This document shows, piece by piece, positions 1 to 64,000 of a stretch of 64,000 nucleotides of DNA. Both the position numbers and the translations under genes were made by a program. Positions within the stretch are counted from its first letter, which is position 1; each line of letters opens with the position of its first letter. The notes beneath the pieces were generated by a model. That model was given only the letters and a program-made list of their open reading frames with translations, made no database searches and had not been told where the DNA came from. The DNA comes from Bacteroidota bacterium (GTDB lineage Bacteria > Bacteroidota > Bacteroidia > CAIKAF01), in assembly GCA_016866335.1 (NCBI GenBank), contig VGMT01000006.1, forward strand, positions 25,778 to 89,777. The letters are read 5' to 3'.

Positions 1-810
1 AGCACAGGTAAGGAAGATTTATACGTTATATATAAGGAGGGTAGCATGTGGAAAGGTCCTTCCCGGTTGGGTGGTGTGAACACAGTTGACCGTGAGATTG
101 CCCCTTACTATGATGCCGACCGTCAATTGCTGTTTTTTGCCTCTAATCGTCCTGGTGGAGCTGGTGACCTAGATATTTACATGAGCGCCCGCCAAGGCGA
201 GAGCTGGACAAACTGGTCAGCTGCCCAAGCCTTGCCAGCATCGGTTAATACCGAAAATTTTGATGGTTATTTTTCTGTAAATAAAAACGGCGATGCCTAT
301 TTTGCAAGAAATAAAAAGGGTGGTTTGTCGGATGTGTTTTACACCAAGATGTCGGTTGTGGTTGATGAGCCCGAACCGGAGCCTGTTAAAGAGCCTGAAC
401 CCGACCCGGTTGTGGTTAAGAAGGAGGAGCCTCCTGTGGTAGTTGAAAAACCCAAACCTGTTGTTCCTGCCGAAGTATATGTGGTGCACTTTGCTTTTGA
501 GGGAGTTTCTCCAAAAGAGCAAGAGGTGCTGAACACTGTTGCCAAGGCTTTGAATGAAAACAAGGCAATCAATGTCAAGTTGGTTGGCCACACAGACAAC
601 ATCGGCACATTGGCCATCAATATGAGCTACAGTAAGCGTCGGGCTGAGGTCGTGAAATCAAAATTGATGGGTATGGGTGTTTCGTCCACAAGAATTAGCA
701 CCGATTGGAAAGCCTTTAATGGTCCCGTACAAACCAACGATACTCCTGAGGGTCGCGCGGCCAACCGTAGAACGGAGATTTCGTTCGTACTTTCAGAAAA
801 GGCGAAGTAA
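1..810 (+). CDS. OmpA-family protein, C-terminal part (5' end lies outside the window). It has WD40/TolB-like beta-propeller repeats followed by an OmpA_C peptidoglycan-binding domain; it is a PorE-like paralog.
   Basis: The reading frame is open from base 1 with no upstream stop, so the gene is truncated by the window edge. The motif 'FFASNRPGGAGDLDIY' looks like a TolB-type propeller blade. The C-terminus 'VGHTDNIG...NRRTEI' matches the OmpA_C signature. The architecture matches the C-terminus of the 51694..53961 protein. Confidence 0.7.
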   Translation, partial: STGKEDLYVIYKEGSMWKGPSRLGGVNTVDREIAPYYDADRQLLFFASNRPGGAGDLDIYMSARQGESWTNWSAAQALPASVNTENFDGYFSVNKNGDAYFARNKKGGLSDVFYTKMSVVVDEPEPEPVKEPEPDPVVVKKEEPPVVVEKPKPVVPAEVYVVHFAFEGVSPKEQEVLNTVAKALNENKAINVKLVGHTDNIGTLAINMSYSKRRAEVVKSKLMGMGVSSTRISTDWKAFNGPVQTNDTPEGRAANRRTEISFVLSEKAK

Positions 811-865
811 TTCATACTAATTTTAGAAAGGGGGCTGTTTTGACCCCTTTTTTTTTGACTTGGAT

Positions 866-1030
866 TTTGGCGGAGTTTGGCCGCGGCAGGGATTGACGGA
901 GCTACCCCGCAAGGCCGAAACCGGCAGGACCAACAAGGGCCAAAGAGCGACGCGAGGAGCTACTTTGGCCCTTGTTGGTACCCGGTTTTGGATGCGGAGT
1001 AGCCCGGAAAGCCCGTTTGCCGCCCCCCAA
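866..1030 (-). repeat. GC-rich ~150-bp dispersed intergenic repeat, copy A (reverse orientation)
   Basis: It contains 'ggccgcggcagggattgacggagctaccccgcaagg...ggagtagcccggaaagcccg..gccgcccccc'. This is the reverse complement of the forward consensus seen at 12165, 19678, 38422 and 56299. Confidence 0.8.
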
Positions 1031-1143
1031 AGGGAGATAATTAACGAAATCATGTTTACAAGTTCTTTTATAAAAAATGGTAAATGCCTCCAATAGTCAG
1101 ACCAGCTTCGTTACTTTGTTCTGAAAACCATATTGACCTCACT

Positions 1144-3684
1144 ATGCGCCAATTTCGACATTTATTGCTTGCCTTTATTGCGCCCTTTTTAACTGGGCTT
1201 TCAATTCAAGCCCAAGATTTTTCGGGACTAAGCAGCGGGAACTGGGCTGGAATTCAAAATTTACATGTGAACCCTGCCAATATTGTTGACCACCGTTATG
1301 TGGTTGATGTAAACCTGTTTTCTATGCATTTTAATGTAATGAACGATTACATAGGCATGCGAAAGGACCCTGTTTTGAACCCCAAGCTGTTCAATGAATA
1401 CAATTACAACGATTTTGACTCGCTTTATTTGGTGCGGGACTCCATAGGTAGCAAGCAATTGCTGACCTCTACGCGTTTGCAACTGCCTTCGTTTATGTTT
1501 CAAATTACACCCAAAGACGGGATTGGAATCAGCACGAATTACAGGGTAATGGCCAACATTGGAAGCATTAGCGAGGAGATTGCGCAGCTTGTGAACGCCT
1601 CGGTTCGAAATTCTTTTTCGGCAAGCAGTTTGGGTTCTTTTTCAGAGAATATTGCCGCCTACTTGTTTCAAGGGGCATTGAACAACAACTATACCTTGGA
1701 TTTTGACAATTCATTTGCGAACACCTTGGCGGCAAGCTGGATGGATGTTGGCTTGCATTATGGAAGGGTGGCCATTGACCAGAAACAACATTTTTTGAAG
1801 GCCGGCGTTGCTTTGAAGTTGCTTTTGGGAGTGAATGCTGGATATGGATACATGAATGGGGCGTATGCCCAGTACGATCCTAATTTATCAGAGATTACCT
1901 CTTTGCGCGGCGATTTGATGTATGGGGAAAGCAACAATGCCATAAGTTCGGGAGGCTATAATCCCTTTAATTTTACAGGCTTTGGCATGGGTTTGGATTT
2001 TGGTGTGGTATATGAGTGGAGGCCCAAATACGCGAAGTATCAATACAATATGGATGGGAAAACAGGTTTGTGGCGTAGAGACAAAGAGAAATACACCTTG
2101 AGGGTGGGGTTGGCCCTGAACGATTTTGGTTCGATTCGATTTAACCATACCGATAGCATTCCTTCGTACCGATATTCCATCCTTAATGTAAATAATATTC
2201 CTGTCGGACTGTTCGACAATGTTACCGATTTGCAAGATGCCTTGAATCGATTGGAGGCGGCTTATCCGAATCAAGTTGTTAAAACAGCGGCCCCCGAGAC
2301 CTTTACCGTAGGCTTGCCTGCGACCTTAACCGCCACGGTTGATTGGCAAATTGTGGATCGGTTGTTTTTGAATGTAAGCCCAATAATTGCCCTGACCAAC
2401 AATGGGTATGGCAATTTCAATTTGCACAACATGAGTTCAATTACGGGCGTGATACGGTATGAAATGCCCTGGTTTGGGGCGTATTTGCCTATGAGTTGGA
2501 ATCCGCTAACCCAATTTAATGCCGGTTTGGCTTTGCGCATGGGGCCATTGTTTGTTGGCAGTGGTTCTGTATTGTCTTGGTTGTTTAAAGACTACAGCAC
2601 GGGAGTGGATTTTTATTTTGGTGTGAAAGTGCCGATACCGCATTTGGCTCCGCGCGATCGAGACAACGACCAGGTGTCGGACCGGAAGGATAATTGTCCT
2701 GACAAGCCAGGAGTTTGGGAGTTTAAAGGTTGTCCGGACAGCGATGGAGATGGAATTCCCGATGCACTGGATGAGTGTCCGTTTGAGGCAGGTGTGCGCG
2801 CCTTCAAGGGCTGTCCAGATACAGATGGTGATGGGGTGAAGGATGCCGACGACGAGTGTCCGAATGAAGCGGGTCCTTCTGCCTTGAAAGGATGTCCAGA
2901 TAAAGATGGAGATGGAGTAGCCGACCGCAACGATGTTTGTCCGGACCAGAAAGGTCTTGCCCAATTCAAAGGTTGTCCAGATACCGATAACGACAGCATC
3001 CAAGATTCAGAAGATGCATGTCCGGAGTTGGCTGGGCCCCGCGAAAACCAGGGATGTCCAGACAGCGATGGAGACGGGGTTTTTGATAATGTTGACAAGT
3101 GTCCTACCGTTGCTGGATTGAGGGAATTGGAGGGCTGTCCGTATGCCGATACCGATGGCGACGGAATTAAAGACAAGGACGATAAGTGTCCGAATGAGAA
3201 AGGTCCGGCAGAGAACAACGGTTGTCCGTATTCCGATACCGACGGCGACGGCATTATTGACATTGAAGACAAATGCCCTAACACGCCTGGCATTAAGGAA
3301 AAAGACGGTTGTCCTCCGATTTCAAAAGAAGATCAGGATATTTTGAATAAGGCGTTTGATAACTTGGAATTTGAAACAGGAAAAGCGGTCATACGGAGTA
3401 GTTCCAATGCATCGCTGGATGAATTGGCCGATTTATTCAAAGCCAAGCCGAAGTTTATGCTGTTGATTGAAGGGCATACCGACAATGTGGGAAGCCGCAG
3501 CAGCAACTTGACCTTGTCGAAAAACAGGTCGGCAGCAGTGAAGCTTTACATGCAGAAAAAGGGAATTGAGGGAAGCCGATTGATCGTGATGTTCTATGGG
3601 CCCGACAAGCCAATTGCCGACAACGCAACCGAAGAGGGGCGTCAGAAGAACCGTAGGGTAGAGATGACGGTGATTTTTGAGTAA
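1144..3684 (+). CDS. OmpA-family outer-membrane protein. It has an N-terminal ~500-aa domain of unknown type, about eight thrombospondin type-3-like calcium-binding repeats, and a C-terminal OmpA_C domain.
   Basis: It starts with a signal peptide 'MRQFRHLLLAFIAPFLTGLSIQAQ'. Repeats of the form 'CPDSDGDGIPDALDECP' are TSP3-like. The C-terminus 'IEGHTDNVGS...NRRVEM' is OmpA_C-like. Confidence 0.75.
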   Translation: MRQFRHLLLAFIAPFLTGLSIQAQDFSGLSSGNWAGIQNLHVNPANIVDHRYVVDVNLFSMHFNVMNDYIGMRKDPVLNPKLFNEYNYNDFDSLYLVRDSIGSKQLLTSTRLQLPSFMFQITPKDGIGISTNYRVMANIGSISEEIAQLVNASVRNSFSASSLGSFSENIAAYLFQGALNNNYTLDFDNSFANTLAASWMDVGLHYGRVAIDQKQHFLKAGVALKLLLGVNAGYGYMNGAYAQYDPNLSEITSLRGDLMYGESNNAISSGGYNPFNFTGFGMGLDFGVVYEWRPKYAKYQYNMDGKTGLWRRDKEKYTLRVGLALNDFGSIRFNHTDSIPSYRYSILNVNNIPVGLFDNVTDLQDALNRLEAAYPNQVVKTAAPETFTVGLPATLTATVDWQIVDRLFLNVSPIIALTNNGYGNFNLHNMSSITGVIRYEMPWFGAYLPMSWNPLTQFNAGLALRMGPLFVGSGSVLSWLFKDYSTGVDFYFGVKVPIPHLAPRDRDNDQVSDRKDNCPDKPGVWEFKGCPDSDGDGIPDALDECPFEAGVRAFKGCPDTDGDGVKDADDECPNEAGPSALKGCPDKDGDGVADRNDVCPDQKGLAQFKGCPDTDNDSIQDSEDACPELAGPRENQGCPDSDGDGVFDNVDKCPTVAGLRELEGCPYADTDGDGIKDKDDKCPNEKGPAENNGCPYSDTDGDGIIDIEDKCPNTPGIKEKDGCPPISKEDQDILNKAFDNLEFETGKAVIRSSSNASLDELADLFKAKPKFMLLIEGHTDNVGSRSSNLTLSKNRSAAVKLYMQKKGIEGSRLIVMFYGPDKPIADNATEEGRQKNRRVEMTVIFE

Positions 3685-3708
3685 GCCTTTTTAAAACAAC
3701 AAAGCAAA

Positions 3709-3738
3709 GGGCCTGGCGGAAGCTGGGCCCTTTTTTAT
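3709..3738 (+). terminator. Rho-independent terminator downstream of the OmpA/TSP3 gene
   Basis: GGGCC stem, 12-nt loop, GGCCC stem, followed by TTTTTTATT. Confidence 0.6.
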
Positions 3739-3802
3739 TGTTTCACAAAAGTGCTCGGGATTGCCTATCTTTGTGGTAACGGTCAAATAAACATCGTTCT
3801 TT

Positions 3803-4167
3803 GGGGCTGACCGGTATTGACAGCGAGAGTTGTTCAATTGTAAGCGTGCCGAGGGTTGCTGCCTTACCTCGTTAATCTAAAGCTTCGACACGTTAAGTGC
3901 CGACAACAACAACTACGCTCTAGCTGCCTAATCGAAGCGATTAGCAGTAAGCTGTTCCGCCGGAGGGCCTCCCGATTTCTCTGGACTGGGACATCATTCC
4001 ATCGGGATGCTGTCGGTTTCGTTCCGCGACCGGCCTAAGATAAGGAACTAAGGGAAGGCTTTGGGGGTCACCGACCGTAGCTTTTCACGAAAAATCTTTG
4101 GTGTCTGCGCACGGAGAAGGCTTTTGAATGCCTTGTTTGGACGCGGGTTCGACTCCCGCCAGCTCCA
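3803..4167 (+). ncRNA. ssrA: tmRNA (transfer-messenger RNA, ssrA)
   Basis: The 5' end 'GGGGCTGA' pairs with the 3' end 'CAGCTCC' plus discriminator A, and the stem has a G3:U70 wobble, which is the alanine identity element. The T-arm is 'GCGGGTTCGACTCCCGC'. An internal tag ORF '...gcc gac aac aac aac tac gct cta gct gcc taa' encodes (A)DNNNYALAA*. The 3' CCA is not encoded. Confidence 0.9.
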
Positions 4168-4175
4168 CACATATC

Positions 4176-4217
4176 ATCCGCAAAACATTTGAATTCAATG
4201 TTTTGCGGATTTTTTTT
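4176..4217 (+). terminator. Terminator of ssrA
   Basis: A 14-bp inverted repeat (atccgcaaaacatt / aatgttttgcggat) is followed by T7. Confidence 0.7.
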
Positions 4218-4280
4218 GATGTGCCCGATTGGTTTGGCCTTACTTTTGGGCTTCAACCCTAATTTATAGGGCTTAAAATT

Positions 4281-4540
4281 GGGAATTCAAGCCGCTGTTA
4301 GTATAGCCTCGAATGCACGAATGTTGTTTTTTTGGGGAGAAATTGGCGTAAGGATCTTAAGCCGCGTGTAGCTTAGCCAGGAATGCACGAATGGTTTGTT
4401 TTTGGGGAGAGATTGACGTAAGGACCTTAAGCCGAGTGTAGCTTAGCCACGAATGCACGAATGTTGTGTTTTTGGGGAGAGATTGGCGTAAGGATCTTAA
4501 GCCGCGTGTAGCTTAGCCAGGAATGCGGGAATATTTTTTA
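4281..4540. repeat. Tandem array of a ~70-bp unit, about 3.7 copies, immediately downstream of ssrA
   Basis: Units begin at roughly 4311, 4381 and 4451, with partial copies at both ends. One unit reads 'gaatgcacgaatgttgtttttttggggagaaattggcgtaaggatcttaagccgcgtgtagcttagccag'. Copies are more than 90% identical. Confidence 0.85.
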
Positions 4541-4738
4541 AGACTACCCTATCGCAAGGTATATGCCATCGGTTAGGGGTTTTGAGGAAGCATCAGGCAT
4601 TCCTGCCCTGCCTTTTTTAATTCAAACGATGGGTGTTTTTGTGTTAATTCGGATTTTGACGCTCGGGGCGAAGATCAATTTAACTCTTTGTGAAATGGGA
4701 TAAAACCAATCATTAGCTTGCCGGTTCGTGTTCGGTCC

Positions 4739-4785
4739 AAAAAAAACAAACCTCTCCGTGGAAAAATGGAGAGGTTTGTTTTTTT
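4739..4785. terminator. Bidirectional rho-independent terminator
   Basis: An A-tract is followed by an 11-bp stem (caaacctctcc / ggagaggtttg), a 10-nt loop, and T7. Confidence 0.65.
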
Positions 4786-4834
4786 AGAACCCAAAATTAA
4801 TGTAGAGAGGAAGTCGATGTATATTTTAATGCTG

Positions 4835-5080
4835 TTAGAAGGGGGCGGGCGCAATTTGGTGAGCAATGAATTGAAAACTACGCCGGGTTTTTTCCCACCA
4901 CAGCCAGCGAACCATTTCTGCCTGACCCAAGATAACCTTGTTGGTGTTGAAGAAGCGGGCCTCAATTACCCGATCTACTTCAGTCAAAACCTCGTCAACG
5001 CCTTCATTGGCTTCGGCCAATTCACGGAGTTCGGAACTTAATTCAAAATTTATTTTTTCATAAAACGAAAGTCCTTTCAT
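4835..5080 (-). CDS. Small hypothetical protein (81 aa)
   Basis: The ORF starts at an ATG ('MKGLSFYEKINFELSSELRELAEA...') and is rich in charged helices. It ends just upstream of the 4739..4785 terminator. The overlapping plus-strand ORF runs through that terminator and was rejected. Confidence 0.4.
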   Translation of the reverse strand: MKGLSFYEKINFELSSELRELAEANEGVDEVLTEVDRVIEARFFNTNKVILGQAEMVRWLWWEKTRRSFQFIAHQIAPAPF

Positions 5081-5114
5081 GGTTTTTGAATTTTTCGTAC
5101 CTTCGCACAATCCC

Positions 5115-5174
5115 GGCAGACCCGCATTCTACTCATCCCAACGTTTCCCCAATTAAGCGGGTCTGCCTTTTTTT
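5115..5174 (+). terminator. GC-rich hairpin with a T-tract on the plus-strand side. It lies 21 nt downstream of the small-peptide gene array.
   Basis: Stems ggcagacccgc (5115-5125) and gcgggtctgcc (5157-5167) flank a 31-nt loop, and T7 follows at 5168-5174. Confidence 0.45.
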
Positions 5175-5195
5175 GTGCTTCCAACGTTTAAACTT

Positions 5196-5357
5196 TTAAT
5201 GTGCGATTTCGTCCACGATGATGTCGGAACCGGCGCAGTGCGCGATTTCATCGACGATGATGTCGTTGCTTTTGCGGTGCGCGATTTCGTCCACGATGAT
5301 GTCGTAAGATGTGCTGCTGCTGAAAAGCATAGAAACAAGAAGGATTAACGTTGACAT
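5196..5357 (-). CDS. Small acidic repeat peptide, copy 1 (53 aa): MSTLILLVSMLFSSSTSYDIIVDEIAHRKSNDIIVDEIAHCAGSDIIVDEIAH
   Basis: ATG to TAA, 162 nt. The ORF contains an internal 39-nt (13-codon) repeat present three times. Differences among the three gene copies are mostly synonymous in this frame. Confidence 0.6.
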   Translation of the reverse strand: MSTLILLVSMLFSSSTSYDIIVDEIAHRKSNDIIVDEIAHCAGSDIIVDEIAH

Positions 5358-5390
5358 GGTATTTTGATTTTAGGGGTTAGGCAATGGGAA

Positions 5391-5552
5391 TTAATGAGCG
5401 ATCTCGTCCACGATGATGTCGGAACCGGCGTAGTGCGCGATTTCATCAACAATGATGTCGTTGCTTGTACGGTGAGCGATTTCGTCCACGATGATGTCGT
5501 AAGATGTGCTGCCGCTAAAAAGCATAGAAATAAGAAGGATTAGCGTTGACAT
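5391..5552 (-). CDS. Small acidic repeat peptide, copy 2 (53 aa): MSTLILLISMLFSGSTSYDIIVDEIAHRTSNDIIVDEIAHYAGSDIIVDEIAH
   Basis: Same frame and length as copy 1, with a 195-bp periodicity between copies. Confidence 0.6.
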   Translation of the reverse strand: MSTLILLISMLFSGSTSYDIIVDEIAHRTSNDIIVDEIAHYAGSDIIVDEIAH

Positions 5553-5585
5553 GGTATTTTGTATTTAGGGGTTAGACAATGGGAA

Positions 5586-5747
5586 TTAATGAGCGATTTC
5601 GTCCACGATGATATCGGAACCGGCGTAGTGCGCGATTTCATCAACAATGATGTCGTTGCTTGTACGGTGAGCGATTTCGTCCACGATGATGTCGTAAGAT
5701 GTGCTGCTGCTAAAAAGCATAGAAACAAGAAGGATTAGCGTGCTCAT
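5586..5747 (-). CDS. Small acidic repeat peptide, copy 3 (53 aa): MSTLILLVSMLFSSSTSYDIIVDEIAHRTSNDIIVDEIAHYAGSDIIVDEIAH
   Basis: Same frame and length as copy 1. Compared with copy 1 it has 9 synonymous codon changes and 2 nonsynonymous ones. One of the synonymous changes is a TCA-to-AGC serine switch. Confidence 0.6.
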   Translation of the reverse strand: MSTLILLVSMLFSSSTSYDIIVDEIAHRTSNDIIVDEIAHYAGSDIIVDEIAH

Positions 5748-6019
5748 GGTAAAAGAATTTTTGTTGGGGTATTAAAAAACATTTTAAGTGGAAAAGGTGT
5801 TGTCGGAATACAGAAGCAAAAAGAGCATTTAAAAGGGTGTTCAATAATATAAATGCCGTATATTGTGCTGTTTGACAAAACGATAAAGAACGCGTCGAAT
5901 GGGGCTGGCCTCAATTCTGAATCAAAGGTGGGGTCTTTGATGTCTGAAAAAAACACCAAAAGTTTAAAATTTGGACAATACTAAGGTTTTTTGTAGGTTT
6001 GCTTCAGAAACGTTGTAAA

Positions 6020-7576
6020 ATGAGAAAAAACACTACACTTAGCTTAAGGCAGATTGTTAAGGCAATGGGCCCAGCTGAAATTGAAGCGACGGCCGCTTTT
6101 ATTGCCGGTTTCAATAGAAAATACGGCGAGTATGAGCCAAAAACGCTTAAATTGTTCAGCTATATTTCCGACAATACGAAGGTTGAAAATTCATCCGACG
6201 ATGAGGTGAAAAACCACCTTTTTCCACAAATGGACGATGGAACCTTTGCGAAATTGGTATCTAGGTTAAAGGAAAAGGTGTTTGAATCGCTGCAATTGGA
6301 GGTTAATCTGGGTCGAGGGAATTCCTATTCGCCCAGTTGGTTGGCAAGGCAAAGGGCTAGGAAGGCCTTGATTTCAGCCGAAATTTTGTCTTTAAAGGGA
6401 CTGAAGGGAGAATCAGACGAACTGCTGCGCAGGGTGTTACGTGAAAGCCAAAAATTCGAAATGTACGATCTGTCGGCTTCGGCTTGCCGCTTGCTCTTTA
6501 TTCACGTATGTACCCAACTTAGTTCAGAAAATGGAAGGGATTTGCAATTGCAGGCCGAGTCCTTCAATCGTCTTGCCTGCATAGAACGACGCGCCGATCT
6601 TCTGTTGTATAAATATGGTTTCCAGAAGGAAAATCCATACCGGGGTGAAGTCCCTTACAAGGAACTGGCCTCGGAAATAAAACACCTTAGTGCAGAATTG
6701 CAAGGTGCTCCTGCCCCTGGAATTGGTTATTTGCTTTCGCAATTGAAAATTTTGTATTGGGAGGGAGTGGGCAATTTTGAAAATCAGGCTTTTGAGGCCG
6801 AGAAACTACGCCAACTTTTGTCGTCCTATCCTGGAATTTGCAGTCCTATTCGTCAGGTAAATGCTGCCTTGCAAGCCATGACATCCGCCATGCACCTGCG
6901 TCAGTTCGACCAGGCCAAAGCCTATATTGATGAGGCAAGGTCGTTTTCGTCGCTGACTACCTACTCAGGTCGGAAGGTGGCCATGTATCAAGCAATTACC
7001 TACATACAATTGGGACATTACGGGCAGGCAAAGGAACTCCTATGTGAATTGTTGGGTCAGGCTTTGCTTAAAGATGTGGAACGCGAGCATGCTCAGTACC
7101 TTTTGGCTTATTTGGATTTTCTGTCGGGCAATCCAACCCAAACTAAATCCGCATTAAAACACATTTCCATACTTCGTCGGCAAAAGATCCAAGACTGGTC
7201 TTTAGGAATCGAAGTATTTGAGCTTCAGTTGCGGATTGATTTAGGGCAATTTGACCTGGCCGAAGGGTTGATTTCAAATTTGCAGCGCCGCATTCAAAGG
7301 CAAGGAGAGAAAGAAAAGCCAAGTCAGCGCATATTTGCCTTGGTTCGAATTCTGCATGCCCTAAGCTTAGAATCGTTCCAGTTCAAGGCTTTCTGGATGA
7401 AGAATCCCGATGCCATTGGTTTGCTCAAAGACAGTAGGCTTGGCTACCGTTGGGATCCTTTTGGTCATGAGGTGGTTGCCTTTGAAAACTGGTTGTGCTC
7501 TCATATTGGAGTTTCTGTTTCCTCGGCCTCAGAGGTTGAACTGCCCCAAGAAGATTGGGTTGAGGTTGAACTGTAA
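6020..7576 (+). CDS. Hypothetical protein (~518 aa), probably all-helical. It is divergently transcribed from the small-peptide array.
   Basis: It is a long ORF with no motif I recognise. The start was taken at 'MRKNTTLSLRQI'. Confidence 0.55.
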   Translation: MRKNTTLSLRQIVKAMGPAEIEATAAFIAGFNRKYGEYEPKTLKLFSYISDNTKVENSSDDEVKNHLFPQMDDGTFAKLVSRLKEKVFESLQLEVNLGRGNSYSPSWLARQRARKALISAEILSLKGLKGESDELLRRVLRESQKFEMYDLSASACRLLFIHVCTQLSSENGRDLQLQAESFNRLACIERRADLLLYKYGFQKENPYRGEVPYKELASEIKHLSAELQGAPAPGIGYLLSQLKILYWEGVGNFENQAFEAEKLRQLLSSYPGICSPIRQVNAALQAMTSAMHLRQFDQAKAYIDEARSFSSLTTYSGRKVAMYQAITYIQLGHYGQAKELLCELLGQALLKDVEREHAQYLLAYLDFLSGNPTQTKSALKHISILRRQKIQDWSLGIEVFELQLRIDLGQFDLAEGLISNLQRRIQRQGEKEKPSQRIFALVRILHALSLESFQFKAFWMKNPDAIGLLKDSRLGYRWDPFGHEVVAFENWLCSHIGVSVSSASEVELPQEDWVEVEL

Positions 7577-7601
7577 GCTCCTTACTGTCTATGTATGTTG
7601 A

Positions 7602-7645
7602 GGGCTTAGGCTAAAGGCCAAGCAACCCACCTTTGGGCTAAGCCC
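7602..7645. terminator. Inverted-repeat hairpin between convergent genes
   Basis: gggcttag (7602-7609) pairs with ctaagccc (7638-7645). It sits between the stops of the 6020..7576 gene and asnS, and there is no clear T-tract. Confidence 0.3.
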
Positions 7646-7653
7646 ACCCGAAC

Positions 7654-9102
7654 CTAAAACGCAATCCCTTTTGGAAATCGAGGGAATGGAATTACGTCGC
7701 GGATGTTGCTCATTCCCGTAACGAAAAGCAGCAACCGCTCAAACCCCAAACCATACCCAGAATGAGGAACGGTTCCAAACCTTCGGGTGTCTAAATACCA
7801 ATGCAACTCCGTTTCTGGAATCCCCATTTCTGCCATCCGATTTTGAAGAAATTCCAACCGCTCTTCCCGTTGGCTTCCCCCTACCATTTCGCCAATGCCT
7901 GGAAACAGGATGTCCATGGCACGAACCGACCGGCCGTCTTCATTCATACGCATGTAAAAGGCCTTTATTTCTTTCGGATAATCGGTCAATATTACGGGCC
8001 GCTTAAACTCCTTTTCTACCAAATAACGCTCATGTTCCGATTGCAAATCGGTCCCCCAGCCCTTTACCGGATATTGAAATTTCTTCTTCTTTTGGTAAGG
8101 CGATTCTTCCAATATGCGAATGGCCTCTTCATAGGTTATTCTGGCGAAGGGCTCTTTCAACACAAACTGTATCCGCTCCAGCAAGTCTAACTCAGAACGC
8201 TCTTCCTTTTTCTTTGCTTCTTCCTCTTTTTTCCAACGTTCATTTAAAAATGCCAAGTCCTCGGCGCAATGCTCTAAGGCATAGTGCATCAAGTACTTTA
8301 AATTCGCTTCTGCCAAGTCCATGTTGTCGTTCAAATCGGCAAAGGCCACCTCGGGCTCTATCATCCAAAACTCGGCCAAATGCCGAGTGGTATTTGAATT
8401 TTCAGCTCTAAAGGTTGGCCCAAAGGTGTACACCTTACTTAAGGCCAAGGCCGCCAACTCGGCTTCCAATTGTCCTGAAACAGTCAAATGGGCGGCCTTT
8501 CCAAAAAAGTCTTTTGAAAAGTCCACCGAGCCATCTTCTGCCCTTGGGGGCTGGTCTGCTGCCAAGGTGGTTACACGAAACATTTCTCCGGCCCCTTCGG
8601 CATCCGATGCCGTTAATATTGGGCTGTGGATATTGAAAAATCCCCGCTCATGGAAAAACCGATGCATAGCAAAGGTCATGGCATGCCTGATTCGAAAAAC
8701 CGCTCCAAAAGTTTGGGTTCTAAATCGAAGGTGAGCAATTTCTCTAAGAAATTCCAGCGAATGGGCTTTGGGTTGAAGTGGATAAAAATCAGCCGCCTGT
8801 ATGTCTGATTCGGCTTTGCCCATCAGCTCAATTTCTACAGCTTGAATTTCTACCGCCTGCCCCTTTCCGCTTGAGGCTTCTAGCCGCCCTTTTACCCGTA
8901 AGCAGGCTCCCGGACTTATGGATTGCAGCAGTTCGGCGGGCAGCAATTCAAAATTGACCACCACTTGAATGCCAGCCAAATTTGAACCGTCGTTCAAATG
9001 GATGAATCGATTGCTACGAAAGGTGCGAACCCAGCCACCAACCATGCAAGATTGGCCTCTGGGTTCCCAAGTCAATATCTCCTTAATTGGCGTCGGTAAC
9101 AT
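7654..9102 (-). CDS. asnS: Asparagine--tRNA ligase
   Basis: It has class IIb aaRS motifs ('[21 protein letters not shown]', '[12 protein letters not shown]', '[13 protein letters not shown]') and an N-terminal OB fold. Confidence 0.9.
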
Positions 9103-9129
9103 GGCAATTTTTTGCCAAAGGTAGAAAAT

Positions 9130-12021
9130 TTACAGGCCTATTTTCACCAGTTTTATTCCCTTAAGGCCAGGAATCACCAGCACGTATATCCCTTCCGCTA
9201 AGGCATCTAACCCTTCAATCCGCAATTCCCCATGTTTGGGTATCAAACCCTGCCAAACCGTTTTTCCAAAGGCATCGGTTAGGGTCAGCGGCAATGCTTC
9301 GGTTAAGCCCCTAAGTTTTACGTTCAATTCAGAACGAAAAGGGTTGGGGCCAAGCCAAGCCCATTGTTCCTTGCTGCCCTCCGAATCGCCCAATGCACCC
9401 AACCAAATGCCCCCATCAGAATAGGCCGCAGCACTCCAAATTCCTGCGGCATTCTTGGCTCGCACGCCTGAATAATACGTTTGCCCAACGGTTAAGCCGC
9501 TGCCCACATTTGACCAATTTGTGTTTAAACCAACCGTTTGCCAAGGCAATACGTCGCTTTGTCCCCAGGCCGTTCCCAAACACGTTTGGTATTCGGCAAT
9601 TCCTGAATGAGGGTCGGCCGATGCATCCCAATTCATCGACCAGGCAGCCCCCATTAGGCTGTCTTGATCGTTGCTCAACCCATCGTAAATCCAACCTGGG
9701 GTGTAGGGAGCTGTAAAATCTAGGTTTATGTCTTGAATCTTCCATGCCGAAATATTCCCTGCTCCGTCGTTGGCCAGCGACACAATTCGCCCGCCGGGTT
9801 GATTCGGATTGGGGTTGGGATTTGGAAGGTGCCCAATCGGGAACAAGCCCGTGGTTACCAAGGCCACCGAGTTGTGGGGGCGCCCAGGCCCACTGTGCAC
9901 CCCATCAAAGGCTACAATGGCATCTTTGCTTTCCAACGAGATGTATTGAGCCAGATTTTGGGGCCATAGGGGTGCAAGCAGTTCGCCTAAATACTGTTGG
10001 TTCAAGTAAAACCGATAGCTGCTGTCGCGCCGGCATACCAATGCACGTTGAACTTGGCCCGTCGGAACAAGAGCTGAAATGCCTGCCAATAGCTGCGGCT
10101 GACCTTGGTTCCATTGGTACACCGGCAGGTTCCCATTTGGCTCAATTCTCCATTCTAGGCTGTTGTACCTTCCAGCCCCGCCCGCATGCTCGGCCGCGAA
10201 AAAAAGCGAGGCTCTAGGTTGTGGACCATTCGGAAACAGCGTGAAGTCGAAGGCCCAATAGCGCTCCGTATTTATGCCCTGAGGAACATAGCCCGATGCG
10301 ATGCTGGTTTGATTCGGAGTCAAGGGGTACAATTGCCCACCGCTTTGCTGCCATTGGCCTGAAACCACTGTCCATTGCGGATGCAATCCTGATGTACTCG
10401 GTTCAAAGAAATCGGCAAACAGGCCCAATGGATTGCGGCCGTAAAAGCCCTGCCCATCGTGATGAAACGCATTCCAAAAGGTGCTGTGCAATCCACTGCC
10501 CCCGGAATCTACATCGGTAAATCCTTGGTTGAAGTCTTGGCTAATCCACAAGGAACCAAGGCCATTTATTTGGGTGTTGGGTGCTATGCTGTCTTCGCCA
10601 GCGCCCGCCTCGGCCAGCCAATTCAAGGAAAACCCCTGGTCCGAAATGGCGCAATCGCTTCGAAACCGCAGAAGCACTTCTTTTCCGCTGCTCAATAACA
10701 GCGGGGGCAGCTGGTTCCCGCTTAATTGTGCCAATACCGTCGAACCACTCGAAGGCCCATCGTACACGGTTAAATAGTCCCAATTTGATTCCAAATTAAA
10801 GGAATTAAACAGCAATTTTACCCTGCCAAATGGCACCCGTATGCGCCATTGTTTAAGGCTGTCGTTGCCATACGGAGCTTGATTCGGAAATACAAGGCTC
10901 CCCATAAGCCCTAAATGGGTTTCAATGTCAAGGTTGGGTTGAAGCAAATCGCCATACCGTGGCCAATTCCAGTGTTGTCCGGGGTCGGTATGCGTTTGAT
11001 TGGGAAAATGCTGATGTCCTTTGATTCGGGTACAGGCCCCAGGGCGTTGGTCTTGGGCGTAATTCGAGCCGGCCGACCATGGCCACCAGGCATTTCTAGA
11101 TAAATCTAAAGAATGCCGCCCTGCAATCCGTTGTATCAATTGAGCCGAAATCCGGTACATGGTATCGGTGTACCAGGCGGGATTTGATACAAAACCTTCA
11201 TGTTCAATACCTATGGAATAGGCATTTTCTGAGCCAATGTGCCAGGCCTTGGCATCTTCGTTGACCAATTGAAGCAGCAATCCATCGGATGACCGAATCA
11301 AATAATGGCATGAGACCTGCGATTGGCAAGACATAAACCATGCTAGGGCTCCGGCAAAAGAACCCTGGGTGGTGTGAATGGCCACGGCGGTAACCGATGA
11401 GCCATTTCGGCTGCTTTGATTGCAAGCGGGGCTTGGATTGTAGGTGGCTATCCCATCCAACCCGCTGCGTTCACCACCCGGCAGGGGTGCAGTGGGAACA
11501 AAGCCTTGAACCGAGGCTTCAGGGCCGCCCAATTGGAACCAAATTTTGGCCAATTCTTCCAACCAATAATAGGCCGCCCAATCGCTTGAACTCCCATTCG
11601 GAAACGGAATTTCAGACAGTTCAAAGGCCAGCCATAGCCAATCTTCGGCACTGCTCGGCTGGGTTAGCAGCCTAAGGGAATCAAGGGATTTATGCCAAGC
11701 CAACACTTCGTTTTGGGGTGTTTCTAAAATAAGCTGCTTTTCCATGCCCGAAAGTTCGGATACCCTGCTTAGGTGGTCGCGGAATACGGTTCCAGGTTGT
11801 TGAACCCAGCCTAAAATTCCCATTGGAACGGGCCTTCCAGAGCATGAACCTGAATCAAAAACCGCGGCCCATCTTGATTGCTGAAACGATACGGCAGCGC
11901 ATAGCCGAGCAGGAAGGTTCGGAAATTCAGATTCCACCGAATCAAACAGCATTGGCACCTGTTGGCCATGCCCCACCGCAAGGCCCATATAGAATAGAAA
12001 AAAGAACACCTTTTTTTTCAT
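9130..12021 (-). CDS. Secreted N-acetylmuramoyl-L-alanine amidase, amidase_2/PGRP family, with a CUB-like domain and a C-terminal T9SS type-A sorting domain
   Basis: It begins with a signal peptide. The stretch 'AIHTTQGSFAGALAWF...HYLIR...AWHIGSENAYSIGIEHEG' is typical of amidase_2. 'DYLTVYDGPSSGS' is CUB-like. The C-terminus '...GIYVLVIPGLKGIKLVKIGL' is typical of the Por secretion tail. Confidence 0.75.
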   Translation of the reverse strand: MKKKVFFFLFYMGLAVGHGQQVPMLFDSVESEFPNLPARLCAAVSFQQSRWAAVFDSGSCSGRPVPMGILGWVQQPGTVFRDHLSRVSELSGMEKQLILETPQNEVLAWHKSLDSLRLLTQPSSAEDWLWLAFELSEIPFPNGSSSDWAAYYWLEELAKIWFQLGGPEASVQGFVPTAPLPGGERSGLDGIATYNPSPACNQSSRNGSSVTAVAIHTTQGSFAGALAWFMSCQSQVSCHYLIRSSDGLLLQLVNEDAKAWHIGSENAYSIGIEHEGFVSNPAWYTDTMYRISAQLIQRIAGRHSLDLSRNAWWPWSAGSNYAQDQRPGACTRIKGHQHFPNQTHTDPGQHWNWPRYGDLLQPNLDIETHLGLMGSLVFPNQAPYGNDSLKQWRIRVPFGRVKLLFNSFNLESNWDYLTVYDGPSSGSTVLAQLSGNQLPPLLLSSGKEVLLRFRSDCAISDQGFSLNWLAEAGAGEDSIAPNTQINGLGSLWISQDFNQGFTDVDSGGSGLHSTFWNAFHHDGQGFYGRNPLGLFADFFEPSTSGLHPQWTVVSGQWQQSGGQLYPLTPNQTSIASGYVPQGINTERYWAFDFTLFPNGPQPRASLFFAAEHAGGAGRYNSLEWRIEPNGNLPVYQWNQGQPQLLAGISALVPTGQVQRALVCRRDSSYRFYLNQQYLGELLAPLWPQNLAQYISLESKDAIVAFDGVHSGPGRPHNSVALVTTGLFPIGHLPNPNPNPNQPGGRIVSLANDGAGNISAWKIQDINLDFTAPYTPGWIYDGLSNDQDSLMGAAWSMNWDASADPHSGIAEYQTCLGTAWGQSDVLPWQTVGLNTNWSNVGSGLTVGQTYYSGVRAKNAAGIWSAAAYSDGGIWLGALGDSEGSKEQWAWLGPNPFRSELNVKLRGLTEALPLTLTDAFGKTVWQGLIPKHGELRIEGLDALAEGIYVLVIPGLKGIKLVKIGL

Positions 12022-12065
12022 GTTTTTCCCGCAAGGTAGGCCCGAAGGCCGCAGCTAGCCGTTCG

Positions 12066-12089
12066 TTAAACGTTTAATAAACGTTTAAA
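12066..12089. promoter_or_regulatory. Two adjacent copies of the palindrome AAACGTTT, about 45-70 bp upstream of the amidase start. Candidate operator.
   Basis: The sequence is 'ttaaacgtttaa taaacgtttaaa', and each half is self-complementary. Confidence 0.3.
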
Positions 12090-12164
12090 AACGGATAATT
12101 TCTGTAGCCCTTTACAGCAGATGTTTTGCGGGGCCTCCCATTTTTTAAAAAATCAATTGTTTTC

Positions 12165-12322
12165 TTTTTTTGGGGGCGGCAGCCGGGCTTTCAGGGGTAG
12201 TCCGCTGTTGCCGGGGGCTGCCCCAGCGGGCTTACGGGGGCTCCTGAAGTCGCCGCCGCGCCGCGCGGGCCAGGCCCCGCCAACATTTGGGCTACCCGCC
12301 TCAATCCCTGCCGCGGGCCTCT
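12165..12322 (+). repeat. GC-rich dispersed repeat, copy B (forward)
   Basis: It reads 'ttttttgggggcggcagccgggctttcaggggtagtccgc...caatccctgccgcgggcc'. Confidence 0.8.
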
Positions 12323-12392
12323 CAATAATTAGGTTGGGGTTCATTGCCCAATCTGCAGGCATTTTTCTGCTACCTGCCGAATCTTTTTAACC

Positions 12393-13436
12393 TTAAGATT
12401 CCAGGTCTTCAAGCTTCAAAGGGCTGCCTCCATCTAAATCTGCCGCGAACCGCCGACCCAAAATTGCTGGGAAAAAACGAGGATGAAGCCCCAGCGCTGG
12501 CCGTATGCTGCGTACATTCTCTGCGCTGACCCTTTCGCCTTTCTTTACGTCTTTGGTAATAAATAGAGAACGGGCAAAGGGACTGTTCTTGCCTTTTAAA
12601 GGGAAGTTGGGCTCGCTTTTTCCCATCATGGCCTCGGTTCTGCGAACCTCAGTAACCAAGGTGGCAAATTCGGCAGGCTCTAGGCTAAAATGCGCATCAG
12701 GACCGCCCATGCTTCGGTCTAGTATAACATGTTTTTCAATCATAACCGCGCCCAAGGCCGTAGCTACAACCGGAGCCAAAACCCCCTCAGAATGGTCTGA
12801 CAAGCCAACAGGAACGCCAAACCTTCGACCTAAATCTTGCATTTGAAGCAGCATCATGCTTGAATCGGCCGCCGGATACGCCGAGGTGCATTTTAGCAGT
12901 ACAACCTGGGTGTTGCCCTGCCGATGGCAGGCCTCCATTGCCCATTCTATGTCTTGCAAACCAGCAATTCCCGTTGAAATTATCATGGGCTTTCCAAAGG
13001 AAGCCACATACTCAATGAGTGGAAGGTCGGTAATTTCAAAAGAGGCAATCTTGTAGGCCGGAACGTTTAATGTGTGCAACAGGTCGGCCGCACTCGGGTC
13101 AAAAGGAGTACTGAAACAATCCATGCCCAGTGAGGTGCATTCCCGAATCAGTTCTTCATGCCAATCCCAGGGCATTTCAGCTTCGCGGTATAGGTCGTGA
13201 AGGTAGGCGCCGTCCCAGGCCGTTCCGCTGCCAATTAAAAATGGGGGAGTTTTGTAGGGCAGGGTTAGGGTGTCGGCGGTATAGGTTTGGAGCTTTATGG
13301 CATCGGCTCCTGCCTTGGCCATGGCCCGGATGGTTTCAAGGGCTATTCCTATGTCTTGCCTATGGTTTGCCGACAATTCGGCAATCAGATAAACGGGCTG
13401 GTCGGGCCCCAAGGTGCGTTCTCCAATGGAAATCAT
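12393..13436 (-). CDS. pseI: Pseudaminic acid synthase / N-acetylneuraminate synthase, NeuB family
   Basis: It has a NeuB TIM-barrel ('LIAELSANH...AIKLQTY') followed by a C-terminal SAF domain. Its start overlaps the upstream gene by 4 nt. Confidence 0.8.
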   Translation of the reverse strand: MISIGERTLGPDQPVYLIAELSANHRQDIGIALETIRAMAKAGADAIKLQTYTADTLTLPYKTPPFLIGSGTAWDGAYLHDLYREAEMPWDWHEELIRECTSLGMDCFSTPFDPSAADLLHTLNVPAYKIASFEITDLPLIEYVASFGKPMIISTGIAGLQDIEWAMEACHRQGNTQVVLLKCTSAYPAADSSMMLLQMQDLGRRFGVPVGLSDHSEGVLAPVVATALGAVMIEKHVILDRSMGGPDAHFSLEPAEFATLVTEVRRTEAMMGKSEPNFPLKGKNSPFARSLFITKDVKKGERVSAENVRSIRPALGLHPRFFPAILGRRFAADLDGGSPLKLEDLES

Positions 13437-14179
13437 AAACCCGTCTTTTTTTGTTCTACGTTCTGATTTAGCTCAAATAAGGCCTGTTGACCGTCAAACC
13501 TGGGCCACATGTCTTCGTAATGCATGCAGGTATGCAATTGCAATTCCCGCATACAGCGCTCAATGACCAATGCGTCTTCGGGGGTATCTAGGGTTAACCT
13601 TATGTGGCTGTAGTTTTGGGCGTGAACCACTTGGGCTTGATGGTCGGCCTGCCTGTTCCCCGTGTACATATAAGGGGTTACGTGTTCTCTTTCTGCTGGA
13701 TGCTGGGCATTTTTTTCGGCTTCCAAAAGCAGTTCGGCCGAAAAAATTTCCATGTCTAAGCCCCGTGGAAAGGTTCGTTCAATGCTGTTTGAAACATAAG
13801 TTCGTCCCTTTGGAAGGGTAGAATAGATTTGCAATCCCTGCTGAAGCACATCGGCGCATATGAATGGACAATCGGCCGTTATGCGAATCAGATGTTCAAA
13901 GCCAAAGGTTCGAGCAGCACCGGCGAACCTGCTCAACACATCGGTTTCACTGCCTCTAAATACCTTCCAGCCTAGAGCCTGACCGCGCAATTCCAAGAGG
14001 TCGTCTTGAGCTAGGGTGGACGTTGCCAAAACCATGGGCAAATGCAGTGACGATAACCTTTGGTCAATCCACTGCAAGGGCGTTTTTCCATTAATGGGCA
14101 TATCCACTTTTCCCGGCAGCCGGGTTGAACCCATTCTTGCCTGTATTAAAATGCCAGTATGCGCCAGTAGGGCTTGCAT
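13433..14179 (-). CDS. CMP-nonulosonate cytidylyltransferase-family protein (SpsF/PseF-like)
   Basis: It has the N-terminal motif 'ILIQARMGSTRLPGKV' and is about 248 aa long. Confidence 0.65.
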   Translation of the reverse strand: MQALLAHTGILIQARMGSTRLPGKVDMPINGKTPLQWIDQRLSSLHLPMVLATSTLAQDDLLELRGQALGWKVFRGSETDVLSRFAGAARTFGFEHLIRITADCPFICADVLQQGLQIYSTLPKGRTYVSNSIERTFPRGLDMEIFSAELLLEAEKNAQHPAEREHVTPYMYTGNRQADHQAQVVHAQNYSHIRLTLDTPEDALVIERCMRELQLHTCMHYEDMWPRFDGQQALFELNQNVEQKKTGL

Positions 14180-14187
14180 GACCCAGA

Positions 14188-15399
14188 TTAGCTGTTCTCT
14201 TGGTGTTGAGTAAAAAAGCCCTTGATGGTATCAACAACGTAACGCAGTTGTTCTTCGCTTAGCGATGGGTACATCGGTATGCTTAGGCATTCTGAATAAA
14301 AAAGTTCTGCCTCGGGGCACAAACCCGGTCCATAACCGAATGAAGTTCGGTAATGCGGCATAAGGTGCAAAGGAAAATAATGCACCTGTGCAAAAATTTG
14401 GTGTTCCCGAAGGTAGTCGTAAAGCGCCTTGCGCCTTTTGGTGCGAACCACATACAAATGCCAGGCGTGATCTTCGGTTTCGGTAGGCGAATCGGCATGC
14501 GGCAACCGCAAATCGCCTATTCCCGAAAGGGCAGCATGGTAATAGCGGGCTATTTCCTTGCGGCGATTTAGGTTTTCTTCAGCCCGGCTCAATTGACTTA
14601 AACCCAAGGCCGCTTGCATGTCGGTAAGCCTGTAATTGTAACCCAATTCTTGCATTTCCATATACCACATTGGGTAGGGCTCTGTATCTGCCAAGCTGGA
14701 ATCGGCCAATGAAGCAGGGTTGGTAAAACGTTGTTGGTCGCGGGTTATGCCGTGGGTTCTCAATACCAGTAGCCGCTGGTACACCTCTGGATTTGACGTG
14801 GTAATCATGCCGCCTTCTCCACAGGCTATGTGCTTTACCGGATGAAATGAAAAAATGGCGGCATCGGCTAGGCTGCAGTCTCCACAACGAAACCCTTGGG
14901 CTCCTCTACGCTGACCGCCAGGGGCGTGGCAAGCATCTTCAAGAATCCAGGCGCCGTAGGTTTTAGCTATTTTTTTTAGGGCAACCAAATCCGCGGGCCT
15001 TCCAGCAAAATCAACCGGAATAATTCCTTTGATTTTTGAACCATATTGGTCAAACAATGCCTGAACCGCTTCGGGCCGAATGCTTCCATGCACATCGGTT
15101 TCAGCAAACAAAACCTGGGCGCCGGCATACAACGCACAGTTGCCACTGGCCGCAAAGGTTATCGGCGAGGTTACCACAAAATCGCCAGGGTTTAAACCCA
15201 ATGCAAGCACCGACAGGTGCAAAGCCGCAGTCCCATTTGCAACGGCAACCGCATAGGGAGACCCAATGTAGGCCGCAAACGCCGACTCAAACTCAGCAAT
15301 TTTTGGCCCTTGTGTCAAATAATCGGATTGCAAAGAGGCCCCTACGGCCTCCAGGTCTTCCGGGCGTATGTCTTGCCGACCATAGGGAATGGGCTTCAT
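14188..15399 (-). CDS. pseC: UDP-4-amino-4,6-dideoxy-N-acetyl-beta-L-altrosamine transaminase-like protein, DegT/DnrJ/EryC1 family
   Basis: It has a PLP aminotransferase fold ('ANGTAALHL', 'FSFHPVKHIACGEGG'). Confidence 0.75.
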   Translation of the reverse strand: MKPIPYGRQDIRPEDLEAVGASLQSDYLTQGPKIAEFESAFAAYIGSPYAVAVANGTAALHLSVLALGLNPGDFVVTSPITFAASGNCALYAGAQVLFAETDVHGSIRPEAVQALFDQYGSKIKGIIPVDFAGRPADLVALKKIAKTYGAWILEDACHAPGGQRRGAQGFRCGDCSLADAAIFSFHPVKHIACGEGGMITTSNPEVYQRLLVLRTHGITRDQQRFTNPASLADSSLADTEPYPMWYMEMQELGYNYRLTDMQAALGLSQLSRAEENLNRRKEIARYYHAALSGIGDLRLPHADSPTETEDHAWHLYVVRTKRRKALYDYLREHQIFAQVHYFPLHLMPHYRTSFGYGPGLCPEAELFYSECLSIPMYPSLSEEQLRYVVDTIKGFFTQHQENS

Positions 15400-15401
15400 A
15401 G

Positions 15402-16451
15402 TTACAATGGTTGAAATTCTGGATCCAGGTGCTGGCGTATCAACGCCCTTATGTCGTCAACACTTAACCACTGGCTGTTGTTTCCACTGCTGTACCGAAA
15501 TCCTTGTTCCACTTTTTTGGCCTTGAAATGAAGTTCAAAATCGCTCAGATTGAAGTTGGGAACCTGAGGCAATATGGCATAGTAAGGCCCCATATCGTAG
15601 GTGGTAAAAGAATCGGCCTCGGTAATCATCTCTTCGTGGATCTTTTCTCCCGGACGTATGCCCACCAATTCAGGTTCAATGGAGGGAGCTATGGCTTTCG
15701 CAACATCCAAGATTTTGTACGAGGGAATTTTGGGCACATACAATTCTCCGCCCCATTGTTGCTCTAAGGCAAACAACACCATGGAAACGCCTTCGTCCAA
15801 CGAAATATTAAACCGAGTCATGCTGGCATCGGTAATGGGCATTTTTCCCTTGTGGCGTATCTGCATGAAAAATGGAATCACCGAGCCTCGGGATCCCATT
15901 ACATTCCCATACCTTACCACCGAAAAACGAATGGGACGTTTGCCGCGGATGTTGTTGGCGGCAATAAAAAGCTTGTCTGAGCATAGTTTGGTAGCCCCAT
16001 ACAGGTTGATGGGCGCAGCGGCCTTGTCGGTCGATAGAGCCACCACCCGGCTAATTTGAGAATCAAAGGCGGCAGCAATGACGTTTTCGGCGCCCATGAT
16101 GTTCGTTTTTATGAATTCAGACGGGTTGTATTCGGCCGCAGGAACTTGTTTCAATGCCGCAGCGTGCACTACCATGTCTATTCCTTCAAAGGCTCGACTC
16201 AAACGTTCTTTGTCGCGAACATCTCCCAAAAAGAACCGCAGCTTTTGCAGCTCATCTGGGCTAAACTCTTGCTGCATTTCAAATTGCTTGAGCTCATCGC
16301 GGCTAAAAACCACAATGCGCCGCACCTCTGGATATTGGGTTAAAAGAGTATGAATAAAGCGCTTGCCAAAAGAACCCGTTCCACCGGTTACCAATATGGC
16401 TTTATCATCGAAAATGCTCATGGGAAAATGCGTGTTTTTTAAAGGCGTCAA
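15402..16451 (-). CDS. pseB: UDP-N-acetylglucosamine 4,6-dehydratase (inverting), PseB/FlaA1 family
   Basis: The N-terminus 'KAILVTGGTGSFGKRF...RIVVFSRDELKQ' is typical of the family. The start may instead be 16418. Confidence 0.8.
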   Translation of the reverse strand: MTPLKNTHFPMSIFDDKAILVTGGTGSFGKRFIHTLLTQYPEVRRIVVFSRDELKQFEMQQEFSPDELQKLRFFLGDVRDKERLSRAFEGIDMVVHAAALKQVPAAEYNPSEFIKTNIMGAENVIAAAFDSQISRVVALSTDKAAAPINLYGATKLCSDKLFIAANNIRGKRPIRFSVVRYGNVMGSRGSVIPFFMQIRHKGKMPITDASMTRFNISLDEGVSMVLFALEQQWGGELYVPKIPSYKILDVAKAIAPSIEPELVGIRPGEKIHEEMITEADSFTTYDMGPYYAILPQVPNFNLSDFELHFKAKKVEQGFRYSSGNNSQWLSVDDIRALIRQHLDPEFQPL

Positions 16452-17277
16452 TGTACGAGTTTGGCGTGAGATTTATGATTTCTACCCCCTGCTTGTCGGC
16501 TATTTCGGCCAATACCCAGTAAGATTGAAAACTATACAGGAATTTTTGTAGGACTTCGTGCAATCGCCTAGGCCTAAAAGTGGAATGAATCATATGCCCA
16601 ACCTGCCGGTCCGAATCATAAAAATGCTCATGGTCAAGCATCACTCGGTTTTGGTCATCTACCTGAAGTGTTCGAAGCCAAGAATGCTCTGCCCCAACCA
16701 TTCTGACCTTTGAAATCTTTAACCGTATGGCCATGGCCAAGGCAGGAATCAATACATTGTGCGGGCGAGGAAGCCCCCAGCCATTCAACATGGCAAAACG
16801 GCAAAACCCTGCAGGCCCCTCAAGCGGGGTGGCATTGTATCCATACGCTTTTAAATTAGGATTCGATGACAACAGCTTTTTAAACGCCGGTGTTCCCAAC
16901 GTTGGATATGGCACAAACAAGGTCATGGGCCACCTTGTATTTTCCGAAAGGGTTTTATACAAATTCCGTTTGCTTTCTAATATGTGCTCTGGAATGGTCT
17001 GTTCCGGTAAAAAAGTAAGTTCAGGAGCGCCAATTACATAAGCCGAGGGCTTTAAACGTATAAATTCCGGGGAAAGACAAAAATAGTTCACGGCACAGAA
17101 TACCATATTGCTGGGCTCCTCGGGTAAATCGGCAACGATCAACCGTAGGGATGGTCCATTGCCCAAAATCAGCCATTCCGGTGCGGACTTTACCCTAGGG
17201 CGAAAACCCCGAAATTTTTTTGAAAGCCAAACGTACTTGATTAGGCTTAAGAAAATCTGCATCAATGGCATGCGCAA
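16405..17277 (-). CDS. Putative nonulosonic-acid (sialyl/pseudaminyl) transferase, GT42/DUF115-like
   Basis: It has 'LILGNGPSL' followed by 'VFCAVNYF', as in CstII-type GT42 enzymes. It is the first gene of the pse operon. Confidence 0.5.
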   Translation of the reverse strand: MRMPLMQIFLSLIKYVWLSKKFRGFRPRVKSAPEWLILGNGPSLRLIVADLPEEPSNMVFCAVNYFCLSPEFIRLKPSAYVIGAPELTFLPEQTIPEHILESKRNLYKTLSENTRWPMTLFVPYPTLGTPAFKKLLSSNPNLKAYGYNATPLEGPAGFCRFAMLNGWGLPRPHNVLIPALAMAIRLKISKVRMVGAEHSWLRTLQVDDQNRVMLDHEHFYDSDRQVGHMIHSTFRPRRLHEVLQKFLYSFQSYWVLAEIADKQGVEIINLTPNSYIDAFKKHAFSHEHFR

Positions 17278-17377
17278 ATATACGGATTGTGCCGCTGCAT
17301 AACTTAAAACCCTAAACGGAGCACCATATTTCTTTCCCTTCAGCCCGCTAAAAACAGCCTTTGGCTTTGTCTAGAAT

Positions 17378-18052
17378 TTAGTCGCTTTGGGCAGAACGAA
17401 ACGAATAAAAAAGACCTACAATAAACGATTGCTCATTTGGACCCGACCTGAATCGCTCCTCAAAAGCCAATTGCAAGCTGAGTTCATGCCGCTTTCCTAC
17501 GGCCAACGAGCTGCTTAGGCCTAGCCGATATCGATCGGGTTGTTCGCGCCCTGAACGGTTGGTGGGCCACCAACACTCCCCAAAAAGGGTGTTGCTTATT
17601 TTCCCCTTTGGCCAGGTGTATTTTACCCCGGCTTTGCTCCGAAAATGAAGGAGCCAGGGTTTGTTTTCCCCGCCCAGCGTGCTGTACCTTGCCTGATACC
17701 TTAAACGGACAAAGGGCCGCCACCTTTTCCATCGGTGGCGCAATTCTATGTCTAATTGAGGCCGGTGCCTCAAATGCCATACATCCGTTTGTTCATCAAG
17801 GCTATTAGAAACCCGCCAAGCAAAACCCAAAAGCAAATTACGCATCGGTTCATACTCCACCGAAGGCTGCACTAAAAAGGCGTCAATCCTGCCGTTTGTT
17901 CCCTGCCAGCGGTGTTGGAATTCCAAGCCCAAATCAACCTTGCTGTGCACCGATTGCTTGGCCGATGCCCCCACCCAGAGCCTAAGACCTTGGCCCCATA
18001 CCGAATTCCACAAGAGGAGCGCCCACACTACGCATTTAATCGTCGTCCCCAT
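17378..18052 (-). CDS. DUF2490-like outer-membrane protein
   Basis: It has a signal peptide and a beta-barrel-like composition. The start was taken at 'MGTTIKCVVWALLL'. Confidence 0.5.
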   Translation of the reverse strand: MGTTIKCVVWALLLWNSVWGQGLRLWVGASAKQSVHSKVDLGLEFQHRWQGTNGRIDAFLVQPSVEYEPMRNLLLGFAWRVSNSLDEQTDVWHLRHRPQLDIELRHRWKRWRPFVRLRYQARYSTLGGENKPWLLHFRSKAGVKYTWPKGKISNTLFGECWWPTNRSGREQPDRYRLGLSSSLAVGKRHELSLQLAFEERFRSGPNEQSFIVGLFYSFRSAQSD

Positions 18053-18707
18053 CGTCTCCCGTAATGGAATCTTCTGAATCAGAACCCGCACTGCTATGAT
18101 AATACAACCGCAAAAGCGCTGTATTTTTTAAAAAATTGTATTTCACAACCCCAATCCGTTCAATCGGTAAGCCCGTCTTTTCCCTCAACTCGGCAATCAA
18201 GGCCTCTCTTTGCAAGGGATGCACTTTGTCTATGCCTAAATAAACCAAATTTTTCTCCTCTAAATTTTTAAACAAAGGAACTTTTTCTTTCACGGTAAAC
18301 AAGGCCAACAACACGAGGTTCGAAGCCACAATCTCGGTCAAACTCATGGCACCAGCCGTTAGGGCATTGATAACAGCCATTCCTATGGTCGAAAACAAAT
18401 AGGTCATCTCCCGAATCGGAATCTGCAATGTTCTATACCGAATTATTCCAAATATGGCAAAAAGCCCTAAGGCCAATCCCAACTTAATTTTTATGTCGCT
18501 CAGCAAAAAACTAAGCAAAAAAACCACCGCGCCAATCAATAAAAACGAAAAGGCAAAGGTTCTGCGCTTGGACTTTTGATAATACAGCACAAACACCAAA
18601 ATCAGCGAAAAAAACAAATGCAAAGCAAAGGCGCCCAACAAATGCAGGGTGGCAGGCCAATCGGTTAAAGGAAGATCGGCATTCATTAATATGGTATTCT
18701 GAATCAT
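18036..18707 (-). CDS. DUF4956-like integral membrane protein
   Basis: It has several TM helices and an acidic C-terminus 'GDDGDDD'. Confidence 0.5.
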   Translation of the reverse strand: MIQNTILMNADLPLTDWPATLHLLGAFALHLFFSLILVFVLYYQKSKRRTFAFSFLLIGAVVFLLSFLLSDIKIKLGLALGLFAIFGIIRYRTLQIPIREMTYLFSTIGMAVINALTAGAMSLTEIVASNLVLLALFTVKEKVPLFKNLEEKNLVYLGIDKVHPLQREALIAELREKTGLPIERIGVVKYNFLKNTALLRLYYHSSAGSDSEDSITGDDGDDD

Positions 18708-19189
18708 GGTCTGTGGTATTTGTAAATCTTGCTAAACATTTCAACCTGGTTCGGGGTAAAACGCACTGTTTTTATTTTTAAGCCATTTTCCCAGCTGTGA
18801 ATTTCATAATAGGTTAATTTTCCAGATTTTCCATAATGTTCGGTCCTTTCCCATTCCCCGCTTTCTCCTTTTTTTTCAACCAAGGAGTCGGTTCGCAACC
18901 CCTTTCCTGGTTTAACCTTTACCTCTGACTTCCAATCCCCTTTTTCCGAAAAATAATACAACGTATGCTTTTCAATTTCTCCCAAGGAATTGTATCGAAT
19001 GGATTCTTTTAATTTCCCCTGATCATCGTACCTTTCTTTGCGTTCAAGCCGATTTTCTTTTCCTGTAGCCGACGGGTAAGTTTTCATAACCGTACACGAT
19101 TCTACGTTCGCTTGTTTTAGGTCTTTAGCCGATTGCGTATAGGCGCAAAGGCTACTTGAAAAAACGAAAAGAATAAGAAATTGCTTCAT
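18704..19189 (-). CDS. Hypothetical secreted protein
   Basis: It has a signal peptide and no recognisable domain. It overlaps its neighbours by 4 nt, which suggests an operon. Confidence 0.45.
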   Translation of the reverse strand: MKQFLILFVFSSSLCAYTQSAKDLKQANVESCTVMKTYPSATGKENRLERKERYDDQGKLKESIRYNSLGEIEKHTLYYFSEKGDWKSEVKVKPGKGLRTDSLVEKKGESGEWERTEHYGKSGKLTYYEIHSWENGLKIKTVRFTPNQVEMFSKIYKYHRP

Positions 19190-19611
19190 TTGGGTAAAAT
19201 TAATACAGGAGCCTCTGTTGCGGGCACGCCCGCCTCTAGTTTTACCTGCACAAAAACAGGCATTAACCCTGAAGGCTCATTTCCAGTAGAATCACGGGCA
19301 TAGGCAAACAAGGTATAATTGCCCGGCTGTAGGTTTTCAAATCGGTACCGGCCCTGGTAATCGGTTCGAAAATCTTCAGAATAAATTTCATCATTTCCAT
19401 AAATTAAATACACCCGCTCTTCGGGCAATGGATATTCCGAAATTATATTGGTAAAGGTTAGGTTGTATTTTCGTGCAATTACCTGCCCCGTCAAGGTCAA
19501 ATCTCCGCCCGTTCCCTCCGGATTGTTGCATGCGGTTAACATAGAAAACAGCAAAAATCCCAGCCAAATTGCCGCAAATTTACACCTTAATTTTAATTTA
19601 AAGTTTTGCAT
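19186..19611 (-). CDS. Lipoprotein with a carboxypeptidase-regulatory-like (Ig-like) domain
   Basis: It has a lipobox 'LTAC' and the stretch 'RYRFENLQPGNYTLFA'. Confidence 0.5.
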   Translation of the reverse strand: MQNFKLKLRCKFAAIWLGFLLFSMLTACNNPEGTGGDLTLTGQVIARKYNLTFTNIISEYPLPEERVYLIYGNDEIYSEDFRTDYQGRYRFENLQPGNYTLFAYARDSTGNEPSGLMPVFVQVKLEAGVPATEAPVLILPK

Positions 19612-19677
19612 GTCCGTGTTTTACAAAATACGAGGGCTCAATATTAAGCGCAAGTTAAGAACTTTTGTGCAGTGGCC

Positions 19678-19832
19678 CGTTTTTTTGGGCGGTTGCGGGC
19701 TTTCACCGGTAGTCCGCGGCTGCCAAAGGCTGGCCCAGCGGGCTTGCGGTGGCTCCTAAAGTCGTCTCCGCGCCACGCGGGCCAGACTTCGGCAGCCTTG
19801 CGGGCAACCAGGTTCAATCCCTACCGCAGCCC
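19678..19832 (+). repeat. GC-rich dispersed repeat, copy C (forward)
   Basis: It reads 'ttttttgggcggttgcgggctttcaccggtagtccgcgg...ggttcaatccctaccgcagcc'. Confidence 0.8.
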
Positions 19833-19868
19833 AAGGCTTGGGAATCGCCTGTTTTTTATTGACTGTTT

Positions 19869-21128
19869 TTAGGGTCCATTTGCTAAATGCCTTGGCTCTT
19901 TTGAATCTCCATGGCTTAATACCTTCTCCATTCGGTCCACAATTTTTTGGCTGCTTCCGGTATGCGTTTCAAACCAGCTTTTCAGCAGGATTTTTGTTTG
20001 GTCTTGCACGGCCTTTTTTTCTACATTTTTTAACCAACCAAGCGCGTCTTCCTGTGTTTTTACTCCTGCTCCTGCTCCTATCTTCAAAAAGGCCAAAGCC
20101 TCGCGGCTGTATTCATGCTTGGGGCCAAAAGCCACGGGAATGCCAGCTGCTGCAGGTTCCAATACATTGTGAACCCCGCGGCCAAATCCACCGCCCACAT
20201 AGGCTGCGTTGCCAATTCGATACAAGCGGCTCAATACACCGACTACATCCAGCACCACGATGTGCGATGCGGCCGTATTTTCTTCCTTGCTCCAATATTG
20301 GGCTAAAGGGAATTTTTCTTCAATTCGTTTTTTTATTTCGGGCGTCAACCTGTGCGGGGCAACAACCCAATTTACATCGGACCTTGCCAATACAATGGCC
20401 GCCCACAGCTCTAAATCTGCAGGCCAAACGCTCCCCAAAATCACCACAGGCTGTTCGCTACTCCACCTAAGGTGTTGGGGCCAGTCCAACGGTTGTGCCT
20501 GCAAAGCCAAGGTGCGTTCCACCCGCGGGTCCCCATCGGCAACGGCGTTTCTTAGGCCAAGTTTGGTTAAAAAGATTTTTCCTTCTTCGTCTTGGCAACT
20601 GATGCAGGCCAACTGCTGCATTTGTTCCAAAATAAAGCGGGCGGGCCTTCGCGCTAAATTTTTAGAACGCCCTGGGCTAAAAGCCGCAACCATAGCAGGA
20701 ATGCTATTTTGGCTTAACAGGCCTAGACAAATGGGCCAAATTTCAGCTTTTGTAAATACCGCCAATTTGGGTTTGAAGTGCGACAGGAATTTGGTTAATT
20801 CGGGTTTTAAGTCGCCAGGAAATCCAACCACCAAATGGGTTTTCTCTGTAGGTTTTACGATTCGGTAACCAGAATAGGAATAAAAACCAATTAGAATTTG
20901 ATGTGTAGGATTTCTGGACTCCCAACATTGAATAACCGGAAGTATTTGTTCGTATTCTCCTAAAGAAGCACAATGGAACCAAATCAGGTCGCGGTTTTTG
21001 GCGGGTTCGGGCCAAGGGTCTAAAAGCATGCTGCGCCGCCCTGCAGCTCCCTCATGCCAAAGGGAAGCCCGCCGAATCAGCCATTCCCAAAATCGAACCC
21101 CAAGTGCATAGGCCCACATTTGGTTCAA
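19869..21128 (-). CDS. kdtA: 3-deoxy-D-manno-octulosonic acid (Kdo) transferase
   Basis: It has 'IWFHCASLGEYEQ' and a GT30 C-terminal domain. Confidence 0.85.
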   Translation of the reverse strand: MNQMWAYALGVRFWEWLIRRASLWHEGAAGRRSMLLDPWPEPAKNRDLIWFHCASLGEYEQILPVIQCWESRNPTHQILIGFYSYSGYRIVKPTEKTHLVVGFPGDLKPELTKFLSHFKPKLAVFTKAEIWPICLGLLSQNSIPAMVAAFSPGRSKNLARRPARFILEQMQQLACISCQDEEGKIFLTKLGLRNAVADGDPRVERTLALQAQPLDWPQHLRWSSEQPVVILGSVWPADLELWAAIVLARSDVNWVVAPHRLTPEIKKRIEEKFPLAQYWSKEENTAASHIVVLDVVGVLSRLYRIGNAAYVGGGFGRGVHNVLEPAAAGIPVAFGPKHEYSREALAFLKIGAGAGVKTQEDALGWLKNVEKKAVQDQTKILLKSWFETHTGSSQKIVDRMEKVLSHGDSKEPRHLANGP

Positions 21129-21898
21129 TTAAATTCGATAAATTCCCGCTTGCTTCGGGGATACAAAGGAAAAAACCAGCCGGCCTTTAGCCCCAACCAA
21201 AGGTCGCTTCGCAGTCCTGTCGGCAAAATCCCAATATCGTACTGATAGCCCCTACGGTGCTCCTGAAATCCTTGTACCGCTTCCAGTCCAATATAGCAAT
21301 TGATGCTTTGGTTGTTCGACATCAATTGGTATCCAAACCATTGGCTCAGGTAAAATCCGGTACTCATTCGGTCGTAGCCTTTATCGTAAGGGGCAGCCAG
21401 TTGAGGAACGAGTCCGCCCGAAGCCCGCAGGGCATACCAGCTGCTCAGGTAGCCTCCACCAAAGCGAAAAGCAAATCCGGAATTTCCGTTTGGCTTGCCA
21501 AGGGGAAGCACTTTTCCTACAAACCCGCCGGTCATGATTCCTTGAAATGTGGCTCCAATTCCCGGAAAGGAGCCATCGCCTGCAATAATGGGCAATAGGT
21601 TTGAGGCGAACCCCGGTTCTTTGATTTCTTCCCCGAAAATAAAGTAGGCGGTGGCGCCCCATTGCCAACCTTTGGCGCTTTGCCTGAAAAAACCTCCACC
21701 TACAGGATACACCAAAGCCACCCGTTCGGAAAAGGCCCCCAGAGGCAGGCCAAATCCGCCCGAAACCTCAATGTTGCTAACGGCTACACGCTGCATTTGA
21801 GGGGCCTGCCCTTGCCCTGTTAGATTCAATGTTAAAAGGGCAAAAATCAACGCAAAATGCAGGAGATTTTCTCTTATGTGTTCAAAATAGTTGTTCAA
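21125..21898 (-). CDS. Hypothetical outer-membrane protein
   Basis: It has a signal peptide and is Gly/aromatic-rich with beta-barrel-like character. Confidence 0.45.
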   Translation of the reverse strand: MNNYFEHIRENLLHFALIFALLTLNLTGQGQAPQMQRVAVSNIEVSGGFGLPLGAFSERVALVYPVGGGFFRQSAKGWQWGATAYFIFGEEIKEPGFASNLLPIIAGDGSFPGIGATFQGIMTGGFVGKVLPLGKPNGNSGFAFRFGGGYLSSWYALRASGGLVPQLAAPYDKGYDRMSTGFYLSQWFGYQLMSNNQSINCYIGLEAVQGFQEHRRGYQYDIGILPTGLRSDLWLGLKAGWFFPLYPRSKREFIEFN

Positions 21899-21929
21899 GT
21901 TATGCTACTTTTGTGCCAAGTACAAAGCT

Positions 21930-23063
21930 ATGCGTAAAATTCAGATGGTTGATCTTCAAGCGCAATTTGAAGAAATTCAACCCGAGTTGATGGGGGCCTT
22001 TGATCAGATTTTGACCAACACAGCCTTTATTAACGGGCCCGATGTTCAAGCCTTTAAAACAGAACTGTCAGATTATTTGGGCGGAGTTCATGTGGTTCCA
22101 TGCGCCAATGGCACCGATGCCTTGCAAATTGCCATGATGGCCCTGGGCTTAAAACCCGGCGATAAGGTTTTGGCCCCATCTTTTACTTATGTTGCAACGG
22201 CCGAAGTTGCCGCGCTTCTTGGTTTGGAACTTGTCTTTTGCGATGTTGATCCCCAAACCTTTAATATTTGCCCCAACTCGGCCGCCAGCATACTTGAAAA
22301 AGAAGACATCAAGGCAATTGTTCCCGTTCACCTGTTTGGCCAATCGGCCAACATGGACGCGGTGATGGCTTTGGCTAAGCAATATGGTTGCTTTGTTGTT
22401 GAAGACATGGCCCAAGCCATTGGTTCTTTTTACCAAGGCGATTCGGCAACGGGTTTTGCGGGTACCATTGGGCATGCCTCAGGCACTTCGTTTTTTCCTT
22501 CAAAAAACTTAGGTTGCTACGGCGATGGCGGGGCGGTGTTAAGCCCCGATGCCGATTTGGCGGCTCGAATGCAAATGATTGCCAACCACGGGCAAAGCGC
22601 TCTGTATTACCACGATGTGGTGGGCGTAAATTCAAGGCTTGATACCCTGCAAGCGGCAGTATTGCGCATTAAATTGCGCCGGCTTCTTGATTATACCCGA
22701 GCTCGGCAAAAAGCCGCGGCTACCTACGACGCTAGGTTGGGCAACATAGATGGATTGCATATTCCAGTTCGTGATCCTAAGTCCACCCATGTGTTTCATC
22801 AATATACCTTGACCTTATCAAGGCCAGGAAGGACTGAACTCATGAAGTTCTTGGAAAGCCAAGGCATTCCGGTGAAAATTTACTACCCGGTGCCCCTGCA
22901 TTTGCAAAAGGCGTACAACCATCAGGGGTACACCCCAGGAGCCTTCCCTGTTTCTGAAAAGCTGTGCGACCATGTTTTGAGCCTGCCCATGCATACCCAT
23001 TTGCAAGCCGAGCAACTTGATTTTATTGGCGACAAAATTCGCAGCTGGTTTGCCACCCATTGA
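21930..23063 (+). CDS. DegT/DnrJ/EryC1-family sugar aminotransferase (WbpE/ArnB-like)
   Basis: It has PLP-dependent motifs ('CANGTDALQIA', 'SFFPSKNLGCYGDGG'). The start was taken at 'MRKIQMVDLQ'. Confidence 0.75.
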   Translation: MRKIQMVDLQAQFEEIQPELMGAFDQILTNTAFINGPDVQAFKTELSDYLGGVHVVPCANGTDALQIAMMALGLKPGDKVLAPSFTYVATAEVAALLGLELVFCDVDPQTFNICPNSAASILEKEDIKAIVPVHLFGQSANMDAVMALAKQYGCFVVEDMAQAIGSFYQGDSATGFAGTIGHASGTSFFPSKNLGCYGDGGAVLSPDADLAARMQMIANHGQSALYYHDVVGVNSRLDTLQAAVLRIKLRRLLDYTRARQKAAATYDARLGNIDGLHIPVRDPKSTHVFHQYTLTLSRPGRTELMKFLESQGIPVKIYYPVPLHLQKAYNHQGYTPGAFPVSEKLCDHVLSLPMHTHLQAEQLDFIGDKIRSWFATH

Positions 23064-23083
23064 TGCATTGAAATTTAAGACCT

Positions 23084-24382
23084 ATGAATATTTGTGCAAT
23101 TGGAACTGGGTATGTGGGGTTGGTAACAGGAACCTGCCTAGCCGAAACAGGCAACCAAGTTATTTGCGTGGACATTGACCAACAAAAGGTCGAGAATATG
23201 AAAAAGGGCATCGTGCCCATTTATGAACCCCAGTTGGATGTGTTTTTTCAGCGGAACCTAAAGCAGGGCCGCTTGCATTTTACCACCGATTTGGCCGAAG
23301 GTGTTCGCAATTCAGAGGTTTTGTTCCTTGCTCTGCCCACCCCTCCGGGTGAAGACGGTTCGGCCGACTTAAGCTATGTATTGGGAGTGGCACGTCAGCT
23401 TGGACCTCTGCTGAATTCCTACAAGGTAATCATCGATAAAAGTACGGTTCCTGTTGGTACTGCCGATTTGGTTCGAGAGGCCATATTGCCCCAGGCCGAA
23501 GCCGAATTTGATGTGGTTTCAAATCCAGAGTTTTTGCGCGAAGGATTTGCCGTGGAAGATTTCATGAAACCCGACCGCATTGTGATTGGTACAGAAAGTC
23601 CACGTGCCCGCGAAATACTCACCGATTTGTATGCCCCCTATGTTCGGCAAGGAAACCCCATCTACTTTATGGATGAACGCTCGGCCGAAATGACCAAATA
23701 CGCTGCAAACTCTTTTCTGGCAACCAAAATATCGTTCATGAACGAAATTGCTCGGCTGTGCGAAAGGGTGGGAGCCAATGTTGATCAGGTTCGATTGGGC
23801 ATAGGCAGCGACGAGCGCATAGGTAAGCGCTTTTTGTTCCCTGGGTTGGGCTATGGAGGCAGTTGCTTTCCCAAAGACGTGCAGGCATTGGTGCATACCG
23901 CCAACCAAAACGAGTACGACTTTAAAATTTTGCAGGCGGTAATGGATGTAAATCAAAGCCAAAAGGCCTTTTTTGCTCAAAAAATCCTGCATTTCTTTCA
24001 AGGAGATTTAAAAGGGAAGCGGATAGCCATTTGGGGATTAGCCTTTAAACCCGATACCGACGACATTCGTGAAGCTCCAGCCTTAGATTTAATTGAAACC
24101 TTGCGGGAAGCCGGTGCACAAATCGTTGCGTTTGATCCAGAAGCCATGCCCAACGTGCAAGCGGTACTGGGTGACGCCATTGGATATGCTGAAACGGCTT
24201 ACCAAGCCTTAGATCAAGCCGATGCCTTGGTCATTGCTACCGAATGGGCTGTTTTTAGAAATCCAGATATGGAAGAAATAAAAAAACGCCTTAAAGCCCA
24301 GGTAGTTTTTGACGGCCGAAATATTTTCCAGCCCGGAAAAATGAAGACACTGGGCTTTCAATACTTTAGCATTGGGCGATAG
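23084..24382 (+). CDS. ugd: UDP-glucose 6-dehydrogenase
   Basis: It has 'ICAIGTGYVGLVTG' and the catalytic 'GGSCFPKD'. Confidence 0.85.
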   Translation: MNICAIGTGYVGLVTGTCLAETGNQVICVDIDQQKVENMKKGIVPIYEPQLDVFFQRNLKQGRLHFTTDLAEGVRNSEVLFLALPTPPGEDGSADLSYVLGVARQLGPLLNSYKVIIDKSTVPVGTADLVREAILPQAEAEFDVVSNPEFLREGFAVEDFMKPDRIVIGTESPRAREILTDLYAPYVRQGNPIYFMDERSAEMTKYAANSFLATKISFMNEIARLCERVGANVDQVRLGIGSDERIGKRFLFPGLGYGGSCFPKDVQALVHTANQNEYDFKILQAVMDVNQSQKAFFAQKILHFFQGDLKGKRIAIWGLAFKPDTDDIREAPALDLIETLREAGAQIVAFDPEAMPNVQAVLGDAIGYAETAYQALDQADALVIATEWAVFRNPDMEEIKKRLKAQVVFDGRNIFQPGKMKTLGFQYFSIGR

Positions 24383-24394
24383 CCTCACAAGCCT

Positions 24395-25363
24395 ATGAAA
24401 AAACGCGTTTTAATAACCGGAGGAGCCGGATTCCTGGGTTCCCACCTTTGCGATTACTTTATTGCGAAAGATTATCGGGTTGTTGCGATGGACAACCTTA
24501 TAACAGGAGATATTCGAAACATAGAACATTTGTTTTCGCATCCTGATTTTGAATTTTACCACCACGATGTGTCTAAGTTTGTGCATGTGCCAGGTGAATT
24601 GCATTACATCATGCACTTTGCCAGCCCTGCCTCGCCCATAGATTACCTTAAAATCCCCATTCAAACCTTGAAAGTTGGCTCGCTGGGAACCCACAATCTA
24701 CTGGGATTGGCCAAGGCCAAAAATGCCCGCATTTTGGTGGCCTCAACTTCTGAAATTTATGGAGACCCTTTGGCGCACCCCCAAGATGAATCGTACTGGG
24801 GCAATGTAAATCCCATTGGGCCAAGAGGTGTGTACGACGAGGCCAAGCGTTTTCAAGAGGCCATTACCATGGCTTACAACCGTTTTCATAAGGTAGAAAC
24901 CCGCATTGTTCGCATTTTCAACACCTATGGTCCCCGCATGAGGCTGAACGATGGCCGGGCATTGCCTGCTTTTATTGGACAAGCCCTACGTGGAGAAGAT
25001 TTAACGGTATTTGGAGAAGGCAATCAAACAAGGTCGTTTTGCTATGTGTCTGATTTAGTAGAGGGTATCTACCGCCTGCTGTTGAGCGATTACGATGAGC
25101 CGGTGAACATTGGAAACCCTGCCGAGATTACCATTCTGCAATTTGCCGAAGAAATTCTAGCCTTAACCCAATCGGACAGCAAAATCGTATTTAAGCCACT
25201 GCCCGCCGATGACCCAAAACAACGGCAGCCCAACATTGAACTTGCAAAACGTATTTTGGGTTGGGAACCGAAAGTGGAACGCGCCCAAGGCCTAAAAACC
25301 ACCCTGGAATATTTCAGGGGGCTTGATAAGGTGGATTTGTACAAACCTAGTTTGAATTTTTAA
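24395..25363 (+). CDS. uxs: UDP-glucuronate decarboxylase (UDP-xylose synthase)
   Basis: It has '[14 protein letters not shown]', 'IYGDP' and '[10 protein letters not shown]'. Confidence 0.85.
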
Positions 25364-25947
25364 TGGCCGCATTTGTTCACGAAACGTCCATTGTTCATGA
25401 AACCGCCCAGCTGGGCGAGGGAACAAAAATATGGCAGTTTTGCCATGTAATGCAGAAAGCCCGTATAGGTAAGGATTGCTCCTTGGGCCAAAACGTAATG
25501 GTGGGGCCCGGAGTGGTGATTGGCAACAACTGCAAGGTGCAAAACAACGTTTCTATTTACGAAGGTGTTGTTTGCGAAGACGATGTTTTTATGGGGCCCA
25601 GCATGGTTTTTACCAATGTTATTAATCCGCGCAGCGCCGTAAATCGAAAATCGGAGTTTAAGCCTACTTTGGTAGGAAAGGGTGTTACCATTGGGGCCAA
25701 TGCCACCATTGTTTGCGGAACTCGGCTGGGCGAATATGCCTTTATTGGTGCCGGTGCCGTTGTTACCAAAGATGTGCCTGCCTATGCCCTAGTGTATGGA
25801 AATCCTGCTCGGCAAAAAGGATGGATGAGCCGGTTTGGTCAGCGCCTTGATTTTAATGAGCTAGGTCAGGCTGTTTGCCCCGAATCGGGCGAAGGGTACA
25901 TTTTAACCCCAGATGGTCGTGTAAACATTGCATCGGCTTCACGTTAG
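25363..25947 (+). CDS. wbpD: Hexapeptide-repeat sugar N-acetyltransferase, WbpD-like
   Basis: It has left-handed beta-helix repeats and is closely collinear with WbpD ('[14 protein letters not shown]', 'GANATIVCG'). Confidence 0.75.
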
Positions 25948-26002
25948 GTTTAGCCCAAAAAGACACTTTTGTGTTCCAATCTGAAAAAAGAAAAACTGTG
26001 CT

Positions 26003-27298
26003 ATGAGTGTGTATAGTGAAATTATCAACAAAGAGGCCCCGATAGCCGTGGTGGGCTTGGGATATGTGGGCTTGCCCATTGCCCTTGTATTTGCACGCAA
26101 CGTAAAGGTCATTGGATTTGATATAAACGCCGAACGGGTCGAAATGATGCGCAACCGCATTGACCCGAGCCAAGAATTGGCCGCCGAGGATTTTGACCAA
26201 ACCGACATACATTTTACCTGCGATTTAGAAGATTTGCGTTCGGCTAGGGTATTTATTGTGGCCGTTCCAACCCCGATCGATGATGCCAAGCAGCCCGATT
26301 TAAAGCCCTTGATTTCGGCCACCACCACCGTTGGCCAAGTATTGAAAAAAGGCGATTATGTAATTTACGAATCAACCGTTTATCCAGGTTGCACCGAAGA
26401 AGATTGCGTTCCGGTTTTAGAAGACTTGTCGTCCCTTAAAATGGGAGTTGATTTTAAGGTTGGATACAGCCCTGAACGCATCAATCCGGGCGACAAAGAG
26501 CACACCCTGAAAAACATCGTAAAGGTTGTTTCTGGAAACGATGCTGAGGCATTGGAAACGGTAGCCAAATTGTACGAGATTGTGGTTCAAGCCGGGGTTT
26601 TTCAGGCTTCGTCATTAAAAGTTGCCGAGGCGGCCAAGATCATTGAAAACACCCAGCGCGATGTCAATATTGCCCTGATGAACGAACTCTCTATTATTTT
26701 CGGAAAAATGGGCATCAATACCTACGAAGTATTGGAGGCCGCCGGAACCAAATGGAATTTCTTGAAGTTCTCACCAGGCTTGGTCGGAGGGCATTGCATT
26801 GGCGTTGACCCGTATTATTTGACGCACAAATCTGCCCAATTGGGTTACCATGCGCGCATCATCAATGCCGGCCGAGACATCAACGATGGAATGGGGGCGC
26901 ATGCCGCCCGACAAATCATAAAGCGGCTTATTGCCAAAGGATTTGACATTAAAGGTGCAAGGGTTTTGGTTATGGGTACCACCTTTAAAGAAAACGTTTC
27001 AGACATTCGGAACTCGAAGGTTGCCGATTTGATTTACGAGTTGCAATCGTACGGAATATCGGTAGATGTTACCGACCCGCACGCCAATTCAGACGAAGTA
27101 AAACATGAATATGGTTATGGATTGGTTGAAAAGCCTGCGGGTGCGTATGCAGCGATTTTTGTGGCCGTTTCGCATCAGGCTTTTATGGATTTGACCGAGG
27201 CAGATTTTGATGCATTGTTGGCCAAAGGAGGTATTTTAGCCGACCTTAAAGGGTTGTTCCGGAATCGGTTCCGTACCTTTGAGTATTGGAGCCTTTAA
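26003..27298 (+). CDS. UDP-N-acetyl-D-glucosamine/mannosamine 6-dehydrogenase, WbpA/TviB/Cap5O family
   Basis: It has 'IAVVGLGYVGLPIA' and 'GGHCIGVDPYYL'. Confidence 0.8.
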   Translation: MSVYSEIINKEAPIAVVGLGYVGLPIALVFARNVKVIGFDINAERVEMMRNRIDPSQELAAEDFDQTDIHFTCDLEDLRSARVFIVAVPTPIDDAKQPDLKPLISATTTVGQVLKKGDYVIYESTVYPGCTEEDCVPVLEDLSSLKMGVDFKVGYSPERINPGDKEHTLKNIVKVVSGNDAEALETVAKLYEIVVQAGVFQASSLKVAEAAKIIENTQRDVNIALMNELSIIFGKMGINTYEVLEAAGTKWNFLKFSPGLVGGHCIGVDPYYLTHKSAQLGYHARIINAGRDINDGMGAHAARQIIKRLIAKGFDIKGARVLVMGTTFKENVSDIRNSKVADLIYELQSYGISVDVTDPHANSDEVKHEYGYGLVEKPAGAYAAIFVAVSHQAFMDLTEADFDALLAKGGILADLKGLFRNRFRTFEYWSL

Positions 27299-27306
27299 TT
27301 CGGATT

Positions 27307-28371
27307 ATGTCATATTCAAAACGCATTTTGGTTACGGGTGGCGCCGGGTTTATCGGGTCGCATGTGGTTCGGCTTTTGGTGAACAGCTACCCCGATTACC
27401 TGATTTTCAATATTGATAAATTGACCTATGCCGGCAACCTTGAAAACATCAGGGACCTTGAATCGGCGCCCAATTATCGGTTTGAACGCATAGATATATT
27501 AGATGCAGATGCGGTTGCGCAGTTGATGCATCAAATGGATTTTAATGCGGTGGTGCATCTGGCGGCCGAGTCGCACGTGGACCGGTCCATTCAGGACCCA
27601 CTGGCGTTTGTGCATACCAATGTTTTGGGAACCATCAATTTGCTGAATGCCGCCCGTGGGGCCTGGGCAGGGCAGTTTGAAAACCGGCTGTTTTATCATA
27701 TTTCAACCGACGAAGTGTACGGAAGTCTTGGCGATACTGGGTTTTTCACGGAAACTACGGCCTACGACCCCAGAAGTCCGTACAGCAGCTCCAAGGCCGC
27801 TTCCGACCATTTTGTTCGGGCTTGGCACCACACCTATGGGCTGCCGGTGGTGATTTCAAATTGCTCCAACAATTATGGGCCGAATCAATTTCCTGAAAAA
27901 CTGATTCCTCTGTTTATTCACAACATACGGCACCGAAAGCCCTTGCCTGTGTATGGCGATGGCAAATATACCCGCGATTGGCTGTATGTGGTTGACCATG
28001 CTCGGGCCATCGATACCGTTTTGCACCGAGGTAAATTGGGCGAAACCTACAACATTGGCGGGTTTAATGAATGGAAAAACATCGATTTAATTCAATTGAT
28101 GTGCCGGTTAATGGACCAAAAACTGGGAAGACCAGAAGGCGATTCTGCCTCTTTGATTACCTATGTAACCGACCGGCCGGGGCACGATCGGCGCTATGCC
28201 ATCGATGCGTCAAAAATACAGCGTGATTTGGGTTGGGAGCCTTCGGTAACCTTTGAACAAGGCCTTTCTTTAACCTTGGATTGGTATTTAAACAACCAAG
28301 ATTGGTTGGACAGCGTAACAAGTGGAGCGTATCAGCAGTACTATGACAAGCAATATAAAAATCGGTTTTAA
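27307..28371 (+). CDS. rfbB: dTDP-glucose 4,6-dehydratase
   Basis: It has 'ILVTGGAGFIGSH' and the catalytic 'YSSSKAASDH'. The start was taken at 'MSYSKR'. Confidence 0.85.
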   Translation: MSYSKRILVTGGAGFIGSHVVRLLVNSYPDYLIFNIDKLTYAGNLENIRDLESAPNYRFERIDILDADAVAQLMHQMDFNAVVHLAAESHVDRSIQDPLAFVHTNVLGTINLLNAARGAWAGQFENRLFYHISTDEVYGSLGDTGFFTETTAYDPRSPYSSSKAASDHFVRAWHHTYGLPVVISNCSNNYGPNQFPEKLIPLFIHNIRHRKPLPVYGDGKYTRDWLYVVDHARAIDTVLHRGKLGETYNIGGFNEWKNIDLIQLMCRLMDQKLGRPEGDSASLITYVTDRPGHDRRYAIDASKIQRDLGWEPSVTFEQGLSLTLDWYLNNQDWLDSVTSGAYQQYYDKQYKNRF

Positions 28372-28373
28372 GG

Positions 28374-28823
28374 ATGTTTCGGGTAGCATTTGCGATGTTG
28401 GTCTTGCTATTTGCTTGCCAGCCTAAAACCCAACAGGGCGAATGTTTGCCCCTGGCTGAATGGCAGCAAGAAATGGATTCGTTAAATACGCCGGGTTTAG
28501 AGCTGGTTGTTTTGGCATTGCAACAGAAAGACAGCATGAAACTTGAAAAGGGCATAGAAACAGTTCAAAGCGCACATCAGCAGTTCAAAAAGCGTTCAGA
28601 AAAGCCGGATTGTGTGCAGCCAGATAGCCTTCGGTTTCTGATGGATTTGCAGTTGAAAACCTGCGATAGTGTAGCAAGGGTTTGGTTGCCCGTTTTAAGG
28701 CCATTGTTGAAAACAAACTTGAGTTTGGACGAAAAGGAGCGGCTAAGCAAAACCTTAGAGTCCATGCAGGCCGCTGCTTCAAGGCAAAGGGATTGGGCCG
28801 AGCAGTTGATGCAAGCCAATTAA
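28374..28823 (+). CDS. Hypothetical lipoprotein
   Basis: It has a signal peptide plus Cys ('LLFACQ'). Confidence 0.45.
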   Translation: MFRVAFAMLVLLFACQPKTQQGECLPLAEWQQEMDSLNTPGLELVVLALQQKDSMKLEKGIETVQSAHQQFKKRSEKPDCVQPDSLRFLMDLQLKTCDSVARVWLPVLRPLLKTNLSLDEKERLSKTLESMQAAASRQRDWAEQLMQAN

Positions 28824-28837
28824 GGAATTGATGCGCC

Positions 28838-28990
28838 TGCGGGCGGGATTGAACGCGGTAGCACGCCAAGCCACAGGCAGCAGGGGCATGCGGGCTGCGG
28901 AGGCGACTTTAGGAGCCCCCGCAAAGCCGACATGCCCCCTGACTGTGGCTGCGGCCTACCGGTGAAAGCCCGAAACCCGCCCGAAAAACT
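28838..28990 (-). repeat. GC-rich dispersed repeat, copy D (reverse)
   Basis: It reads 'gcgggcgggattgaacgcggtagc...cggtgaaagcccgaaacccgccc'. Confidence 0.8.
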
Positions 28991-29093
28991 CCCTTTAATC
29001 GAAAGAAAATGCAGATTTGAGCGCGAAAAAGCGTTTTAAACTTTCTGGTTCAAAGATTTAACCCTATCTTTGCCAACCTTTTCAAGAAAGCCC

Positions 29094-29175
29094 GCGGATG
29101 TGGCGTAATTGGTAGCCGCGCCAGACTTAGGATCTGGTGCCGAAAGGCGTGGGGGTTCGAGTCCCTTCATCCGCA
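29094..29175 (+). tRNA. tRNA-Leu (anticodon UAG), class II with a long variable arm
   Basis: The acceptor arm pairs gcggatg with catccgc. The anticodon loop 'cttagga' gives anticodon TAG. The T-arm is 'ggggg ttcgagt ccctt'. CCA is not encoded. Confidence 0.85.
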
Positions 29176-29319
29176 CTTTTTTAAGCTGACAGTCCCTGTC
29201 CTTAAGCCCAGGATACACCGCAGAGTTGCCCCAAAATTATGGGTTGCAGCCCTTCGAAGCATCTCGGGCTTTTTTACGGACCCAAGCGCCTTCATTTTTA
29301 CGAAAGTAATTGCACCGAT

Positions 29320-30660
29320 ATGAATATTTCCCAGGAACGCATTGATGAGTTGAACATTCTGATTCATGTAGAAATTGCCCCTGAAGATTATGCTGCCGAG
29401 CTTGAAAAGGGATTGAAAACCATGCAAGCGCGGGCCAACGTACCCGGTTTTAGAACAGGCAAAGCGCCCATGGGAATGATCCGCAAAATGTATGCGAACT
29501 CTATGCGCAGCGACGAAGTCTTCAAAAAATTAAACGACGAATTGTATGGTTTTTTGGAGCGGGAAAAAATCCAGTTTCTGGGCGAACCTTTGCCCAGCGA
29601 GCTTCATCCTGATGCAAACGATTGGACCAGCGACGGGGAATTCAAATTTACTTTTGATTTGGGATTGATGCCGGCGGCCGAGGTTCAGATTCCGGCTAAA
29701 AACGATCTGAAAGCCTATAAAATTACCGTTTCGGATGCCGAAGTGGAAAAAGAAATTGAGCGGTTAAGAAAAGGGCAGCCTTCGTTTCAAGAGCGTGAAG
29801 AGGTCGGCGAAGAAGATTCGGTTTTTGGCAGTTTTACCTATCAGCCCGAAGGTGCCGAAGAGCCTACCCACCCCAATTGTTTTTTGCCCATGCCCAAAGT
29901 GCAATCGGCCGAAGCCAAGCAAGCCCTACTGAATAAAAAGCCGGGCGATGTGGTTTCACTTCCCACGCAGGGCCTTTTTGCCGATGCCAAAACCAATTCT
30001 ATTTACCTGAACGTACCTGAAGAAGGCTTGGCAGCTTTAGCAGAAACCGTTGAATTTACCATAACCTCCATTTCGCGAATGGCTCCTGCCGAACTGAACC
30101 AAGGATTCTACGATTCGGTTTTTGGAGAAGGACAGGTAAGCGACGAAGAGCAAATGCGCAACCGCATTCGTGAGTCCTTGCAAGGAAATGTGCAAACCAT
30201 GGCCAATCAAGACCTGTTGACAAACCTGCGCGAGTGGTTGATTGACAGCAATCCCATGGATTTGCCAGAAGCATTTTTGCTGCGTTGGCTGCATGCCGGG
30301 CAAAAAAAGGACAAGAGCATAGAAGAAATTCGGGAATCCTTTCAAAAAGACCGCCGGTATATTGTTTGGGAGGTGTTGCGCACCAAGTTGTTGGGGCAGC
30401 ATGAGGTTAAGGTAGAAGGACCTGAATTGATGGAGGGAGTTCGTTCTACCGTAGTAAACCGTTTGGTTCGTGCTGGCTATCAGTTCAATGAAACCCAACT
30501 GAACGATGTGGTGGCCCGATTTATGCAAGACAAAGAAGAGGTACGTAGAATCCATGAAAACCTGTTGGAATTCAAGGTGCTTGAGGCTGTTCGCGTAGGT
30601 TTAAACATCGCCGAAACCTCCATCGATTCCGAAGCGTATTTTGAGCTACAAAAGGCCTAA
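29320..30660 (+). CDS. tig: Trigger factor
   Basis: It has an N-terminal ribosome-binding domain ('GFRTGKAP'), a PPIase domain and a C-terminal domain. The start was taken at 'MNISQERIDEL'. Confidence 0.85.
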   Translation: MNISQERIDELNILIHVEIAPEDYAAELEKGLKTMQARANVPGFRTGKAPMGMIRKMYANSMRSDEVFKKLNDELYGFLEREKIQFLGEPLPSELHPDANDWTSDGEFKFTFDLGLMPAAEVQIPAKNDLKAYKITVSDAEVEKEIERLRKGQPSFQEREEVGEEDSVFGSFTYQPEGAEEPTHPNCFLPMPKVQSAEAKQALLNKKPGDVVSLPTQGLFADAKTNSIYLNVPEEGLAALAETVEFTITSISRMAPAELNQGFYDSVFGEGQVSDEEQMRNRIRESLQGNVQTMANQDLLTNLREWLIDSNPMDLPEAFLLRWLHAGQKKDKSIEEIRESFQKDRRYIVWEVLRTKLLGQHEVKVEGPELMEGVRSTVVNRLVRAGYQFNETQLNDVVARFMQDKEEVRRIHENLLEFKVLEAVRVGLNIAETSIDSEAYFELQKA

Positions 30661-30726
30661 AGCTCAGTTTCATTTTCCGTATATTTGTAGCCGTCGGCGC
30701 CAATGCCGAGCTTAAATTATTGGTAT

Positions 30727-31404
30727 ATGTTCCCACACGATGAGTTTAAAAAATACGCAGTAAAGCACCGCGGTATTTCAAGCATGCACCTTGACACCTA
30801 TATGTCTTCGGTTGAAAACATGACGCGTACGGTGATTGAAGAGCGCCCTGTAAATTTTAGGGAGGTTGACGTGTTTTCGCGGTTGATGATGGACCGCATT
30901 ATATTTTTGGGAACGCCCATTGACGACTACATTGCCAACATTATACAGGCACAGCTTTTGTTTTTAGAGAGTGCCGACAGCAAGCGCGATATACAGATTT
31001 ACATAAATTCACCGGGGGGGTCGGTGTATGCAGGCTTGGGAATTTACGATACCATGCAGTGGATTGGGCCTGATGTGGCTACCATTTGCGTAGGCTTGGC
31101 TGCCAGCATGGGGGCTGTTTTGTTGTGCGCCGGAGCAGCGGGTAAGCGTACCGCCCTTCCGCATTCGCGCGTTATGATTCACCAGCCATTGGGTGGAGCT
31201 CAAGGGCAGGCATCCGACATTGAAATTACCCATAGGGAAATTCAAAAACTTAAAAAGGAACTGTATCAAATCATTGCCAACCATTCCGGCCAAACCATTG
31301 AAAAAGTAGAGGCCGACTCTGACCGCGATTATTGGATGATAGCGCAGGAGGCCAAGGAATATGGTATGATTGACGAGGTATTGGTGAAGCAACCCGGTAA
31401 GTAA
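30727..31404 (+). CDS. clpP: ATP-dependent Clp protease proteolytic subunit
   Basis: It has 'DRIIFLG', 'INSPGGSV' and the catalytic Ser in 'GLAASMGA'. Confidence 0.9.
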
Positions 31405-32627
31405 TGGCGAAAACATCGGCTCAGATTTGTTCTTTTTGCCTTCGTCCGCGTACCGAAGTTGATTTGCTTATAAGCGGTCACAAAGCCGAAATTTGCTCGG
31501 ATTGCGTGGAGCAGGCCCATGAAATTGTGCATGCAGAAAGCATTTCAAGGCCTAAGTCAAAATCAAGTGGAAAGGTCAAGTTGCACAAGCCCAAAGACAT
31601 CAAGGCCTTTTTAGATGAATATGTAATTGGGCAAGATGAGGCGAAAATCACCTTGGCGGTGGCGGTGTACAACCATTTTAAGCGCATTGGTCAAGCCTCA
31701 TCAAAAGAGGAAATAGAAATCGACAAAAGCAACGTGATTTTGGTGGGCGAAACCGGTACCGGCAAGACCTTAATCGGCCGAACCATAGCCCGCATGCTTC
31801 AGGTTCCTTTTTGCATTGCCGATGCCACCGTGTTAACGGAGGCCGGCTATGTAGGCGAAGATGTGGAAAGCGTTCTAACTCGCTTGCTGCAAGCCGCCGA
31901 TTACAACGTAGAAGCAGCCCAGCGTGGGATTGTTTTTATTGATGAAATCGATAAAATTGCGCGAAAGGGCGACAACCCTTCATTAACCCGCGATGTAAGC
32001 GGCGAAGGGGTTCAACAGGGCTTACTTAAACTGCTGGAGGGTAGCGTCATTGGTGTTCCACCTCAGGGGGGACGCAAGCATCCGGAGCAAAAACTAATAC
32101 AGGTCGATACCCGACAAATTCTGTTTATTTGCGGCGGAGCCTTTGATGGCATTCAGCGCCGCATAGCCGACCGCTTGTCGCGTCAATCCATTGGGTTTAA
32201 AACCGAAGGAAAGGCTCGGCCTCAAGACGAAGAGGTGCTGAAGTACGTAGCCCCCCAAGACATCAAATCGTTTGGATTGATACCTGAATTGGTAGGAAGG
32301 CTTCCGGTTGTAACCTATTTGTCGCCCTTAGATGCCAGCGCCCTTAAACGCATATTGACCGAGCCCAAAAACGCCCTGCTAAAGCAGTACAAGCGCTTGC
32401 TTGAAATGGATCAAGTAGAATTGCAAGTGGAAGATGAGGTGTTGGATTTGATTGTAGAAAAGGCCTTGGAATACAAATTGGGGGCACGTGGATTGCGCTC
32501 TATTTTTGAGGCCATTATGAAGCAAGATATGTTTGAGGCTCCCGATGCAGGCAAATCAATCCTGCGAATAACCCGAGAATTGGCCGAACAACGTTTGGCC
32601 CAATCCCAGTTCGGCAAGGCCGCCTAA
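31404..32627 (+). CDS. clpX: ATP-dependent Clp protease ATP-binding subunit ClpX
   Basis: It has a zinc-finger 'CSFC...CSDC', a Walker A motif 'GETGTGKT' and '[10 protein letters not shown]'. Confidence 0.9.
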
Positions 32628-33377
32628 GTGCTATTTATGGCGGAACTACCCCAACTTATTTGCGGCTGGCATCCCGTTTTGGAGGCCTTAGAGGCTCAGC
32701 ATCCCATTGAAAAGATTTTGCTTCGTAAGGGAATAAGCGGGCGCGGGGCTGAACAGCTTCTGCGCATTGCCCAAGAACGGCAAATTCCGGTTCAAGAAGT
32801 TCCTCAAGAGAAGTTAAACCGCACCACGCGGGGGCAACACCAAGGATTGATTGCATTTCGGGCCTTGTTGCCCAATCCCGATGTGCAAGATATCGTGGCC
32901 CAGGTATTTGAATCGGGCCAAACGCCTTTTATTGTTTTGCTGGACCAAGTATCGGACGTGCGCAACATGGGCGCCATTGCACGCAGTGCGTTGTGTTTTG
33001 GAGCTCATGCTTTGGTGATACCCTCTCGGGGTTCGGCCTTGATCAGCGAAGACACCATAAAATCGTCGGCGGGAGCCTTGTTGCATTTGCCTTTGTGCCG
33101 GGTTTGGAACTTGAAAGACAGCATTAAAAGCCTAAAAGAAAGCGGCTTGCACTTTTTTGCCGTGCATGAAAAAGGAAGCCTGCAGCCGCATCAGGCCGAT
33201 TTGTCTCAGCCCATGATGCTCATGATGGGTTCGGAGCATGAGGGCATATCGCCAGCCTATTTGAGCATGGCCGATCAATCCATAGCAATACCGCAAACCG
33301 GCCCGGTGGCATCGTTGAACGTTTCGGTGGCGGCGGGTATTCTGGCCTATGAAACCTTTAAGCAGCGGCGGGGCTAA
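32628..33377 (+). CDS. TrmH/SpoU-family RNA 2'-O-methyltransferase, RlmB-like
   Basis: It has the SpoU motifs 'DQVSDVRNMGAIARSA' and 'LMMGSEHEGIS'. Confidence 0.7.
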   Translation: MLFMAELPQLICGWHPVLEALEAQHPIEKILLRKGISGRGAEQLLRIAQERQIPVQEVPQEKLNRTTRGQHQGLIAFRALLPNPDVQDIVAQVFESGQTPFIVLLDQVSDVRNMGAIARSALCFGAHALVIPSRGSALISEDTIKSSAGALLHLPLCRVWNLKDSIKSLKESGLHFFAVHEKGSLQPHQADLSQPMMLMMGSEHEGISPAYLSMADQSIAIPQTGPVASLNVSVAAGILAYETFKQRRG

Positions 33378-34725
33378 TTCTGCCTTGCCTTTGGATTTTG
33401 TGCAGGCCTGCGAAAGCGCCTGGGGAATGCCTTTGGCCCAAACGCGTCTGAAGGCCTTAGATTTGCCCTCTGAAACATCCATTCGGTTGCATCCCAAGCG
33501 GAGTTTGTCCAACATCGGTTTAGAACAGGTTCCTTGGCATCCCTATGGCCGCTATTTAAAGCAGCGTCCGGTTTTTACGTTAGATCCCGCTTTTCATGCC
33601 GGGGCTTATTATGTGCAAGAAGCCTCATCAATGGTTTTGTGGCCCTTATTGAATCAACTTCCCAAACCTGATTTCGCTATAGATTTGGCTGGGGCTCCCG
33701 GAGGGAAAAGCACCCTTTTGTTGGATTGGATGAACGAAGAGGGCTGGTTGCTGGCCAACGATCCCATTCCGAACCGGGCCTTGGCTTTGCAAGACAATCT
33801 GAAAAAATGGGGATACACCAATGTACTTCAATCCAACGCCAATCCAGAGCAGTTGGCCCTTCACATTCCAGGTCAGGCCGATTTGCTTTTGCTGGATGCT
33901 CCGTGTTCAGGTGAAGGCATGTTTCGAAAAGATGCTTTTGCCCGGCAACAATGGACCTTGGATTTGCGGCAATCCTGCCAAAACCTACAGGCCCAAATCT
34001 TACCCCATGCGGTTGAACTCATAAAGCCCGGCGGGCACTTGATTTACAGTACCTGCACCTTTCATGAGGCCGAGAACCAAGGGCATGCGGCCTTGCTGCG
34101 CGAACTTGGAATGCAGCCTGTTTTAATGCCCCTTCCAAAGGAATATGGTTTTGAAGCCATAGAAGGAGGTTTGGGTTGGGCCGCTTACCCTGGGCAGGTT
34201 CGGGGTGAAGGTTTTTATGTGTCGGTTTGGAGAAAAGAAGGAGAGGCAAATAGGCAAACGTTAGGGGTGGTACCCAAGGGAGGTTCTGCCGAGGTGCTGG
34301 CTTCGTTGTTGCCGGCTCACCGGGATTGGACCACCCATGAGTACAAGGGTCAGTGGTATGGGCTGTCCAAGCCTTTGCTAGCCTGTTGGAATTCCATTCC
34401 CCGCTTGCAATTGCTGGGTGTTTGCTTAGGGAAAATTGAAAAGGGGCGGGTGCTTCCGGACCCTCATTTGGCCTTTATTGAAGGCTGTACGGCTCCCCGA
34501 CTTGAACTGAATACCGAAGAAGCCTTGCGGTATTTAAAAGGGCTGTCACCCGAGTTTAAGGCTGTGCCTGCTCCCTGGATTGTTGCGGAGCATGCTGGTT
34601 TGGGCTTGGGTTGGCTAAAAATCGCGGGGCAGCGGTTCAACAACGCCTATCCGCATCCTTGGCGCATTCGCATGGATTTGCCTGGGCAAAAGGGGAATTC
34701 TAATTTAGCCCAGTTTTGGCACTAA
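33349..34725 (+). CDS. rRNA cytosine-C5 methyltransferase, NOL1/NOP2/Sun (RsmB/F) family
   Basis: It has 'DLAGAPGGKST' and 'DAPCSGEGMFRK'. The start may instead be 33427. Confidence 0.7.
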   Translation: MKPLSSGGANSALPLDFVQACESAWGMPLAQTRLKALDLPSETSIRLHPKRSLSNIGLEQVPWHPYGRYLKQRPVFTLDPAFHAGAYYVQEASSMVLWPLLNQLPKPDFAIDLAGAPGGKSTLLLDWMNEEGWLLANDPIPNRALALQDNLKKWGYTNVLQSNANPEQLALHIPGQADLLLLDAPCSGEGMFRKDAFARQQWTLDLRQSCQNLQAQILPHAVELIKPGGHLIYSTCTFHEAENQGHAALLRELGMQPVLMPLPKEYGFEAIEGGLGWAAYPGQVRGEGFYVSVWRKEGEANRQTLGVVPKGGSAEVLASLLPAHRDWTTHEYKGQWYGLSKPLLACWNSIPRLQLLGVCLGKIEKGRVLPDPHLAFIEGCTAPRLELNTEEALRYLKGLSPEFKAVPAPWIVAEHAGLGLGWLKIAGQRFNNAYPHPWRIRMDLPGQKGNSNLAQFWH

Positions 34726-34772
34726 TTCCAGCCCAATTGCGGCCGTTTGCCTACCTTTATCCAAACTTTTTT

Positions 34773-36023
34773 ATGAATCCATCTTCGTTGTCGTTTCAGG
34801 TTGCCGATAAATTAATGCGCTATGTGAAGGTTGATACCCAATCGGACGCAGCCTCGCCCAGTCAGCCCTCAACCGCAAAGCAATTGGATTTGTGCCGCAT
34901 GTTGGTAGATGAACTTCGGTCGTTTGGTATTGCTCAGGTTGAATTGGATGAAAACGGCTACGTGTATGCTCGGATTCCTTCGAACCTGCCTGAAGGGCAA
35001 TCGGCACCCCGCATTTGTTTTTGTTCGCATGTGGATACCGCGCCCGACTGCAGCGGAACGGGAGTAAAGCCGATTTTGCATCCCCGCTGGGACGGAAGCC
35101 CCATCGTATTGCCTGACAACCCTTCGGTGGTTATTGACAAAGAGCACCAAACGTATTTGAAGCAACGCATCGGCGACGACATCATTACCGCTTCTGGAAC
35201 CACCTTGTTGGGCGCAGACGACAAAGCCGGCCTGGCCATTATCATGGAGCTGGCAGAGCAATTGATGGTCCATCCGGAATGGCCGCATGGCGATGTGGTT
35301 GTTTTGTTCACCCCCGACGAAGAGATTGGCCGGGGAGTCGATGCGGTTAACATGGAAAAAGTGAATGCCGATTTTGGTTATACCTTAGACGGTGGCCCAA
35401 GAGGAAGTTTAGAGGGCGAAAATTTTAGCGCCGATTATATGGAGGTTGCCTTCAAAGGAAGAAGCGCCCACCCAGGATATGCCAAAGGAAAAATGGTGAA
35501 TGCCATTAAGGTAGCGGCTGATTTTTTGAGCCGGTTGCCGGCACAAGGCTTGTCGCCCGAAACCACAGAAGCCCGTCAGGGATTTGTGCACCCCATGGGA
35601 TTGAAAGGGCAATTGGAACAGGCCTCGGTTTCGTTTATTTTGAGGGATTTTGACAGTGCCCATTTAGATGAACAGGCCGCCTTGTTGGAGTCTTTGGCCA
35701 AACAGGCTTGTGCTTCATTTCCGGGGGCTGAGTACAGCACAATCCGGAAAGAACAGTACCGAAACATGGCCGAAGTTTTGGCCTTGCACCCTGAGGTTAT
35801 GGAATTGGCCCGGTTGGCCTATGCCGATGCCGGGGTAACGGTGAACGAATTGCCCATTCGTGGAGGTACAGACGGATCCCGATTGAGCTTTATGGGCTTG
35901 CCTTGCCCCAACATATTCACCGGCGAAATGGCCATACATTCGGTTCAAGAATACGTTAGCGTTCAAGACATGGAATCGGCGGTACAGGTTTGTCTGCACC
36001 TATTGAAGCGCGCTGTTTCGTAG
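34773..36023 (+). CDS. pepT: Peptidase T (tripeptide aminopeptidase, M20B family)
   Basis: It has 'FCSHVDTAPD' and 'GADDKAGLA'. Confidence 0.8.
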   Translation: MNPSSLSFQVADKLMRYVKVDTQSDAASPSQPSTAKQLDLCRMLVDELRSFGIAQVELDENGYVYARIPSNLPEGQSAPRICFCSHVDTAPDCSGTGVKPILHPRWDGSPIVLPDNPSVVIDKEHQTYLKQRIGDDIITASGTTLLGADDKAGLAIIMELAEQLMVHPEWPHGDVVVLFTPDEEIGRGVDAVNMEKVNADFGYTLDGGPRGSLEGENFSADYMEVAFKGRSAHPGYAKGKMVNAIKVAADFLSRLPAQGLSPETTEARQGFVHPMGLKGQLEQASVSFILRDFDSAHLDEQAALLESLAKQACASFPGAEYSTIRKEQYRNMAEVLALHPEVMELARLAYADAGVTVNELPIRGGTDGSRLSFMGLPCPNIFTGEMAIHSVQEYVSVQDMESAVQVCLHLLKRAVS

Positions 36024-36027
36024 TTGG

Positions 36028-36477
36028 CTAACGAAGCTGAATACGGGCTTGGGTGTTGGGGCCAATTTCGATTAAGCAATCGCCAAAGTCTGGAGGGCCA
36101 AATCGGCCCCGAGCATTGTTGCTAAATCCATAGGCTTCCGTGGGAATGCCGAAGGCGTTTTTGTCCAACACTCCATTGTTGTTGGCATCGTGAAAAACGG
36201 CCACCGCGTACTTGGCGGGGGGCACGTTTAGGCTTAGCGTAACCTGGCCTTTTTCGGCCTCAACGCTGCGCAGATGAACCGCTTTTTTGGGCTCGGTAAA
36301 TCCTTCGGGTTTGTTGTAAAGAGCCACCCGAACCGAACCTTGGTCCGATTTCAACCCTTGAATGCTGAGTAAGGCCTGCAAGGGCTCGGCCGGCTTCGAA
36401 CCTATTAAAAAGAACCCCAAGCCTATAGAAATAAACGGAATGGTTTTAAGGCTAAAGCGCCGCTGTAAGCAATTCAA
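36028..36477 (-). CDS. DUF2141-domain protein
   Basis: It has 'VRVALYN...HDANNNGVLDKNAFGIPTEAYGFSNNARG'. Confidence 0.55.
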   Translation of the reverse strand: MNCLQRRFSLKTIPFISIGLGFFLIGSKPAEPLQALLSIQGLKSDQGSVRVALYNKPEGFTEPKKAVHLRSVEAEKGQVTLSLNVPPAKYAVAVFHDANNNGVLDKNAFGIPTEAYGFSNNARGRFGPPDFGDCLIEIGPNTQARIQLR

Positions 36478-36503
36478 GGCAAACGAATTAAAGTGGATAG
36501 GAA

Positions 36504-38273
36504 TTAGGCTTTTGAATACATGGATTCAATTTCGTCGGCGTAGCTGGTGTATAGGGTTTTGCGCCTCAGCTTTAAGGTTGGGGTTAGTTCACCGCCCTCA
36601 ATGGAGAAGGGGCGGGGAACCAGAACAAACTTTTTCACCTGTTCCCACTGCCCGAACCGTTGATTGATGCGCTGGATTTCTTTTTCAATTTTGGTTCGAA
36701 GCAAGGCGTCGTTCACCAATTCTTCGGGAGATTTTAGGGGAAGTCCTTTGTGTTTTAGCCAAGATTCAACGTGTTCCCAAGCCGGAGAAACAAGGGCAGA
36801 GGGGAAGTTTCGATCTGGCCCCACCACCATTATTTGTTCAATAAATGGAGACTCCTTAAAGGCGTTTTCCATAGGTTGGGGAGCAATGTATTTGCCCCCA
36901 CTGGTTTTGAATACTTCTTTTTTTCGGTCGGTAATGGCCAGGAATTTCCCTTCCCGGAATTCGCCGATGTCGCCCGTATGGAACCAGCCATCGGCATCCA
37001 TCACCTCGGCCGTGGCATCGGGTTTGTTGTAGTAGCCCGTCATCACGTTGGGGCCTTTGCATAGAATTTCGCCGTCTTCGGCAATTTTCACTTGAACTCC
37101 GTCAATAACAGGCCCCACAGAGCCAAACATGCGCCCAGAATGCGGCATTTGGTTTACGGTAATTACAGGACTGGTTTCGGTGAGTCCATAGCCTTCGAGC
37201 ACCGAAATTCCGGCGGCGGTAAATACCCTGGCCAATCGGGGTTGCAGGGCTGCGGCACCGGTAACAATCACCTCGGCTTCTCCGCCCAAGGCGGCCCTCC
37301 ATTTTTTAAATACCAACGCGTCGGCAATTTTAAGTTTGAAATGGTACCACGCACCATTTTTTCCATGCAATTCATAGGCGTGCCCAAGTTTCAGGGCCCA
37401 GAAAAAGATGGCCCGAATGGGTTGAGGCTTGGCTCGGCCGGCAGCCACAATTTTATCGTACACTTTTTCAAGCAACCGTGGAACGGTGGTAAAGGCGTAG
37501 GGATGTATTTCTTTCAGATTTTCGCCAATGGTTTCCATGCTTTCGGCATAAAAAATACTGGCCCTTAGGCTAACATAGAGGTAGCCCACCATGCGTTCAA
37601 AAATATGGCACAAAGGCAAAAAAGAAAGCACCTTTTTGTCTTGAAACATGGGGAACAAATCGGTGCAGGTATTTACGTTTGAAAGGATGTTCTGATGGCT
37701 TAGCATCACTCCTTTTGGCCGCCCGGTGGTGCCGCTGGTGTATATCAAGGTCATCAAATCTTCGGTACGGATGTGGCTGCGGCGCAATTCAACGGTTTGG
37801 GGGTCTGGATTTGACTTCCCGATGGAAATCAGTTCAGAAAGGTGCAGGCCTTCTGCATGCGATTCAAAGGTAATTACCCGCTGAATGGATGGGACTTGGT
37901 CCTTGATGCTCAGCCATTTTTGAATAAACTCCTCTTTTTCGATGAACAAGATTTTCACTTGGGCATCGTTCAGAATGTAGGCCTGGTCGTCGGCCGAGGC
38001 GGTAGGGTACATGGGTACAGTGATTCCTCCAAGTTGGCTAACGGCATAATCGGCCCAGTTCCATTCGGGTCGGTTAAACGAAATGATGGCCGCCCGGTCG
38101 CCGGGTTCAAACCCCAGGTTAAGCAAGCCATAGCTGAGCAGGTTTACAGTATCAAGGCAGGTTTGGGCCGAATATTCGGTCCATTGGCCTTTTGATTTCC
38201 CGGCCAGCATGCTGCGGTCAGGGTATTGGGCTGCATATTCCAACAGCAAGTCAAAGTTGCGGGAGGCTCTCAT
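36504..38273 (-). CDS. Long-chain fatty-acid--CoA ligase (AMP-binding)
   Basis: It has 'YTSGTTGRPKGVMLSH' and 'GYGLTETS'. Confidence 0.85.
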   Translation of the reverse strand: MRASRNFDLLLEYAAQYPDRSMLAGKSKGQWTEYSAQTCLDTVNLLSYGLLNLGFEPGDRAAIISFNRPEWNWADYAVSQLGGITVPMYPTASADDQAYILNDAQVKILFIEKEEFIQKWLSIKDQVPSIQRVITFESHAEGLHLSELISIGKSNPDPQTVELRRSHIRTEDLMTLIYTSGTTGRPKGVMLSHQNILSNVNTCTDLFPMFQDKKVLSFLPLCHIFERMVGYLYVSLRASIFYAESMETIGENLKEIHPYAFTTVPRLLEKVYDKIVAAGRAKPQPIRAIFFWALKLGHAYELHGKNGAWYHFKLKIADALVFKKWRAALGGEAEVIVTGAAALQPRLARVFTAAGISVLEGYGLTETSPVITVNQMPHSGRMFGSVGPVIDGVQVKIAEDGEILCKGPNVMTGYYNKPDATAEVMDADGWFHTGDIGEFREGKFLAITDRKKEVFKTSGGKYIAPQPMENAFKESPFIEQIMVVGPDRNFPSALVSPAWEHVESWLKHKGLPLKSPEELVNDALLRTKIEKEIQRINQRFGQWEQVKKFVLVPRPFSIEGGELTPTLKLRRKTLYTSYADEIESMYSKA

Positions 38274-38421
38274 TCGAATTTATTTTTGGAAAGTTACGGA
38301 AGTTTTTGGGCTTTGCCTGCTACGGGGAACCTTGATTTTAATTTGGAGGCTAAAATCCCTTAATTTAGACGAAACAGGAATGGGCTAGGCTAGGGGTTGG
38401 CTTTCAGTTTTGATGATTCAA

Positions 38422-38573
38422 ATGGGGGCGGCTGCCGGGCTTTCCGGGCTACTCCGCGGTTGCCAAAGGCCTGGCCCAGCTGGTTTGCGGGGGCTCCTAA
38501 CGTCGCCTCCGCACCTAGCGGGCCAGGCTTCGGCACCCTTGCGGGGTAGCCTCGTCAATCCCTGCCGCTGGCC
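38422..38573 (+). repeat. GC-rich dispersed repeat, copy E (forward). This copy was used as the representative.
   Basis: It reads 'gggggcggctgccgggctttccgggctactccgcggttgcc...cttgcggggtagcctcgtcaatccctgccgctggcc'. Confidence 0.85.
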
Positions 38574-38655
38574 TTTCGGTCCATTTTGCTCATCCAATTC
38601 CCGAACCCCGCCAGCAGACTTGCAAAAAACATACGGACCTTGTAACTTTAAACCT

Positions 38656-38970
38656 ATGAAAGCGGTTCGTGTTCTTGTGCTTTTTGTCCTGGCATTGGCT
38701 ATGTTGCCTTTGCCTTCTGAGTTCTATCTGTGGATTCGTGCGGTGGTTTTTGTATCGGCCCTGCTCTGTTTTTGGGAAGAATACAAAAAGGGCTTGTCCT
38801 ACTTCGCTATTCTTTTTTTGGCCTTAATGGTGTTGTTCAACCCCTTTTTGCAGGTGCATTTGCGCGAAAAGGCTTTTTGGCTGGCATTGGATTTGGGCTC
38901 AATGCTGTTGTTCGCCTACCCTTGGCTAAAGCCTTTTTTAAAGAGGTCTGAACAGGCAGAAGGCAATTAA
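38656..38970 (+). CDS. Small hypothetical membrane protein (104 aa)
   Basis: It has three predicted TM helices. The ATG taken as start lies downstream of the repeat, because the longer upstream ORF runs through repeat E. Confidence 0.4.
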   Translation: MKAVRVLVLFVLALAMLPLPSEFYLWIRAVVFVSALLCFWEEYKKGLSYFAILFLALMVLFNPFLQVHLREKAFWLALDLGSMLLFAYPWLKPFLKRSEQAEGN

Positions 38971-39758
38971 TCGCAAGCTGTTTGCAGGCCCTCCCAAGCC
39001 GTAGAGTCCAGCAAGGGTTTTTCGGTCAACTCTATATTTTCTGTGGCTTTTTTCAGGTATTCTTTCCGTTCCGATAGGTCAGGATGGCTGCCCAGCCAAG
39101 AGGGAAGGTCCGATTGGACTTCAGATTCCAGTTTTTCCATTACCCCAACCATGGAACTGGGATTAATCCCTGCGTTTTTCAGGTATTTCACCGATTTCAG
39201 GTCGGCCTCTTTTTCTAGGCTACGGTCGTAGGCCGAGGAAGACAACTGGCTCAGAATTTCTTTTATGGCTTCGCCGGCAGCACTGCCTCCGCCAGCCGCA
39301 CTTAACAGAATGGATACACCCACTTCTTTGGCCAGTTTTTTGGAAATGTGGTTCAACTGAACGTGGGCCACTTCATGACCAAGTACACCCGCCAGCTCTT
39401 CAGGACTTTCAAGGGTTTGAACCAAGCCCGAATGAATCAAAATATGCCCCCCCGGAAGGGCAAAGGCATTTATTTCGTCGTTGTTCACCAAATGCACCTT
39501 CACGCTGCTTGAATCAAGTTGGTTGGCTTCGCATATTCGAGTCCACATAGATTGCAAGGCCTCGTTGGCCTCGGTGTCAGAGCAGATTTCTTCCGAATCT
39601 TGAATGGCATCCCAAAGCAGGTCTTCTAATTTTTGTTCGGTTTTTTGAGTCAAGACGTCCAAACCCAATATGCCAATCCAGTTGATTTGAGAAAGCCCAA
39701 ACCAAAGGCCGCCAAACAGCAAAAGGGATAGGCTAAGGTGAAGAAAAAAGCGCTTCAT
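38967..39758 (-). CDS. M48-family zinc metallopeptidase
   Basis: It has 'HEVAHV' (HExxH) and a signal/TM start 'MKRFFLHLSLSLLLF'. Confidence 0.7.
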   Translation of the reverse strand: MKRFFLHLSLSLLLFGGLWFGLSQINWIGILGLDVLTQKTEQKLEDLLWDAIQDSEEICSDTEANEALQSMWTRICEANQLDSSSVKVHLVNNDEINAFALPGGHILIHSGLVQTLESPEELAGVLGHEVAHVQLNHISKKLAKEVGVSILLSAAGGGSAAGEAIKEILSQLSSSAYDRSLEKEADLKSVKYLKNAGINPSSMVGVMEKLESEVQSDLPSWLGSHPDLSERKEYLKKATENIELTEKPLLDSTAWEGLQTACD

Positions 39759-40192
39759 GGTTTGGGTTTGCAAAGTAGGTGGGTTAAAGGGCCGTACATC
39801 CACCAACTAAGGTGTTGTCCTTTTCGGGTTTCTATGGCCGTAACAATGGTAACGGCAAATTCAAGCAGGTTGTACAAAATGGCCACAGCCATGTAGGCCA
39901 AATAAGCGTTGCTCAGGGAGCGGTCGGTTAAAATGATGGACCAGGTCCAGCCCAAGGCAAAGGCATTGATCAGGACGATGGAGATTTGCGAGAGCAGGGC
40001 CTGAAGGCAATGCCAGCGTACAAAGTAGCTGCTTTTTCGTTGCCCCATGTAGTAGCCCCAAGTGGCAATCAGGTTGATTATGGGGAACGGCAAACCAACA
40101 ATCACCACCACCAGCGACATGAGGTAAGCGTTCGAGGCTTTTTCGGTTTCGTATTCCTCTGGCCTGTATGGAAAAGCGGGTTTAGAAATCAT
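39755..40192 (-). CDS. Hypothetical integral membrane protein
   Basis: It has four hydrophobic helices. Confidence 0.45.
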   Translation of the reverse strand: MISKPAFPYRPEEYETEKASNAYLMSLVVVIVGLPFPIINLIATWGYYMGQRKSSYFVRWHCLQALLSQISIVLINAFALGWTWSIILTDRSLSNAYLAYMAVAILYNLLEFAVTIVTAIETRKGQHLSWWMYGPLTHLLCKPKP

Positions 40193-40605
40193 AGCAGTTT
40201 AAAGATATTCCAAATCCAATTGGCAAGCAAGAGCAAAGCGAAGGGCCAAGCGAATTCGGGGCGTTTTAATTTGGCTTCGGCCTGTTGATAGGCATTTTTC
40301 AGGCTTTCTGATTTTGAAAAAAAATCGTAGGCAATCCAAATGGGAATGGCCAGCATAAAAGCCAATGCGAGGTACCCCAGGGGATTGGTCCAAAGGGCAA
40401 GTTCAAATTGACCCTGGCTCAGAGCTGCCGCAGAACGGGTGGTTCCGCAGGCGGGACAGGGAATGCCCGTTAGCCTGCGTGTTGGGCAAGCAAGCAAAGA
40501 AGATTCTTCGGGACCGCCCCAAACCAAATAATACAGCAACCAGGCATGGCCGGCTAGGGCCAAACCTCCCAACAAAAGGTAAATCCTTTTGCCGGATTGA
40601 CGCAT
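40189..40605 (-). CDS. DUF2752-like membrane protein
   Basis: It has a CPTRRLTGIPCPACGTTR metal-binding-like motif and TM helices. Confidence 0.5.
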   Translation of the reverse strand: MRQSGKRIYLLLGGLALAGHAWLLYYLVWGGPEESSLLACPTRRLTGIPCPACGTTRSAAALSQGQFELALWTNPLGYLALAFMLAIPIWIAYDFFSKSESLKNAYQQAEAKLKRPEFAWPFALLLLANWIWNIFKLL

Positions 40606-40606
40606 C

Positions 40607-40945
40607 TTAGTATAAGAAGGGCTGGATTTTCTCGAAGTTTTTTTGGCGGGTAGCGCCTTGGATTTGGAACCAGTCGATGATGGCCCAAATGCCCAAACCG
40701 CCGCAAGTTAATAGTTTGCCTACGCCCATGCCCGTATCGCCAATAAAAAACCGGTCAATACCGTACGTTCCAAGAAAAATGGAAATAATAAGTGCTGTTT
40801 GTGGGTCTTTTAGTTGCAAGGTCTGAATCATAGCCCATTTTGATTCGTCTAGGGCTAGGAGTCGGTCTCTAACTTGGCCAATGTGTTGACTTTCAAAGTA
40901 CTTTCCATTGGTTAGGATATACATATCCACTTTTTGAGAATCCAT
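40607..40945 (-). CDS. TM2-domain membrane protein
   Basis: It has '[34 protein letters not shown]'. Confidence 0.55.
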
Positions 40946-41065
40946 AGTAATTTAGATTGGTTAGCACCAAGGTAACCAATAATTTTTAAATCAAAATAAC
41001 AAGGGCTTTAATCGTGGAACAATTATTGCAGTTAATTCGTTCTTAATCAATATACTCGTTGTTTT

Positions 41066-42151
41066 ATGGTTATAGGCATATTGGCTGAGGCAGAACTTCC
41101 CATTGTATCGATGGTGCCAGATACCGCAGCTCGGCTAACGAAAGCGGGGCATCGCATTTTGATAGAACAGGGTGCTGGCTCGGCCGCGGGCTTTCCAGAC
41201 CACCTGTATGCCGAAGTGGCCGAGCTGAAAACAAGGGCAGAACTGCTTGCCGAATCGGATATTTTACTGAGTGTCCAGGTGCCCACCTCCACAGATTTGG
41301 CCCAAATTCGTCCAGAAGCCACCTTGATAACCAATACCGAAATCTTTGCTTATCCAGATTCCCTTAACGTATTTGAGGGCTATGCGTTCAGGGTTTTAAG
41401 CATGGACGAAATTCCCAGAACCAGCTTGGCCCAAAGCATGGATGTGCTTAGCAGCATGGCTTCGCTGTCGGGTTACCGTGCCGTGTTGGAAGCCTCGACC
41501 TTGTTTACCCGGTATTTCCCCATGATGATTACAGCGGCGGGCAGCATTAAACCAGCCAAGGTCTTGGTTTTGGGCGCCGGAGTGGCCGGATTGCAGGCCA
41601 TTGCCACCGCAAAACGTTTGGGCGCTCAGGTGGAGGCCTTTGATGTGCGATCGGCCGTGAAAGAAGAAGTTCAAAGTTTGGGAGCCCGTTTTGTAGAAGT
41701 GCCTGGAGCTAAGGAAGACGGCGGGGCAGGTGGTTATGCAGTAGAGCAAAGCGCGGACTACTTAGCCCGGCAAAAAGAAGAGGTACAACGCCGCGCTGTT
41801 CAAAGCGACATTGTTATTGCTACGGCTCAAATTCGTGGAAAACGAGCTCCCCTGCTCATTACCGAAGAAACCATTCAAGCCATGCGCCCCGGCTCGGTGG
41901 TGGTTGACCTGGCCGCTTCAACCGGAGGCAACTGCGCTTTTACCCAAGACGGAAAATGCATTGAAGTAAATGGAGTACATATTTTGGGCAATAGCCGCTT
42001 GGCCTATTCCATGCGGCAAGATGCCAGCCTGTTGTATGGGAACAACGTGTACCATTTTTTGACCCATTATTTAAAACAGGCCGAGCAAAACGCTTTAATG
42101 CACGATGAAATTTGTCGGGCCGTTTGTGTGCATCCCAAATCTGAATCTTAA
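41066..42151 (+). CDS. pntAA: NAD(P) transhydrogenase subunit alpha, part 1
   Basis: It has an AlaDH/PNT fold and 'VLGAGVAGLQAI'. Confidence 0.85.
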   Translation: MVIGILAEAELPIVSMVPDTAARLTKAGHRILIEQGAGSAAGFPDHLYAEVAELKTRAELLAESDILLSVQVPTSTDLAQIRPEATLITNTEIFAYPDSLNVFEGYAFRVLSMDEIPRTSLAQSMDVLSSMASLSGYRAVLEASTLFTRYFPMMITAAGSIKPAKVLVLGAGVAGLQAIATAKRLGAQVEAFDVRSAVKEEVQSLGARFVEVPGAKEDGGAGGYAVEQSADYLARQKEEVQRRAVQSDIVIATAQIRGKRAPLLITEETIQAMRPGSVVVDLAASTGGNCAFTQDGKCIEVNGVHILGNSRLAYSMRQDASLLYGNNVYHFLTHYLKQAEQNALMHDEICRAVCVHPKSES

Positions 42152-42161
42152 TCCTGTTTTT

Positions 42162-42473
42162 ATGAATGCTTTGATTGAAATACTATCGGCGAACTACCTG
42201 CTTATATACCTGCTGGTGTTTACCATAATTCTGGGTTTTGAAATCATCAGTAAAGTGCCAACCGTGCTGCATACTCCCTTGATGTCGGGGTCCAATGCCA
42301 TTAGTGGCATTGTCATTATTGGGGCCATTTTGCTAATCCGTCAAAGCCCGTCAGATGCATGGATTGAATTGACGGCGGGCATGGTTGGTTTGGCCTTGGC
42401 CATGGTGAACGTAGTGGGCGGTTTTGCGGTAACCCAGCGCATGCTCCAGATGTTTAAAAAGAAAAAGAAATAA
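42162..42473 (+). CDS. pntAB: NAD(P) transhydrogenase subunit alpha, part 2 (membrane)
   Basis: It has about three TM helices. The start was taken at 'MNALIEIL', just after the pntAA stop. Confidence 0.8.
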   Translation: MNALIEILSANYLLIYLLVFTIILGFEIISKVPTVLHTPLMSGSNAISGIVIIGAILLIRQSPSDAWIELTAGMVGLALAMVNVVGGFAVTQRMLQMFKKKKK

Positions 42474-42476
42474 GCC

Positions 42477-43874
42477 ATGAATACAGCAATTTGGTTTGAT
42501 TTGGCTTACTTGATGGGTTCGGTAGGCATCGTTTGGGGCTTGAAGCGGATGAGTTCGCCCGACAGCGCAGGGGCAGGGAACACCTTGGCCGCCTTAGGAA
42601 TGGGTTTGGCCATACTTGCGGCCATTTTTTATCCTTTGGGCGATGCCGACAACGGAAATCTTGCTTGGATTCTTGGTGGATTGGCCTTGGGGTCGGCTGC
42701 TGGTTACATTTTAGCGAAACGCGTTGCCATGACAGCCATGCCGCAAATGGTTTCATTGCTGAACGGCATGGGCGGAGCTACCGCGATGATTTTGGGTTTG
42801 GTGGAATACCTGCGACTTGGTTCTGCCACCACTGATTTTGGGTCGAACCTTACCGTGGTATTCGCTCTGCTGGTTGGGGCGGTTTCGTTTAGCGGCAGTG
42901 TGTTGGCTTACCTGAAACTGGAGGGGAAGGTGGACGACAAGAAAATCACCCTTTCCTTTCATTCTGTTTTTAATTTATTGTTGCTGGCTTTGGTCTTGGG
43001 CGGCACGATGGCCCTTAGCTATTCTACCGACTGGGGCATTGGACTTTTGGTACTGTTTACGCTTTTGGCCTTGTTTTACGGACTTAGTTTCGTTGCGCCC
43101 ATTGGCGGAGCAGATATGCCAGTTGTGATTTCCTTGTTAAACAGTTTTACCGGTATTTCGGCTGCAACAGCCGGTTTTGTATATGGCAACTTAATGATGA
43201 TTGTGGGCGGAATTTTGGTGGGAGCTTCAGGAACAATATTGACCTTAATGATGTGCAAGGCCATGAACCGGTCGTTGTGGAATGTCATTGTGGGCGGTTT
43301 TGGCAGTGTGGCTGCCGGAGTGGCCACCGATACGAATCAACAGGTTAAATCGGTTGGATTGGCCGATGCAGCGATTCAGTTGGCCTACAGCAAAACCGTT
43401 TTGGTGGTTCCAGGTTATGGATTGGCTGTGGCTCAAGCCCAAAAAGTGTGCAAGGAATTAGACGAACTGCTCGAGGCAAATGGGGTAGATCTGCGCTACG
43501 GCATTCATCCGGTGGCAGGTCGAATGCCCGGGCACATGAATGTATTGTTGGCCGAGGCCGACGTGCCCTATCCCAAATTGCTTGATTTGGAAGAGGCCAA
43601 CGACTTTTTAAACCAATGCGATGCCGTGGTAGTTATTGGGGCAAACGATGTGGTAAATCCCGCTGCCGAGCGCGACCCCAGCAGCAGCATTTATGGAATG
43701 CCGGTATTAAAAGTTTGGCAGGCCAAAAACACCATAGTCATGAAACGCAGCATGGGCAAAGGGTACGCCGGCATTGAAAATCCCTTGTTTTTTGAAAAAA
43801 ACACCTACATGCTGTTTGGCGATGCCAAGCAAACCTTGCAGGCGCTTGTTGCCGAGGTGAAAGGCTTGGGTTGA
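42477..43874 (+). CDS. pntB: NAD(P) transhydrogenase subunit beta
   Basis: It has a TM N-terminal domain and a C-terminal NADP(H)-binding domain ('VVPGYGLAVAQAQ'). Confidence 0.9.
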   Translation: MNTAIWFDLAYLMGSVGIVWGLKRMSSPDSAGAGNTLAALGMGLAILAAIFYPLGDADNGNLAWILGGLALGSAAGYILAKRVAMTAMPQMVSLLNGMGGATAMILGLVEYLRLGSATTDFGSNLTVVFALLVGAVSFSGSVLAYLKLEGKVDDKKITLSFHSVFNLLLLALVLGGTMALSYSTDWGIGLLVLFTLLALFYGLSFVAPIGGADMPVVISLLNSFTGISAATAGFVYGNLMMIVGGILVGASGTILTLMMCKAMNRSLWNVIVGGFGSVAAGVATDTNQQVKSVGLADAAIQLAYSKTVLVVPGYGLAVAQAQKVCKELDELLEANGVDLRYGIHPVAGRMPGHMNVLLAEADVPYPKLLDLEEANDFLNQCDAVVVIGANDVVNPAAERDPSSSIYGMPVLKVWQAKNTIVMKRSMGKGYAGIENPLFFEKNTYMLFGDAKQTLQALVAEVKGLG

Positions 43875-44001
43875 TTGTTGGTCTTGGCTCCCTGCGAACC
43901 AATGGGAAATGCCACAGCAACAGGACAAACTCCAAGCTACCCCAGAAAGGACGCCCATCGTCAAATACCCGTCCATGGTCTGACTTGGCAAATGGCCAAG
44001 A

Positions 44002-44150
44002 GGCGCGGCAGGGATTGACGAGGCTACCCCGCAAGGGCCGAAACGGCAGCCGGCCCTTGACCGGCAGAGCGACCTTGGGAGCTACTGACGGGCGCGGGCT
44101 GGCCCGGTTTCGGGCCGCGGAGTAGCCCGGAAAGCCCGGCTGCCGCCCTA
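44002..44150 (-). repeat. GC-rich dispersed repeat, copy F (reverse)
   Basis: It reads 'ggcgcggcagggattgacgaggctaccccgcaaggg...ggagtagcccggaaagcccggctgccgccc'. Confidence 0.8.
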
Positions 44151-44258
44151 ATTTATTAACCTACAAAAATGAGCATTATGTTTTACGTAAACTCGTAAGA
44201 TGCTGCCCATGCAGCGCGTCTATTTCCTACCTTTATAATCGGAAATTAAAATTCTTTT

Positions 44259-47200
44259 ATGGGTTCATTTCGAATTCGACCTGTTCGGTTAAAACGCTGG
44301 TTTTTTGGTTTTTTGGCCCTGTTGGCCCTGCCCTTTTTTTTGCTTGCCTGGGTCTATATTAAACAAGATGAATGGGTTCAGCAAGGCATAAAATGGGCCA
44401 ATCAGCATTATGCGGGCCAGGTGGTTCTTCAGGGCAGCCACATTTCCCTTTTTGCCACATTTCCTTATGTTTCTATTGATTTAGAAGATGTGTATGTATA
44501 TGAAGGGAAGGAACATACCCATTTACCCATAGTCCATGTGCAAGATGCCTACATAGGCTTTAGTCTTTGGTCGATTTTAATGGGCAATTACGAGGTAAAA
44601 AGCATTAAGCTTTCGGGCGGCAGGGTTAATTTAATTCAACACACCGATGGCAGTTTTAATATCAGCAGGGCCTTTGATACAGGTCAAGAGGCCAAGGCCG
44701 ACACCTTGGAACAACCACTGAATGTACAGTTAAGATCTTTGGTTTTAGATCGGGTTGAAGTTCATAAAATCAATGAAACGAGTCAGTTGGACGTAGATTT
44801 GGTGGTTGAACAGGCCAAGGCCAGCATAAAACAAGAAGGGAAACAAGTGGCTTTGGATTTGGCGGCCAAGTTTACCCTAAATGTAGTGCAGGGCGGCGAT
44901 ACCACGTTTTTAAAGCACAAGCATTTTAAAATAGATACCCAGCTTGAATACAACGGGAATACGCAAAGCCTGAACATTCAGCCTTCAGAGGTTTGGTTGG
45001 AAAAGGGGAACTTTAACCTGCAGGGCAAGATGGGATTTGCCGGTGAAATGCCGGTAGATTTACAGGTGCAGGGGGCCAAGCCCAATTTTGATTTGCTCAT
45101 TGCCTTTGCCCCCGAAGAGCTTATTCCTACGCTCGAATCTTACCGCAACAAGGGAAAAATCTTTTTTGAAGCCAGCATTAAGGGTGAAACAGCAGGAGGT
45201 CAATGGCCAGCTATCGATGCAAAATTTGGCTGCGATGACGGGCAAATTGAAAACCCAGAAACGGAAAAGCGCCTTGATGATATGGATTTTAAGGGCTATT
45301 TTACTACGGGAGCGAAACGCGATTTTAGCAGCATGGAATTTGGGTTGACTCAGTTCAAAACCAAGCCCGATGCCGGAATTTTTAGTGGCAATTTGAAGGT
45401 GGTTAATTTTTTAGAACCCGATATTCAGCTGCAGTTGGATTCGGAATTCAACCTGGATTTCATAGCCAAATTTTTCAACCTGAAGAATTTGAAAGACTTA
45501 ACGGGTTCTGTGGCCTTGCAAATGAACTTTCACGACATTATCGATTTGAATCACCCGGAACGAAGCATTGAAAAATTGAACGAATCGTACTATACCCGGC
45601 TTAACATTCGAAACGTTGGGTTTAAGAGTGGCAACTTTCACTTGCCCATAAAAAACTTGAATTTGCAGGCCGAAATGCAGGGCCATGAGGCCTTAATTCG
45701 GCAGTTTTCGGTTTCGGTTGGCAAGTCAACCCTGAAAGCCTCTGGAAAAATAAGCGATTTGCCAGCTATTATTCACCATACCAACCTGCCGGTGTCCTTT
45801 GATTTTAATCTGGAATCCAGTTTGCTTGATTTGGCTGAATTGACCTATTCCGATTCCTTAAAGGCATCTGGAATCAACGATCAAATTCGGAATTTAAAGA
45901 TTAAGGCTTCTTTTTTGAGTTCGGCTAAGGCCCTCACCGAATCGGCCTATTTGCCCGAAGGGGAATTTGTTCTGCACGATTTTCAAGGCCGCTTTGCCCA
46001 GTATCCCCATGCTTTGCACGACATTAAGGGGGATTTCTTTATTCGTAAAAACGACCTTCAAATCGCCGATTTTTCAGGAGCCATTGATGGCAGCGATTGG
46101 CATTTTTCGGGCAAGTTAAGCCGCTACGATCTCTTTATGGACAGCAGCTTTTCGGGCGATGCCGTTGTTCAGGTTGATCTGCGCTCGGATTTGCTGCGGC
46201 TAGAAGACCTGTTTTCGTACGCCGGAGAAAATTATGTGCCCGAAGATTACCGGCATGAGCTGTTTAAGAAGCTTGAACTGCATGGCTCAACCACCTTTCA
46301 TTTAAAGAATAAAACCCTGCATTCCATCGATGCCAAGTTAGACAACTTAAGCTGCAGCATGCTGGTGCATAAAAGCCGCTTTGAACGTTTTAGTGGCCGA
46401 ATGCATTATGAGGACGAACATGTTCAACTGGAAAAATTCGGAGGAAAAGTGGGGCACAGCGATTTTTTGGTTGACCTAACCTATTACACTGGCAAAGACC
46501 CCGCTACCAAAAAAAGAGACAATGCTTTTTATTTGAAGTCGAATCACTTAGACTTAGATGAACTTCTTGCCTACAACCCTCCACCAAAATCAGCAAAGGC
46601 CCCTGCGGTAAACCACGACTCGGTGTTCAATGTTTTTTCGGTCCCCTTTACCGACATGCGCCTAAGGGCAGATGTTCAGCATTTAAGGTACCACCGGTTT
46701 ATGCTAGACCGCATCAAAGCCGATCTGCGCATGCAGCAAAACCACTGGTTGCACATCGATGCCCTGGCCCTGGATGCGGCGGGAGGCCATATTGATTTGA
46801 AGGGCTATTTCAATGGGTCAAATCCAAAGGAAATCTATTTTAGCCCTCAATTCAAAGTGAAAGGCATCGATTTGGATAAGCTGTTGTTGAAGTTCGAAAA
46901 TTTTGGGCAAGACCATTTGGTTTCTGAAAATCTGCATGGGAAGTTAAATGGAGAAATAAAAGGGAAACTCCGCATGCATACCGATTTGGTTCCAATGATC
47001 GACAAATCGGAACTGGTATTGAACATAGAAGTTCTGAATGGCCGGCTTGAGAATTATAAGCCTATGGAGTTGTTGGCCGATTATTTCAAAGACAAAAACC
47101 TAACGAAAATTCGGTTTGATACGCTAAGGAACAGCTTTGAGCTGAAGAACAACACCCTATACATTCCCAGCATGACCATTAATTCCTCTTTGGGATTTAT

Positions 47201-47456
47201 GGAACTTAGCGGCAAGCAGGGTTTGAATATGGAAATGGATTATTACCTTAAAATACCTTTGAGTTTGGTTGGTCAGGCGGCATTTCAGCGTTTGTTTAAG
47301 AGAAAGAGGGAAGAGGTGGATCCCAACACCGAAGATGCCATTCAATACCGAGACCAAAACCGAAAACAAGCCTTTATTAGTGTAAACCTGAAAGGAACAA
47401 CCGACAACTACAGCATTGCCTTGAAAAAGGAAAAGATCTCAGGGAAAGAGCCCTAG
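44259..47456 (+). CDS. Large membrane-anchored protein, AsmA/TamB-like
   Basis: It has an N-terminal TM anchor followed by a 1000-aa beta-rich body. The call is by architecture only. Confidence 0.5.
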   Translation: MGSFRIRPVRLKRWFFGFLALLALPFFLLAWVYIKQDEWVQQGIKWANQHYAGQVVLQGSHISLFATFPYVSIDLEDVYVYEGKEHTHLPIVHVQDAYIGFSLWSILMGNYEVKSIKLSGGRVNLIQHTDGSFNISRAFDTGQEAKADTLEQPLNVQLRSLVLDRVEVHKINETSQLDVDLVVEQAKASIKQEGKQVALDLAAKFTLNVVQGGDTTFLKHKHFKIDTQLEYNGNTQSLNIQPSEVWLEKGNFNLQGKMGFAGEMPVDLQVQGAKPNFDLLIAFAPEELIPTLESYRNKGKIFFEASIKGETAGGQWPAIDAKFGCDDGQIENPETEKRLDDMDFKGYFTTGAKRDFSSMEFGLTQFKTKPDAGIFSGNLKVVNFLEPDIQLQLDSEFNLDFIAKFFNLKNLKDLTGSVALQMNFHDIIDLNHPERSIEKLNESYYTRLNIRNVGFKSGNFHLPIKNLNLQAEMQGHEALIRQFSVSVGKSTLKASGKISDLPAIIHHTNLPVSFDFNLESSLLDLAELTYSDSLKASGINDQIRNLKIKASFLSSAKALTESAYLPEGEFVLHDFQGRFAQYPHALHDIKGDFFIRKNDLQIADFSGAIDGSDWHFSGKLSRYDLFMDSSFSGDAVVQVDLRSDLLRLEDLFSYAGENYVPEDYRHELFKKLELHGSTTFHLKNKTLHSIDAKLDNLSCSMLVHKSRFERFSGRMHYEDEHVQLEKFGGKVGHSDFLVDLTYYTGKDPATKKRDNAFYLKSNHLDLDELLAYNPPPKSAKAPAVNHDSVFNVFSVPFTDMRLRADVQHLRYHRFMLDRIKADLRMQQNHWLHIDALALDAAGGHIDLKGYFNGSNPKEIYFSPQFKVKGIDLDKLLLKFENFGQDHLVSENLHGKLNGEIKGKLRMHTDLVPMIDKSELVLNIEVLNGRLENYKPMELLADYFKDKNLTKIRFDTLRNSFELKNNTLYIPSMTINSSLGFMELSGKQGLNMEMDYYLKIPLSLVGQAAFQRLFKRKREEVDPNTEDAIQYRDQNRKQAFISVNLKGTTDNYSIALKKEKISGKEP

Positions 47457-47472
47457 GAAGATGGCCCTGAGC

Positions 47473-48141
47473 TTATTTGATCAGGGTCAAAAATTCTTTG
47501 CGGGTAACCTCGCTTTTGAAATGCCCACTAAACACGCTGGTAATGGTTGAGCTGCCTGTGTCGCGAATGCCGCGCGTGGTTACACATAGGTGCTCAGCCT
47601 CTACAACTACAGCTACGTGTGGCGATTGCAGCACATCGCGCAGTTCAGCTGCAATTTGATTGGTTAAACGCTCTTGTACCTGAGGGCGGCGGCTGTAATA
47701 ATCAACAATGCGGTTTAATTTAGATAGGCCAATGACCTTTCCGGTTGAAATGTAACCGATGTGGGCCTTGCCTAAGATGGGAACAAAATGGTGTTCGCAA
47801 TTGGATTGCACCCGAATGTTCTTTTCGACCAACATGCCTTCGTATTTGTATTGGTTTTCGAACAGGCTGATGCTTGGTTTGTTGGCGGGATTCAGGCCCG
47901 AGAAAATTTCTTGAACGTACATTTTTGCCACCCGTTGTGGGGTGTCTTTTAGACTATCGTCGTTCAGGTCAAGGCCCAAGATGGCCATGATTTCCCTGAA
48001 ATTTTTTTGAATTAGTTGAATCTTGGTTTCGTCGTCCATGGCAAAGGCATCTTCCCTCAAGGGGGTATTGGGTGACCAGTTGGCGTGGTCGTCGTCGTCG
48101 AAGGAGTTCACGATGGCTGAAGTAATTTTGGTGCTGTTCAT
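47473..48141 (-). CDS. folE: GTP cyclohydrolase I
   Basis: It has 'SNCEHHFVP' and 'VVVEAEHLCV'. Confidence 0.9.
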   Translation of the reverse strand: MNSTKITSAIVNSFDDDDHANWSPNTPLREDAFAMDDETKIQLIQKNFREIMAILGLDLNDDSLKDTPQRVAKMYVQEIFSGLNPANKPSISLFENQYKYEGMLVEKNIRVQSNCEHHFVPILGKAHIGYISTGKVIGLSKLNRIVDYYSRRPQVQERLTNQIAAELRDVLQSPHVAVVVEAEHLCVTTRGIRDTGSSTITSVFSGHFKSEVTRKEFLTLIK

Positions 48142-48248
48142 GGTCGAATCAATTGATGCCCATGTAAAACGAAGCGGAGGCCGATTTGTTTAGGGTATTT
48201 GAGACGGAACAGGGTTAAAAAAGCAAAATTCAGTTTAAAACAAACCGT

Positions 48249-48863
48249 TTAAAACAAGCCGTTTATTTCGGCATCGATGGAACGAATGATTTGGCCAAAA
48301 TCTTCGGCATTGTCGGCAAAATTGATGTTATCAACATCGATAATCAACAATTTGCCTTCAGAGTAGGTGGTGATCCAAGCTTCGTAGCGTTCGTTTAAGC
48401 GATTAAGGTAATCCAATCGAATGCTGTTTTCGTAATCGCGGCCACGGCGTTGAATTTGATTTACCAGCGTGGGTACGGTAGCTCTAAGATAAATTAAGAG
48501 GTCAGGGGCGCCAATAAACGAGGTCATTAGCCCGAACAAATCCATGTAGTTTTTAAAATCACGGGTTGTCATTAGCCCCATGGCATGCAGGTTTGGGGCA
48601 AAAATATGGGCATCTTCGTAAATGGTTCGGTCTTGAATAACGTGCTTTCCGCTGTTTCGGATATCGACCACTTGTTGGAAGCGTGAGCGAAGAAAGTACA
48701 CCTGAAGGTTAAACGACCAGCGTTGCATGTCTTCGTAGAAATCATTCAAATAGGGGTTGTCGTCGGTATCTTCGAAATGGGCATCCCAGCCAAAATGCTT
48801 TTGCAATTTGGTGGTTAGGGTTGTTTTTCCCGATCCGATGTTTCCGGCTATGGCTACGTGCAT
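48249..48863 (-). CDS. Deoxynucleoside kinase (dCK/dGK family)
   Basis: It has a P-loop 'IAGNIGSGKTTL' and 'IQDRTIYED'. Confidence 0.85.
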   Translation of the reverse strand: MHVAIAGNIGSGKTTLTTKLQKHFGWDAHFEDTDDNPYLNDFYEDMQRWSFNLQVYFLRSRFQQVVDIRNSGKHVIQDRTIYEDAHIFAPNLHAMGLMTTRDFKNYMDLFGLMTSFIGAPDLLIYLRATVPTLVNQIQRRGRDYENSIRLDYLNRLNERYEAWITTYSEGKLLIIDVDNINFADNAEDFGQIIRSIDAEINGLF

Positions 48864-48892
48864 GTGGTTTTTCTAATCTGATAACAAATATG

Positions 48893-49678
48893 CTATTTTT
48901 TAACGGGATTGGAATGCCATTTATAGGTATCTTTTTGCTTGTCAACGAAAAAAACCTGTTGTTCTGGGTTTCTTTTTTTTACCTCGACAGGCCTAGAAGG
49001 GTTGGTAAAAAACTCGATTTCCTGGTCTTCGTTTTGCAGCAAGACCCCCGTTGCTCGACGGTGCAATTCGGTGGTTTCTGAAAAAACCCCCATTCGATGA
49101 ACCGAAATGAGGCCTCCAAAAATATCCCAAATTGAAATGCAACCTGTTGTACTTACTAGGTAAAGCCGATTTTGGTGTTCCATCATCCAGGCAATTTCCG
49201 CTTGGGGGTCTTGAGTCAACCGATGAAGGTTTGGCACTTTAAACTCCACTTTTAGATGCTGGTTTAGGCGAATTAAGGTCATATCTTGCCCCGTAACCAC
49301 CCACAGCCCGTTGTCGTAGCCGCTGCTCACAACGCTGGCTTGTTCCAATTGCATGTCCATTAAATTAATGGCTGTGCTTAAGGCTGCCCCTCGGTTATCT
49401 ACCCACAATAGTTGGCTTTGGTCCTTAAAAAAAACAAGCACCTTCAGTGGATTGTACAGGTCAATGGAATGGATATTTCCCGTTTGCAAAAAACTTTGGT
49501 CAAAAAACAAGGTGTCGTTTTGGTGCACCCTTAAGACTTGTTCACTCCACACCCAAAGCGTTTTTCCCGGGTCAATTTGGTGGCCTTTGATTCCGGCCAG
49601 GTAGCCCTGCCCTGTTTGATTCCAAAGCAAGGAAGTAAACCCCAGCAATACAATGCAACAGGCTATTGGCCTGCGCAT
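48893..49678 (-). CDS. Hypothetical secreted protein
   Basis: It has a signal peptide and no recognisable motif. Confidence 0.45.
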   Translation of the reverse strand: MRRPIACCIVLLGFTSLLWNQTGQGYLAGIKGHQIDPGKTLWVWSEQVLRVHQNDTLFFDQSFLQTGNIHSIDLYNPLKVLVFFKDQSQLLWVDNRGAALSTAINLMDMQLEQASVVSSGYDNGLWVVTGQDMTLIRLNQHLKVEFKVPNLHRLTQDPQAEIAWMMEHQNRLYLVSTTGCISIWDIFGGLISVHRMGVFSETTELHRRATGVLLQNEDQEIEFFTNPSRPVEVKKRNPEQQVFFVDKQKDTYKWHSNPVKK

Positions 49679-51213
49679 GTTCTAAGGGCTTGCAGTTGTT
49701 CAATCCAAATTCGGTCGTTTGACAACCTCGGCACTTTGTGTTGGGCTCCGGTTTTACCCCGGGAACTCATCCAGCGGTAAAACAACCCCTTTTCAACGGC
49801 ATGGATTTGGGGTAGGCCCATGGCAAAATTGCCGGTTCGTTTTGCGTCGTAATCGGCATTCACTTTGCGCAGTTCTGAGTCCAAACGCTCTGCGAAATCA
49901 GGCAGGTTGCCGGGTGCTTCTTCAAATTCAATGAGCCATTCGTGGCCGCCCGGCTGATGAGCAGATTGGAAAATGGGGGCAACGGTAAATTCCCGTATGC
50001 TCGCATGGCATTGCTGGCAAGCTATAGCCAAGGCCGTTTCTGCATTTTCAACCATAAGCTCTTCTCCAAAGGCGTTGATAAAATGTTTGGTTCGACCAAC
50101 AATCCGAAGGCGGTAGGGGCGCAAGGAGGTAAATTCGACCGTATCGCCAATCAGGTACCGCCACAATCCTGCATTGGTGGTTATTACCAAAGCATAGGCC
50201 TTGCCCAACTCAACAGATTCTAAGGGTAGGGCGTGTTCCTCAGGCTGATCCAACTTGTTTAGGGGCACAAATTCGTAGTACACCCCATAGTCGGTCATAA
50301 GCAACATGTCGTTTTTATTTTCCCGGTCTTGCAAGGCAAAGAACCCTTCAGAAGCGTTGTAGGTTTCTAGGTAATGGATTTCGTTTCCTGCCGAAAGGTT
50401 TTGATAAAGAGGTCGGTAGGGGGCAAAGTTGACCGCACCATGAATAAAGAGCTGCAAATTGGGCCAAACTTCGCGCAGTTGGGTTTTTCCTTCCAATTCC
50501 AAAACCCGCTTCAGCAGCACCAGCATCCAAGATGGGACTCCCGATAAAAATGTAATGTCTTCTGGAATAATCGCTTCTGCCAAGCGGTCCAGTTTTTCTT
50601 CCCAGTTGCCCATCAAAGCTATTTCTTTGGAAGGAGCGCGAAAATAATGCATCCACCAAGGCATGTTTTCGAGCAGTACAGCCGAAATGTCGCCGGCTTG
50701 GAAGGGCGAATCGGCCGCGGTATGAAGGCTGCCTGAAAGCACCAAGGATTTTCCTTCAAACAAGGTGTGTTCCGGTTGCCAGGCGTTGTAGCAGGTAAGT
50801 ACATCGCGGCCCCCTTTGTAGTGGCATTCGTCCAACGATTCTTTGGTAACGGGAATAAACTTGCTGCGGTCGTTGGTGGTTCCGCTTGATTTGGCAAACC
50901 AACGTATGGAGCCTGGCCACAACACGTTTCGTTCACCATTCAAACTTCGTTCAATGTAGGGGAAAATGGATTCGTAGCTCCGAATGGGAACCCTATTTCG
51001 AAATTGGTCGTAATCTCGAATGTTTTCAAACATATGGTCCGCACCAAAAAGGGTTTCGCGGCCTTTGCTTAAAAGAGTTTGTAGGGTTTCTGCTTGAAGC
51101 TGTTCTGATTTTTCGGCCGTTTGCTGCAACCTATCCATTCGGGAATCTAGATAGGCTTTAACCATGGCATTGATTACAGACACGGGCAGTTGGTTTTGCC
51201 CAAAGTTAAACAA
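49663..51213 (-). CDS. GH3-family (auxin-responsive-like) adenylating protein
   Basis: It has 'FAKSSGTTNDRSKFIP' and 'YETYNASEGFFA'. Confidence 0.7.
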   Translation of the reverse strand: MFNFGQNQLPVSVINAMVKAYLDSRMDRLQQTAEKSEQLQAETLQTLLSKGRETLFGADHMFENIRDYDQFRNRVPIRSYESIFPYIERSLNGERNVLWPGSIRWFAKSSGTTNDRSKFIPVTKESLDECHYKGGRDVLTCYNAWQPEHTLFEGKSLVLSGSLHTAADSPFQAGDISAVLLENMPWWMHYFRAPSKEIALMGNWEEKLDRLAEAIIPEDITFLSGVPSWMLVLLKRVLELEGKTQLREVWPNLQLFIHGAVNFAPYRPLYQNLSAGNEIHYLETYNASEGFFALQDRENKNDMLLMTDYGVYYEFVPLNKLDQPEEHALPLESVELGKAYALVITTNAGLWRYLIGDTVEFTSLRPYRLRIVGRTKHFINAFGEELMVENAETALAIACQQCHASIREFTVAPIFQSAHQPGGHEWLIEFEEAPGNLPDFAERLDSELRKVNADYDAKRTGNFAMGLPQIHAVEKGLFYRWMSSRGKTGAQHKVPRLSNDRIWIEQLQALRTCAGQ

Positions 51214-51287
51214 ACTTTGAAAAGCGAAAGGGTTAGCACCCTACATGGTTTTGAATCAACAACAAACAGGAACGAAACCAAGGGGCT

Positions 51288-51435
51288 TGGGCCCCGGATT
51301 GAAGCGGCAGTACGCGCGGCAGGGGCGCCGCTAAGTGGGCAGGCGGAGGCGACCTTGGGAGCCCTACGCACTGCCATACTTAGCCCGCCCCTGCGAGCGG
51401 ACTAAAGCTGAAAGCCGGAAAGGCCCCCAAAAAAA
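51288..51435 (-). repeat. GC-rich dispersed repeat, copy G (reverse; the most diverged copy)
   Basis: It reads 'gggccccggattgaagcggcagtacgc...gcggactaaagctgaaagccggaaaggccccc'. Confidence 0.65.
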
Positions 51436-51439
51436 GAAT

Positions 51440-51646
51440 TCAATCCTTTCCCTCTTTGTCTGAAGCCGGGTCAGCCTCTCCGTTTTGGTCGGTCGACTTT
51501 TCGTATTTTGGTTCCTGACCAGGACTGGGAATAGTGGCTCCGTGGTCCGTATAGCGAACGGAATAGCCGGCATCCTTAGAGCCTTTGCATGAAACTAGGC
51601 TTAGGGAAAAAACAAGGGATGCAGCGAACAAAAGACGATTTTTCAT
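51440..51646 (-). CDS. Small lipoprotein (68 aa)
   Basis: It has a lipobox 'SLVSC' followed by a polar tail. Confidence 0.35.
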   Translation of the reverse strand: MKNRLLFAASLVFSLSLVSCKGSKDAGYSVRYTDHGATIPSPGQEPKYEKSTDQNGEADPASDKEGKD

Positions 51647-51693
51647 TTGAAACAAAGATAAGTTGGTCAAAGATAATTAATGGCCAGCATGGA

Positions 51694-53961
51694 TTAATTC
51701 ATTTTTAAAATAACAAATTCGGTTCGCCGATTCAACGCATTTTCCTGTTCAGAACAACGGTATTTGTAATCATCACCGCAACCGCAGTACGCTTGTGGTT
51801 TGTATTCACCATATCCTTTAGGCTGAATTCTCTTGGCCGAGATGCCCTTTTTTTGCATGTAAGCGGCTGCTGATTTTGCCCTTTTAATGCTTAAAGTCTG
51901 GTTGGCCGCTGCGGGACCTTGGCAATCGGTGTGCGAAGCCAGCTCCATGCTCATACCTGGAAATTCATTCAACACCCCAATGATTTTGTCAAGTTCTGTG
52001 GCTGCCTGAGCTGTAATGGCGGCCGAGCCTACCTCAAAGAAAATGGGTTTGATTTCGATGATGGCACCAATGTCGGCCCCTACCTCCAAGCGTCCCATTG
52101 ATACGTCCGATAACTCATGCAATTTTAGCGGATCTTTGTCTTTAATGATGTGGTTGAACGCCACTTGCTTCGAAATATACCCCAATTTTTCTAGGCGAAT
52201 GTCCCACTTTAGGGTATCGAACAAGGTTTGATTGTTCACAATTTGATTGTGGGTTCCGGTAGAAGTGGTCGTCATGGATGCAATGGGTTGACCTGTGCTT
52301 CGTTCCACAATCGTCATTTTAACTCCAGGCAAAGGAAGGCCACTGCGTTTGTCTTTAATGGTGCAAATAATGGGTATGTCTAGGTCTTTTTTAAGAGCAT
52401 GCTTTAAATCCAATTCAGGCATGCCACCTTGGGTTGACACTTCTTGCACCAATGTTTGATAATTGGGCTCGCTGATTTCGGCCGAGTACACATTGCCAAT
52501 CGTTAAGTGCGCTGTGTACAGTCCGTCTGCGTCGCTAAGAACTTCGGCCACCTTATGCCCTTTTTCGTTTACAATGCGAATTAAGGCATTGGGAATTCGG
52601 TTGTGTTGAAATGCGTCAACCACCACCCCTTTAATTTCAACGATGGGCTGAATGGGTTGCAAGGCGCGGACGTGGTAAAGGTCGTCGTTTCCTTTGCCAC
52701 CGGGCCGATTTGAACTTAGGTAGCCTTCGCTGATGGCTTCGTTAAAAACCAGGGCAAAATCGTCGCTGGCCGAATTGTAACCGGGGCCCAAATGAATGGG
52801 TTGGTCAGAATTCAGACCATTGTTTACCGCCACAAAAACGTCCAAGCCCCCCAAACCCGGGTGGCCATCGCTGGCAAAGAAAAGAAGCCCTGAGGAATGG
52901 AAAAAAGGGAAGGTTTCGCGGCCGGGAGTATTGATGCCAGGGCCAGCATTAACCGGGGGTAGCCAGTTTCCGTCAATGTCGCGTTGGCTTACATACAAAT
53001 CAGATTGCCCAAAGCCGCCAGGCATGTCGCTTACAAAATACAACCGTTGACCATCGGGACTAAGGCAGGGGTTTGCCACGTTGTAGTCGACGTGGTTGAA
53101 TGGGAATTTACGGGGCTGCCGCCATTTTTCGTCGTCGGTTTGTGGAGAAAGCCAAATTTCTAGAACCCTTCCTTGTTCTTGGTTAAGCCGTTTTTCATCT
53201 CGGTAGCTGTTTCGGGTAAAAGCCATGAGTTTACCGTTGGCCTGGAAACTAGCCGGACCTTCGTGGTAGCGTCGGTTTAAGCCAGATTCAACCTTCAATG
53301 CCGCAACCCGTTTTAACCTGCCCGAATTTGAAGCGTGGGGTTGAGCCGAATACAGGTTTAAGAATCCCAATTGATTCCAGGCATACTCGTGCCGAATGGG
53401 GGTATGCCCCGACCGGGTGCTGGCAAACACAATTTTGTCGCCCCAATAAGCTGCCCCAAAGTCGCTTTCCTTCGAATTGATGTTTAGGTTGGTTAGTTCG
53501 ACCATTTTCTCTTGGCCTAAAATTTTAGAATGCCAATCTGGGTTAGATTGGTAGGCCGCTATTCGTGCATCGGTGTTTCCAGTTGCATCGGTGGCTGTGG
53601 CTTGAGCAAACAAGGCCTGGGCCTCGGAATAATTCCCCTGCTGCATTAAGGATTGGGCTGCAGGAATCTGGGCCTCTGCCGGCAAATTAAACCGCCCCTG
53701 CAAATCCTTAAAAACCAAAGAAGCTTTTTCGGGTTGGTGGGTTGCAAGGTAGCATTCACCTAGGCGCTGCAGCACATAGGCGTCTTTTTTCTTGTTGGGA
53801 ACCGATTTGTAGGCTCGAATGGCTTCGGGATAGCGCAGGGCTTCCGCGTGCTTGTCGGCCCGTCGAACGGCAGGGTGTTGCCCAAATGCGGTACCCAAGC
53901 CCCCTAAAAGTAGGGCAAGAAGTGCGGGAGCAACGAATAGTGTGCGTTGGCTGTGCTTCAT
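51694..53961 (-). CDS. PorE-like T9SS-associated OmpA-family protein, with TPR, TolB-like beta-propeller, carboxypeptidase-regulatory-like and OmpA_C domains
   Basis: It has a signal peptide. The N-terminal stretch 'EALRYPEAIRAYK...LGECYLATHQPEKA' is TPR-like. 'FASTRSG', 'FVSDMPGGFGQSDLY' and 'SSNRPGGKGNDDLY' are propeller blades. It ends with the OmpA_C signature 'SHTDCQG...NRRTEF'. This four-domain order matches PorE of Porphyromonas. Confidence 0.7.
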   Translation of the reverse strand: MKHSQRTLFVAPALLALLLGGLGTAFGQHPAVRRADKHAEALRYPEAIRAYKSVPNKKKDAYVLQRLGECYLATHQPEKASLVFKDLQGRFNLPAEAQIPAAQSLMQQGNYSEAQALFAQATATDATGNTDARIAAYQSNPDWHSKILGQEKMVELTNLNINSKESDFGAAYWGDKIVFASTRSGHTPIRHEYAWNQLGFLNLYSAQPHASNSGRLKRVAALKVESGLNRRYHEGPASFQANGKLMAFTRNSYRDEKRLNQEQGRVLEIWLSPQTDDEKWRQPRKFPFNHVDYNVANPCLSPDGQRLYFVSDMPGGFGQSDLYVSQRDIDGNWLPPVNAGPGINTPGRETFPFFHSSGLLFFASDGHPGLGGLDVFVAVNNGLNSDQPIHLGPGYNSASDDFALVFNEAISEGYLSSNRPGGKGNDDLYHVRALQPIQPIVEIKGVVVDAFQHNRIPNALIRIVNEKGHKVAEVLSDADGLYTAHLTIGNVYSAEISEPNYQTLVQEVSTQGGMPELDLKHALKKDLDIPIICTIKDKRSGLPLPGVKMTIVERSTGQPIASMTTTSTGTHNQIVNNQTLFDTLKWDIRLEKLGYISKQVAFNHIIKDKDPLKLHELSDVSMGRLEVGADIGAIIEIKPIFFEVGSAAITAQAATELDKIIGVLNEFPGMSMELASHTDCQGPAAANQTLSIKRAKSAAAYMQKKGISAKRIQPKGYGEYKPQAYCGCGDDYKYRCSEQENALNRRTEFVILKMN

Positions 53962-53967
53962 ACCGAA

Positions 53968-54903
53968 TTAAAAATAGCGGGGACTAACCACCTTGTTTTT
54001 GTTTTTGAAATTGAAATCGTAACGAACCATAAGTTCATGGCTGCCAAATTGCCGAATTTGAGCTACGGAATTAAGCGGCCAGTCAAAAGAATAACCAATG
54101 CGCAGTGAAGGAGTTACATACACGCCCAACAGCGGCCCCACTGCAGATTCATGCCGATAAAATCCGCCAACACTGACGCGTTCTGCAAAAACCATTTCCA
54201 ACGAACCTTCCACTTGAAGTGGTGCACCCATAGCCAATTTAATTTGAGTGGCAGGTTTTAAATCAAAACCTGGCCGCACAGGTATGTATCCCCCAGCAAT
54301 CAAGTAAAAATGCCTTGCCTGTTGGGTTGAACTACCGTTAAAGCTGTTTTCCAAAATCCTTGGCATGCTTATTCCTACGTAAGCATTCGTATGGTCGTAA
54401 TAAACACCAAATCCGGCGTTGGGCATGGTGTTCGATAAATCAGTACCAAAAACGGGGTCGCCCGGTTGATCTATGTTCAAGTTGGTCAGATTGTTGTTCA
54501 GAAAATCCATGCCCCCCTTCAAGCCAAATGCCAAGCGATGGCTTTTTCCTAATTCCAGGCGATAGGTAACATTAAGGGCCGCGGCGGTATGAACGGTTGG
54601 CCCCAGCCGGTCATGCACCACATCCAAACCCAATGAAAGGCCTTTGGCAACAGGACTGTGAATTTGTGCGGTATGAGTCATCGGAGCTCCATCAAAGCCA
54701 ACCCATTGCAAACGGCCTAAGGCCAAAACGCTCAGCGCATCGCGGCTGCCGGCATAAGCTGGATTTACACTCAAGGTGTTGTACATGTAATGGGTGTACA
54801 GCGGATCTTGCTGGGCCTTTGCCGTTCCAGCTAAGCCGAACAGAAACAAGGCCAACTGCAAAATGGCAAAAACACAAAAAGAGAATGGATTGTGCTGGCG
54901 CAT
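53968..54903 (-). CDS. Type IX secretion system membrane protein PorP/SprF
   Basis: It has a signal peptide followed by 'QQDPLYTHYMYNTLSVNPAYAGS', and ends with '...HELMVRYDF', the family signature. Confidence 0.85.
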   Translation of the reverse strand: MRQHNPFSFCVFAILQLALFLFGLAGTAKAQQDPLYTHYMYNTLSVNPAYAGSRDALSVLALGRLQWVGFDGAPMTHTAQIHSPVAKGLSLGLDVVHDRLGPTVHTAAALNVTYRLELGKSHRLAFGLKGGMDFLNNNLTNLNIDQPGDPVFGTDLSNTMPNAGFGVYYDHTNAYVGISMPRILENSFNGSSTQQARHFYLIAGGYIPVRPGFDLKPATQIKLAMGAPLQVEGSLEMVFAERVSVGGFYRHESAVGPLLGVYVTPSLRIGYSFDWPLNSVAQIRQFGSHELMVRYDFNFKNKNKVVSPRYF

Positions 54904-54907
54904 GAGC

Positions 54908-56068
54908 TTAACGGTTCAGGTAAATGTATCCGGTCAAGGGGGCGGTTCCGTTGCCCAAATCAAGAATATAGTAATACGTGCCGGTAGGCAGTTCTTCGCC
55001 CAAGGGCAGGGTTCCTTGAACAGCGGTTCCAGCCCAATCGTTTAAATACGGCGCAGCTTCAAGGACCAAGGCTCCCCAACGGGTGTAAATTTTCAAGGAA
55101 TGGTTCGGGAATTCCATTAATCCCTGAATCACGTACAGGTCATTGTAGCCATCTGCGTTCGGCGAAAAGGCTTGGGGAACATTAAAAATATTCGGGCAAC
55201 TCGGATCCATGGGTTTGGGTTCACATGGATTTAAAGGGTCCGATCCCAACGCAAGTTCTTGTCCGTTCAACGTGGAATCGGCATCGCAGTCCAATTGATT
55301 CCAGGCCGATGTCGGGGGAAGGGTTTGCGATGCAAGCACAAAACTGCAGGGGTCAAGGGGGTTGCTGCCGTCGGCCTGTTCTTGCCCGTCGATTACTCCA
55401 TCTCCATCGCTGTCTGGATTTTGTGGATCGGTTCCTATTCCTATTTCAACTCCGTTGGTTAAGCCGTCCGAATCGCAGTCCAACTGCATCCACGCTAGAG
55501 CGGGGGCCAGAATGTTCTGGTGCACAACCAGGTAAGAACAAGGGTTTAGCGGATTGGTAGCGTCGTTCATTTCGGTGCCATCCACCACCCCGTCTCCGTC
55601 GGTGTCGGGATTTAACAGCAGGGTCCCCGCCGCCAACTCTTCTCCATTGGTTAGCCAATCTCCATCGCAATCCAAATCGAACCAGGCGGAACTGGGAGTT
55701 AAACTTTGACTCATTAATTCGAACGAGCAGGGTTTCAAGGGGTCCGAAAAATCCGTGATTTCAACCCCGTCGGGCACTCCGTCTCCGTCGGTATCTGGAT
55801 TCAATGGGTGCGTGCCCAGCTGCAGTTCCTGCAGGTTGGTCAATCCGTCGTTGTCGCAATCCAACACATTCCAAGTGGCCGAGGTTGTTTCTGTTTGATT
55901 GGCTAAAACAAAAGAGCAAGGGTCGTTGGGGTTGGTTCCATCGGCAACCTCTACCGAATCTACCACTCCGTCGCCGTCGGCATCAAAAGCCATGGGCGCA
56001 TCAAAAGCCGAAGCATGCAATGGCAGTGCCGAAAAAACTAAAAGCAGCAAGGCGATTCGCAGGTGCAT
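54908..56068 (-). CDS. T9SS cargo protein with five TSP3-like calcium-binding repeats and a type-B (gliding-motility-associated) C-terminal sorting domain
   Basis: It has a signal peptide 'MHLRIALLLLVFSALPLHASA'. There are five ~75-aa repeats of the form 'DCD.DGLTN..EL..GT.PL.PDTDGDGV.DG.E..D...PL.PCSF'. The C-terminus is '...PNADGYNDLYVIQGL...YTRWGALV...GTYYYIL'. Confidence 0.7.
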   Translation of the reverse strand: MHLRIALLLLVFSALPLHASAFDAPMAFDADGDGVVDSVEVADGTNPNDPCSFVLANQTETTSATWNVLDCDNDGLTNLQELQLGTHPLNPDTDGDGVPDGVEITDFSDPLKPCSFELMSQSLTPSSAWFDLDCDGDWLTNGEELAAGTLLLNPDTDGDGVVDGTEMNDATNPLNPCSYLVVHQNILAPALAWMQLDCDSDGLTNGVEIGIGTDPQNPDSDGDGVIDGQEQADGSNPLDPCSFVLASQTLPPTSAWNQLDCDADSTLNGQELALGSDPLNPCEPKPMDPSCPNIFNVPQAFSPNADGYNDLYVIQGLMEFPNHSLKIYTRWGALVLEAAPYLNDWAGTAVQGTLPLGEELPTGTYYYILDLGNGTAPLTGYIYLNR

Positions 56069-56298
56069 CGAACCGGAAAAGCCTTTAAACCGCAACAAAA
56101 CAGCGAAAAGGCCAACGTTGGATTTGGTGAACATAATACCATTCAGGCATTTAAGTGCCTATGCAAATAAAGTGATAAATTTAATTTTTACCGCCATTCT
56201 GCAAAAGATTAACAGACAAACAATTCCAATTTCTTGCATGCAATTGCATTAAAAACAGGTTAAATTTAAGCTGAACAAGGTAGTTTTGAATCTTGTTT

Positions 56299-56452
56299 TT
56301 ATTTGGGGCGGCTGCGGGCTTTCAGCGCTAGTCCGCAGCCGTTTGCCTGTTGCAGCGGGGGTAAAAGTAGCTCCTGAAGTCGCTCTTTTCCCCCTGCTGC
56401 AGGTCGGGCAATCGGCTTTGCGGGCAAGCGGCTTCAATCCCTGCCGCGGCAC
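56299..56452 (+). repeat. GC-rich dispersed repeat, copy H (forward)
   Basis: It reads 'ttggggcggctgcgggctttcagcgctagtccgcagcc...cggcttcaatccctgccgcggcaccc'. Confidence 0.75.
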
Positions 56453-56624
56453 CCCACTGTTTCTTAAATCTTCCTCTTTAACAGAAAGTTAAGCATAGGT
56501 TAACCGATTGGGTAAAACCGAAATTTCTTTCCTTATGCAACGTTAAAATTATTTTGAATGGAGGTGGTCGCAAAGAAAAAATTTTACCTTTAGCCTCATA
56601 GTTATAACTTTAAAGTATTCGCTG

Positions 56625-59600
56625 ATGTTCAAACACGTACTTCACCAAATCGGACGATTGAGCTTTTTAGCCTTTATTGGCTGGGCTTCAATCGCGCATT
56701 CCAATGCCCAATGTGTAAATCCTGCGACCCCAACAGCGGCTGTTCAGGCGGCCAATTGCGGCCAAACAGCCACCTTAACCGCCAGTGGCTCCACAGGGAA
56801 TTATACCTGGTATAATGTTCCTATCGGCGGTACGGCTCTAGCCCAAGGAAACACGTTCACTACTCCCGTTTTGTATGGCACTACTACCTATTATGTGGCT
56901 GCTTACCAATCGGGCAACCCTTCTTGCTTAAGCTCTCGGGTTGCGTTGATTGTTAGCCCAACTCCTTTGGCCTCGCCATCGGTTCAAGGAGCCACTGTAA
57001 CCTGCGGATCCTCCGCTACCATTTATGCTGCCGGCTCTACCGGCAACTACTTTTGGTATGCTGGCCCCAGCGGTGGTCCTGTATTAGCAACGGGCGGTTC
57101 GTTTACCGCTTCGGTTACCCAAACAACTATTTTTTATGTAGAAGCGGCCAGTACGGCCAATCCCATTCAGACTGCTACCTTTAATTATACAGGAGGTCAA
57201 CAAAACTGGACCGTTCCTGCGGGTGTTTTTAGCATCGATTTCGATGTGCGCGGCGCTCAGGGAGGAACAAATGCATGGAACAACGGCGGAACCGGCGGTC
57301 GAGTTACTGGTAAATTGGCCGTTACCCCTGGCCAAACCATTTACTTTTATGTTGGCCAACAACCTGGAAGCGGCGGATGTTGCAACTACATTTCAGCTCC
57401 CGGTGGCTGGAATGGAGGCGGAGCAGGTTACTCCTATTATAATGGCGACCAAGCCCGTGGCGGTGGTGGCGCTTCCGATATTCGTGTGGGTGGAACAGGT
57501 ACCAACAACCGCGTTGTGGTGGCTGGTGGCGGTGGCGGTGCCGGTGGTCAAGCCTGCAACGGAAACCAAGATAGGGGAGGAAACGGTGGCGGTTTAACCG
57601 GCCAGTCAGGATGGCGCTGCAGCAGCAATGACCTTTGCTACGTAGGCTCGGGTGGTTCACAAAGCGCAGGTGGCCAGGGTGCCCAGTGCGGAAGCGGACA
57701 AAACGGTTCCTTGGCTCAAGGCGGTAACGCTTGGGGTGCATACCAAAATTACTGCTGCCCTTATCCCGCTGGCGGTGGTGGCGGTGGTTACTACGGCGGC
57801 GGCGGCGGTTACAACTACGGCGGTGGCGGTGGTGGATCTAGCTATGCAAACCCCAACAGCACCAACAGCGTGGCCCACGTTCAAGGATTTCAATCAGGAC
57901 ACGGTCAAATTATTATCAATTATATTACTCCTTACTGCGTTAGCGCCCGCGTACCTGTGCAGGTCGCTACCACTCCCATTCCAAACCCAACAGTGGCTGC
58001 TGCCAACTTAACCTGCGGCGATACAGCTTTGTTGCAAGCAACCGGTACCGGTTTCTTTAATTGGTACAGCGCTTCAACCGGCGGAACCCTTTTGCAAGGC
58101 AACTCAGCCAACTACAGCATTCCTTTCGTTACCGATAGCATGACCGTTTGGGTAGAAGCTCTTTCAACGGCCAACCCAAGTGGTTCGGTTAACTTTTCTT
58201 ACACCGGCGGAACCCAAACTTGGGTCGTTCCTGCGGGCGTTTATTCAGTGGTGGTTGACGCTAAAGGAGCACAGGGCGGAACCCCAAGTTGCAACAGCGG
58301 TTCAACCGGCGGCAATGGGGGGCGTGTGCAAGCTACTTTAGCCGTTACACCTGGGCAAACCCTGTACATCAATGTGGGTGGAACAACAACCACCCCTAAT
58401 GCCGGCTGGAACGGCGGAGGTCAAGGCGGTACAGTATCTTGCAACAGCATCTGCCAAAGTGCTGGTGGTGGTGGCGGAACCGATTTGCGCGCCGGTGGTC
58501 AAACGCTGAACAACCGCGTTCTTGTTGCCGGCGGCGGCGGCGGCGGCGGTTCATGGTGCAACAGCGAGCGTGGTGGCGCTGGCGGTGGAACAACAGGCCA
58601 ACAAGGCTACCGTTGCAACAGCCAAGACTGCTACACAGGTACTGGCGGTTCTCAAACCGCAGGAGGCCAAGCTGGAAACTGCTGCAACACAGGTCAAAAC
58701 GGAGCCTTCGGAATTGGTGGCGATGCCTATCAGTGTGCTTATGCCGGCGGTGGCGGCGGTGGTTGGTATGGTGGCGGCGGTGGTACCGGTTGCTGGAGCG
58801 GCGGCGGCGGCGGCGGCGGCTCATCGTACGCCGATCCTAACCTTTGCTCTAATGTAACCCACAATCAAGGAACTCAAACTGGAAATGGAGAACTTAGCCT
58901 TTCATACACGGTACCCTATTGCCAAAGCCAAAGGGTGGCTGTAAACGTAAATGTGAATCCACTTACAGCTCCAACCAATGTTATCGGAGATAGCGTACTT
59001 TGCGGACAAACGGCTGTGGTTTCTGCTACTCCAGCCAATACTCCCGTTCATTGGTATCCCGACCTTACCAACAATACTCCTATTGCCATTGGTTCAAGCG
59101 TGTTCCTGCCTGCCATGTATGGCTCTGATACCTTGTATGCAACTTCAGCAAGAACCAATACGCTTTCAGGTACGCACACGTTTTCGTACACGGGTGCAGT
59201 TCAAACCTGGACAGTACCCGCAGGAATCACTTCGGTTTCTGTTGATATGTCAGGCGCAGAAGGTGGAGCTGCAGTATCGAACCCTTCTCAAAACTTAGGG
59301 GGAAAAGGTGGTCGGGTTCAAACAACCCTTTCAGTAACCCCAGGTCAATTGCTTTATATTTACGTGGGTGAAAAACCCAGCGCCACCACAGGTGGGTGGA
59401 ACGGCGGCGGCAACGGCGGCGGCAACAGCGGCGGCGGCGGCGGCGGTACCGACATTCGTTTGGGCGGCCAAAACTTCTCAGATCGAATTTTAAGTGCTGG
59501 TGCAGGCGGTGGTGCCGGTTGGGCTTGCGGCAACAACGACTATGGTGGAGATGGCGGCGGCAACGGAAATGCGGCAAACGGAATTCGCTGCGGACAGCAA

Positions 59601-62600
59601 AACAATTGCCATTGTGGTTTTGGAGCTTCCCCAACTGCCGGAGGCCAGGCTTCTCAGTGCGGTTGCAACAACCAAAGCGAATACGGTTCTTTAGGTAAAG
59701 GTGGAAATTTTGATAACTGCTACGCAAACGGCGGCGGCGGCGGCGGCGGTCATTATGGCGGCGGCGGCGGCGGGGACGGCGGCGGCGGCGGCGGTTCTAG
59801 TTTCGCTAACCAACAACTAACCTCCAACACCGTTCATACCCAAGGCTACAGAACCGGGCATGGCGAAGTTGTAATTTCGTACAACACTACACTTATCTGT
59901 CAAAGCGCGCGCATACCTGCAGTTGTTCACATCGATTCACTTCCTGCTCCAACAGTGAGTGCGGGCGTTCTATTCTGCGATCAAGGAAGCACCACATTCA
60001 ATGTAAGCGGCGGACCAAATACAGATTACCGCTGGTTCGATGGATTTAGTGGAAGTTTGGTTGGTTTGGGTACCTCGTACACCACTCCAGTTTTAACCCA
60101 AACCGATACCCTGTTCGTATTGTATATGCAGAACGGTTGCCCTTCAAAATACGACATGGGCATTGTAACCATTGTGCCAACTCCACGGGTGGATGTACTG
60201 CCAATGGGGCCCTTCTGCAGCAGCGATGCGCCCATCAACGGAACGCTAGGGTTGGTATACAACACAGGTACAATGACCTTTACCAATGCAGGAAAAACCG
60301 GGCAAAATGGACCAACGCAGTTGGATGCCGACAATGCCTATGGCCCTGGGGTGGTAAATGTGGTAAGCGGTATTCAACAATGGACCGTGCCTGTAACCGG
60401 CAGCTACACCATCGAGGCATTTGGAGCCAGCGGCGGCGATGTTAACTCAAGCAATTTAGGCGGACTTGGCGCTCGTATGCGTGGAAATTTCCAGCTGCAA
60501 GCAGGCCAAACTCTTAATATGATGGTAGGGCAAATGGGCTCTTCACCCTCTGACCAACAATACCATGGTGGTGGCGGTGGTGGTGGAACGTTCGTTACCG
60601 TTGGAAACTTCCCTGCGACTGCGAACCCATTAATCGCAGCTGGCGGCGGCGGCGGCGGAACGGCCTATTACCAAAACGTAAACCAACCTGGCAATGGTGG
60701 TCAAACCACCAACAACGGCGACAACGGAGGTAATCCTGGAGATTACTGCGACAGCGGCGGTGGTGGTTTTGATGGTAACTCCACCTGCAACGGCAATGCC
60801 AAGTCCTATAAGAATGGTGGCAAAGGCGGCCAAAGTAACTATGCCGGACACGGAGGCTTTGGCGGCGGTGGAGCTTCAATACACCACCCCGGCGGCGGCG
60901 GCGGCGGCTACGAAGGCGGTCAAGGTGGATTTAACCACAGCTCAAACACTGCCCGTGGAGGTGGTTCCTACAACATCGGTACCAACCAAAGCAATACCGC
61001 CAATGCCAACCTTGGCCATGGTCGGGTTGTAATTACTGGCCCAATGACCTCTCAGCCTTCTACCAGTGGAGGAGTGTGGACCGGCACAGGTGTGGTAGAT
61101 AGCGTTTTGGGAACCTTTGACCCAGGTCAAGCCCAAATTGGAAACAACACCTTTGTTTACAGCGTCAACAACAGCGGTTGCATCGGTGCCGATTCGGTAA
61201 CCATCAATGTGATTCAAGGACCCGATGCTACCATAACTACACCCGCAGCTACCTATTGCGATTACGATGCTCAAGACACCTTAGTAGCATTGAATCCAAA
61301 TGGTACGTGGTCTGGAACAGGCATTACAGGAAACAACACCCAAGCTTATTTTACCCCTTCTGCCAACGGTGCCGGCACCTACTATGCCAAATACACCATT
61401 GTAGATAATGCCTCTGGTTGTACCGACCGCGACAGCGTTATGCTGCTGGTGAATCCAAGCCCCAACGCTGGACTTCTTTCGCCCAGTTTGTTGTGCTCTA
61501 ACGGAGCTCCAACCAACCTGCAGCCGCAAACTCCCGGCGGTACATTTAGCGGTAACGGTATTGTGAATGCTCAGTTGGGAACGTTTGACCCCACAAACAA
61601 CGTGGTAGGAAGCAGCCAAGTGTATTATACCGTAACCGTGAACAACTGTACAGCCAACGATAGCCTAACCGTGGTGGTGAATCAAGCTCCCAATGCGAGC
61701 TTCGTGAACCCTCCCGCTCAGGTCTGCGAACAAGGCAACACCGTTTACTTGGCTAACGTTAGTCCTGGTGGCTTCTGGGCCGGAAATGGAATTTCCAACC
61801 AAATGTCAAGCGCCTTTACTCCTTCTATTGCTGGTCAAGGTATGGCAACAGTTACTTACCAGGTTTCCAACCAGTATTGCACCGACTACGATACGGCTTT
61901 CATCTTTGTTTTTGGAAACCCAACCGTTACCCTTGCCGGTTCTAATAACCAGGTGTTGTGTGCCAACAGCAACTTGGTGCTGAATGCTTCTGGAGCCAGC
62001 GTTTACAACTGGTACAACAATGGCAACCTAATCAATGGTGCATTTGGTCCTACGTACACCGTTACGACTCCAGGTACCTATTCTGTTAAAGGAACCAACA
62101 TCAACGGTTGCCCAGACTTCTCGCAAGACGTTGTGGTTACGGCCGGAGCTCAACCCATTATTTACCAAATCAACGTGCCTACTGTATGCGAAGGCAATCC
62201 GACCACATTTACCCAGACTTCAGCTCCGGGCAATGGCAATACCTTGGTTTCATTTAACTGGAACTTTGGTAATGGAAACAACGGGACAGGCTTTACCGCC
62301 TCTGAAACCTATGCTCAGCCTGGAACCTACAATGCCATGTTGACTGTAACCAACACCGATGGCTGTTCCGACAGCATGATGCAAGTGGTTCAAGTTTGGG
62401 CCAAGCCTTTAATTGACTCCATTATGGCGGTCAACAACTGTTACCCTAGCCCAACTACCTTGAACTCCTATGTTTCTGGCCCCTCTATCGCGTCTTGGAA
62501 CTGGAGCATCAGTGGGCAGAACCCGGCCCTTGGTCCTTCGCCTGTAATCAACTTCCCAAGCCAGGGTACCTTCAATTATATTTTGACGGTAACCAGCACC

Positions 62601-63401
62601 GATGGTTGTGTAAGCACCAAGGATAGTTCAATCACGATTTATCCAAGGCCTACTGCCAATTTTGTTGCCAGCGATGTGTGCCAGTACGATTCCTTGCAGT
62701 TCACCGATTTGTCTAGCGGCAACGTGGCTTTCTGGAACTGGAATTTTGGTCAGGCTACCGATACGGTTGCCAATCCAATGTACGCCTTCAGTTCAACAGG
62801 AAACATTCCCGTAACCCTTACGGTAACTACGCCTGATGGCTGTTCTGATGCCATTACACAAACGGTGTTTGTACGTCTTACTCCAACTTCAACTTGGTTT
62901 AGCAACAACGTAGGCATTGATCAGTTGACCTTCAATCCAACAGTGTATCCGTTGTTCGGTGGCAACTTCTACTGGACCTTTGGTGATGGAACCAGCAGTT
63001 TTGCTCCTATACCTACCAAGACCTATGCAAACTCGGGTTGGTACACCGTTTGTTTAACGGTTGAGAAAGAGGGTTGCGAATCAACTTCGTGCGATTCGGT
63101 TCGTGCCTACGACATCTTTAGCATTGCTGAATTGGATGGCGGTCAAGGAGTTCATGTGTATCCAAATCCATTTGGTCAGGAGTTCAACATGGCCTTTACC
63201 TTAACTCAAGGAGCCGAAGTAACTGCCGACATCCGCGACATGGCTGGTCGTTTGTTGGGCGACTTTGATTTTGGTCAGTTTCCTGTAGGAACGCACCGTT
63301 TACCGGTTCGCACCGAGGCCATGGATTTTTCTGCTGGAATTTACCTGTTGAATGTGCATATCAATGGACAGACATTGGTAACCCGAATTGTGAAAGACTA
63401 A
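56625..63401 (+). CDS. Giant (2258-aa) T9SS-secreted surface protein. It has four tandem ALK/LTK-type glycine-rich domains separated by Cys-bracketed Ig-like linkers, then Ig-like and PKD domains, then a type-A T9SS C-terminal sorting domain.
   Basis: It has a signal peptide. Modules with 'F.YTGG.Q.W.VPAGV...GA.GG...GGRV...TPGQ.LY..VG' followed by poly-Gly runs and ending 'GHG.vvI.Y' start at about nt 57171, 58187, 59172 and 60330. Module 4 contains 'PLIAAGGGGGG', 'GGFGGGG', 'GGGGGGYEGG' and 'GHGRVVITG', which closely parallel the ALK glycine-rich domain. PKD motifs 'FNWNFGNGN', 'WNWSISG', 'FWNWNFG' and 'FYWTFGDGTS' follow. The CTD is '...AGIYLLNVHINGQTLVTRIVKD'. Confidence 0.8.
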   Translation: MFKHVLHQIGRLSFLAFIGWASIAHSNAQCVNPATPTAAVQAANCGQTATLTASGSTGNYTWYNVPIGGTALAQGNTFTTPVLYGTTTYYVAAYQSGNPSCLSSRVALIVSPTPLASPSVQGATVTCGSSATIYAAGSTGNYFWYAGPSGGPVLATGGSFTASVTQTTIFYVEAASTANPIQTATFNYTGGQQNWTVPAGVFSIDFDVRGAQGGTNAWNNGGTGGRVTGKLAVTPGQTIYFYVGQQPGSGGCCNYISAPGGWNGGGAGYSYYNGDQARGGGGASDIRVGGTGTNNRVVVAGGGGGAGGQACNGNQDRGGNGGGLTGQSGWRCSSNDLCYVGSGGSQSAGGQGAQCGSGQNGSLAQGGNAWGAYQNYCCPYPAGGGGGGYYGGGGGYNYGGGGGGSSYANPNSTNSVAHVQGFQSGHGQIIINYITPYCVSARVPVQVATTPIPNPTVAAANLTCGDTALLQATGTGFFNWYSASTGGTLLQGNSANYSIPFVTDSMTVWVEALSTANPSGSVNFSYTGGTQTWVVPAGVYSVVVDAKGAQGGTPSCNSGSTGGNGGRVQATLAVTPGQTLYINVGGTTTTPNAGWNGGGQGGTVSCNSICQSAGGGGGTDLRAGGQTLNNRVLVAGGGGGGGSWCNSERGGAGGGTTGQQGYRCNSQDCYTGTGGSQTAGGQAGNCCNTGQNGAFGIGGDAYQCAYAGGGGGGWYGGGGGTGCWSGGGGGGGSSYADPNLCSNVTHNQGTQTGNGELSLSYTVPYCQSQRVAVNVNVNPLTAPTNVIGDSVLCGQTAVVSATPANTPVHWYPDLTNNTPIAIGSSVFLPAMYGSDTLYATSARTNTLSGTHTFSYTGAVQTWTVPAGITSVSVDMSGAEGGAAVSNPSQNLGGKGGRVQTTLSVTPGQLLYIYVGEKPSATTGGWNGGGNGGGNSGGGGGGTDIRLGGQNFSDRILSAGAGGGAGWACGNNDYGGDGGGNGNAANGIRCGQQNNCHCGFGASPTAGGQASQCGCNNQSEYGSLGKGGNFDNCYANGGGGGGGHYGGGGGGDGGGGGGSSFANQQLTSNTVHTQGYRTGHGEVVISYNTTLICQSARIPAVVHIDSLPAPTVSAGVLFCDQGSTTFNVSGGPNTDYRWFDGFSGSLVGLGTSYTTPVLTQTDTLFVLYMQNGCPSKYDMGIVTIVPTPRVDVLPMGPFCSSDAPINGTLGLVYNTGTMTFTNAGKTGQNGPTQLDADNAYGPGVVNVVSGIQQWTVPVTGSYTIEAFGASGGDVNSSNLGGLGARMRGNFQLQAGQTLNMMVGQMGSSPSDQQYHGGGGGGGTFVTVGNFPATANPLIAAGGGGGGTAYYQNVNQPGNGGQTTNNGDNGGNPGDYCDSGGGGFDGNSTCNGNAKSYKNGGKGGQSNYAGHGGFGGGGASIHHPGGGGGGYEGGQGGFNHSSNTARGGGSYNIGTNQSNTANANLGHGRVVITGPMTSQPSTSGGVWTGTGVVDSVLGTFDPGQAQIGNNTFVYSVNNSGCIGADSVTINVIQGPDATITTPAATYCDYDAQDTLVALNPNGTWSGTGITGNNTQAYFTPSANGAGTYYAKYTIVDNASGCTDRDSVMLLVNPSPNAGLLSPSLLCSNGAPTNLQPQTPGGTFSGNGIVNAQLGTFDPTNNVVGSSQVYYTVTVNNCTANDSLTVVVNQAPNASFVNPPAQVCEQGNTVYLANVSPGGFWAGNGISNQMSSAFTPSIAGQGMATVTYQVSNQYCTDYDTAFIFVFGNPTVTLAGSNNQVLCANSNLVLNASGASVYNWYNNGNLINGAFGPTYTVTTPGTYSVKGTNINGCPDFSQDVVVTAGAQPIIYQINVPTVCEGNPTTFTQTSAPGNGNTLVSFNWNFGNGNNGTGFTASETYAQPGTYNAMLTVTNTDGCSDSMMQVVQVWAKPLIDSIMAVNNCYPSPTTLNSYVSGPSIASWNWSISGQNPALGPSPVINFPSQGTFNYILTVTSTDGCVSTKDSSITIYPRPTANFVASDVCQYDSLQFTDLSSGNVAFWNWNFGQATDTVANPMYAFSSTGNIPVTLTVTTPDGCSDAITQTVFVRLTPTSTWFSNNVGIDQLTFNPTVYPLFGGNFYWTFGDGTSSFAPIPTKTYANSGWYTVCLTVEKEGCESTSCDSVRAYDIFSIAELDGGQGVHVYPNPFGQEFNMAFTLTQGAEVTADIRDMAGRLLGDFDFGQFPVGTHRLPVRTEAMDFSAGIYLLNVHINGQTLVTRIVKD

Positions 63402-63421
63402 TAAAGTCAATTTGAATTCGA

Positions 63422-63452
63422 AAGGCCGCCCAATTGGGCGGCCTTTTTTTGG
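63422..63452 (+). terminator. Rho-independent terminator of the giant gene
   Basis: The stem aaggccgccc / gggcggcctt has loop aatt and is followed by T8. Confidence 0.8.
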
Positions 63453-63537
63453 ACTATTGGTCAGGTTTGTTTCGGATTTATGGTCCTGTTTTTTGAATAC
63501 CATCGGTTTGTTTGCCACTTGGGCATCAATCGCCCCC

Positions 63538-63921
63538 CTACAACCCCCGCATACTAAACCTCAACCGCACCCGGGTAGCCCCAATTCCGTATTCAGCGTA
63601 GGGGGCTGCTTCTAAATCCAACCAATTGCGGTGTTCGTATTCTTGCCAAATAGCCTCTTTTAGTTTGCCTTCGCCCACCCCATGAATCAAAATCACTTCT
63701 TTGCAACGTCTGCCCAGGGCCCAATACAAAAACACCCGGACATGCTCCAATTGGATTTTTAAGGCCTCCCCGCGCTTGGGCATTCGGCCCTGAGGATACA
63801 AGGCCGGCAAATGCAAATCCAACTCATACACCCCACGGGCCGAAATAGGGTAGGGGCTGCTTTGTTTTTTGGCTTTTTCAATGGGTTTTTCCTTCCCCTG
63901 ACCCATTTTGGCTCGGCCCAC
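63538..63921 (-). CDS. Smr-domain protein
   Basis: It has 'YELDLHLPALYPQG...' and 'VILIHGVGEGKLKEAIWQ', which match the Smr (MutS2 C-terminal-like) signature. Confidence 0.55.
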   Translation of the reverse strand: MGRAKMGQGKEKPIEKAKKQSSPYPISARGVYELDLHLPALYPQGRMPKRGEALKIQLEHVRVFLYWALGRRCKEVILIHGVGEGKLKEAIWQEYEHRNWLDLEAAPYAEYGIGATRVRLRFSMRGL

Positions 63922-64000
63922 TTTGGGAAAACTGGGCTTTTTTTCCCAGATTATTTCTGGTGGCTTTGTTTCTGGAATCTGGGGCAGGTCTGGGGCAGCA

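Follow-up and report, generated by a model that had tools for sequence, protein, structure and literature searches.

A conserved cassette of tandem peptide genes and a divergent TPR-protein gene in freshwater Flavobacteriales, with a possible role in peptide signaling

A tandem array of three 53-aa peptide genes was found to belong to a previously undescribed three-gene unit of freshwater Flavobacteriales, in which the gene of a 518-aa TPR protein is divergent from 1–6 peptide genes, which are accompanied by an inverted repeat with a 21-nt core and the gene of a 65–81-aa helical protein. The C-terminal motif of the peptides may be the ligand of the TPR protein in a signaling cassette like those of the RRNPPA or Rgg-SHP systems, an explanation that we prefer tentatively, at a little under an even chance. 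To our knowledge, peptide signaling via cytoplasmic TPR receptors is regarded as a Firmicutes trait, and we know of no established peptide pheromones in Bacteroidota, a dominant phylum of many communities in water and in the gut. If the signaling reading is true, it would mean peptide-pheromone quorum sensing in a diderm phylum, with the signal amplified nine-fold per transcript in the lineage studied here. A self-contained conserved cassette with a defined 8-residue candidate ligand offers a directly testable entry point; even if the peptide were purely intracellular, there would remain an unannotated small-protein family, a TPR family of several hundred clusters and a conserved inverted repeat.

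RESULTS

The peptide genes are translated and under purifying selection

The window, that is, the whole stretch of 64,000 nucleotides that was analyzed, contains the following features of the locus.

4731-4794, both strands: bidirectional intrinsic terminator, its 27-nt arms preceded by an A-run and followed by a T-run
4835-5080, minus strand: gene of an 81-aa helical protein (MKGLSFYEK...WLWWEKTRRSF...), conserved in clades A, B and C, with a 65-aa form in L037
5115-5174, minus strand: inverted repeat that separates the last peptide gene from the gene of the 81-aa protein, z = -3.1, 11-bp arms GGCAGACCCGC/GCGGGTCTGCC
5196-5357, minus strand: peptide gene copy 3, 53 aa, differing from copy 1 by T29K and Y41C (ORF, selection)
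5391-5552, minus strand: peptide gene copy 2, 53 aa, differing from copy 1 by V8I and S14G (ORF, selection)
5586-5747, minus strand: peptide gene copy 1, promoter-proximal, 53 aa, MSTLILLVSMLFSSSTSYDIIVDEIAHRTSNDIIVDEIAHYAGSDIIVDEIAH (ATG ORF, selection, orthologues)
5748-6019, both strands: divergent control region, 272 bp, 34.6% GC compared with 48.6% for the window
complement of 5923-5930, minus strand: conserved peptide-side -7-like box CACCTTTG (alignments, motif scan)
5970-5973 and 5994-6001, plus strand: predicted Bacteroidetes-type promoter of the TPR gene, -33 TTTG and -7 TAGGTTTG, respectively (motif scan)
6020-7576, plus strand: gene of the 518-aa TPR protein, cytoplasmic and all-helical, a putative peptide receptor or regulator

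The first-pass annotation of this DNA had described three tandem minus-strand genes of 53 aa with a 195-bp period and 33-bp spacers, and every detail of this description was correct. The ORFs are 162 nt long, each starts with ATG, and the spacers are 33 nt. The array has a period of 195 nt, 2.8 copies and 94% matches according to TRF, and a separate repeat search also returned a 195-nt unit present three times. The products have the layout MSTLILL(V/I)SMLFS(S/G)STSY followed by DIIVDEIAH-R(T/K)SN-DIIVDEIAH-(Y/C)AGS-DIIVDEIAH, and the triple DIIVDEIAH repeat that had been proposed for each gene is present in all three. The hydrophobic stretch begins at residue 1 and is 15–18 residues long, small residues (S-T-S/Y) precede the first motif, and Lys and Arg are absent from residues 1–10 in every lineage. 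The first charge after this stretch is Arg or Lys in several lineages and Asp in clade A, and the peptides are strongly anionic, with pI values of 4.1–5.0.

To determine the coding status of the array, the copies were compared with each other and with their relatives. Copies 5586 and 5196 differ by 9 synonymous codon changes, one of which is the exchange of AGC and TCA for the serine at codon 2, and by 2 amino-acid changes (T29K and Y41C), exactly as counted in the first-pass annotation. The differences among the three DIIVDEIAH repeats inside a single gene are exclusively synonymous. The dN/dS values (Nei-Gojobori) for the peptide frame were 0.11–0.12 in both pairs with copy 3; the remaining pair, copies 1 and 2, gave 0.41 and differs at only five codons. 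Against relatives, the codon-aware comparison that had been proposed as a check gave dN/dS values of 0.03–0.12 in the peptide frame, with pS reaching 0.65. The other two frames, which had been considered unconstrained, indeed gave values of 0.8–4.3 or were not computable in 23 of 24 tests, the sole exception being frame 1 of the pair of copies 1 and 2, with a value of 0.71. Because spacer lengths vary, the copies in relatives lie in differing mutual frames, yet all ORFs are intact and encode 52–53 aa; the 52- and 53-aa forms are separated by an in-frame 3-nt indel. These substitution patterns indicate that all three ORFs are translated and that purifying selection acts on them, as the first-pass annotation had argued. 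The idea of a non-coding tandem repeat with chance ORFs, for which the repeat structure is the sole support, is refuted by the comparative data, which include low dN/dS in a single frame, ORFs kept despite the frame shifts between copies, the in-frame indel, the lack of an Rfam match, and the persistence of the peptide design in lineages without detectable DNA similarity.

The peptides had not been assigned to a recognized family, and this also held in searches of Pfam, NCBIfam, PADLOC and PHROGs, which gave nothing meaningful. No Rfam match to the array was accepted (gathering score and E <= 10), the S15-leader matches inside the peptide genes being dismissed as weak (E 0.6–2). None of the 447 other small ORFs of the window fit the peptide pattern. 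The peptides form a new small-protein family, which is unannotated in current databases.

The cassette is conserved across lineages and the peptide motif abuts the stop codon

The suggested check of co-conservation of the array with the 6020-7576 gene had a positive outcome, which extended over lineages with as little as about 30% identity in the TPR protein. Clade A loci, with TPR proteins 59–100% identical, contain 2–4 peptide genes, and every one of these has the IIVDEI[AG]H repeat three times. Clade B loci (37–38%) contain 3–6 genes ending in IIVDELQH, as counted where the array lies within the contig, and clade C loci (33%) contain 3 peptide genes ending in I[IV]VDELQN. The more distant L037 has a single gene ending in QIVIEEVNF together with the 65-aa form of the small protein, and L041 has one peptide gene with two DIVVTDDDDP repeats. 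Two further candidates are uncalled in the source records: a 42-aa ORF of like design in L039, and a weak 22-aa candidate, MQLIIDLLRIAGIIVTNEDGMN, in L040. A convincing peptide gene was not found in clade D (L033), where the TPR-family protein adjoins giant T9SS cargo genes. Overall, a small ORF of the peptide design lies beside the TPR gene in six of the eight lineages examined.

In relatives with 33–38% TPR identity the peptides still begin with an N-terminus that is hydrophobic and uncharged, continue with a linker that varies, and end in I[IV]VDE[IL]x[HN] directly ahead of the stop codon. The conservation is centered on the last 8 residues, while linkers and N-termini drift; the His of the motif is replaced by Asn in clade C and by Phe in L037. 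Conservation limited to the last 8 residues next to the stop codon is the pattern of a recognized free C-terminus, and the functional unit of the peptides is probably the C-terminal octapeptide. In the window's lineage this motif is triplicated within the peptide; its sister lineages have the motif once per peptide, strictly at the C-terminus. The motif has been multiplied by three routes: in arrays of genes and, within the peptide, by triplication in clade A and by duplication in L041. All of them suggest selection for ligand dose.

The only constant companions of the array across clades are the TPR gene and the 65–81-aa gene. No co-conserved exporter, processing protease, Opp gene or modifying enzyme was found across the clade flanks examined, which consist of housekeeping genes (AsnRS, purF-like, cobS, Mla, OmpA). 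A GATase gene that clade B and C loci have next to their TPR gene was considered as a possible lasso-cyclase-like AsnB homologue, and rejected as a PurF-type amidophosphoribosyltransferase. The cassette of the window adjoins a tmRNA gene, and clade A loci have the same flanking genes; an island at the tmRNA gene was rejected, since clade B and C loci lie elsewhere and there is no duplicated tmRNA 3′ end. Five of the eight carrier genomes are labeled Flavobacteriales, Bacteroidetes or Bacteroidia MAGs, and the other three are labeled Competibacteraceae, though the module that they carry is likewise that of clade B or C. The contigs originate from freshwater lakes. Neither a relative of the TPR protein nor a copy of the hairpin core was found in viral contigs, so nothing points to a phage origin.

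The divergent gene encodes a TPR protein whose model is closest, by a narrow margin, to Rap and NprR

The recognition of the 518-aa neighbor as a TPR protein goes beyond the first-pass annotation. In this protein a helical domain, formed by the N-terminal 100 aa or so, precedes a TPR superhelix. When the TPR model was used in a fold search, the closest solved folds were the peptide-pheromone receptors Rap and NprR, with generic TPR domains narrowly behind, and RapH, RapI, AimR and PlcR were also returned. Sequence homology to Rap, NprR, PlcR, PrgX, Rgg or AimR was not found by profile searches. Pfam and NCBIfam gave weak generic TPR matches alone, PADLOC and PHROGs gave nothing meaningful, and the profile search against PDB sequences returned only consensus TPR proteins, the TPR sensor PH0952 and LGN. 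The N-terminal domain was modeled as five to six helices with pLDDT of 47–82, and its K41, R82 and K86 are conserved. Per-member Pfam scans and the PDB profile search detected no HTH or other DNA-binding family in these 100 residues; a weak match to Trans_reg_C (E = 0.025) was present in 2 of 21 family members. The profile search for distant TPR relatives gave 2 matches, and distant contexts were taken from direct look-ups. With at least 279 clusters at 50% identity (E <= 1e-30), the protein belongs to a large, uncharacterized family of proteins of about 500 aa.

The control region, the inverted repeat and the downstream gene

The AT-rich divergent region that the first-pass annotation had noted between the array and the 518-aa gene was compared among clades A–D. 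A 40-nt block is common to all clade A loci, for which six intergenic regions were aligned. The Bacteroidetes promoter consensus is TTTG/TAnnTTTG, and the promoters proposed here were predicted on this basis. They are arranged back to back in a space of no more than about 100 bp, and in each of the three clades the -7 box on the peptide side, CAnnTTTG, falls short of the consensus. Such a sub-consensus box, together with closely spaced divergent promoters, fits activator dependence. The sequence AAACGTTG, which the locus contains three times, was tried as a shared operator and discarded because clades B and C do not keep its position.

The strong hairpin that had been reported downstream of the array was confirmed as an 11-bp GC-rich stem with a free energy of -23.7 kcal/mol. 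An A-run (5168-5174) precedes the arms, which enclose a 31-nt center with the core TTGGGGAAACGTTGGGATGAG (5132-5152). This core occurs once in the window and differs between clades A and B at 2 of 20 positions, the changes in the arms between clades being compensatory; the hairpin is absent from L037. Rfam returned nothing for it (gathering score and E <= 10). It does not have the form of a minus-strand intrinsic terminator, as A7 precedes the stem and GGGAUUG follows it, and a U-run exists on the plus strand only. The inverted repeat is a putative conserved regulatory element, unannotated in databases. The hairpin loop was considered as a pairing partner of the C-rich spacers that precede the peptide starts; this was rejected because the two are only partly complementary in clade A, and clades B and C do not keep the complementarity. 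An antisense sRNA made of the hairpin was rejected as well, because candidate -7 boxes were inconsistent between clades.

In the 81-aa protein residues R42, F44, W59, W62, E63, R66 and F69 are invariant. No family was found in Pfam, NCBIfam, PADLOC or PHROGs, and no relative in the PDB; the AF2 model of the protein alone (pLDDT 68, pTM 0.32) was too poor for a fold search. We infer that its gene is the last gene of the peptide operon, an assignment that was not part of the first-pass annotation, and the true terminator of this minus-strand operon is predicted at 4731-4794.

DISCUSSION

The conserved C-terminal motif, the narrow preference of the TPR model for the folds of Rap and NprR and the gene arrangement could be explained by the following mechanism. 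A promoter in the 272-bp divergent region would drive a single minus-strand operon, in which the three peptide genes are followed by the inverted repeat and the 81-aa gene, with transcription stopping at 4731-4794. The uncharged hydrophobic N-terminus would carry the 53-aa product into or across the inner membrane, and cleavage after each His would free three (D)IIVDEIAH peptides with a free carboxyl end. Three genes with three repeats each would give nine ligand copies per transcript. After export and re-import, the octa- or nonapeptide would be bound by the concave face of the divergently encoded cytoplasmic 518-aa TPR protein, which would in turn bind DNA and control the peptide operon including its last gene, the 81-aa protein being the output. 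The three ORFs would thus be dosage-amplified genes forming the peptide half of the cassette, and the whole would act as an autoinducing loop of the RRNPPA or Rgg-SHP kind in a Bacteroidota lineage.

The same data could also reflect an intracellular tether or adaptor, in which an N-out/C-in membrane peptide is never released. Each molecule would have three cytoplasmic acidic tails, by which the TPR protein, and possibly the 81-aa protein as well, would be docked at the membrane; the TPR protein would be sequestered or scaffolded there, much as TPR clamps read EEVD or PTS1 tails. We consider this unlikely, although it draws on several observations, including the hydrophobic segment of 15–18 residues from residue 1 with no N-terminal positive charge, the Arg or Lys as first flanking charge in several lineages, which fits such an anchor, the cytoplasmic location of the TPR protein, the lack of linked export or import genes, and the invariance of the motif across clades, as expected for a housekeeping protein–protein contact. 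On the other hand, the first charge past the hydrophobic stretch in clade A is Asp, and sequestering a low-abundance regulator should not require 6–12 motifs per operon or six genes. Moreover, internal repeats have no free C-terminus unless cleaved, yet lineages with a single motif place it at the very end. In the carboxylate clamps themselves (Hop/CHIP with EEVD-COOH, PEX5 with PTS1) a TPR groove reads a motif with a free C-terminus, and the motif studied here likewise abuts the stop codon; those clamps, however, belong to eukaryotic chaperone and import systems, and are not gene-linked pairs of ligand and receptor.

It is similarly improbable that the peptide is an abundant secreted effector, for example surfactant or PSM-like, metal-binding through Asp, Glu and His, or antimicrobial, and possibly modified, with the TPR protein as a mere transcriptional regulator and the 81-aa protein as a helper or immunity factor. 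In the psm operons, small genes whose products have no signal peptide are arranged in tandem, and the array described here, with its strong dosage signature, recalls them; D1, D5 and H9 of DIIVDEIAH would share one helix face, as judged from the sequence, and the array is followed by the gene of a small helical protein, just as bacteriocin genes are followed by immunity genes. However, the peptides are strongly anionic, which is unlike most membrane-active peptides, their conservation is confined to the last 8 residues with no amphipathic body, neither a modifying enzyme nor a C39-ABC exporter nor a peptidase is co-conserved, and the replacement of His in clade C and L037 argues against a conserved metal site. 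Of the functions suggested in the first-pass annotation, that of a signaling peptide or ligand is favored over that of a RiPP precursor, in view of the missing co-conserved modifying enzyme. Multi-core RiPP precursors of the cyanobactin PatE type do share the repeated short core and the several precursor genes in tandem; they differ in that the cassette has no co-conserved modifying enzyme, protease or transporter, that the N-terminus is a hydrophobic segment and not a hydrophilic leader, and that sister lineages have a single C-terminal motif. Very improbable are type I toxin-like small membrane proteins, checked by an antisense RNA ending at the 5115-5174 hairpin. Such RNA would oppose the 81-aa gene or nothing, and not the peptide genes, its promoter positions are not conserved between clades, L037 lacks the hairpin, and the long acidic tail and the sequence conservation are unlike type I toxins, even though the small ORFs are in tandem with hydrophobic N-termini, the T-run after the hairpin on the plus strand reads as an intrinsic terminator, an A·C mismatch in the clade A2 stem on the peptide strand is a G·U pair on the other strand, and near-consensus antisense -7 boxes lie beside the hairpin in some clades.

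The preferred signaling explanation can be compared with known peptide–receptor pairs. The RRNPPA systems (Rap-Phr, NprR-NprX, PlcR-PapR, PrgX, AimR-AimP) also have a cytoplasmic TPR-type receptor encoded beside a small ORF with a C-terminal ligand, which is suggested here by the conservation, and they also include propeptides with tandemly duplicated pheromone motifs, as described for Phr (PMC11343458). RRNPP(A) systems have been described only in Firmicutes (PMC10075063, PMC9765709). They occur in Bacillota and in their phages and plasmids, while the cassette occurs in diderm Bacteroidota, has no sequence homology to them and encodes a larger receptor of 518 aa, whose N-terminal domain is not a recognizable HTH. 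Its propeptide has no charged n-region, its ligand motif is almost invariant across lineages, its peptide genes form arrays of up to six, and a third conserved gene is present. In the Rgg/SHP systems a short hydrophobic peptide gene is divergent from the receptor gene, and the cassette shares this arrangement. The active SHP3 is the C-terminal octapeptide DIIIIVGG, acidic and then aliphatic, which requires an intact C-terminus (PMC3150281), and it may be compared with DIIVDEIAH and with the L040 candidate. The differences are that SHPs have 21–23 aa, a Lys-rich N-terminus and only one motif, that Rgg is a protein of about 280 aa with an XRE-type HTH, and that SHP export and processing depend on PptAB and Eep, with no evidence for either here.

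Several observations were counted against the signaling reading. These were the lack of sequence homology to any RRNPPA family and of an HTH or DNA-binding family in the N-terminal 100 aa of the TPR protein, an N-terminus atypical for Sec export with no co-conserved exporter, protease or Opp, and L033 without a convincing peptide gene and L040 with a weak candidate only. The motif is also near-invariant across receptors that are only 33% identical, while the peptides of known pheromone systems diversify. Moreover, a secreted peptide would need two outer-membrane crossings in a diderm host. It is more doubtful still, though conceivable, that the cassette represents the first family of quorum sensing by peptide pheromone and cytoplasmic TPR receptor in Bacteroidota, of an origin independent of, or very remote from, the Firmicutes RRNPPA, in which TPR proteins of about 500 aa would recognize short hydrophobic-then-acidic C-terminal motifs as ligands. 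The cassette, with a receptor gene, peptide genes, a conserved site and then a small gene, is reminiscent of the AimR locus and its layout aimR-aimP-operator-aimX.

Coding status of the peptide array

An ORF listing of the minus strand gave three peptide genes, each of 53 codons and starting with ATG:

5586-5747, minus strand, peptide gene, copy 1 (promoter-proximal)
5391-5552, minus strand, peptide gene, copy 2
5196-5357, minus strand, peptide gene, copy 3

The genes are separated by 33-nt spacers, and Tandem Repeats Finder returned a period of 195 nt with 2.8 copies and 94% matches. The same three 195-nt copies were recovered by a separate repeat search of the window, in agreement with the tandem arrangement described in the first-pass annotation. 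All three peptides begin with MSTLILL(V/I)SMLFS(S/G)STSY, which is followed by DIIVDEIAH-R(T/K)SN-DIIVDEIAH-(Y/C)AGS-DIIVDEIAH. On recount, copies 1 and 3 differ by exactly the reported 9 synonymous and 2 non-synonymous codons, one of the synonymous ones being a switch between the serine codons AGC and TCA at codon 2. The three DIIVDEIAH repeats inside one gene differ by synonymous changes only.

To estimate selection, Nei-Gojobori dN/dS values in the peptide frame were compared with those in the other two frames. In the peptide frame, both window pairs that include copy 3 gave 0.11-0.12; the remaining pair, copies 1 and 2, gave 0.41 and differs at just five codons. A protein search with the window peptide found 8 clusters of 44-53 residues, 77-94% identical, in metagenomes. 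The contigs of the relatives carry arrays of 2-4 copies of 52 or 53 codons with every ORF intact, even though the copies sit in different mutual reading frames because the spacer lengths vary. The codon-aware comparison across orthologs, proposed as a check of purifying selection, gave peptide-frame dN/dS of 0.03-0.12 at synonymous divergence of up to 0.65. For the two alternative frames, which were also said to gather nonsynonymous changes or stops, 23 of the 24 tests gave dN/dS of 0.8-4.3 or no computable value; the exception was frame 1 of copies 1 and 2 (0.71). Judged from the substitution patterns and the intact ORFs of the relatives, the three ORFs are genes and a non-coding repeat is excluded, such a reading of the repetitive array having a negligible probability.

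Conservation of the cassette

The suggested co-conservation of the array with the neighboring gene at 6020-7576 was borne out. In every relative the array adjoins a divergent gene of ~517 aa, the orthologue of 6020-7576 (plus strand), which encodes the 518-aa TPR protein; the opposite flank carries, on the strand of the array, an ORF of ~81 aa, the orthologue of 4835-5080 (minus strand), which encodes a small helical protein. A search with the 518-aa protein found TPR relatives at 33% identity (P0017-P0019), and scans of genome and metagenome collections added others at 37-38% and 27%; the pair of array and TPR gene recurs at both 37-38% and 33%. The genome relatives are labelled as Flavobacteriales, Bacteroidetes or Bacteroidia MAGs, and in three cases as Competibacteraceae. 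Loci of clade A, the near relatives, have the same flanking genes as the window. The same gene trio recurs in clades B and C though their neighborhoods differ: clade B cassettes lie between Mla genes and a purF-like gene, and those of clade C between DUF6580/cobS and a purF-like or polyprenyl synthase gene. The small-protein alignment has invariant R42, F44, W59, W62, E63, R66 and F69.

Table. Genes beside the TPR gene in more distant relatives
Clade B (L021-L023): TPR 37-38% identical to window; 3-6 peptide genes of 55 codons (arrays within contig), MDSFWILVALMLNLLIAARPTMSPDEYRALEQRSNDAIRSGEEAQVQIIVDELQH; small protein 68 aa
Clade C (L011-L017, L024, L025): TPR 33% identical to window; 3 peptide genes of 47-48 codons, MTAIFTLLLALLTASTNVNTSTRTSGETAIRTQDPIAAQIVVDELQN; small protein 79 aa
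L037 (P0025): one divergent 49-aa gene, MLAYLLQVAMMLLTSGEVRITETQRMQLEQGVQSQDEGRLQIVIEEVNF; 26 nt on, a 65-aa small-protein homologue
L041 (P0120): divergent 74/86-aa ORF with two internal repeats, ...LLDIVVTDDDDPLTDIVVTDDDDPAR
L039 (P0030): 2162-2290, minus strand, candidate peptide ORF of 42 aa, MSFLISLLMMINCYFVDIDTTSKKPLNTDDNAPILTDEGGAG, not called in source record
L040 (P0060): 2315-2383, minus strand, weak 22-aa candidate only, MQLIIDLLRIAGIIVTNEDGMN, not called in source record
L033, L034 (P0168): divergent neighbor a giant T9SS cargo gene; just an unconvincing 19-aa ORF, MHSLFLFMYTLIVPDEVSS
P0022: divergent neighbor a large uncharacterized gene, 933 aa called, cut by contig end

The candidates in L039 and L040 suggest that such small ORFs probably often go unannotated. 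A pattern was written after the fact, requiring a hydrophobic Lys/Arg-free N-terminus and, within the final 14 residues, a hydrophobic-triplet/acidic motif. Of the 8 lineages with DNA, 6 have matching ORFs adjoining the TPR gene, and none of the 447 other small ORFs of the window matches. The pattern is thereby shown to be specific, though the test is circular by design. In L033 the TPR gene (5001-6509, 27% identical) lies between giant T9SS cargo genes with Ig_7 and Por_Secre_tail domains; the cargo genes flanking the TPR gene in L033/L034 encode 1560 and >1811 aa. No convincing peptide gene was found beside the TPR gene in these two loci, and therefore the family may also regulate or serve other secreted products.

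The conserved C-terminal motif

In all clades the N-terminal 15-18 residues of the peptides are uncharged and hydrophobic, and the first ten never include Lys or Arg. The peptides are also acidic overall (pI 4.1-5.0) and end in the octapeptide I-[IV]-V-D-E-[IL]-x-[HN], which always abuts the stop codon. Nothing beyond these three features is kept across clades, and the linkers vary within clade A alone (RTSN, RKSN, RYGK, RTGN, RSGK, YAGS, YAST, CAGS). The motif is single and terminal in the sister clades, and was therefore triplicated inside each gene in the window's clade. Its copies per operon number 9 in the window, 12 in L001 and L029, 6 in L021, and 3 in clade C.

The L021 array (4738-5669), located in a 1.57-Mb Flavobacteriales MAG contig, has a 191-bp period; five of its six copies encode identical peptides and the first is divergent. 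The identity of these copies suggests recent amplification or gene conversion. By contrast, the first and later copies of L001 differ at pS = 0.61.

Family and predicted fold of the TPR protein

The TPR profile matched 1335, 869 and 279 clusters (50%-identity representatives) at E <= 1e-3, 1e-10 and 1e-30, respectively. The best 150 matches are 450-549 aa long, and all but one aligned over most of their length. Ten sampled family members came only from metagenomes and were nameless or labelled hypothetical, and the Pfam matches of relatives were TPR_14, TPR_2, TPR_12 and TPR_MalT. An AlphaFold2 model from a 9-sequence alignment was all-helical (pLDDT 79.8, pTM 0.70), with a predicted N-terminal helical domain of ~100 residues at lower confidence followed by a TPR superhelix. 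Foldseek against the PDB returned generic TPR proteins only; in the ranking of solved folds, RRNPPA receptors (those of Firmicutes peptide-pheromone systems) lead generic TPR domains by a small margin.

Table. Solved folds near the TPR model (rank, structure, score)
1, Rap phi105 with peptide, 18.9
2, NprR-NprX, 18.8
3, Rap pLS20, 18.7
4, LGN, 18.1
5, MalT domain III, 17.7
6, RapH, 16.8
11, RapI, 15.5
12, AimR (phAimR), 15.5
17, AimR (SPbeta), 14.2
22, PlcR, 13.7

The model is thus closest to, and compatible with, RRNPPA receptors, which is not proof of homology. Sequence profiles found neither an RRNPPA relationship nor an HTH in the N-terminal domain, where the basic residues K41, R82 and K86 are conserved. 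The TPR protein does not begin with a hydrophobic segment, and its location is presumably the cytoplasm.

N396 and R400 (P0022 numbering, motif GWNIGxR) are invariant in 29 distant family members. The window's clade has Ser and Glu in their place (WSLGIE, residues 393-398 of 6020-7576), while clade C proteins retain WNVGIR. This change may reflect co-evolution with the altered peptide ending (IAH versus LQN).

Transcription signals and the inverted repeat

The AT-rich divergent region between the array and the 518-aa gene, put at ~250 bp in the first-pass annotation, measured 272 bp, with 34.6% GC versus 48.6% for the window. The Bacteroidetes promoter consensus is -33 TTTG / -7 TAnnTTTG. A promoter of this type is predicted for the TPR gene in all clades, its -33 TTTG lying within the conserved block AAAATTTG(G)ACA(A/T)TAC, followed after 20 nt by the -7 TAnnTTTG. 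On the peptide side, a sub-consensus CAnnTTTG box is kept in all three clades (CAACTTTG in clade C, CAATTTTG in clade B), which is consistent with dependence on an activator.

5994-6001, plus strand, -7 box of the TPR gene, TAGGTTTG
complement of 5923-5930, minus strand, peptide-side -7-like box, CACCTTTG
4731-4794, both strands, canonical bidirectional terminator after the 81-aa gene

No promoter-like sequence was found in the 33-nt spacers, and therefore the three peptide genes probably form one transcript.

The strong hairpin noted at 5115-5174 folds at -23.7 kcal/mol (z = -3.1). This inverted repeat sits between the last peptide gene and the small-protein gene in clades A, B and C, and was not found in L037; its core occurs once in the window, and it had no Rfam match. 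Clades A and B, with TPR proteins just 38% identical, differ by 2 mismatches in the 20-nt stretch TGGGGAAACGT(T/A)GGGATGAG. The arms show compensatory changes (...ACCCGC/GCGGGT... in A versus ...ACCTTCC/GGAAGG... in B, and an A-T to G-C exchange in L018), which are equally expected of a palindromic DNA operator. In clade C the outer arms are the same and the center is longer, with GGGGAA, GGAAAC and TTGGGA boxes. On the peptide strand an A-run precedes the stem and no U's follow it; the element looks like an intrinsic terminator when read on the plus strand. In clade A2 loci the peptide strand has an A.C mismatch where the plus strand has a G.U pair. We flag the repeat as part of the cassette, where it may serve as an operator, an RNA stability or processing element, an attenuator, or an antisense terminator.

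The sequence AAACGTTG occurs 7 times in the 64 kb, three of them within 900 bp of this locus: in the hairpin core (5139-5146, minus strand), just ahead of the hairpin (5182-5189, minus strand), and 5 nt upstream of the TPR start codon (6008-6015, plus strand). Clades B and C do not keep it at these positions.

Possible function of the cassette

One short motif is conserved at a free C-terminus, it was multiplied via three independent routes, and it is genetically linked to a putatively cytoplasmic TPR protein whose nearest structural neighbors bind short peptides. Therefore, a ligand/receptor pair is the best explanation of the C-terminal motif and the TPR protein, which we propose tentatively, at slightly under an even chance, while a true extracellular quorum-sensing loop is unlikely. 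The main objections are that the TPR protein shows neither homology nor a recognizable DNA-binding domain, that the peptide N-terminus is atypical in having no basic n-region, that no export or import genes are linked, that the host has a diderm envelope, and that the motif is nearly invariant. The peptides could instead be an intracellular membrane tether, or an effector secreted in abundance under the control of the TPR protein; we regard both as improbable, and equally so. A type I toxin is very doubtful indeed.

The closest functional analogues of the ligand/receptor pair proposed here are RRNPPA and Rgg/SHP systems. Phr propeptides with tandemly duplicated pheromones exist in the former (PMC11343458), and in the latter the C-terminal octapeptide DIIIIVGG, acidic then aliphatic, acts as the pheromone and needs an intact C-terminus (PMC3150281). 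The cassette shares with RRNPPA systems only the fold and the gene arrangement, and differs in sequence homology and taxonomy; its N-terminal domain, as a possible effector domain, and the peptide N-terminus, as a possible export signal, count neither for nor against membership. For this reason the cassette is not filed as a member, although it may work like one. A literature search, which was not exhaustive, found no description of an RRNPP(A)-type or peptide-pheromone system in Bacteroidota or Flavobacteriales, and the peptide, TPR and small-protein families are all without annotation.

Genomic surroundings

The cassette lies ~660 bp downstream of the tmRNA gene. Since clades B and C are in other genomic contexts, this proximity looks incidental.

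3803-4170, plus strand, tmRNA gene (Rfam 145 bits; tag peptide ADNNNYALAA)
4176-4210, the tmRNA gene's own terminator hairpin
4282-4537, 70-nt tandem unit, ~3.7 copies, 83-94% identity, between the tmRNA gene and the cassette

The 70-nt unit, which had no Rfam match and no counterpart in the related loci retrieved, includes TTTTTGGGGAGAGATTGRCGTAAGG, loosely like the hairpin core TTGGGGAAACGTTGGGATGAG. Further along, at 12393-16451 (minus strand), there is a nonulosonic-acid (sialic/pseudaminic acid-like) biosynthesis-like cluster unrelated to the peptide cassette, with genes for NeuB, a CMP-sugar cytidylyltransferase, a DegT aminotransferase and a Polysacc_synt_2 dehydratase.

Follow-up and report, generated by a model that had tools for sequence, protein, structure and literature searches.

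Introduction

Flavo-1 (Rfam RF01705) was described by Weinberg et al. 2010, who rated it a likely RNA on the strength of its covariation (PMC2864571 supplement). Rfam classes it as Gene; sRNA, it is among the most abundant bacterial 'sRNA' families of that database (PMC9029176), and it has been without a function since 2010. Flavo-1 and the repeat family analysed here have in common that they are found in Flavobacteriia/Bacteroidota only, that they occur in many copies per genome and that they have no assigned function. Among other dispersed elements, ERIC copies are highly similar to each other in sequence, terminal inverted repeats together with a TA duplication characterise Correia elements, and IS200/IS605 elements show a uniform orientation linked to replication.

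Here we analyse a structured repeat in a 64-kb stretch of DNA, the whole of which we call the window. The copies are best read as a divergent, GC-rich, long-stem and high-copy branch of Flavo-1, that is, as a probable new subfamily of a known motif. The link to Flavo-1 removes most of the novelty of the repeat itself. The interesting part of the finding is a short-range rule of orientation: copies that lie close to each other are inverted.

Results

The initial annotation of this DNA had claimed at least eight copies of the repeat, and all eight are present, with the sequence at 38420-38573 as described. A covariance model built from these eight copies (R1) and run on the window with filters off gave exactly eight strong matches of 99-156 bits, the best unrelated match coming next at 9 bits, and a three-motif pattern (GGCTTTC..GCTCCNNNNGTCG..TCAATCC) gave eight matches where shuffles predict 0.00. 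Each unit forms one hairpin, 155-161 nt (~160 nt) in length, with a conserved apical loop, and together the eight account for ~2% of the window's 64 kb (8 x ~160 nt). We give as strand the one that reads T-run-GGGCGG...TCAATCCCTGCCGC; the Rfam orientation of Flavo-1 is the opposite strand.

Every copy of the window lies between ORFs, as had been claimed, and the neighbours named at the time (a kdtA-type transferase, pntB, tRNA-Leu and T9SS cargo genes) were all located beside copies. Copy 1 (875..1034, - strand, R1 135.8 bits) lies between an OmpA/PD40 gene ending at 810 and an OmpA/TSP3 gene starting at 1084, and its ortholog in the ErkenSummer MAG (L058:4598-4757) is 90% identical. Copy 2 (12165..12322, +, 138 bits) has an amidase/CUB gene on one side and neuB on the other, each on the - strand, and copy 3 (19678..19835, +, 155.6 bits) follows the stop codon of the kdtA-type transferase gene (19869-21128, -, Pfam PF04413) at a distance of 34 nt. 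Copy 4 (28831..28991, -, 143.9 bits) is located 8 nt after the stop of the ORF 28374-28823 and 103 nt upstream of tRNA-Leu (29094-29176, ARAGORN). Copy 5, our reference copy (38417..38576, +, 154.2 bits), occupies the region from which an AMP-binding gene and a DUF6804 gene diverge, and six metagenome contigs of the same population carry it unchanged. Copy 6 (43997..44157, -, 132.6 bits) separates pntB (42477-43874) from an AsmA/DUF748 gene; at the orthologous site of the LaPlata MAG (L093) both copy 6 and the AsmA-like gene are missing. Copy 7 (51281..51437, -, 99.1 bits), the most divergent, lies between a GH3-family gene and an OmpA/TPR gene, and its LaPlata ortholog (L093:461-616) is 80% identical across aligned columns. 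Copy 8 (56297..56455, +, 148 bits) is flanked by two T9SS cargo genes (54908-56134 and 56625-63401, Pfam CHU_C and Por_Secre_tail), which diverge from the region that holds it. The window holds four copies on each strand, and extending it leftward revealed no further copy within 9.8 kb. A TTG-start ORF, 38410-38970, begins inside a copy; annotating the copies prevents spurious ORF calls of this kind.

The copies are indeed GC-richer than their surroundings (62-72% GC versus ~48% for the window and the genome). The T-run that was said to start each copy is no more than a tendency: T makes up 72-80% at positions -1 to -4, and the copies at 38422 (AAAT) and 44002 (AAATTA) lack the run. Similarly, the islands of shared motifs and the base pairing of the proposed consensus are conserved, whereas the overall likeness that it conveyed was overstated, because the copies are only ~60% identical overall.

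That the element might match a described family had been foreseen, and the match, to Flavo-1, emerged by way of low-GC relatives. Searching Rfam with the whole window and with a 241-nt slice gave no match at the copies, either at the gathering score (42 bits for Flavo-1, which the window copies do not reach) or at E<=10, and the Flavo-1 model gave no match in 62 kb of GC-rich copies from related genomes. R1 detected relatives with low-GC, AU-rich stems, L123 (56 bits, 4e-12), L178 (44 bits, 8e-9) and L056:67-227 (38 bits, 3e-7), and on the opposite strand the Flavo-1 model scores the same three at 41.7, 37.8 and 36.7 bits (E = 6e-6, 7e-5 and 1e-4, respectively); a canonical Flavo-1 copy of 48 bits lies 5 kb away from low-GC relatives. 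Read in reverse complement, the two invariant loop motifs of the hairpin give the Flavo-1 core, ccGAUuGaAG...CGgAaAGCggG, and in this orientation every window copy carries GGGATTGA(A/C)G and (C/T)(G/T)GAAAGCC(C/G)G at the hairpin base. As the window copies are left unscored by the Rfam model, membership of the family rests on these intermediates and on the shared motifs. The window has revealed a branch that the Rfam model misses entirely.

The arms had been predicted to pair into a long imperfect hairpin, and this was borne out, the pairing being conserved with heavy covariation. A single copy (38418-38576) folds at -101.4 kcal/mol (z = -7.0), and RNAalifold folds the eight copies into one hairpin of 52 pairs, with compensatory changes at 35. 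The proportion of paired cells among 116 distinct copies is 89.7%, compared to 71% in shuffles and 40-50% in slid controls, and double changes are seen in 47 of the 52 pairs; thus the central stem of variable length is backed by covariation. Structure and motifs are kept across stems of 31% to 72% GC.

From its 5' side inward, the unit consists of a flank rich in T, followed by a basal helix, by an internal loop that is pyrimidine-rich and invariant (CGGGCUUUC facing UCAAUCCC) and by the stem, which beyond the internal loop comprises ~40 freely covarying base pairs and ends in an invariant 10-nt apical loop (GC-UCCUAAAGUC-GC). In the reference copy, on the + strand, the 5' strand of the basal helix, GGGCGGCTG, lies at 38426..38434 and pairs with 38562-38568; in most copies a T-rich flank precedes it, and the helix has the covariants GCGGC/GCCGC, GCGGG/CCCGC and GCGTT/AACGC. 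Despite the covarying stem, two internal-loop motifs and the apical loop are invariant. The 5' internal-loop motif CGGGCTTTC (38436..38444, +) does not vary among the eight window copies and more than 100 elsewhere, and in reverse complement it reads as the GAAAGCCCG of the Flavo-1 core, aligned to the consensus CGgAaAGCggG. The apical loop motif, GCTCC-NNNN-GTCGC (38493..38506, +), is a 10-nt loop of invariant columns closed by G-C and C-G pairs; it occurs 117 times inside copies and 0 times outside (~770 kb). The 3' motif, TCAATCCC followed by TGCCGC (38555..38568, +), is invariant as well and includes the 3' strand of the basal helix, and the reverse complement of TCAATCCC is the GGGATTGA of the Flavo-1 core. 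The 3' tail is weakly conserved (RGGCC.C..TCA). A tRNA-like or T-loop reading of TTCAATCC was rejected, the first T not being conserved and a T-stem being absent, and so was a terminator-like 3' tail, which shows no consistent second hairpin and no T-run.

Of 190 copies with assigned gene contexts, 64 are convergent, 101 tandem and 25 divergent, and 165 (87%) abut at least one gene end, convergent regions being enriched and divergent ones depleted (13%). The 5' side of the copies is often found ~16 nt after a stop codon. In tandem contexts 53 copies are sense and 48 antisense; orientation relative to the flanking genes is random. Upstream of the copies, matches to the Bacteroidetes -7 box (TAnnTTTG) do not peak (4/195 in the expected bin, a background level), and a U-tract after the hairpin is absent in either orientation, the 3' flank being without T enrichment. 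Accordingly, the earlier suggestion of a small-RNA family or a terminator is not favoured, since there is no promoter at a fixed distance and the T-run is on the wrong side of the hairpin.

The MITE/REP-like architecture proposed initially holds as far as behaviour is concerned; a strict MITE the element is not, for there is no target-site duplication, and neither a parent IS nor half elements were found in the DNA searched. The longest word shared by the 5' and 3' flanks of 188 copies is as in shuffled pairings. Half elements, an ORF-bearing version and multicopy ORFs were all absent from the DNA searched (0.64-1.47 Mb; for multicopy ORFs, ~640 kb of three MAGs). Two 8-mers occur outside the copies at about twice the rough chance rate, and the sequences at the hairpin base form an imperfect inverted repeat. 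No transposase or recombinase was found in the 64-kb window, nor any linked transposase; no IS200-like ORF was detected among 1555 ORFs from part of the genomes, the probe being an IS200 TnpA sequence. Portions of carrier genomes yielded no RAYT gene flanked by copies, and a small gene between inverted pairs that was considered as a RAYT proved to be smpB.

Adjacent copies less than 4.5 kb apart are opposite in orientation in 48 cases and the same in 0-1, and after removing orthologues the counts are 35 and 0. At 5-8 kb 12 pairs are opposite and 6 the same, and beyond 12 kb the numbers are 12 and 11; the rule fades beyond ~6 kb, and four neighbours of the same orientation lie 6.4-10.7 kb apart. 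Seven tight inverted pairs, 31-71 nt apart, occupy short intergenic gaps; only one of these gaps clearly separates convergent genes. Close inverted pairs enclose smpB and genes encoding DUF1295, homocysteine methyltransferase, a Pyr_redox_2/Pyr_redox_dim oxidoreductase and rhomboid. Gene direction was rejected as the cause, the rule being independent of it, and so was local inverted duplication, as neighbours are no more alike (similarity 0.66) than background (0.64). A global parity of orientation ('domain walls') was rejected by contiguous-block and all-pair counts; the rule is short-range.

The claim that the element is genome-wide was confirmed by hundreds of further copies in related genomes. 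A pattern scan over 185,579 species genomes was dominated, among the matches listed, by three uncultured freshwater Flavobacteriales MAGs, whose DNA was retrieved and carries at least 52, at least 31 and at least 26 copies; freshwater metagenome contigs added 112 more. The density in this clade of carriers is about one copy per 5-8 kb. Viral contigs gave 0 matches to the family pattern and, with the core pattern, one short canonical Flavo-1, and the plasmid collection gave no match.

The window shares orthologous copies with the Erken MAG and also with the LaPlata MAG. At 110 orthologous sites with flank identity of at least 80% the site is filled in both genomes compared and no clear empty site was seen; presence and absence of copies is observed only between genomes that are ~70-75% identical, where the intergenic DNA is too diverged for filled and empty sites to give exact insertion boundaries. 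Copies stay long at orthologous sites and yet are gained and lost between genera. As no insertion polymorphism was seen between close relatives, the copies could be old and immobile. In 30 comparisons of orthologs, the pair is preserved in 100 double changes and disrupted in 34; by our arithmetic from the counts of this analysis, double changes are ~4.6 times as frequent as expected under independence. Directly beside copies, accessory genes differ in presence between populations with 85-98% identical flanks (L108 vs L114, L171 vs L132 and L117 vs L143); the copies flag sites of accessory-gene gain and loss.

Discussion

In our view, the comparative data speak for a family with the behaviour of a dispersed hairpin repeat and against RNA genes. 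What it is we infer from this behaviour: the copies are probably a GC-rich branch of the Flavo-1 family that constitutes a dispersed, non-autonomous palindromic repeat of the REP/ERIC type, recognised strand-specifically by a putative factor. The hairpin would form where the nucleic acid is single-stranded, be it DNA at the replication fork or read-through RNA, and a trans-acting protein would read the invariant loops on one strand. Stem pairing would be kept by selection for recognition, possibly helped by templated correction between the arms. Units on the same strand within a few kb would not be tolerated because their equivalent ends could be used together, conceivably by enzymatic excision from the 5' end of one unit to the 3' end of the next, or else by slippage between conserved motifs at stalled hairpins. 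Excision or slippage would delete the intervening genes, which would explain the strict inverted orientation of close neighbours. As a side effect on the host, a hairpin of about -100 kcal/mol near gene ends may form a barrier in any transcript containing it. Counting against this explanation, no mobilising or binding protein was found in the DNA searched, and compensatory change at fixed loci is equally expected of a host-functional RNA. In addition, a single-strand mechanism like that of IS200/IS605 predicts uniform orientation on a replichore, and the window has four copies on each strand.

A bolder and more tentative form of this proposal, which we offer as a possibility, is that Flavo-1-type hairpins are not RNA genes but substrates of an orientation-sensitive DNA transaction, with single-strand excision and insertion or hairpin-promoted template switching as candidates, and that same-strand copies within ~4.5 kb would be lethal or unstable. 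If this is true, hairpins that require inversion of their close neighbours punctuate flavobacterial chromosomes, a motif that has lacked an explanation since 2010 gets one, and the repeats form a class with a positional rule that we have not found described for REP, ERIC or MITE. The ban on close neighbours of the same orientation provides a concrete and testable handle on the mechanism.

It seems to us unlikely that the family is a functional RNA, as Rfam classes Flavo-1, which would be transcribed alone or within mRNA and whose loops would bind protein or RNA. The very strong covariation, the invariant loops, the persistence of structure and motifs over stems of such different GC content and the compensatory changes at orthologous loci all speak for an RNA, as do one U.G pair conserved in 88 of 106 copies and the rating of Flavo-1 by Weinberg et al. 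2010 (PMC2864571). Against it, the copies have neither a promoter motif at a fixed distance nor, on either strand, a terminator after them, tandem copies are nearly as often antisense as sense, and in the F. psychrophilum transcriptome Flavo-1 matches are sense, antisense or outside transcribed regions (PMC9723704). Apart from the conserved U.G pair, the strand preference of the wobble in variable stems is slight, with ~100 G.U versus 73 A.C, G.U thus being only slightly commoner. One copy per 8 kb is far above sRNA gene families, none of which, to our knowledge, comes near this density, and an RNA role leaves the absence of close neighbours in the same orientation unexplained.

A cis role for the host, as a transcription barrier, terminator, insulator or stabiliser of mRNA 3' ends of the sort proposed for REP/ERIC, would fit the extreme stability of the hairpin, the abutment of 165 of the 190 copies on a gene end with convergent regions enriched and divergent ones depleted, the frequent position of the 5' side shortly past a stop codon, and the seven tight inverted pairs in short gaps, only one of them clearly convergent. 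We nevertheless consider it quite unlikely, as no U-tract follows the hairpin in either orientation and the T-run precedes it, both orientations are equal in tandem contexts, 13% of the copies lie in divergent promoter regions, and related genomes do without a copy at orthologous sites with no visible replacement; nor does it predict the orientation rule. That the copies are site-specific recombination sites bounding exchangeable gene modules, like the inverse pdif (XerC/D) sites of Acinetobacter plasmids, is improbable, for although close neighbours are inverted in the arrangement described for pdif (PMC13141974), accessory genes vary directly beside copies between populations with 85-98% identical flanks and the AsmA-like gene is missing together with copy 6 in the LaPlata MAG, the arms covary as a unit and frequent crossover inside the element would break this covariation, housekeeping genes including smpB, the Pyr_redox_2/Pyr_redox_dim oxidoreductase and pntAB lie between inverted pairs, alternation is not strict beyond ~5 kb, no inversions were seen between the genomes compared, and no recombinase gene was found nearby.

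We return to the reading that we favour, that of a dispersed, strand-specifically recognised repeat, and compare the family with known systems. In Flavo-1 and in the window copies alike, the core on the opposite strand (GGGAUUGAAG ... CGGAAAGCCCG) flanks a covarying hairpin of variable length, and the apical loop of the canonical Flavo-1 copy (GCUUCUUAGGUCGC / GCTTCTTAGGTCGC) is related to the GCUCCUAAAGUCGC of the window copies. What sets the window copies apart from Flavo-1 is an additional basal helix and a stem that is GC-rich and ~120 nt long, and in the literature that we found there is no mention of a density of one per 8 kb, of REP-like placement or of a short-range orientation rule. 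With the pdif sites and dif modules of Acinetobacter plasmids (PMC13141974) the family shares adjacent asymmetric sites set inversely around genes; however, pdif are 28-bp Xer sites whose halves come from different modules, whereas here we find 160-nt hairpins with co-evolving arms that are chromosomal, surround housekeeping genes and obey an orientation rule that decays with distance.

The elements of the IS200/IS605 group and the PATEs (PMC5027513, PMC3201880) resemble this family in their imperfect, mismatched hairpins that are read on one strand and lie 3' of a short fixed sequence (here TTTT, 72-80%), and in the lack of a duplication. If both ends were needed on the same strand in the single-stranded zone of the fork, this would explain the short-range exclusion of direct neighbours. 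IS200/IS605 elements have distinct hairpins at their two ends, unlike the single hairpin seen here, and they differ further from this family, which has four copies per strand in the window and no Y1 transposase detected in the DNA sampled. ERIC/IRU and Correia (NEMIS) elements are, like the present copies, imperfect intergenic palindromes of 100-160 bp that occur in either orientation and form long hairpins, and they may be likened to them as being co-transcribed with neighbours; unlike Correia and ERIC, this family shows no duplication and ~60% identity, its conservation being confined to loops and pairing.

REP/REPIN-RAYT systems (PMC3116915, PMC3333891) and this family both lie outside genes, reach high copy numbers and favour gene ends. 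Their hairpins are kept by compensatory change and are strand-asymmetric, with a conserved short 5' sequence; neither produces a target-site duplication, and both depend, as we infer here for our family, on a factor encoded elsewhere. REPs measure 20-40 nt and REPINs, which are two inverted REPs, ~100 nt, compared to one hairpin of 160 nt with conserved loops in this family, and the orientation that alternates over tens of bases for the REPs inside BIMEs alternates here over kilobases.

Results

The repeat sequence that the initial annotation quoted for 38420-38573 was confirmed by reading the window, and repeat finding recovered pieces of all eight copies it claimed (minus strand: 875-1034, 28831-28991, 43997-44157 and 51281-51437; plus strand: 12165-12322, 19678-19835, 38417-38576 and 56297-56455). 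The eight copies align at ~60% column identity and share invariant islands (GGG.G, C.GGCTTTC, TA..CCGC, GCTCC....GTCG and TCAATCC). R1, a covariance model built from them and run across the window with filters off, returned eight matches of 99-156 bits and no further copy; the reverse strands of the eight reached at most 30 bits, and all remaining matches scored 9 bits or less. A three-motif pattern matched the window 8 times vs 0 expected. All eight copies lie between ORFs and are GC-richer than their surroundings (62-72% vs ~48% for the window), as had been described, and the neighbours named at that time, a kdtA-type gene, pntB, tRNA-Leu and T9SS cargo genes, are correct. The observation is confirmed: the hairpin family is real, structured, intergenic and present in many copies, and its first interpretation was essentially right. 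At 38410-38970 mechanical ORF calling yields a TTG-start ORF of 186 aa that starts within copy 5 (38417-38576), where the true gene is DUF6804 of ~104 aa according to gene calls on matching contigs; GC-rich copies can seed such false N-terminal extensions.

The window derives from an uncultured population, since contigs from several JGI metagenome samples, and from one ENA assembly, encode a protein identical to one of the window. Among the matches listed when 185,579 species genomes were scanned with the three-motif pattern, almost only four Flavobacteriales MAGs appeared (LaPlata_bin-1703, casp15-mb.160, ErkenSummer_bin-6618 and binchicken_co113_57); listed matches in other phyla had no match to R1 and were attributed to chance. 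The genome-wide element suggested from the density of copies was borne out by at least 52, 26 and 31 copies in the retrieved blocks of LaPlata_bin-1703, casp15-mb.160 and ErkenSummer_bin-6618, respectively. A metagenome scan designed to leave out the commonest form of the element yielded 112 additional copies, and viral contigs searched with the three-motif pattern yielded 0.

Copy 5, the reference, folds into one long hairpin, as proposed (-101.4 kcal/mol, z = -7.0), and its opposite strand folds nearly equally (-94.1 kcal/mol, z = -6.3). RNAalifold on the eight copies predicted 52 pairs, and compensatory changes occur in 35 of these. In a set of 116 distinct copies drawn from related genomes, paired cells make up 89.7%, compared with 71% in shuffles and 40-50% when partners are slid by 1-3 columns, and 47 of the 52 pairs vary on both sides, upholding the conserved pairing between arms. 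The conserved bases are those unpaired or mismatched. The basal internal loop, CGGGCUUUC facing UCAAUCCC, is conserved, as is an apical loop of 10 nt with closing G-C and C-G pairs; a U.G pair is kept in 88 of 106 copies. As a weak conserved tail follows the basal helix on its 3' side (RGGCC.C(C)TCA, a few bases, then CTAAA), clearest in the LaPlata/casp15 lineage (e.g., 3' flanks of L008:5228-5386 and L043:1451-1609; L-numbers denote loci from related MAGs and metagenome or viral contigs), the true element may be ~190 nt long rather than 160.

In some copies of other lineages the motif islands are kept and the stems are AU-rich (GC 31% in L056, 38% in L178, 46% in L118 and 48% in L123). Such copies are matched on the opposite strand by the Rfam Flavo-1 model (RF01705; gathering score 42), with 41.7 bits for L123, 37.8 for L178 and 36.7 for L056:70-214, and a canonical Flavo-1 copy at L056:5286-5425, whose apical loop is related to that of the element, scores 48 bits. 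Reverse-complemented, the element's TCAATCCC and CGGGCTTTC give the consensus core of Flavo-1, ccGAUuGaAG ... CGgAaAGCggG. Since relatives match RF01705, the core is shared and the GC-rich copies have no Flavo-1 match at any threshold tried, the element is best filed as a divergent long-stem Flavo-1 branch missed by the curated model. A contig classed as viral (IMGVR_UViG_3300028602_000059) carries a 66-nt canonical Flavo-1 core (L188:211-276) that lacks the long form's apical motif.

Copies persist at orthologous loci and evolve there by compensation. Orthologues were identified for copy 1 in the Erken MAG (surrounding region 83% identical) and for copy 7 in the LaPlata MAG (~70%); LaPlata and casp15, ~98% identical, have every compared copy in common. 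In 110 orthologous comparisons with flank identity ≥80% the element was in both genomes and no clear empty site was found; more distantly related genomes differ in the presence or absence of individual copies. Over 30 comparisons between orthologues of the element, two-sided base-pair changes left 100 pairs intact and 34 not, whereas single changes broke 121 and kept 26. By these counts double changes are ~4.6 times as frequent as expected for independent substitution. This points to three possible processes, which these data do not distinguish: selection that maintains pairing at fixed loci, conversion from another copy, or correction of one quasi-palindromic arm templated by the other. LaPlata (L093:5037-5157) lacks both the AsmA/DUF748-like gene and copy 6 between pntB and folE (window 43875-47456), where the gap is only ~120 nt. 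Whole accessory genes are also present or absent directly beside copies in populations with flanks 85-98% identical (L108:1076-2856 vs L114, L171:7421-8277 vs L132, L117:3198-5887 vs L143). The three genes correspond to a glycine-rich secreted protein (535 aa), a lipoprotein-like ORF (321 aa) and an outer-membrane-like protein (841 aa).

Direct pairs are excluded at short range. Adjacent copies within single loci are oppositely oriented in 62 of 64 pairs (e.g., L096:1567-7840, L142:6114-10953 and window 38417-44157). When all pairs were counted and contiguous blocks joined, opposite and same orientations numbered 38 and 0 below 4 kb, 10 and 1 at 4-5 kb, 12 and 5 at 5-8 kb, and 12 and 11 above 12 kb, the rule decaying with distance to become random beyond ~12 kb. 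Below 4.5 kb, 48 opposite pairs stand against 0-1 same over all loci, and 35 against 0 once orthologous pairs are collapsed (binomial p ~3e-11); a looser collapse leaves ~18-19 pairs (p <1e-4). The rule also holds within runs of co-directional genes and is independent of neighbour similarity (0.66 vs a background of 0.64). Pairs with 3' sides facing come as close as 31 nt, and tight pairs, 31-71 nt apart, always face in this way, whereas pairs with T-rich sides facing are never less than 1.4 kb apart. What the pairs enclose are unremarkable housekeeping genes, smpB for instance. In several populations smpB, encoding the tmRNA partner, is the single gene bracketed by an inverted pair 547-624 nt apart (L134:8504-9371, L140:3153-4096, L115:11420-12364). 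Just downstream of the window's own tmRNA gene (3803-4170) lie two tandem arrays, at 4282-4537 (70-nt period, ~3.6 copies) and 5196-5780 (195-nt period, 3 copies); over the 195-nt units a matching metagenome contig has three tandem 53-aa ORFs on the minus strand (L186:8943-9494).

The element has no promoter or terminator of its own, and its orientation is indifferent to genes: 190 copies with callable neighbours fall into 64 convergent, 53 tandem sense, 48 tandem antisense and 25 divergent contexts. No Bacteroidetes -7 box occurs at a fixed distance upstream, where the T-rich stretch 5' of the hairpin reaches 72-80% T at -1 to -4, and no terminator-like feature was found after the hairpin. 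Copies are not surrounded by target-site duplications. There are no clear half elements, as the apical-loop motif was never found outside full copies and the two short 8-mer motifs turn up outside them at ~2x a rough chance estimate. Neither multicopy nor IS200-like ORFs were found in the sampled DNA of three MAGs, nor a transposase or recombinase in the window.

The T9SS cargo gene at 56625-63401 encodes 2258 aa with four ALK/LTK-type glycine-rich domains and Ig-like and PKD domains, and GGC-rich DNA produces several internal repeat families within it; the exact protein sequence is absent from the assembly collection. Weak, sub-threshold Rfam matches just past its stop (63391-63451; Leu/Phe leader, RNAI, NsiR4) probably reflect an ordinary terminator hairpin.

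Discussion

We infer that the element is REP-like. The hairpin would be read on one strand by a factor recognising the invariant loops, and direct neighbours would be removed because joining of same-strand ends would delete the genes between them; alternatively, joining of the 14-15-nt conserved motifs at fork-stalling hairpins could delete the intervening genes. The single-stranded zone at the replication fork, ~1.5-2 kb (PMC5027513), matches the range of the orientation rule in order of magnitude.

It is conceivable that the element is a functional RNA, yet this reading leaves placement, density and the orientation rule unexplained. Flavo-1, described in 2010 from 239 representatives without an assigned function (PMC2864571 and its supplement), is listed as one of the most abundant sRNA families in Rfam (PMC9029176), and in the F. 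psychrophilum transcriptome its matches lie 'indistinctly' sense or antisense of transcribed regions, many falling outside them (PMC9723704). Co-evolution of the two arms of each copy speaks against a pdif-like module system, and an IS200/IS605-like mechanism in the strict sense is disfavoured by the non-uniform orientation of copies across the window.

As the family connects to Flavo-1, novelty is limited to the GC-rich branch invisible to Rfam, the evidence for dispersed-repeat behaviour of the family, and the orientation rule. We know of no kilobase-range orientation rule described for REP, ERIC or MITE families. A literature search for a comparable rule returned only two partial analogues, the alternation of BIMEs and that of pdif sites. 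BIMEs alternate internally over tens of bases (PMC2817692), whereas the rule described here acts over kilobases; pdif sites alternate around dif modules (PMC13141974), in partial likeness to the inverted neighbours of the element.

Follow-up and report, generated by a model that had tools for sequence, protein, structure and literature searches.

Gene content of the locus

Within the window (the whole stretch of DNA analyzed, 64,000 nucleotides), positions 51694..56134 hold three minus-strand genes in the order cargo, PorP/SprF, PorE-like, the barrel gene starting 4 bp past the cargo stop and the PorE-like gene 6 bp past the barrel stop. A small lipoprotein gene lies downstream of this triad, and two further genes of relevance lie at the window start:

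54908..56134 (including stop codon), minus strand: type-B-CTD cargo gene, 408-aa precursor (Pfam/NCBIfam matches, conserved start, AF2 pLDDT 82.6)
56006..56134, minus strand: cargo N-terminal signal region, aa 1-43, ending ...LPLHASA/FDAP (from sequence; putative cleavage site)
55232..55990, minus strand: four tandem 63-aa repeats of the cargo, aa 49-301 (direct repeats with 189/192/189-nt spacing)
54911..55183, minus strand: type-B C-terminal sorting domain of the cargo, aa 318-408 (CHU_C and TIGR04131)
53968..54903, minus strand: PorP/SprF-family outer-membrane barrel gene, 311 aa (PF11751, TIGR03519)
51694..53961, minus strand: PorE-like gene, 755 aa (Pfam, NCBIfam, AF2, Foldseek)
51697..52074, minus strand: OmpA_C peptidoglycan-binding domain of the PorE-like protein (best PDB sequence match 6TOP)
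51440..51646, minus strand: 68-aa lipoprotein gene with lipobox LVSC (read from sequence)
1..810, plus strand: 3' part of a short PorE-like gene, 270 codons (PD40 and OmpA matches)
1084..3684: 866-aa protein gene with DUF5723, TSP_3 and OmpA matches (Pfam)

The first-pass annotation had read the minus-strand block as a co-oriented module of a type-B cargo, its PorP/SprF partner and a PorE-like protein, and all three genes are indeed present and nearly abutting, with the families of the adjoining cargo and barrel assigned above curated cut-offs. The HMM scan proposed with it (TIGR04131, PorP_SprF and OmpA) returned the type-B CTD at 51.4 bits (cut-off 35), PorP/SprF at 223.7 bits (cut-off 90.55) and OmpA at 64.5 bits, and the matches of the described genes lie far past chance level. 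Inside the block, a scan that does not model Bacteroidota promoters found 3 promoter-like sites where shuffling predicts 5.8, and 12 terminator-like sites were found for a shuffle expectation of 8.6, which was counted as no excess. We infer that the triad forms one transcription unit and that its products form a complex.

The cargo and its barrel

The cargo had been described as a 386-aa protein with five TSP3-like repeats, and both figures need correction: the start at 56134, giving 408 aa, is kept in four orthologues while the internal Met for the shorter form is not conserved, and the repeats number four. Each of these contains two TSP3-like loops (DxDGDGxxDxxE and LDCDxDGLTNxxE) and two Cys; the repeats match PF18884 TSP3_bac in 7 stretches (E 1.3e-36) and are modeled at pLDDT >90. 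The assignment of the CTD to type B stands, with the TIGR04131 match running through the very C-terminus (aa 318-408 of 408) and PF13585 CHU_C matching aa 318-406 at 83 bits (cut-off 27). In the AF2 model this domain is a beta-sandwich, for which Foldseek matches the NucA CTD in the T9SS translocon (8GLK_D, TMt 0.73), and the signal region is modeled with a hydrophobic helix (24-35), its remainder having low pLDDT. No recognizable binding or catalytic domain was found in the cargo. Database homologues are named ‘gliding motility-associated C-terminal domain-containing protein’, a name that derives from the CTD family only.

The 311-aa barrel matches PF11751 at 225.9 bits over the full-length profile and TIGR03519 over profile positions 4-292 of 292, and is presumed to be the cognate shuttle and anchor of the adjoining cargo.

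The long PorE-like protein

The 755-aa protein begins with a signal peptide and continues with TPR (aa 30-148), a beta-propeller (aa 154-433), two prealbumin/CRD-like beta-sandwiches (aa 440-523 and 527-605) and OmpA_C (aa 630-754). Besides OmpA, it matches PD40 (52.4 bits), CarboxypepD_reg (47 bits) and TPR families, the second sandwich giving weak Transthyretin/CarboxypepD_reg matches. The AF2 model (pLDDT 82.4) likewise places two successive sandwiches between propeller and OmpA_C, and Foldseek relates the individual domains to tandem beta-sandwich proteins, propellers, 5WTL/5WTP and 6TOP. Thus the TPR, propeller, CRD-like, OmpA_C order expected of PorE holds by HMM and model, but the four-domain description does not, as the extra beta-sandwich makes five.

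[quoted passage not shown] In this alignment D679 and N687 correspond to PorE Asp576 and Asn584, which are reported to be needed for peptidoglycan binding (PMC12773672), and both are invariant in 23 homologues; judged by these aligned positions, the protein would retain the PorE peptidoglycan-binding residues. The N-terminus, MKHSQRTLFVAPALLALLLGGLGTAFGQ, has no Cys and hence no lipobox of the kind expected for the PorE lipoprotein signal. An N-terminal Cys is also absent from most homologues, a few having GCS. Against the PorE model NF052230 the protein scores 305.4 bits, below the cut-off of 600; for ten homologues in other genomes the scores are 314-418 bits. It does slightly better against NF053607 CHU_0125, with 345.2 bits in two stretches, again short of the cut-off (620 bits).

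Downstream by 47 bp lies the 68-aa lipoprotein gene, with two TATCTTTG motifs just upstream of it, and this gene may have its own promoter. Two relatives encode proteins 75-79% identical to its product, in which the lipobox is kept; it has no family match, and no such gene was found downstream of the PorE-like genes in 77 distant loci. It is possible that it represents a clade-specific fourth gene of the triad.

A second triad at the window start

Positions 1..810 carry a truncated gene that had been taken for a second PorE-like paralogue with a propeller and OmpA_C tail, and longer contigs of the same organism (L087/L088), 100% identical over window 1..810, bear this out. The full-length protein, of 448 aa, consists of a signal peptide, beta-propeller, Pro/Glu/Lys-rich linker and OmpA_C; neither TPR nor CRD is found in it, and because only propeller and OmpA_C are present it does not show the PorE domain order (NF052230, 93.9 bits). 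Its gene concludes a second triad of cargo, PorP and PorE-like genes, the rest of which lies beyond the left edge of the window; the gene order is the same, with a 7-bp overlap between the PorP and PorE-like genes. The PorP/SprF gene of this triad scores 209.5 bits against TIGR03519, and its cargo combines a SprB repeat with a type-B CTD (TIGR04131, 72.1 bits). The short propeller-plus-OmpA_C form likewise stands behind a cargo and PorP in 3 of the 4 distant homologues that were examined.

Directly behind the second triad comes, as had been noted for the truncated gene, an OmpA_C protein with TSP3 repeats, the 866-aa protein. Its last 262 residues, comprising TSP3 and OmpA_C, align end to end with 5WTL (E 7.5e-80), an entry deposited for the periplasmic part of the Capnocytophaga gingivalis protein OmpA. 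Between the DUF5723 region and PorP hhalign detects no relationship (probability 0.2%), and the 80 related loci contain no homologue of DUF5723.

Conservation in other Bacteroidota

Our synteny set comprised 80 loci from other Bacteroidota, yielding 77 informative PorE-like genes. A co-oriented PorP/SprF gene lies directly upstream in 67 of the 77 (~87%; median gap 14 bp), and the comparison suggested with the first-pass annotation, whether PorE-like genes are conserved next to sprF-like genes, thus comes out in its favor. A type-B-CTD gene precedes that PorP in 59 of the 67, so that the full triad order is seen in 59/77; the PorP neighbor is absent in 10/77. The triad is intact in relatives whose PorE-like proteins are 79-88% identical. 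The closest PorE-like proteins tend to accompany TSP3-repeat cargos of ~400 aa to >2300 aa, in which the repeat type found here is multiplied (the L010 cargo, for example, scores 1248 bits), the giant cargos of the closest triads, cut off at the locus edges, being at least 2300 aa. The short PorE-like form is rarer and takes the same position in the triad.

Discussion

Combining the product identities, gene order, spacing and order conservation established here with functional steps taken from published homologues, we think it probable that 51694..56134 forms an operon dedicated to a single T9SS surface protein that is anchored statically. The cargo, with its four putatively calcium-binding TSP3-type repeats and type-B CTD, would be carried over the inner membrane by Sec and through the outer one by the T9SS translocon, whereupon its CTD would be collected by the adjoining PorP/SprF-like barrel and stay bound there on the cell surface. 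On the periplasmic side the PorE-like protein would hold the barrel with its beta-propeller and bind peptidoglycan with its OmpA_C, and so fix the cargo–barrel pair to the cell wall rather than place it on the gliding track. The second, divergent triad left of the window would play the same role for its SprB-repeat cargo by way of the short PorE-like protein.

The closest parallels are the five or six cargo–PorP–PorE-like operons of F. johnsoniae, for which static cell-wall anchoring was proposed (PMC12618676), a role of the PorE-like partners that is still a proposal in the literature. One of these, Fjoh_3952/3951/3950, shares gene order, orientation and CTD family with the triad described here; secretion of Fjoh_3952 requires Fjoh_3951, the protein forms static foci, and Fjoh_3950 is its PorE-like partner (PMC12618676). 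The same cargo–PorP–PorE-like order occurs in the Flavobacterium loci of our synteny set (L062, L073, L076, L077, L079, L084, L086). However, the cargos of these Flavobacterium loci lack TSP3 motifs, whereas the cargo studied here is small and has TSP3 repeats only; the Flavobacterium PorE-like proteins are also shorter (~635-668 aa; 666 aa in L062) than the 755-aa protein with its two beta-sandwiches. In P. gingivalis, a PG1035–PorP–PorE complex (PMC9143113) provides a comparable chain from type-B CTD protein through PorP and PorE, with OmpA_C reaching peptidoglycan, and PorE shares the TPR/propeller/CRD/OmpA_C order. PorP binding has been linked to its WD40 domain, while OmpA_C is essential and the CRD dispensable (PMC12773672), which fits the short propeller-plus-OmpA_C variant. 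P. gingivalis PorE differs in being an outer-membrane-associated lipoprotein (PMC9143113), and it belongs to the T9SS core on which gingipain secretion depends. The 755-aa protein, by comparison, lacks the lipobox, reaches half the NF052230 cut-off and carries one beta-sandwich more; at least two such paralogues are present in this genome, each paired with a cargo of its own.

A different view of the PorE-like protein would make it a general tether between outer membrane and peptidoglycan, of the CHU_0125 type, co-expressed with cargo and PorP by chance and conferring no cargo-specific anchoring. CHU_0125 (NF053607, OmpA-like outer-membrane integrity) is the best NCBIfam model for the protein, covering TPR, propeller and first CRD with a score above that of PorE, but this score falls well under the cut-off and the match is split in two around the extra domain. 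That homologues inside and outside triads score alike against both models, and that some loci have no PorP, agrees with a general tether; such a tether leaves unexplained, however, why PorP/SprF stands immediately upstream at short distance across many Bacteroidota families. The two PorE-like architectures of this genome, each behind its own cargo/PorP pair, and the published physical link between PorP and PorE (PMC9143113, PMC12773672) also speak against it, and we regard it as unlikely. Less likely still, in our estimate, is that the cargo is a mobile SprB-like gliding adhesin passed by its PorP-like partner to the gliding track. The names of the database homologues and the SprB repeat on the second triad's cargo invite this reading, as does SprB itself, which has the same CTD type and a cognate SprF partner encoded immediately downstream (PMC12618676). 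Yet no PorE-like gene follows sprF, and SprB is huge as well as mobile (PMC9143113, PMC12618676), in contrast to the 408-aa cargo. In F. johnsoniae, a PorE-like gene accompanies the static Fjoh_3952 but none of the mobile type-B cargos (SprB, Fjoh_4750, Fjoh_1123; PMC12618676), and in the present triad the gene directly following encodes a PorE-like protein in which the peptidoglycan-binding residues are conserved.

From the TSP3 repeats on both, the first-pass annotation had envisaged one calcium-dependent surface structure common to the cargo and the 866-aa protein. The two do share Asp-rich TSP3-type motifs, and the 866-aa gene stands right behind the second triad, but we consider this extremely improbable. 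The repeats belong to unlike families with different unit lengths (PF18884, 63 aa, in the cargo; PF02412, 27 aa, in the 866-aa protein), and the two genes are ~51 kb apart. Moreover, the cargo is predicted to be exported to the cell surface while the 866-aa repeats match a periplasmic OmpA portion, and therefore the outer membrane should separate the two sets of repeats. The DUF5723 results offer no link to PorP or to related triads. The likeness to C. gingivalis OmpA (5WTL/5WTP) is thus one of the neighboring 866-aa protein, which differs by its DUF5723 N-terminal region, and not of the triad.

Static anchoring of the cargo through the PorE-like protein therefore remains our preferred reading. 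Since the cargo–PorP–PorE-like arrangement is already in print (PMC9143113, PMC12618676), it is no discovery, and the triad, found in an uncultured, Flavobacteriales-like bacterium from freshwater, adds one further example of a published operon type, of small discovery value. More tentatively, and at somewhat less than even confidence, we propose that PorE-like anchors are dedicated modular paralogues, of which this genome would have a long form and a natural minimal form with a flexible Pro/Glu/Lys linker, each hard-wired to its own barrel and cargo, with the length of linker or sandwich setting the barrel-to-wall distance and the 408-aa cargo being a ‘headless’ counterpart, with four repeats, of the giant TSP3-repeat cargos. 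If this were true, the short form would be natural evidence that propeller and OmpA_C constitute the functional core, as deletion work in P. gingivalis suggests. The conserved order, the short form and the pairing with TSP3-repeat cargos brought out by our survey could help in choosing constructs for the static-anchor model.

A complete type-B cargo–PorP/SprF–PorE-like triad

The interval 51694..56134 is filled by three minus-strand open reading frames separated by gaps of 4 bp and 6 bp, and a small lipoprotein gene follows 47 bp after the last stop codon. The first three assignments combine ORFs with profile matches.

54908..56134, minus strand: cargo gene, most likely 408 aa
53968..54903, minus strand: PorP/SprF gene, 311 aa
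51694..53961, minus strand: PorE-like gene, 755 aa
51440..51646, minus strand: 68-aa lipoprotein gene (MKNRLLFAASLVFSLSLVSCKG...)

By curated cut-offs, the first two products belong to the type-B CTD and PorP/SprF families. The extreme C-terminus of the cargo (aa 318-408) matches the type-B sorting domain TIGR04131 with 51.4 bits (cut-off 35), bearing out the type-B CTD proposed in the first-pass annotation, and the cargo further matches PF13585 CHU_C (83 bits) and, over seven stretches, PF18884 TSP3_bac (E 1.3e-36). The 311-aa protein is a full-length PorP/SprF member (PF11751, 225.9 bits; TIGR03519, 223.7 bits, cut-off 90.55). Profile matches of the 755-aa protein to OmpA (64.5 bits), PD40 (52.4 bits), CarboxypepD_reg (47 bits) and several TPR families likewise recover the propeller and OmpA_C tail attributed to it earlier. 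Against its two best NCBIfam models it stays below the equivalog cut-off each time (CHU_0125_OmpA, 345 bits against 620; T9SS_PorE, 305 bits against 600); by score it belongs to neither family, and "PorE-like" is thus the right label. Standalone PorE-like homologues were also rejected as "true" PorE or CHU_0125 orthologues, since all ten homologues checked (five alone, five in triads) fall below both cut-offs.

The narrow gaps and the conserved gene order make it likely that the three genes are co-transcribed. A sigma-70-type scan of 51100..56700, in which Bacteroidota promoters are not modelled, returned 3 promoter-like sites against 5.8 expected and 12 terminator-like sites against 8.6 expected, and we see no excess of either kind in it. 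The -7 motif TAnnTTTG has no exact minus-strand match upstream of the cargo (56135-56300) and is not enriched across the window (51 found, 53 expected). The stretch from the PorE-like stop to the 68-aa lipoprotein gene contains two TATCTTTG motifs, and the lipoprotein gene may have its own promoter. The lipoprotein is 75-79% identical in two relatives and matched no family in a profile search. We rejected it as a fourth component common to such modules: an ORF/lipobox scan combined with tblastn, run downstream of the PorE-like genes at 77 distant loci, found it at none of them, and only close relatives keep it, so the gene is clade-specific.

Architecture of the PorE-like protein

An AlphaFold model of the 755-aa protein (pLDDT 82.4) predicts five segments, and Foldseek matches taken domain by domain agree with this layout.

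aa 30-148: helical repeats
aa 154-433: propeller
aa 440-523: first beta-sandwich
aa 527-605: second beta-sandwich
aa 630-754: OmpA_C

The four-domain order described before (TPR, propeller, CRD-like, OmpA_C) is therefore present but incomplete, as the model adds a second beta-sandwich, which by sequence gives weak Transthyretin/CarboxypepD_reg signals. The two sandwiches are consecutive in the model, and the protein is PorE-like with one extra sandwich. By sequence, its OmpA_C is nearest to 6TOP, the PorE C-terminal domain; residues D679 and N687, invariant in 23 homologues, align with PorE Asp576 and Asn584, which are reported to be necessary for function (PMC12773672). While P. gingivalis PorE is a lipoprotein (PMC9143113), the signal peptide of the 755-aa protein contains no Cys and hence no lipobox. 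More than 3000 relatives were found at E<=1e-10; most measure 720-760 aa and bear no annotation beyond OmpA family protein. The closest named relative, at 79% identity, comes from a Flavobacteriales MAG, and the source itself is an uncultured freshwater-type bacterium.

The cargo and its repeats

The start at 56134 (MF...) is kept in four orthologues and the internal Met that yields 386 aa is not, so the cargo precursor is most likely 408 aa long, with a long signal region ending ...LPLHASA, rather than the 386 aa first assigned. Nor does the count of five TSP3-like repeats stand: repeat spacing (189/192/189 nt; direct-repeat families D14 and D17) resolves four 63-aa units, each with a DxDGDGxxDxxE loop, an LDCDxDGLTNxxE loop and two Cys. 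In an AlphaFold model built with 24 homologues, the repeats reach pLDDT above 90 and the C-terminal end forms a beta-sandwich, whose predicted fold resembles the NucA CTD in its T9SS translocon-bound state (8GLK_D, TMt 0.73, Foldseek). The same Foldseek search found no PDB structural relative of the repeat region at E<=0.001, and a literature search on TSP3/thrombospondin repeats together with T9SS returned nothing relevant.

A database search found 1442 cargo relatives at E<=1e-8, named only [quoted passage not shown]; many add cadherin-like or Ig-like domains. Among the related loci described below, the repeat region aligns with the cargo of L010 at 1248 bits, and by our own count 14 of 19 cargos at L007-L028, the loci with the closest PorE-like proteins, carry many TSP3-like motifs, against about 4 of 45 at the remaining loci. 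PorE-like proteins nearest to that of the window thus tend to accompany TSP3-rich cargos, which run to at least 2300 aa, a lower bound given that these genes are truncated at locus edges. The window cargo is thus a small, repeats-only member of a family whose proteins are very large elsewhere, and it may act as a calcium-stiffened surface stalk or adhesin.

Conservation of gene order

From an alignment of 23 relatives of the 755-aa protein we fetched 80 loci in species-representative genomes across Bacteroidota and scanned their ORFs using iterated profiles seeded with the window's PorP and CTD sequences; 77 loci have usable upstream sequence. The comparative question of whether PorE-like genes keep company with sprF-like genes is answered in the affirmative: a co-oriented PorP/SprF gene lies directly upstream at 67/77 loci (median gap 14 bp), and at 59 of those 67 it is preceded by a type-B-CTD gene (median gap 27 bp). 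The PorE-like gene stands alone at the other ten. In close relatives (PorE-like proteins 79-88% identical) the triad is intact and the cargo is 401-450 aa long. One Flavobacteriales MAG (L045, 6948-15634) has two tandem triads in a stretch of about 9 kb; in the first set, a PorP–PorE-like pair, the iterated CTD profile detected no type-B cargo, and the second set is complete, with a shorter PorE-like protein of 554 aa.

A second triad at the window start

Positions 1..810 hold a reading frame (frame 1) that is open at the window edge; its translation contains propeller blades, a linker rich in Pro, Glu and Lys, and OmpA_C. Using the neighbouring 866-aa protein, we found two longer contigs of the same organism, 100% identical over window positions 1..810. 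The contigs derive from JGI, ENA and Logan metagenomes. At full length, the truncated gene encodes 448 aa (signal peptide, propeller, linker, OmpA_C), in which profile searches found neither TPR nor CRD. The last 7 bp of a PorP/SprF gene (TIGR03519, 209.5 bits) overlap this gene, and the PorP/SprF gene is itself preceded by a 350-aa cargo with an SprB repeat and a type-B CTD (TIGR04131, 72.1 bits). The PorE-like paralogue noted at the window start is therefore real, and on the longer contigs it closes a complete second triad. On one of these contigs (L088, interval 5701-9727, ending at window position 810), a PKD protein of 192 aa that carries a type-A sorting domain comes before the triad, so that a small type-A cargo sits just upstream of a type-B triad.

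The triads are old paralogues of each other, with identities of 43% for the CTDs, 24% for the barrels and about 30% for propeller blades and OmpA_C. An F. johnsoniae shuttle accepted a foreign CTD that was 68% identical and apparently not one of 43% identity (PMC12618676); since the CTDs here differ as much as the pair that apparently failed, each triad would be expected to use its own cognate CTD-barrel pair. The short 448-aa form, with about 30 similar-length clusters, is much rarer than the long one, which has thousands, and three of four distant members checked also come after a CHU_C cargo and a PorP/SprF gene.

The 866-aa protein and a shared calcium-dependent structure

Directly after the second triad lies the following gene, assigned by profile search.

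1084..3684, plus strand: 866-aa protein with DUF5723, PF02412 TSP_3 repeats and OmpA_C

It carries nine or so TSP_3 units of 27 aa (spacing 81 nt; direct-repeat family D9). The first-pass annotation had connected these repeats with those of the cargo in a shared calcium-dependent surface structure, a proposal that our analysis argues against. The last 262 residues align with 5WTL, an entry deposited as the periplasmic portion of C. gingivalis OmpA (E 7.5e-80), so these repeats should be periplasmic and those of the cargo exported, on opposite sides of the membrane; the repeat families differ (PF02412 against PF18884 in the cargo), and the DUF5723 region shows no resemblance to PorP. Beyond the common calcium-binding motif we found no link between the two proteins. 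A PorP+PorE fusion, with the DUF5723 region as a PorP-like barrel, was also rejected, at an hhalign probability of 0.2% (70-sequence PorP profile against a single-sequence template). None of the 80 related loci contains a homologue of DUF5723. The 866-aa protein also reaches 231 bits with the Myxococcus TraB model, far below the cut-off of 700.

Further along the plus strand, a tmRNA gene (3803-4170, tag ADNNNYALAA) is followed by two tandem-repeat arrays, one at 4282-4537 (70-nt unit, three overlapping copies) and one at 5196-5780 (195-nt unit, three copies, 83-100% identical). Small ORFs within these arrays are called on the opposite strand in the longer contig L087 (three 53-aa ORFs).

A dispersed hairpin repeat and flanking genes

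The 64 kb contain eight copies of a GC-rich intergenic repeat, each about 150 nt long.

Minus strand: ~876-1031, 28837-28989, 44004-44154, 51285-51435
Plus strand: 12168-12320, 19679-19834, 38420-38573, 56298-56450

RNAalifold folds it into one long imperfect hairpin of 52 pairs, 35 with compensatory double changes. Its conserved motifs are GGGCGGC..CGGGCTTTCA, an apical GCTCCTAAAGTCGC and TCAATCCCTGCCGC, with a T-run on one side. We found no copy in the 80 distant loci and no Rfam match at gathering threshold or E<=1. A tRNA-like T-arm (TTCAATCCC) was rejected as the pairing does not fit, and the repeat resembles a REPIN/MITE-type element or a structured RNA. The triad is flanked by two copies, which occupy the same flanks in the relatives L089, L090 and L092.

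Transcribed divergently from the triad, a gene at 56625-63401 (plus strand) encodes a 2258-aa protein. Precomputed Pfam matches give it Ig_7 and PKD domains and three glycine-rich regions of the ALK_LTK_GRD type, and TIGR04183 (36.1 bits, cut-off 23) marks a type-A T9SS sorting domain, making type-A and type-B cargos neighbours here; in close relatives the gene stays beside the triad, its product 2005-2259 aa long. Downstream of the triad, beyond a copy of the repeat, lies a GH3-family gene (49663-51213, minus strand) whose match to the model for the lyso-ornithine lipid synthetase OlsH reaches 434 bits, under the 620-bit cut-off.

Discussion

Our analysis shows the identity of the triad genes, their order and the conservation of that order; how their products may work together is read across from homologues. 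The P. gingivalis type-B protein PG1035 binds to PorP, which in turn binds PorE, and PorP-like proteins have been proposed to anchor their own type-B cargos (PMC9143113). F. johnsoniae type-B CTDs require a cognate SprF-like shuttle for secretion (PMC12618676). That source describes five operons joining cargo, shuttle and PorE homologue; another counts six porP-like genes adjoining porE-like genes in this species (PMC9143113). Fjoh_3952 forms static foci, for which anchoring via Fjoh_3951 and the PorE-like Fjoh_3950 has been proposed, and mobile cargos such as SprB have no PorE-like neighbour (PMC12618676).

By analogy, the T9SS would export the cargo, which its barrel would hold on the surface; the PorE-like propeller would hold the barrel from below, and OmpA_C would bind peptidoglycan. 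Deletion work on PorE implicates the WD40 domain in PorP binding and finds OmpA_C essential and the CRD dispensable (PMC12773672), and the short 448-aa paralogue retains exactly the propeller and OmpA_C, the domains marked as important. The window triad is organised like the Fjoh_3952/3951/3950 operon and the PG1035–PorP–PorE complex, and would probably work like them. The original observation is thus correct, but the triad represents an operon type that is already known.
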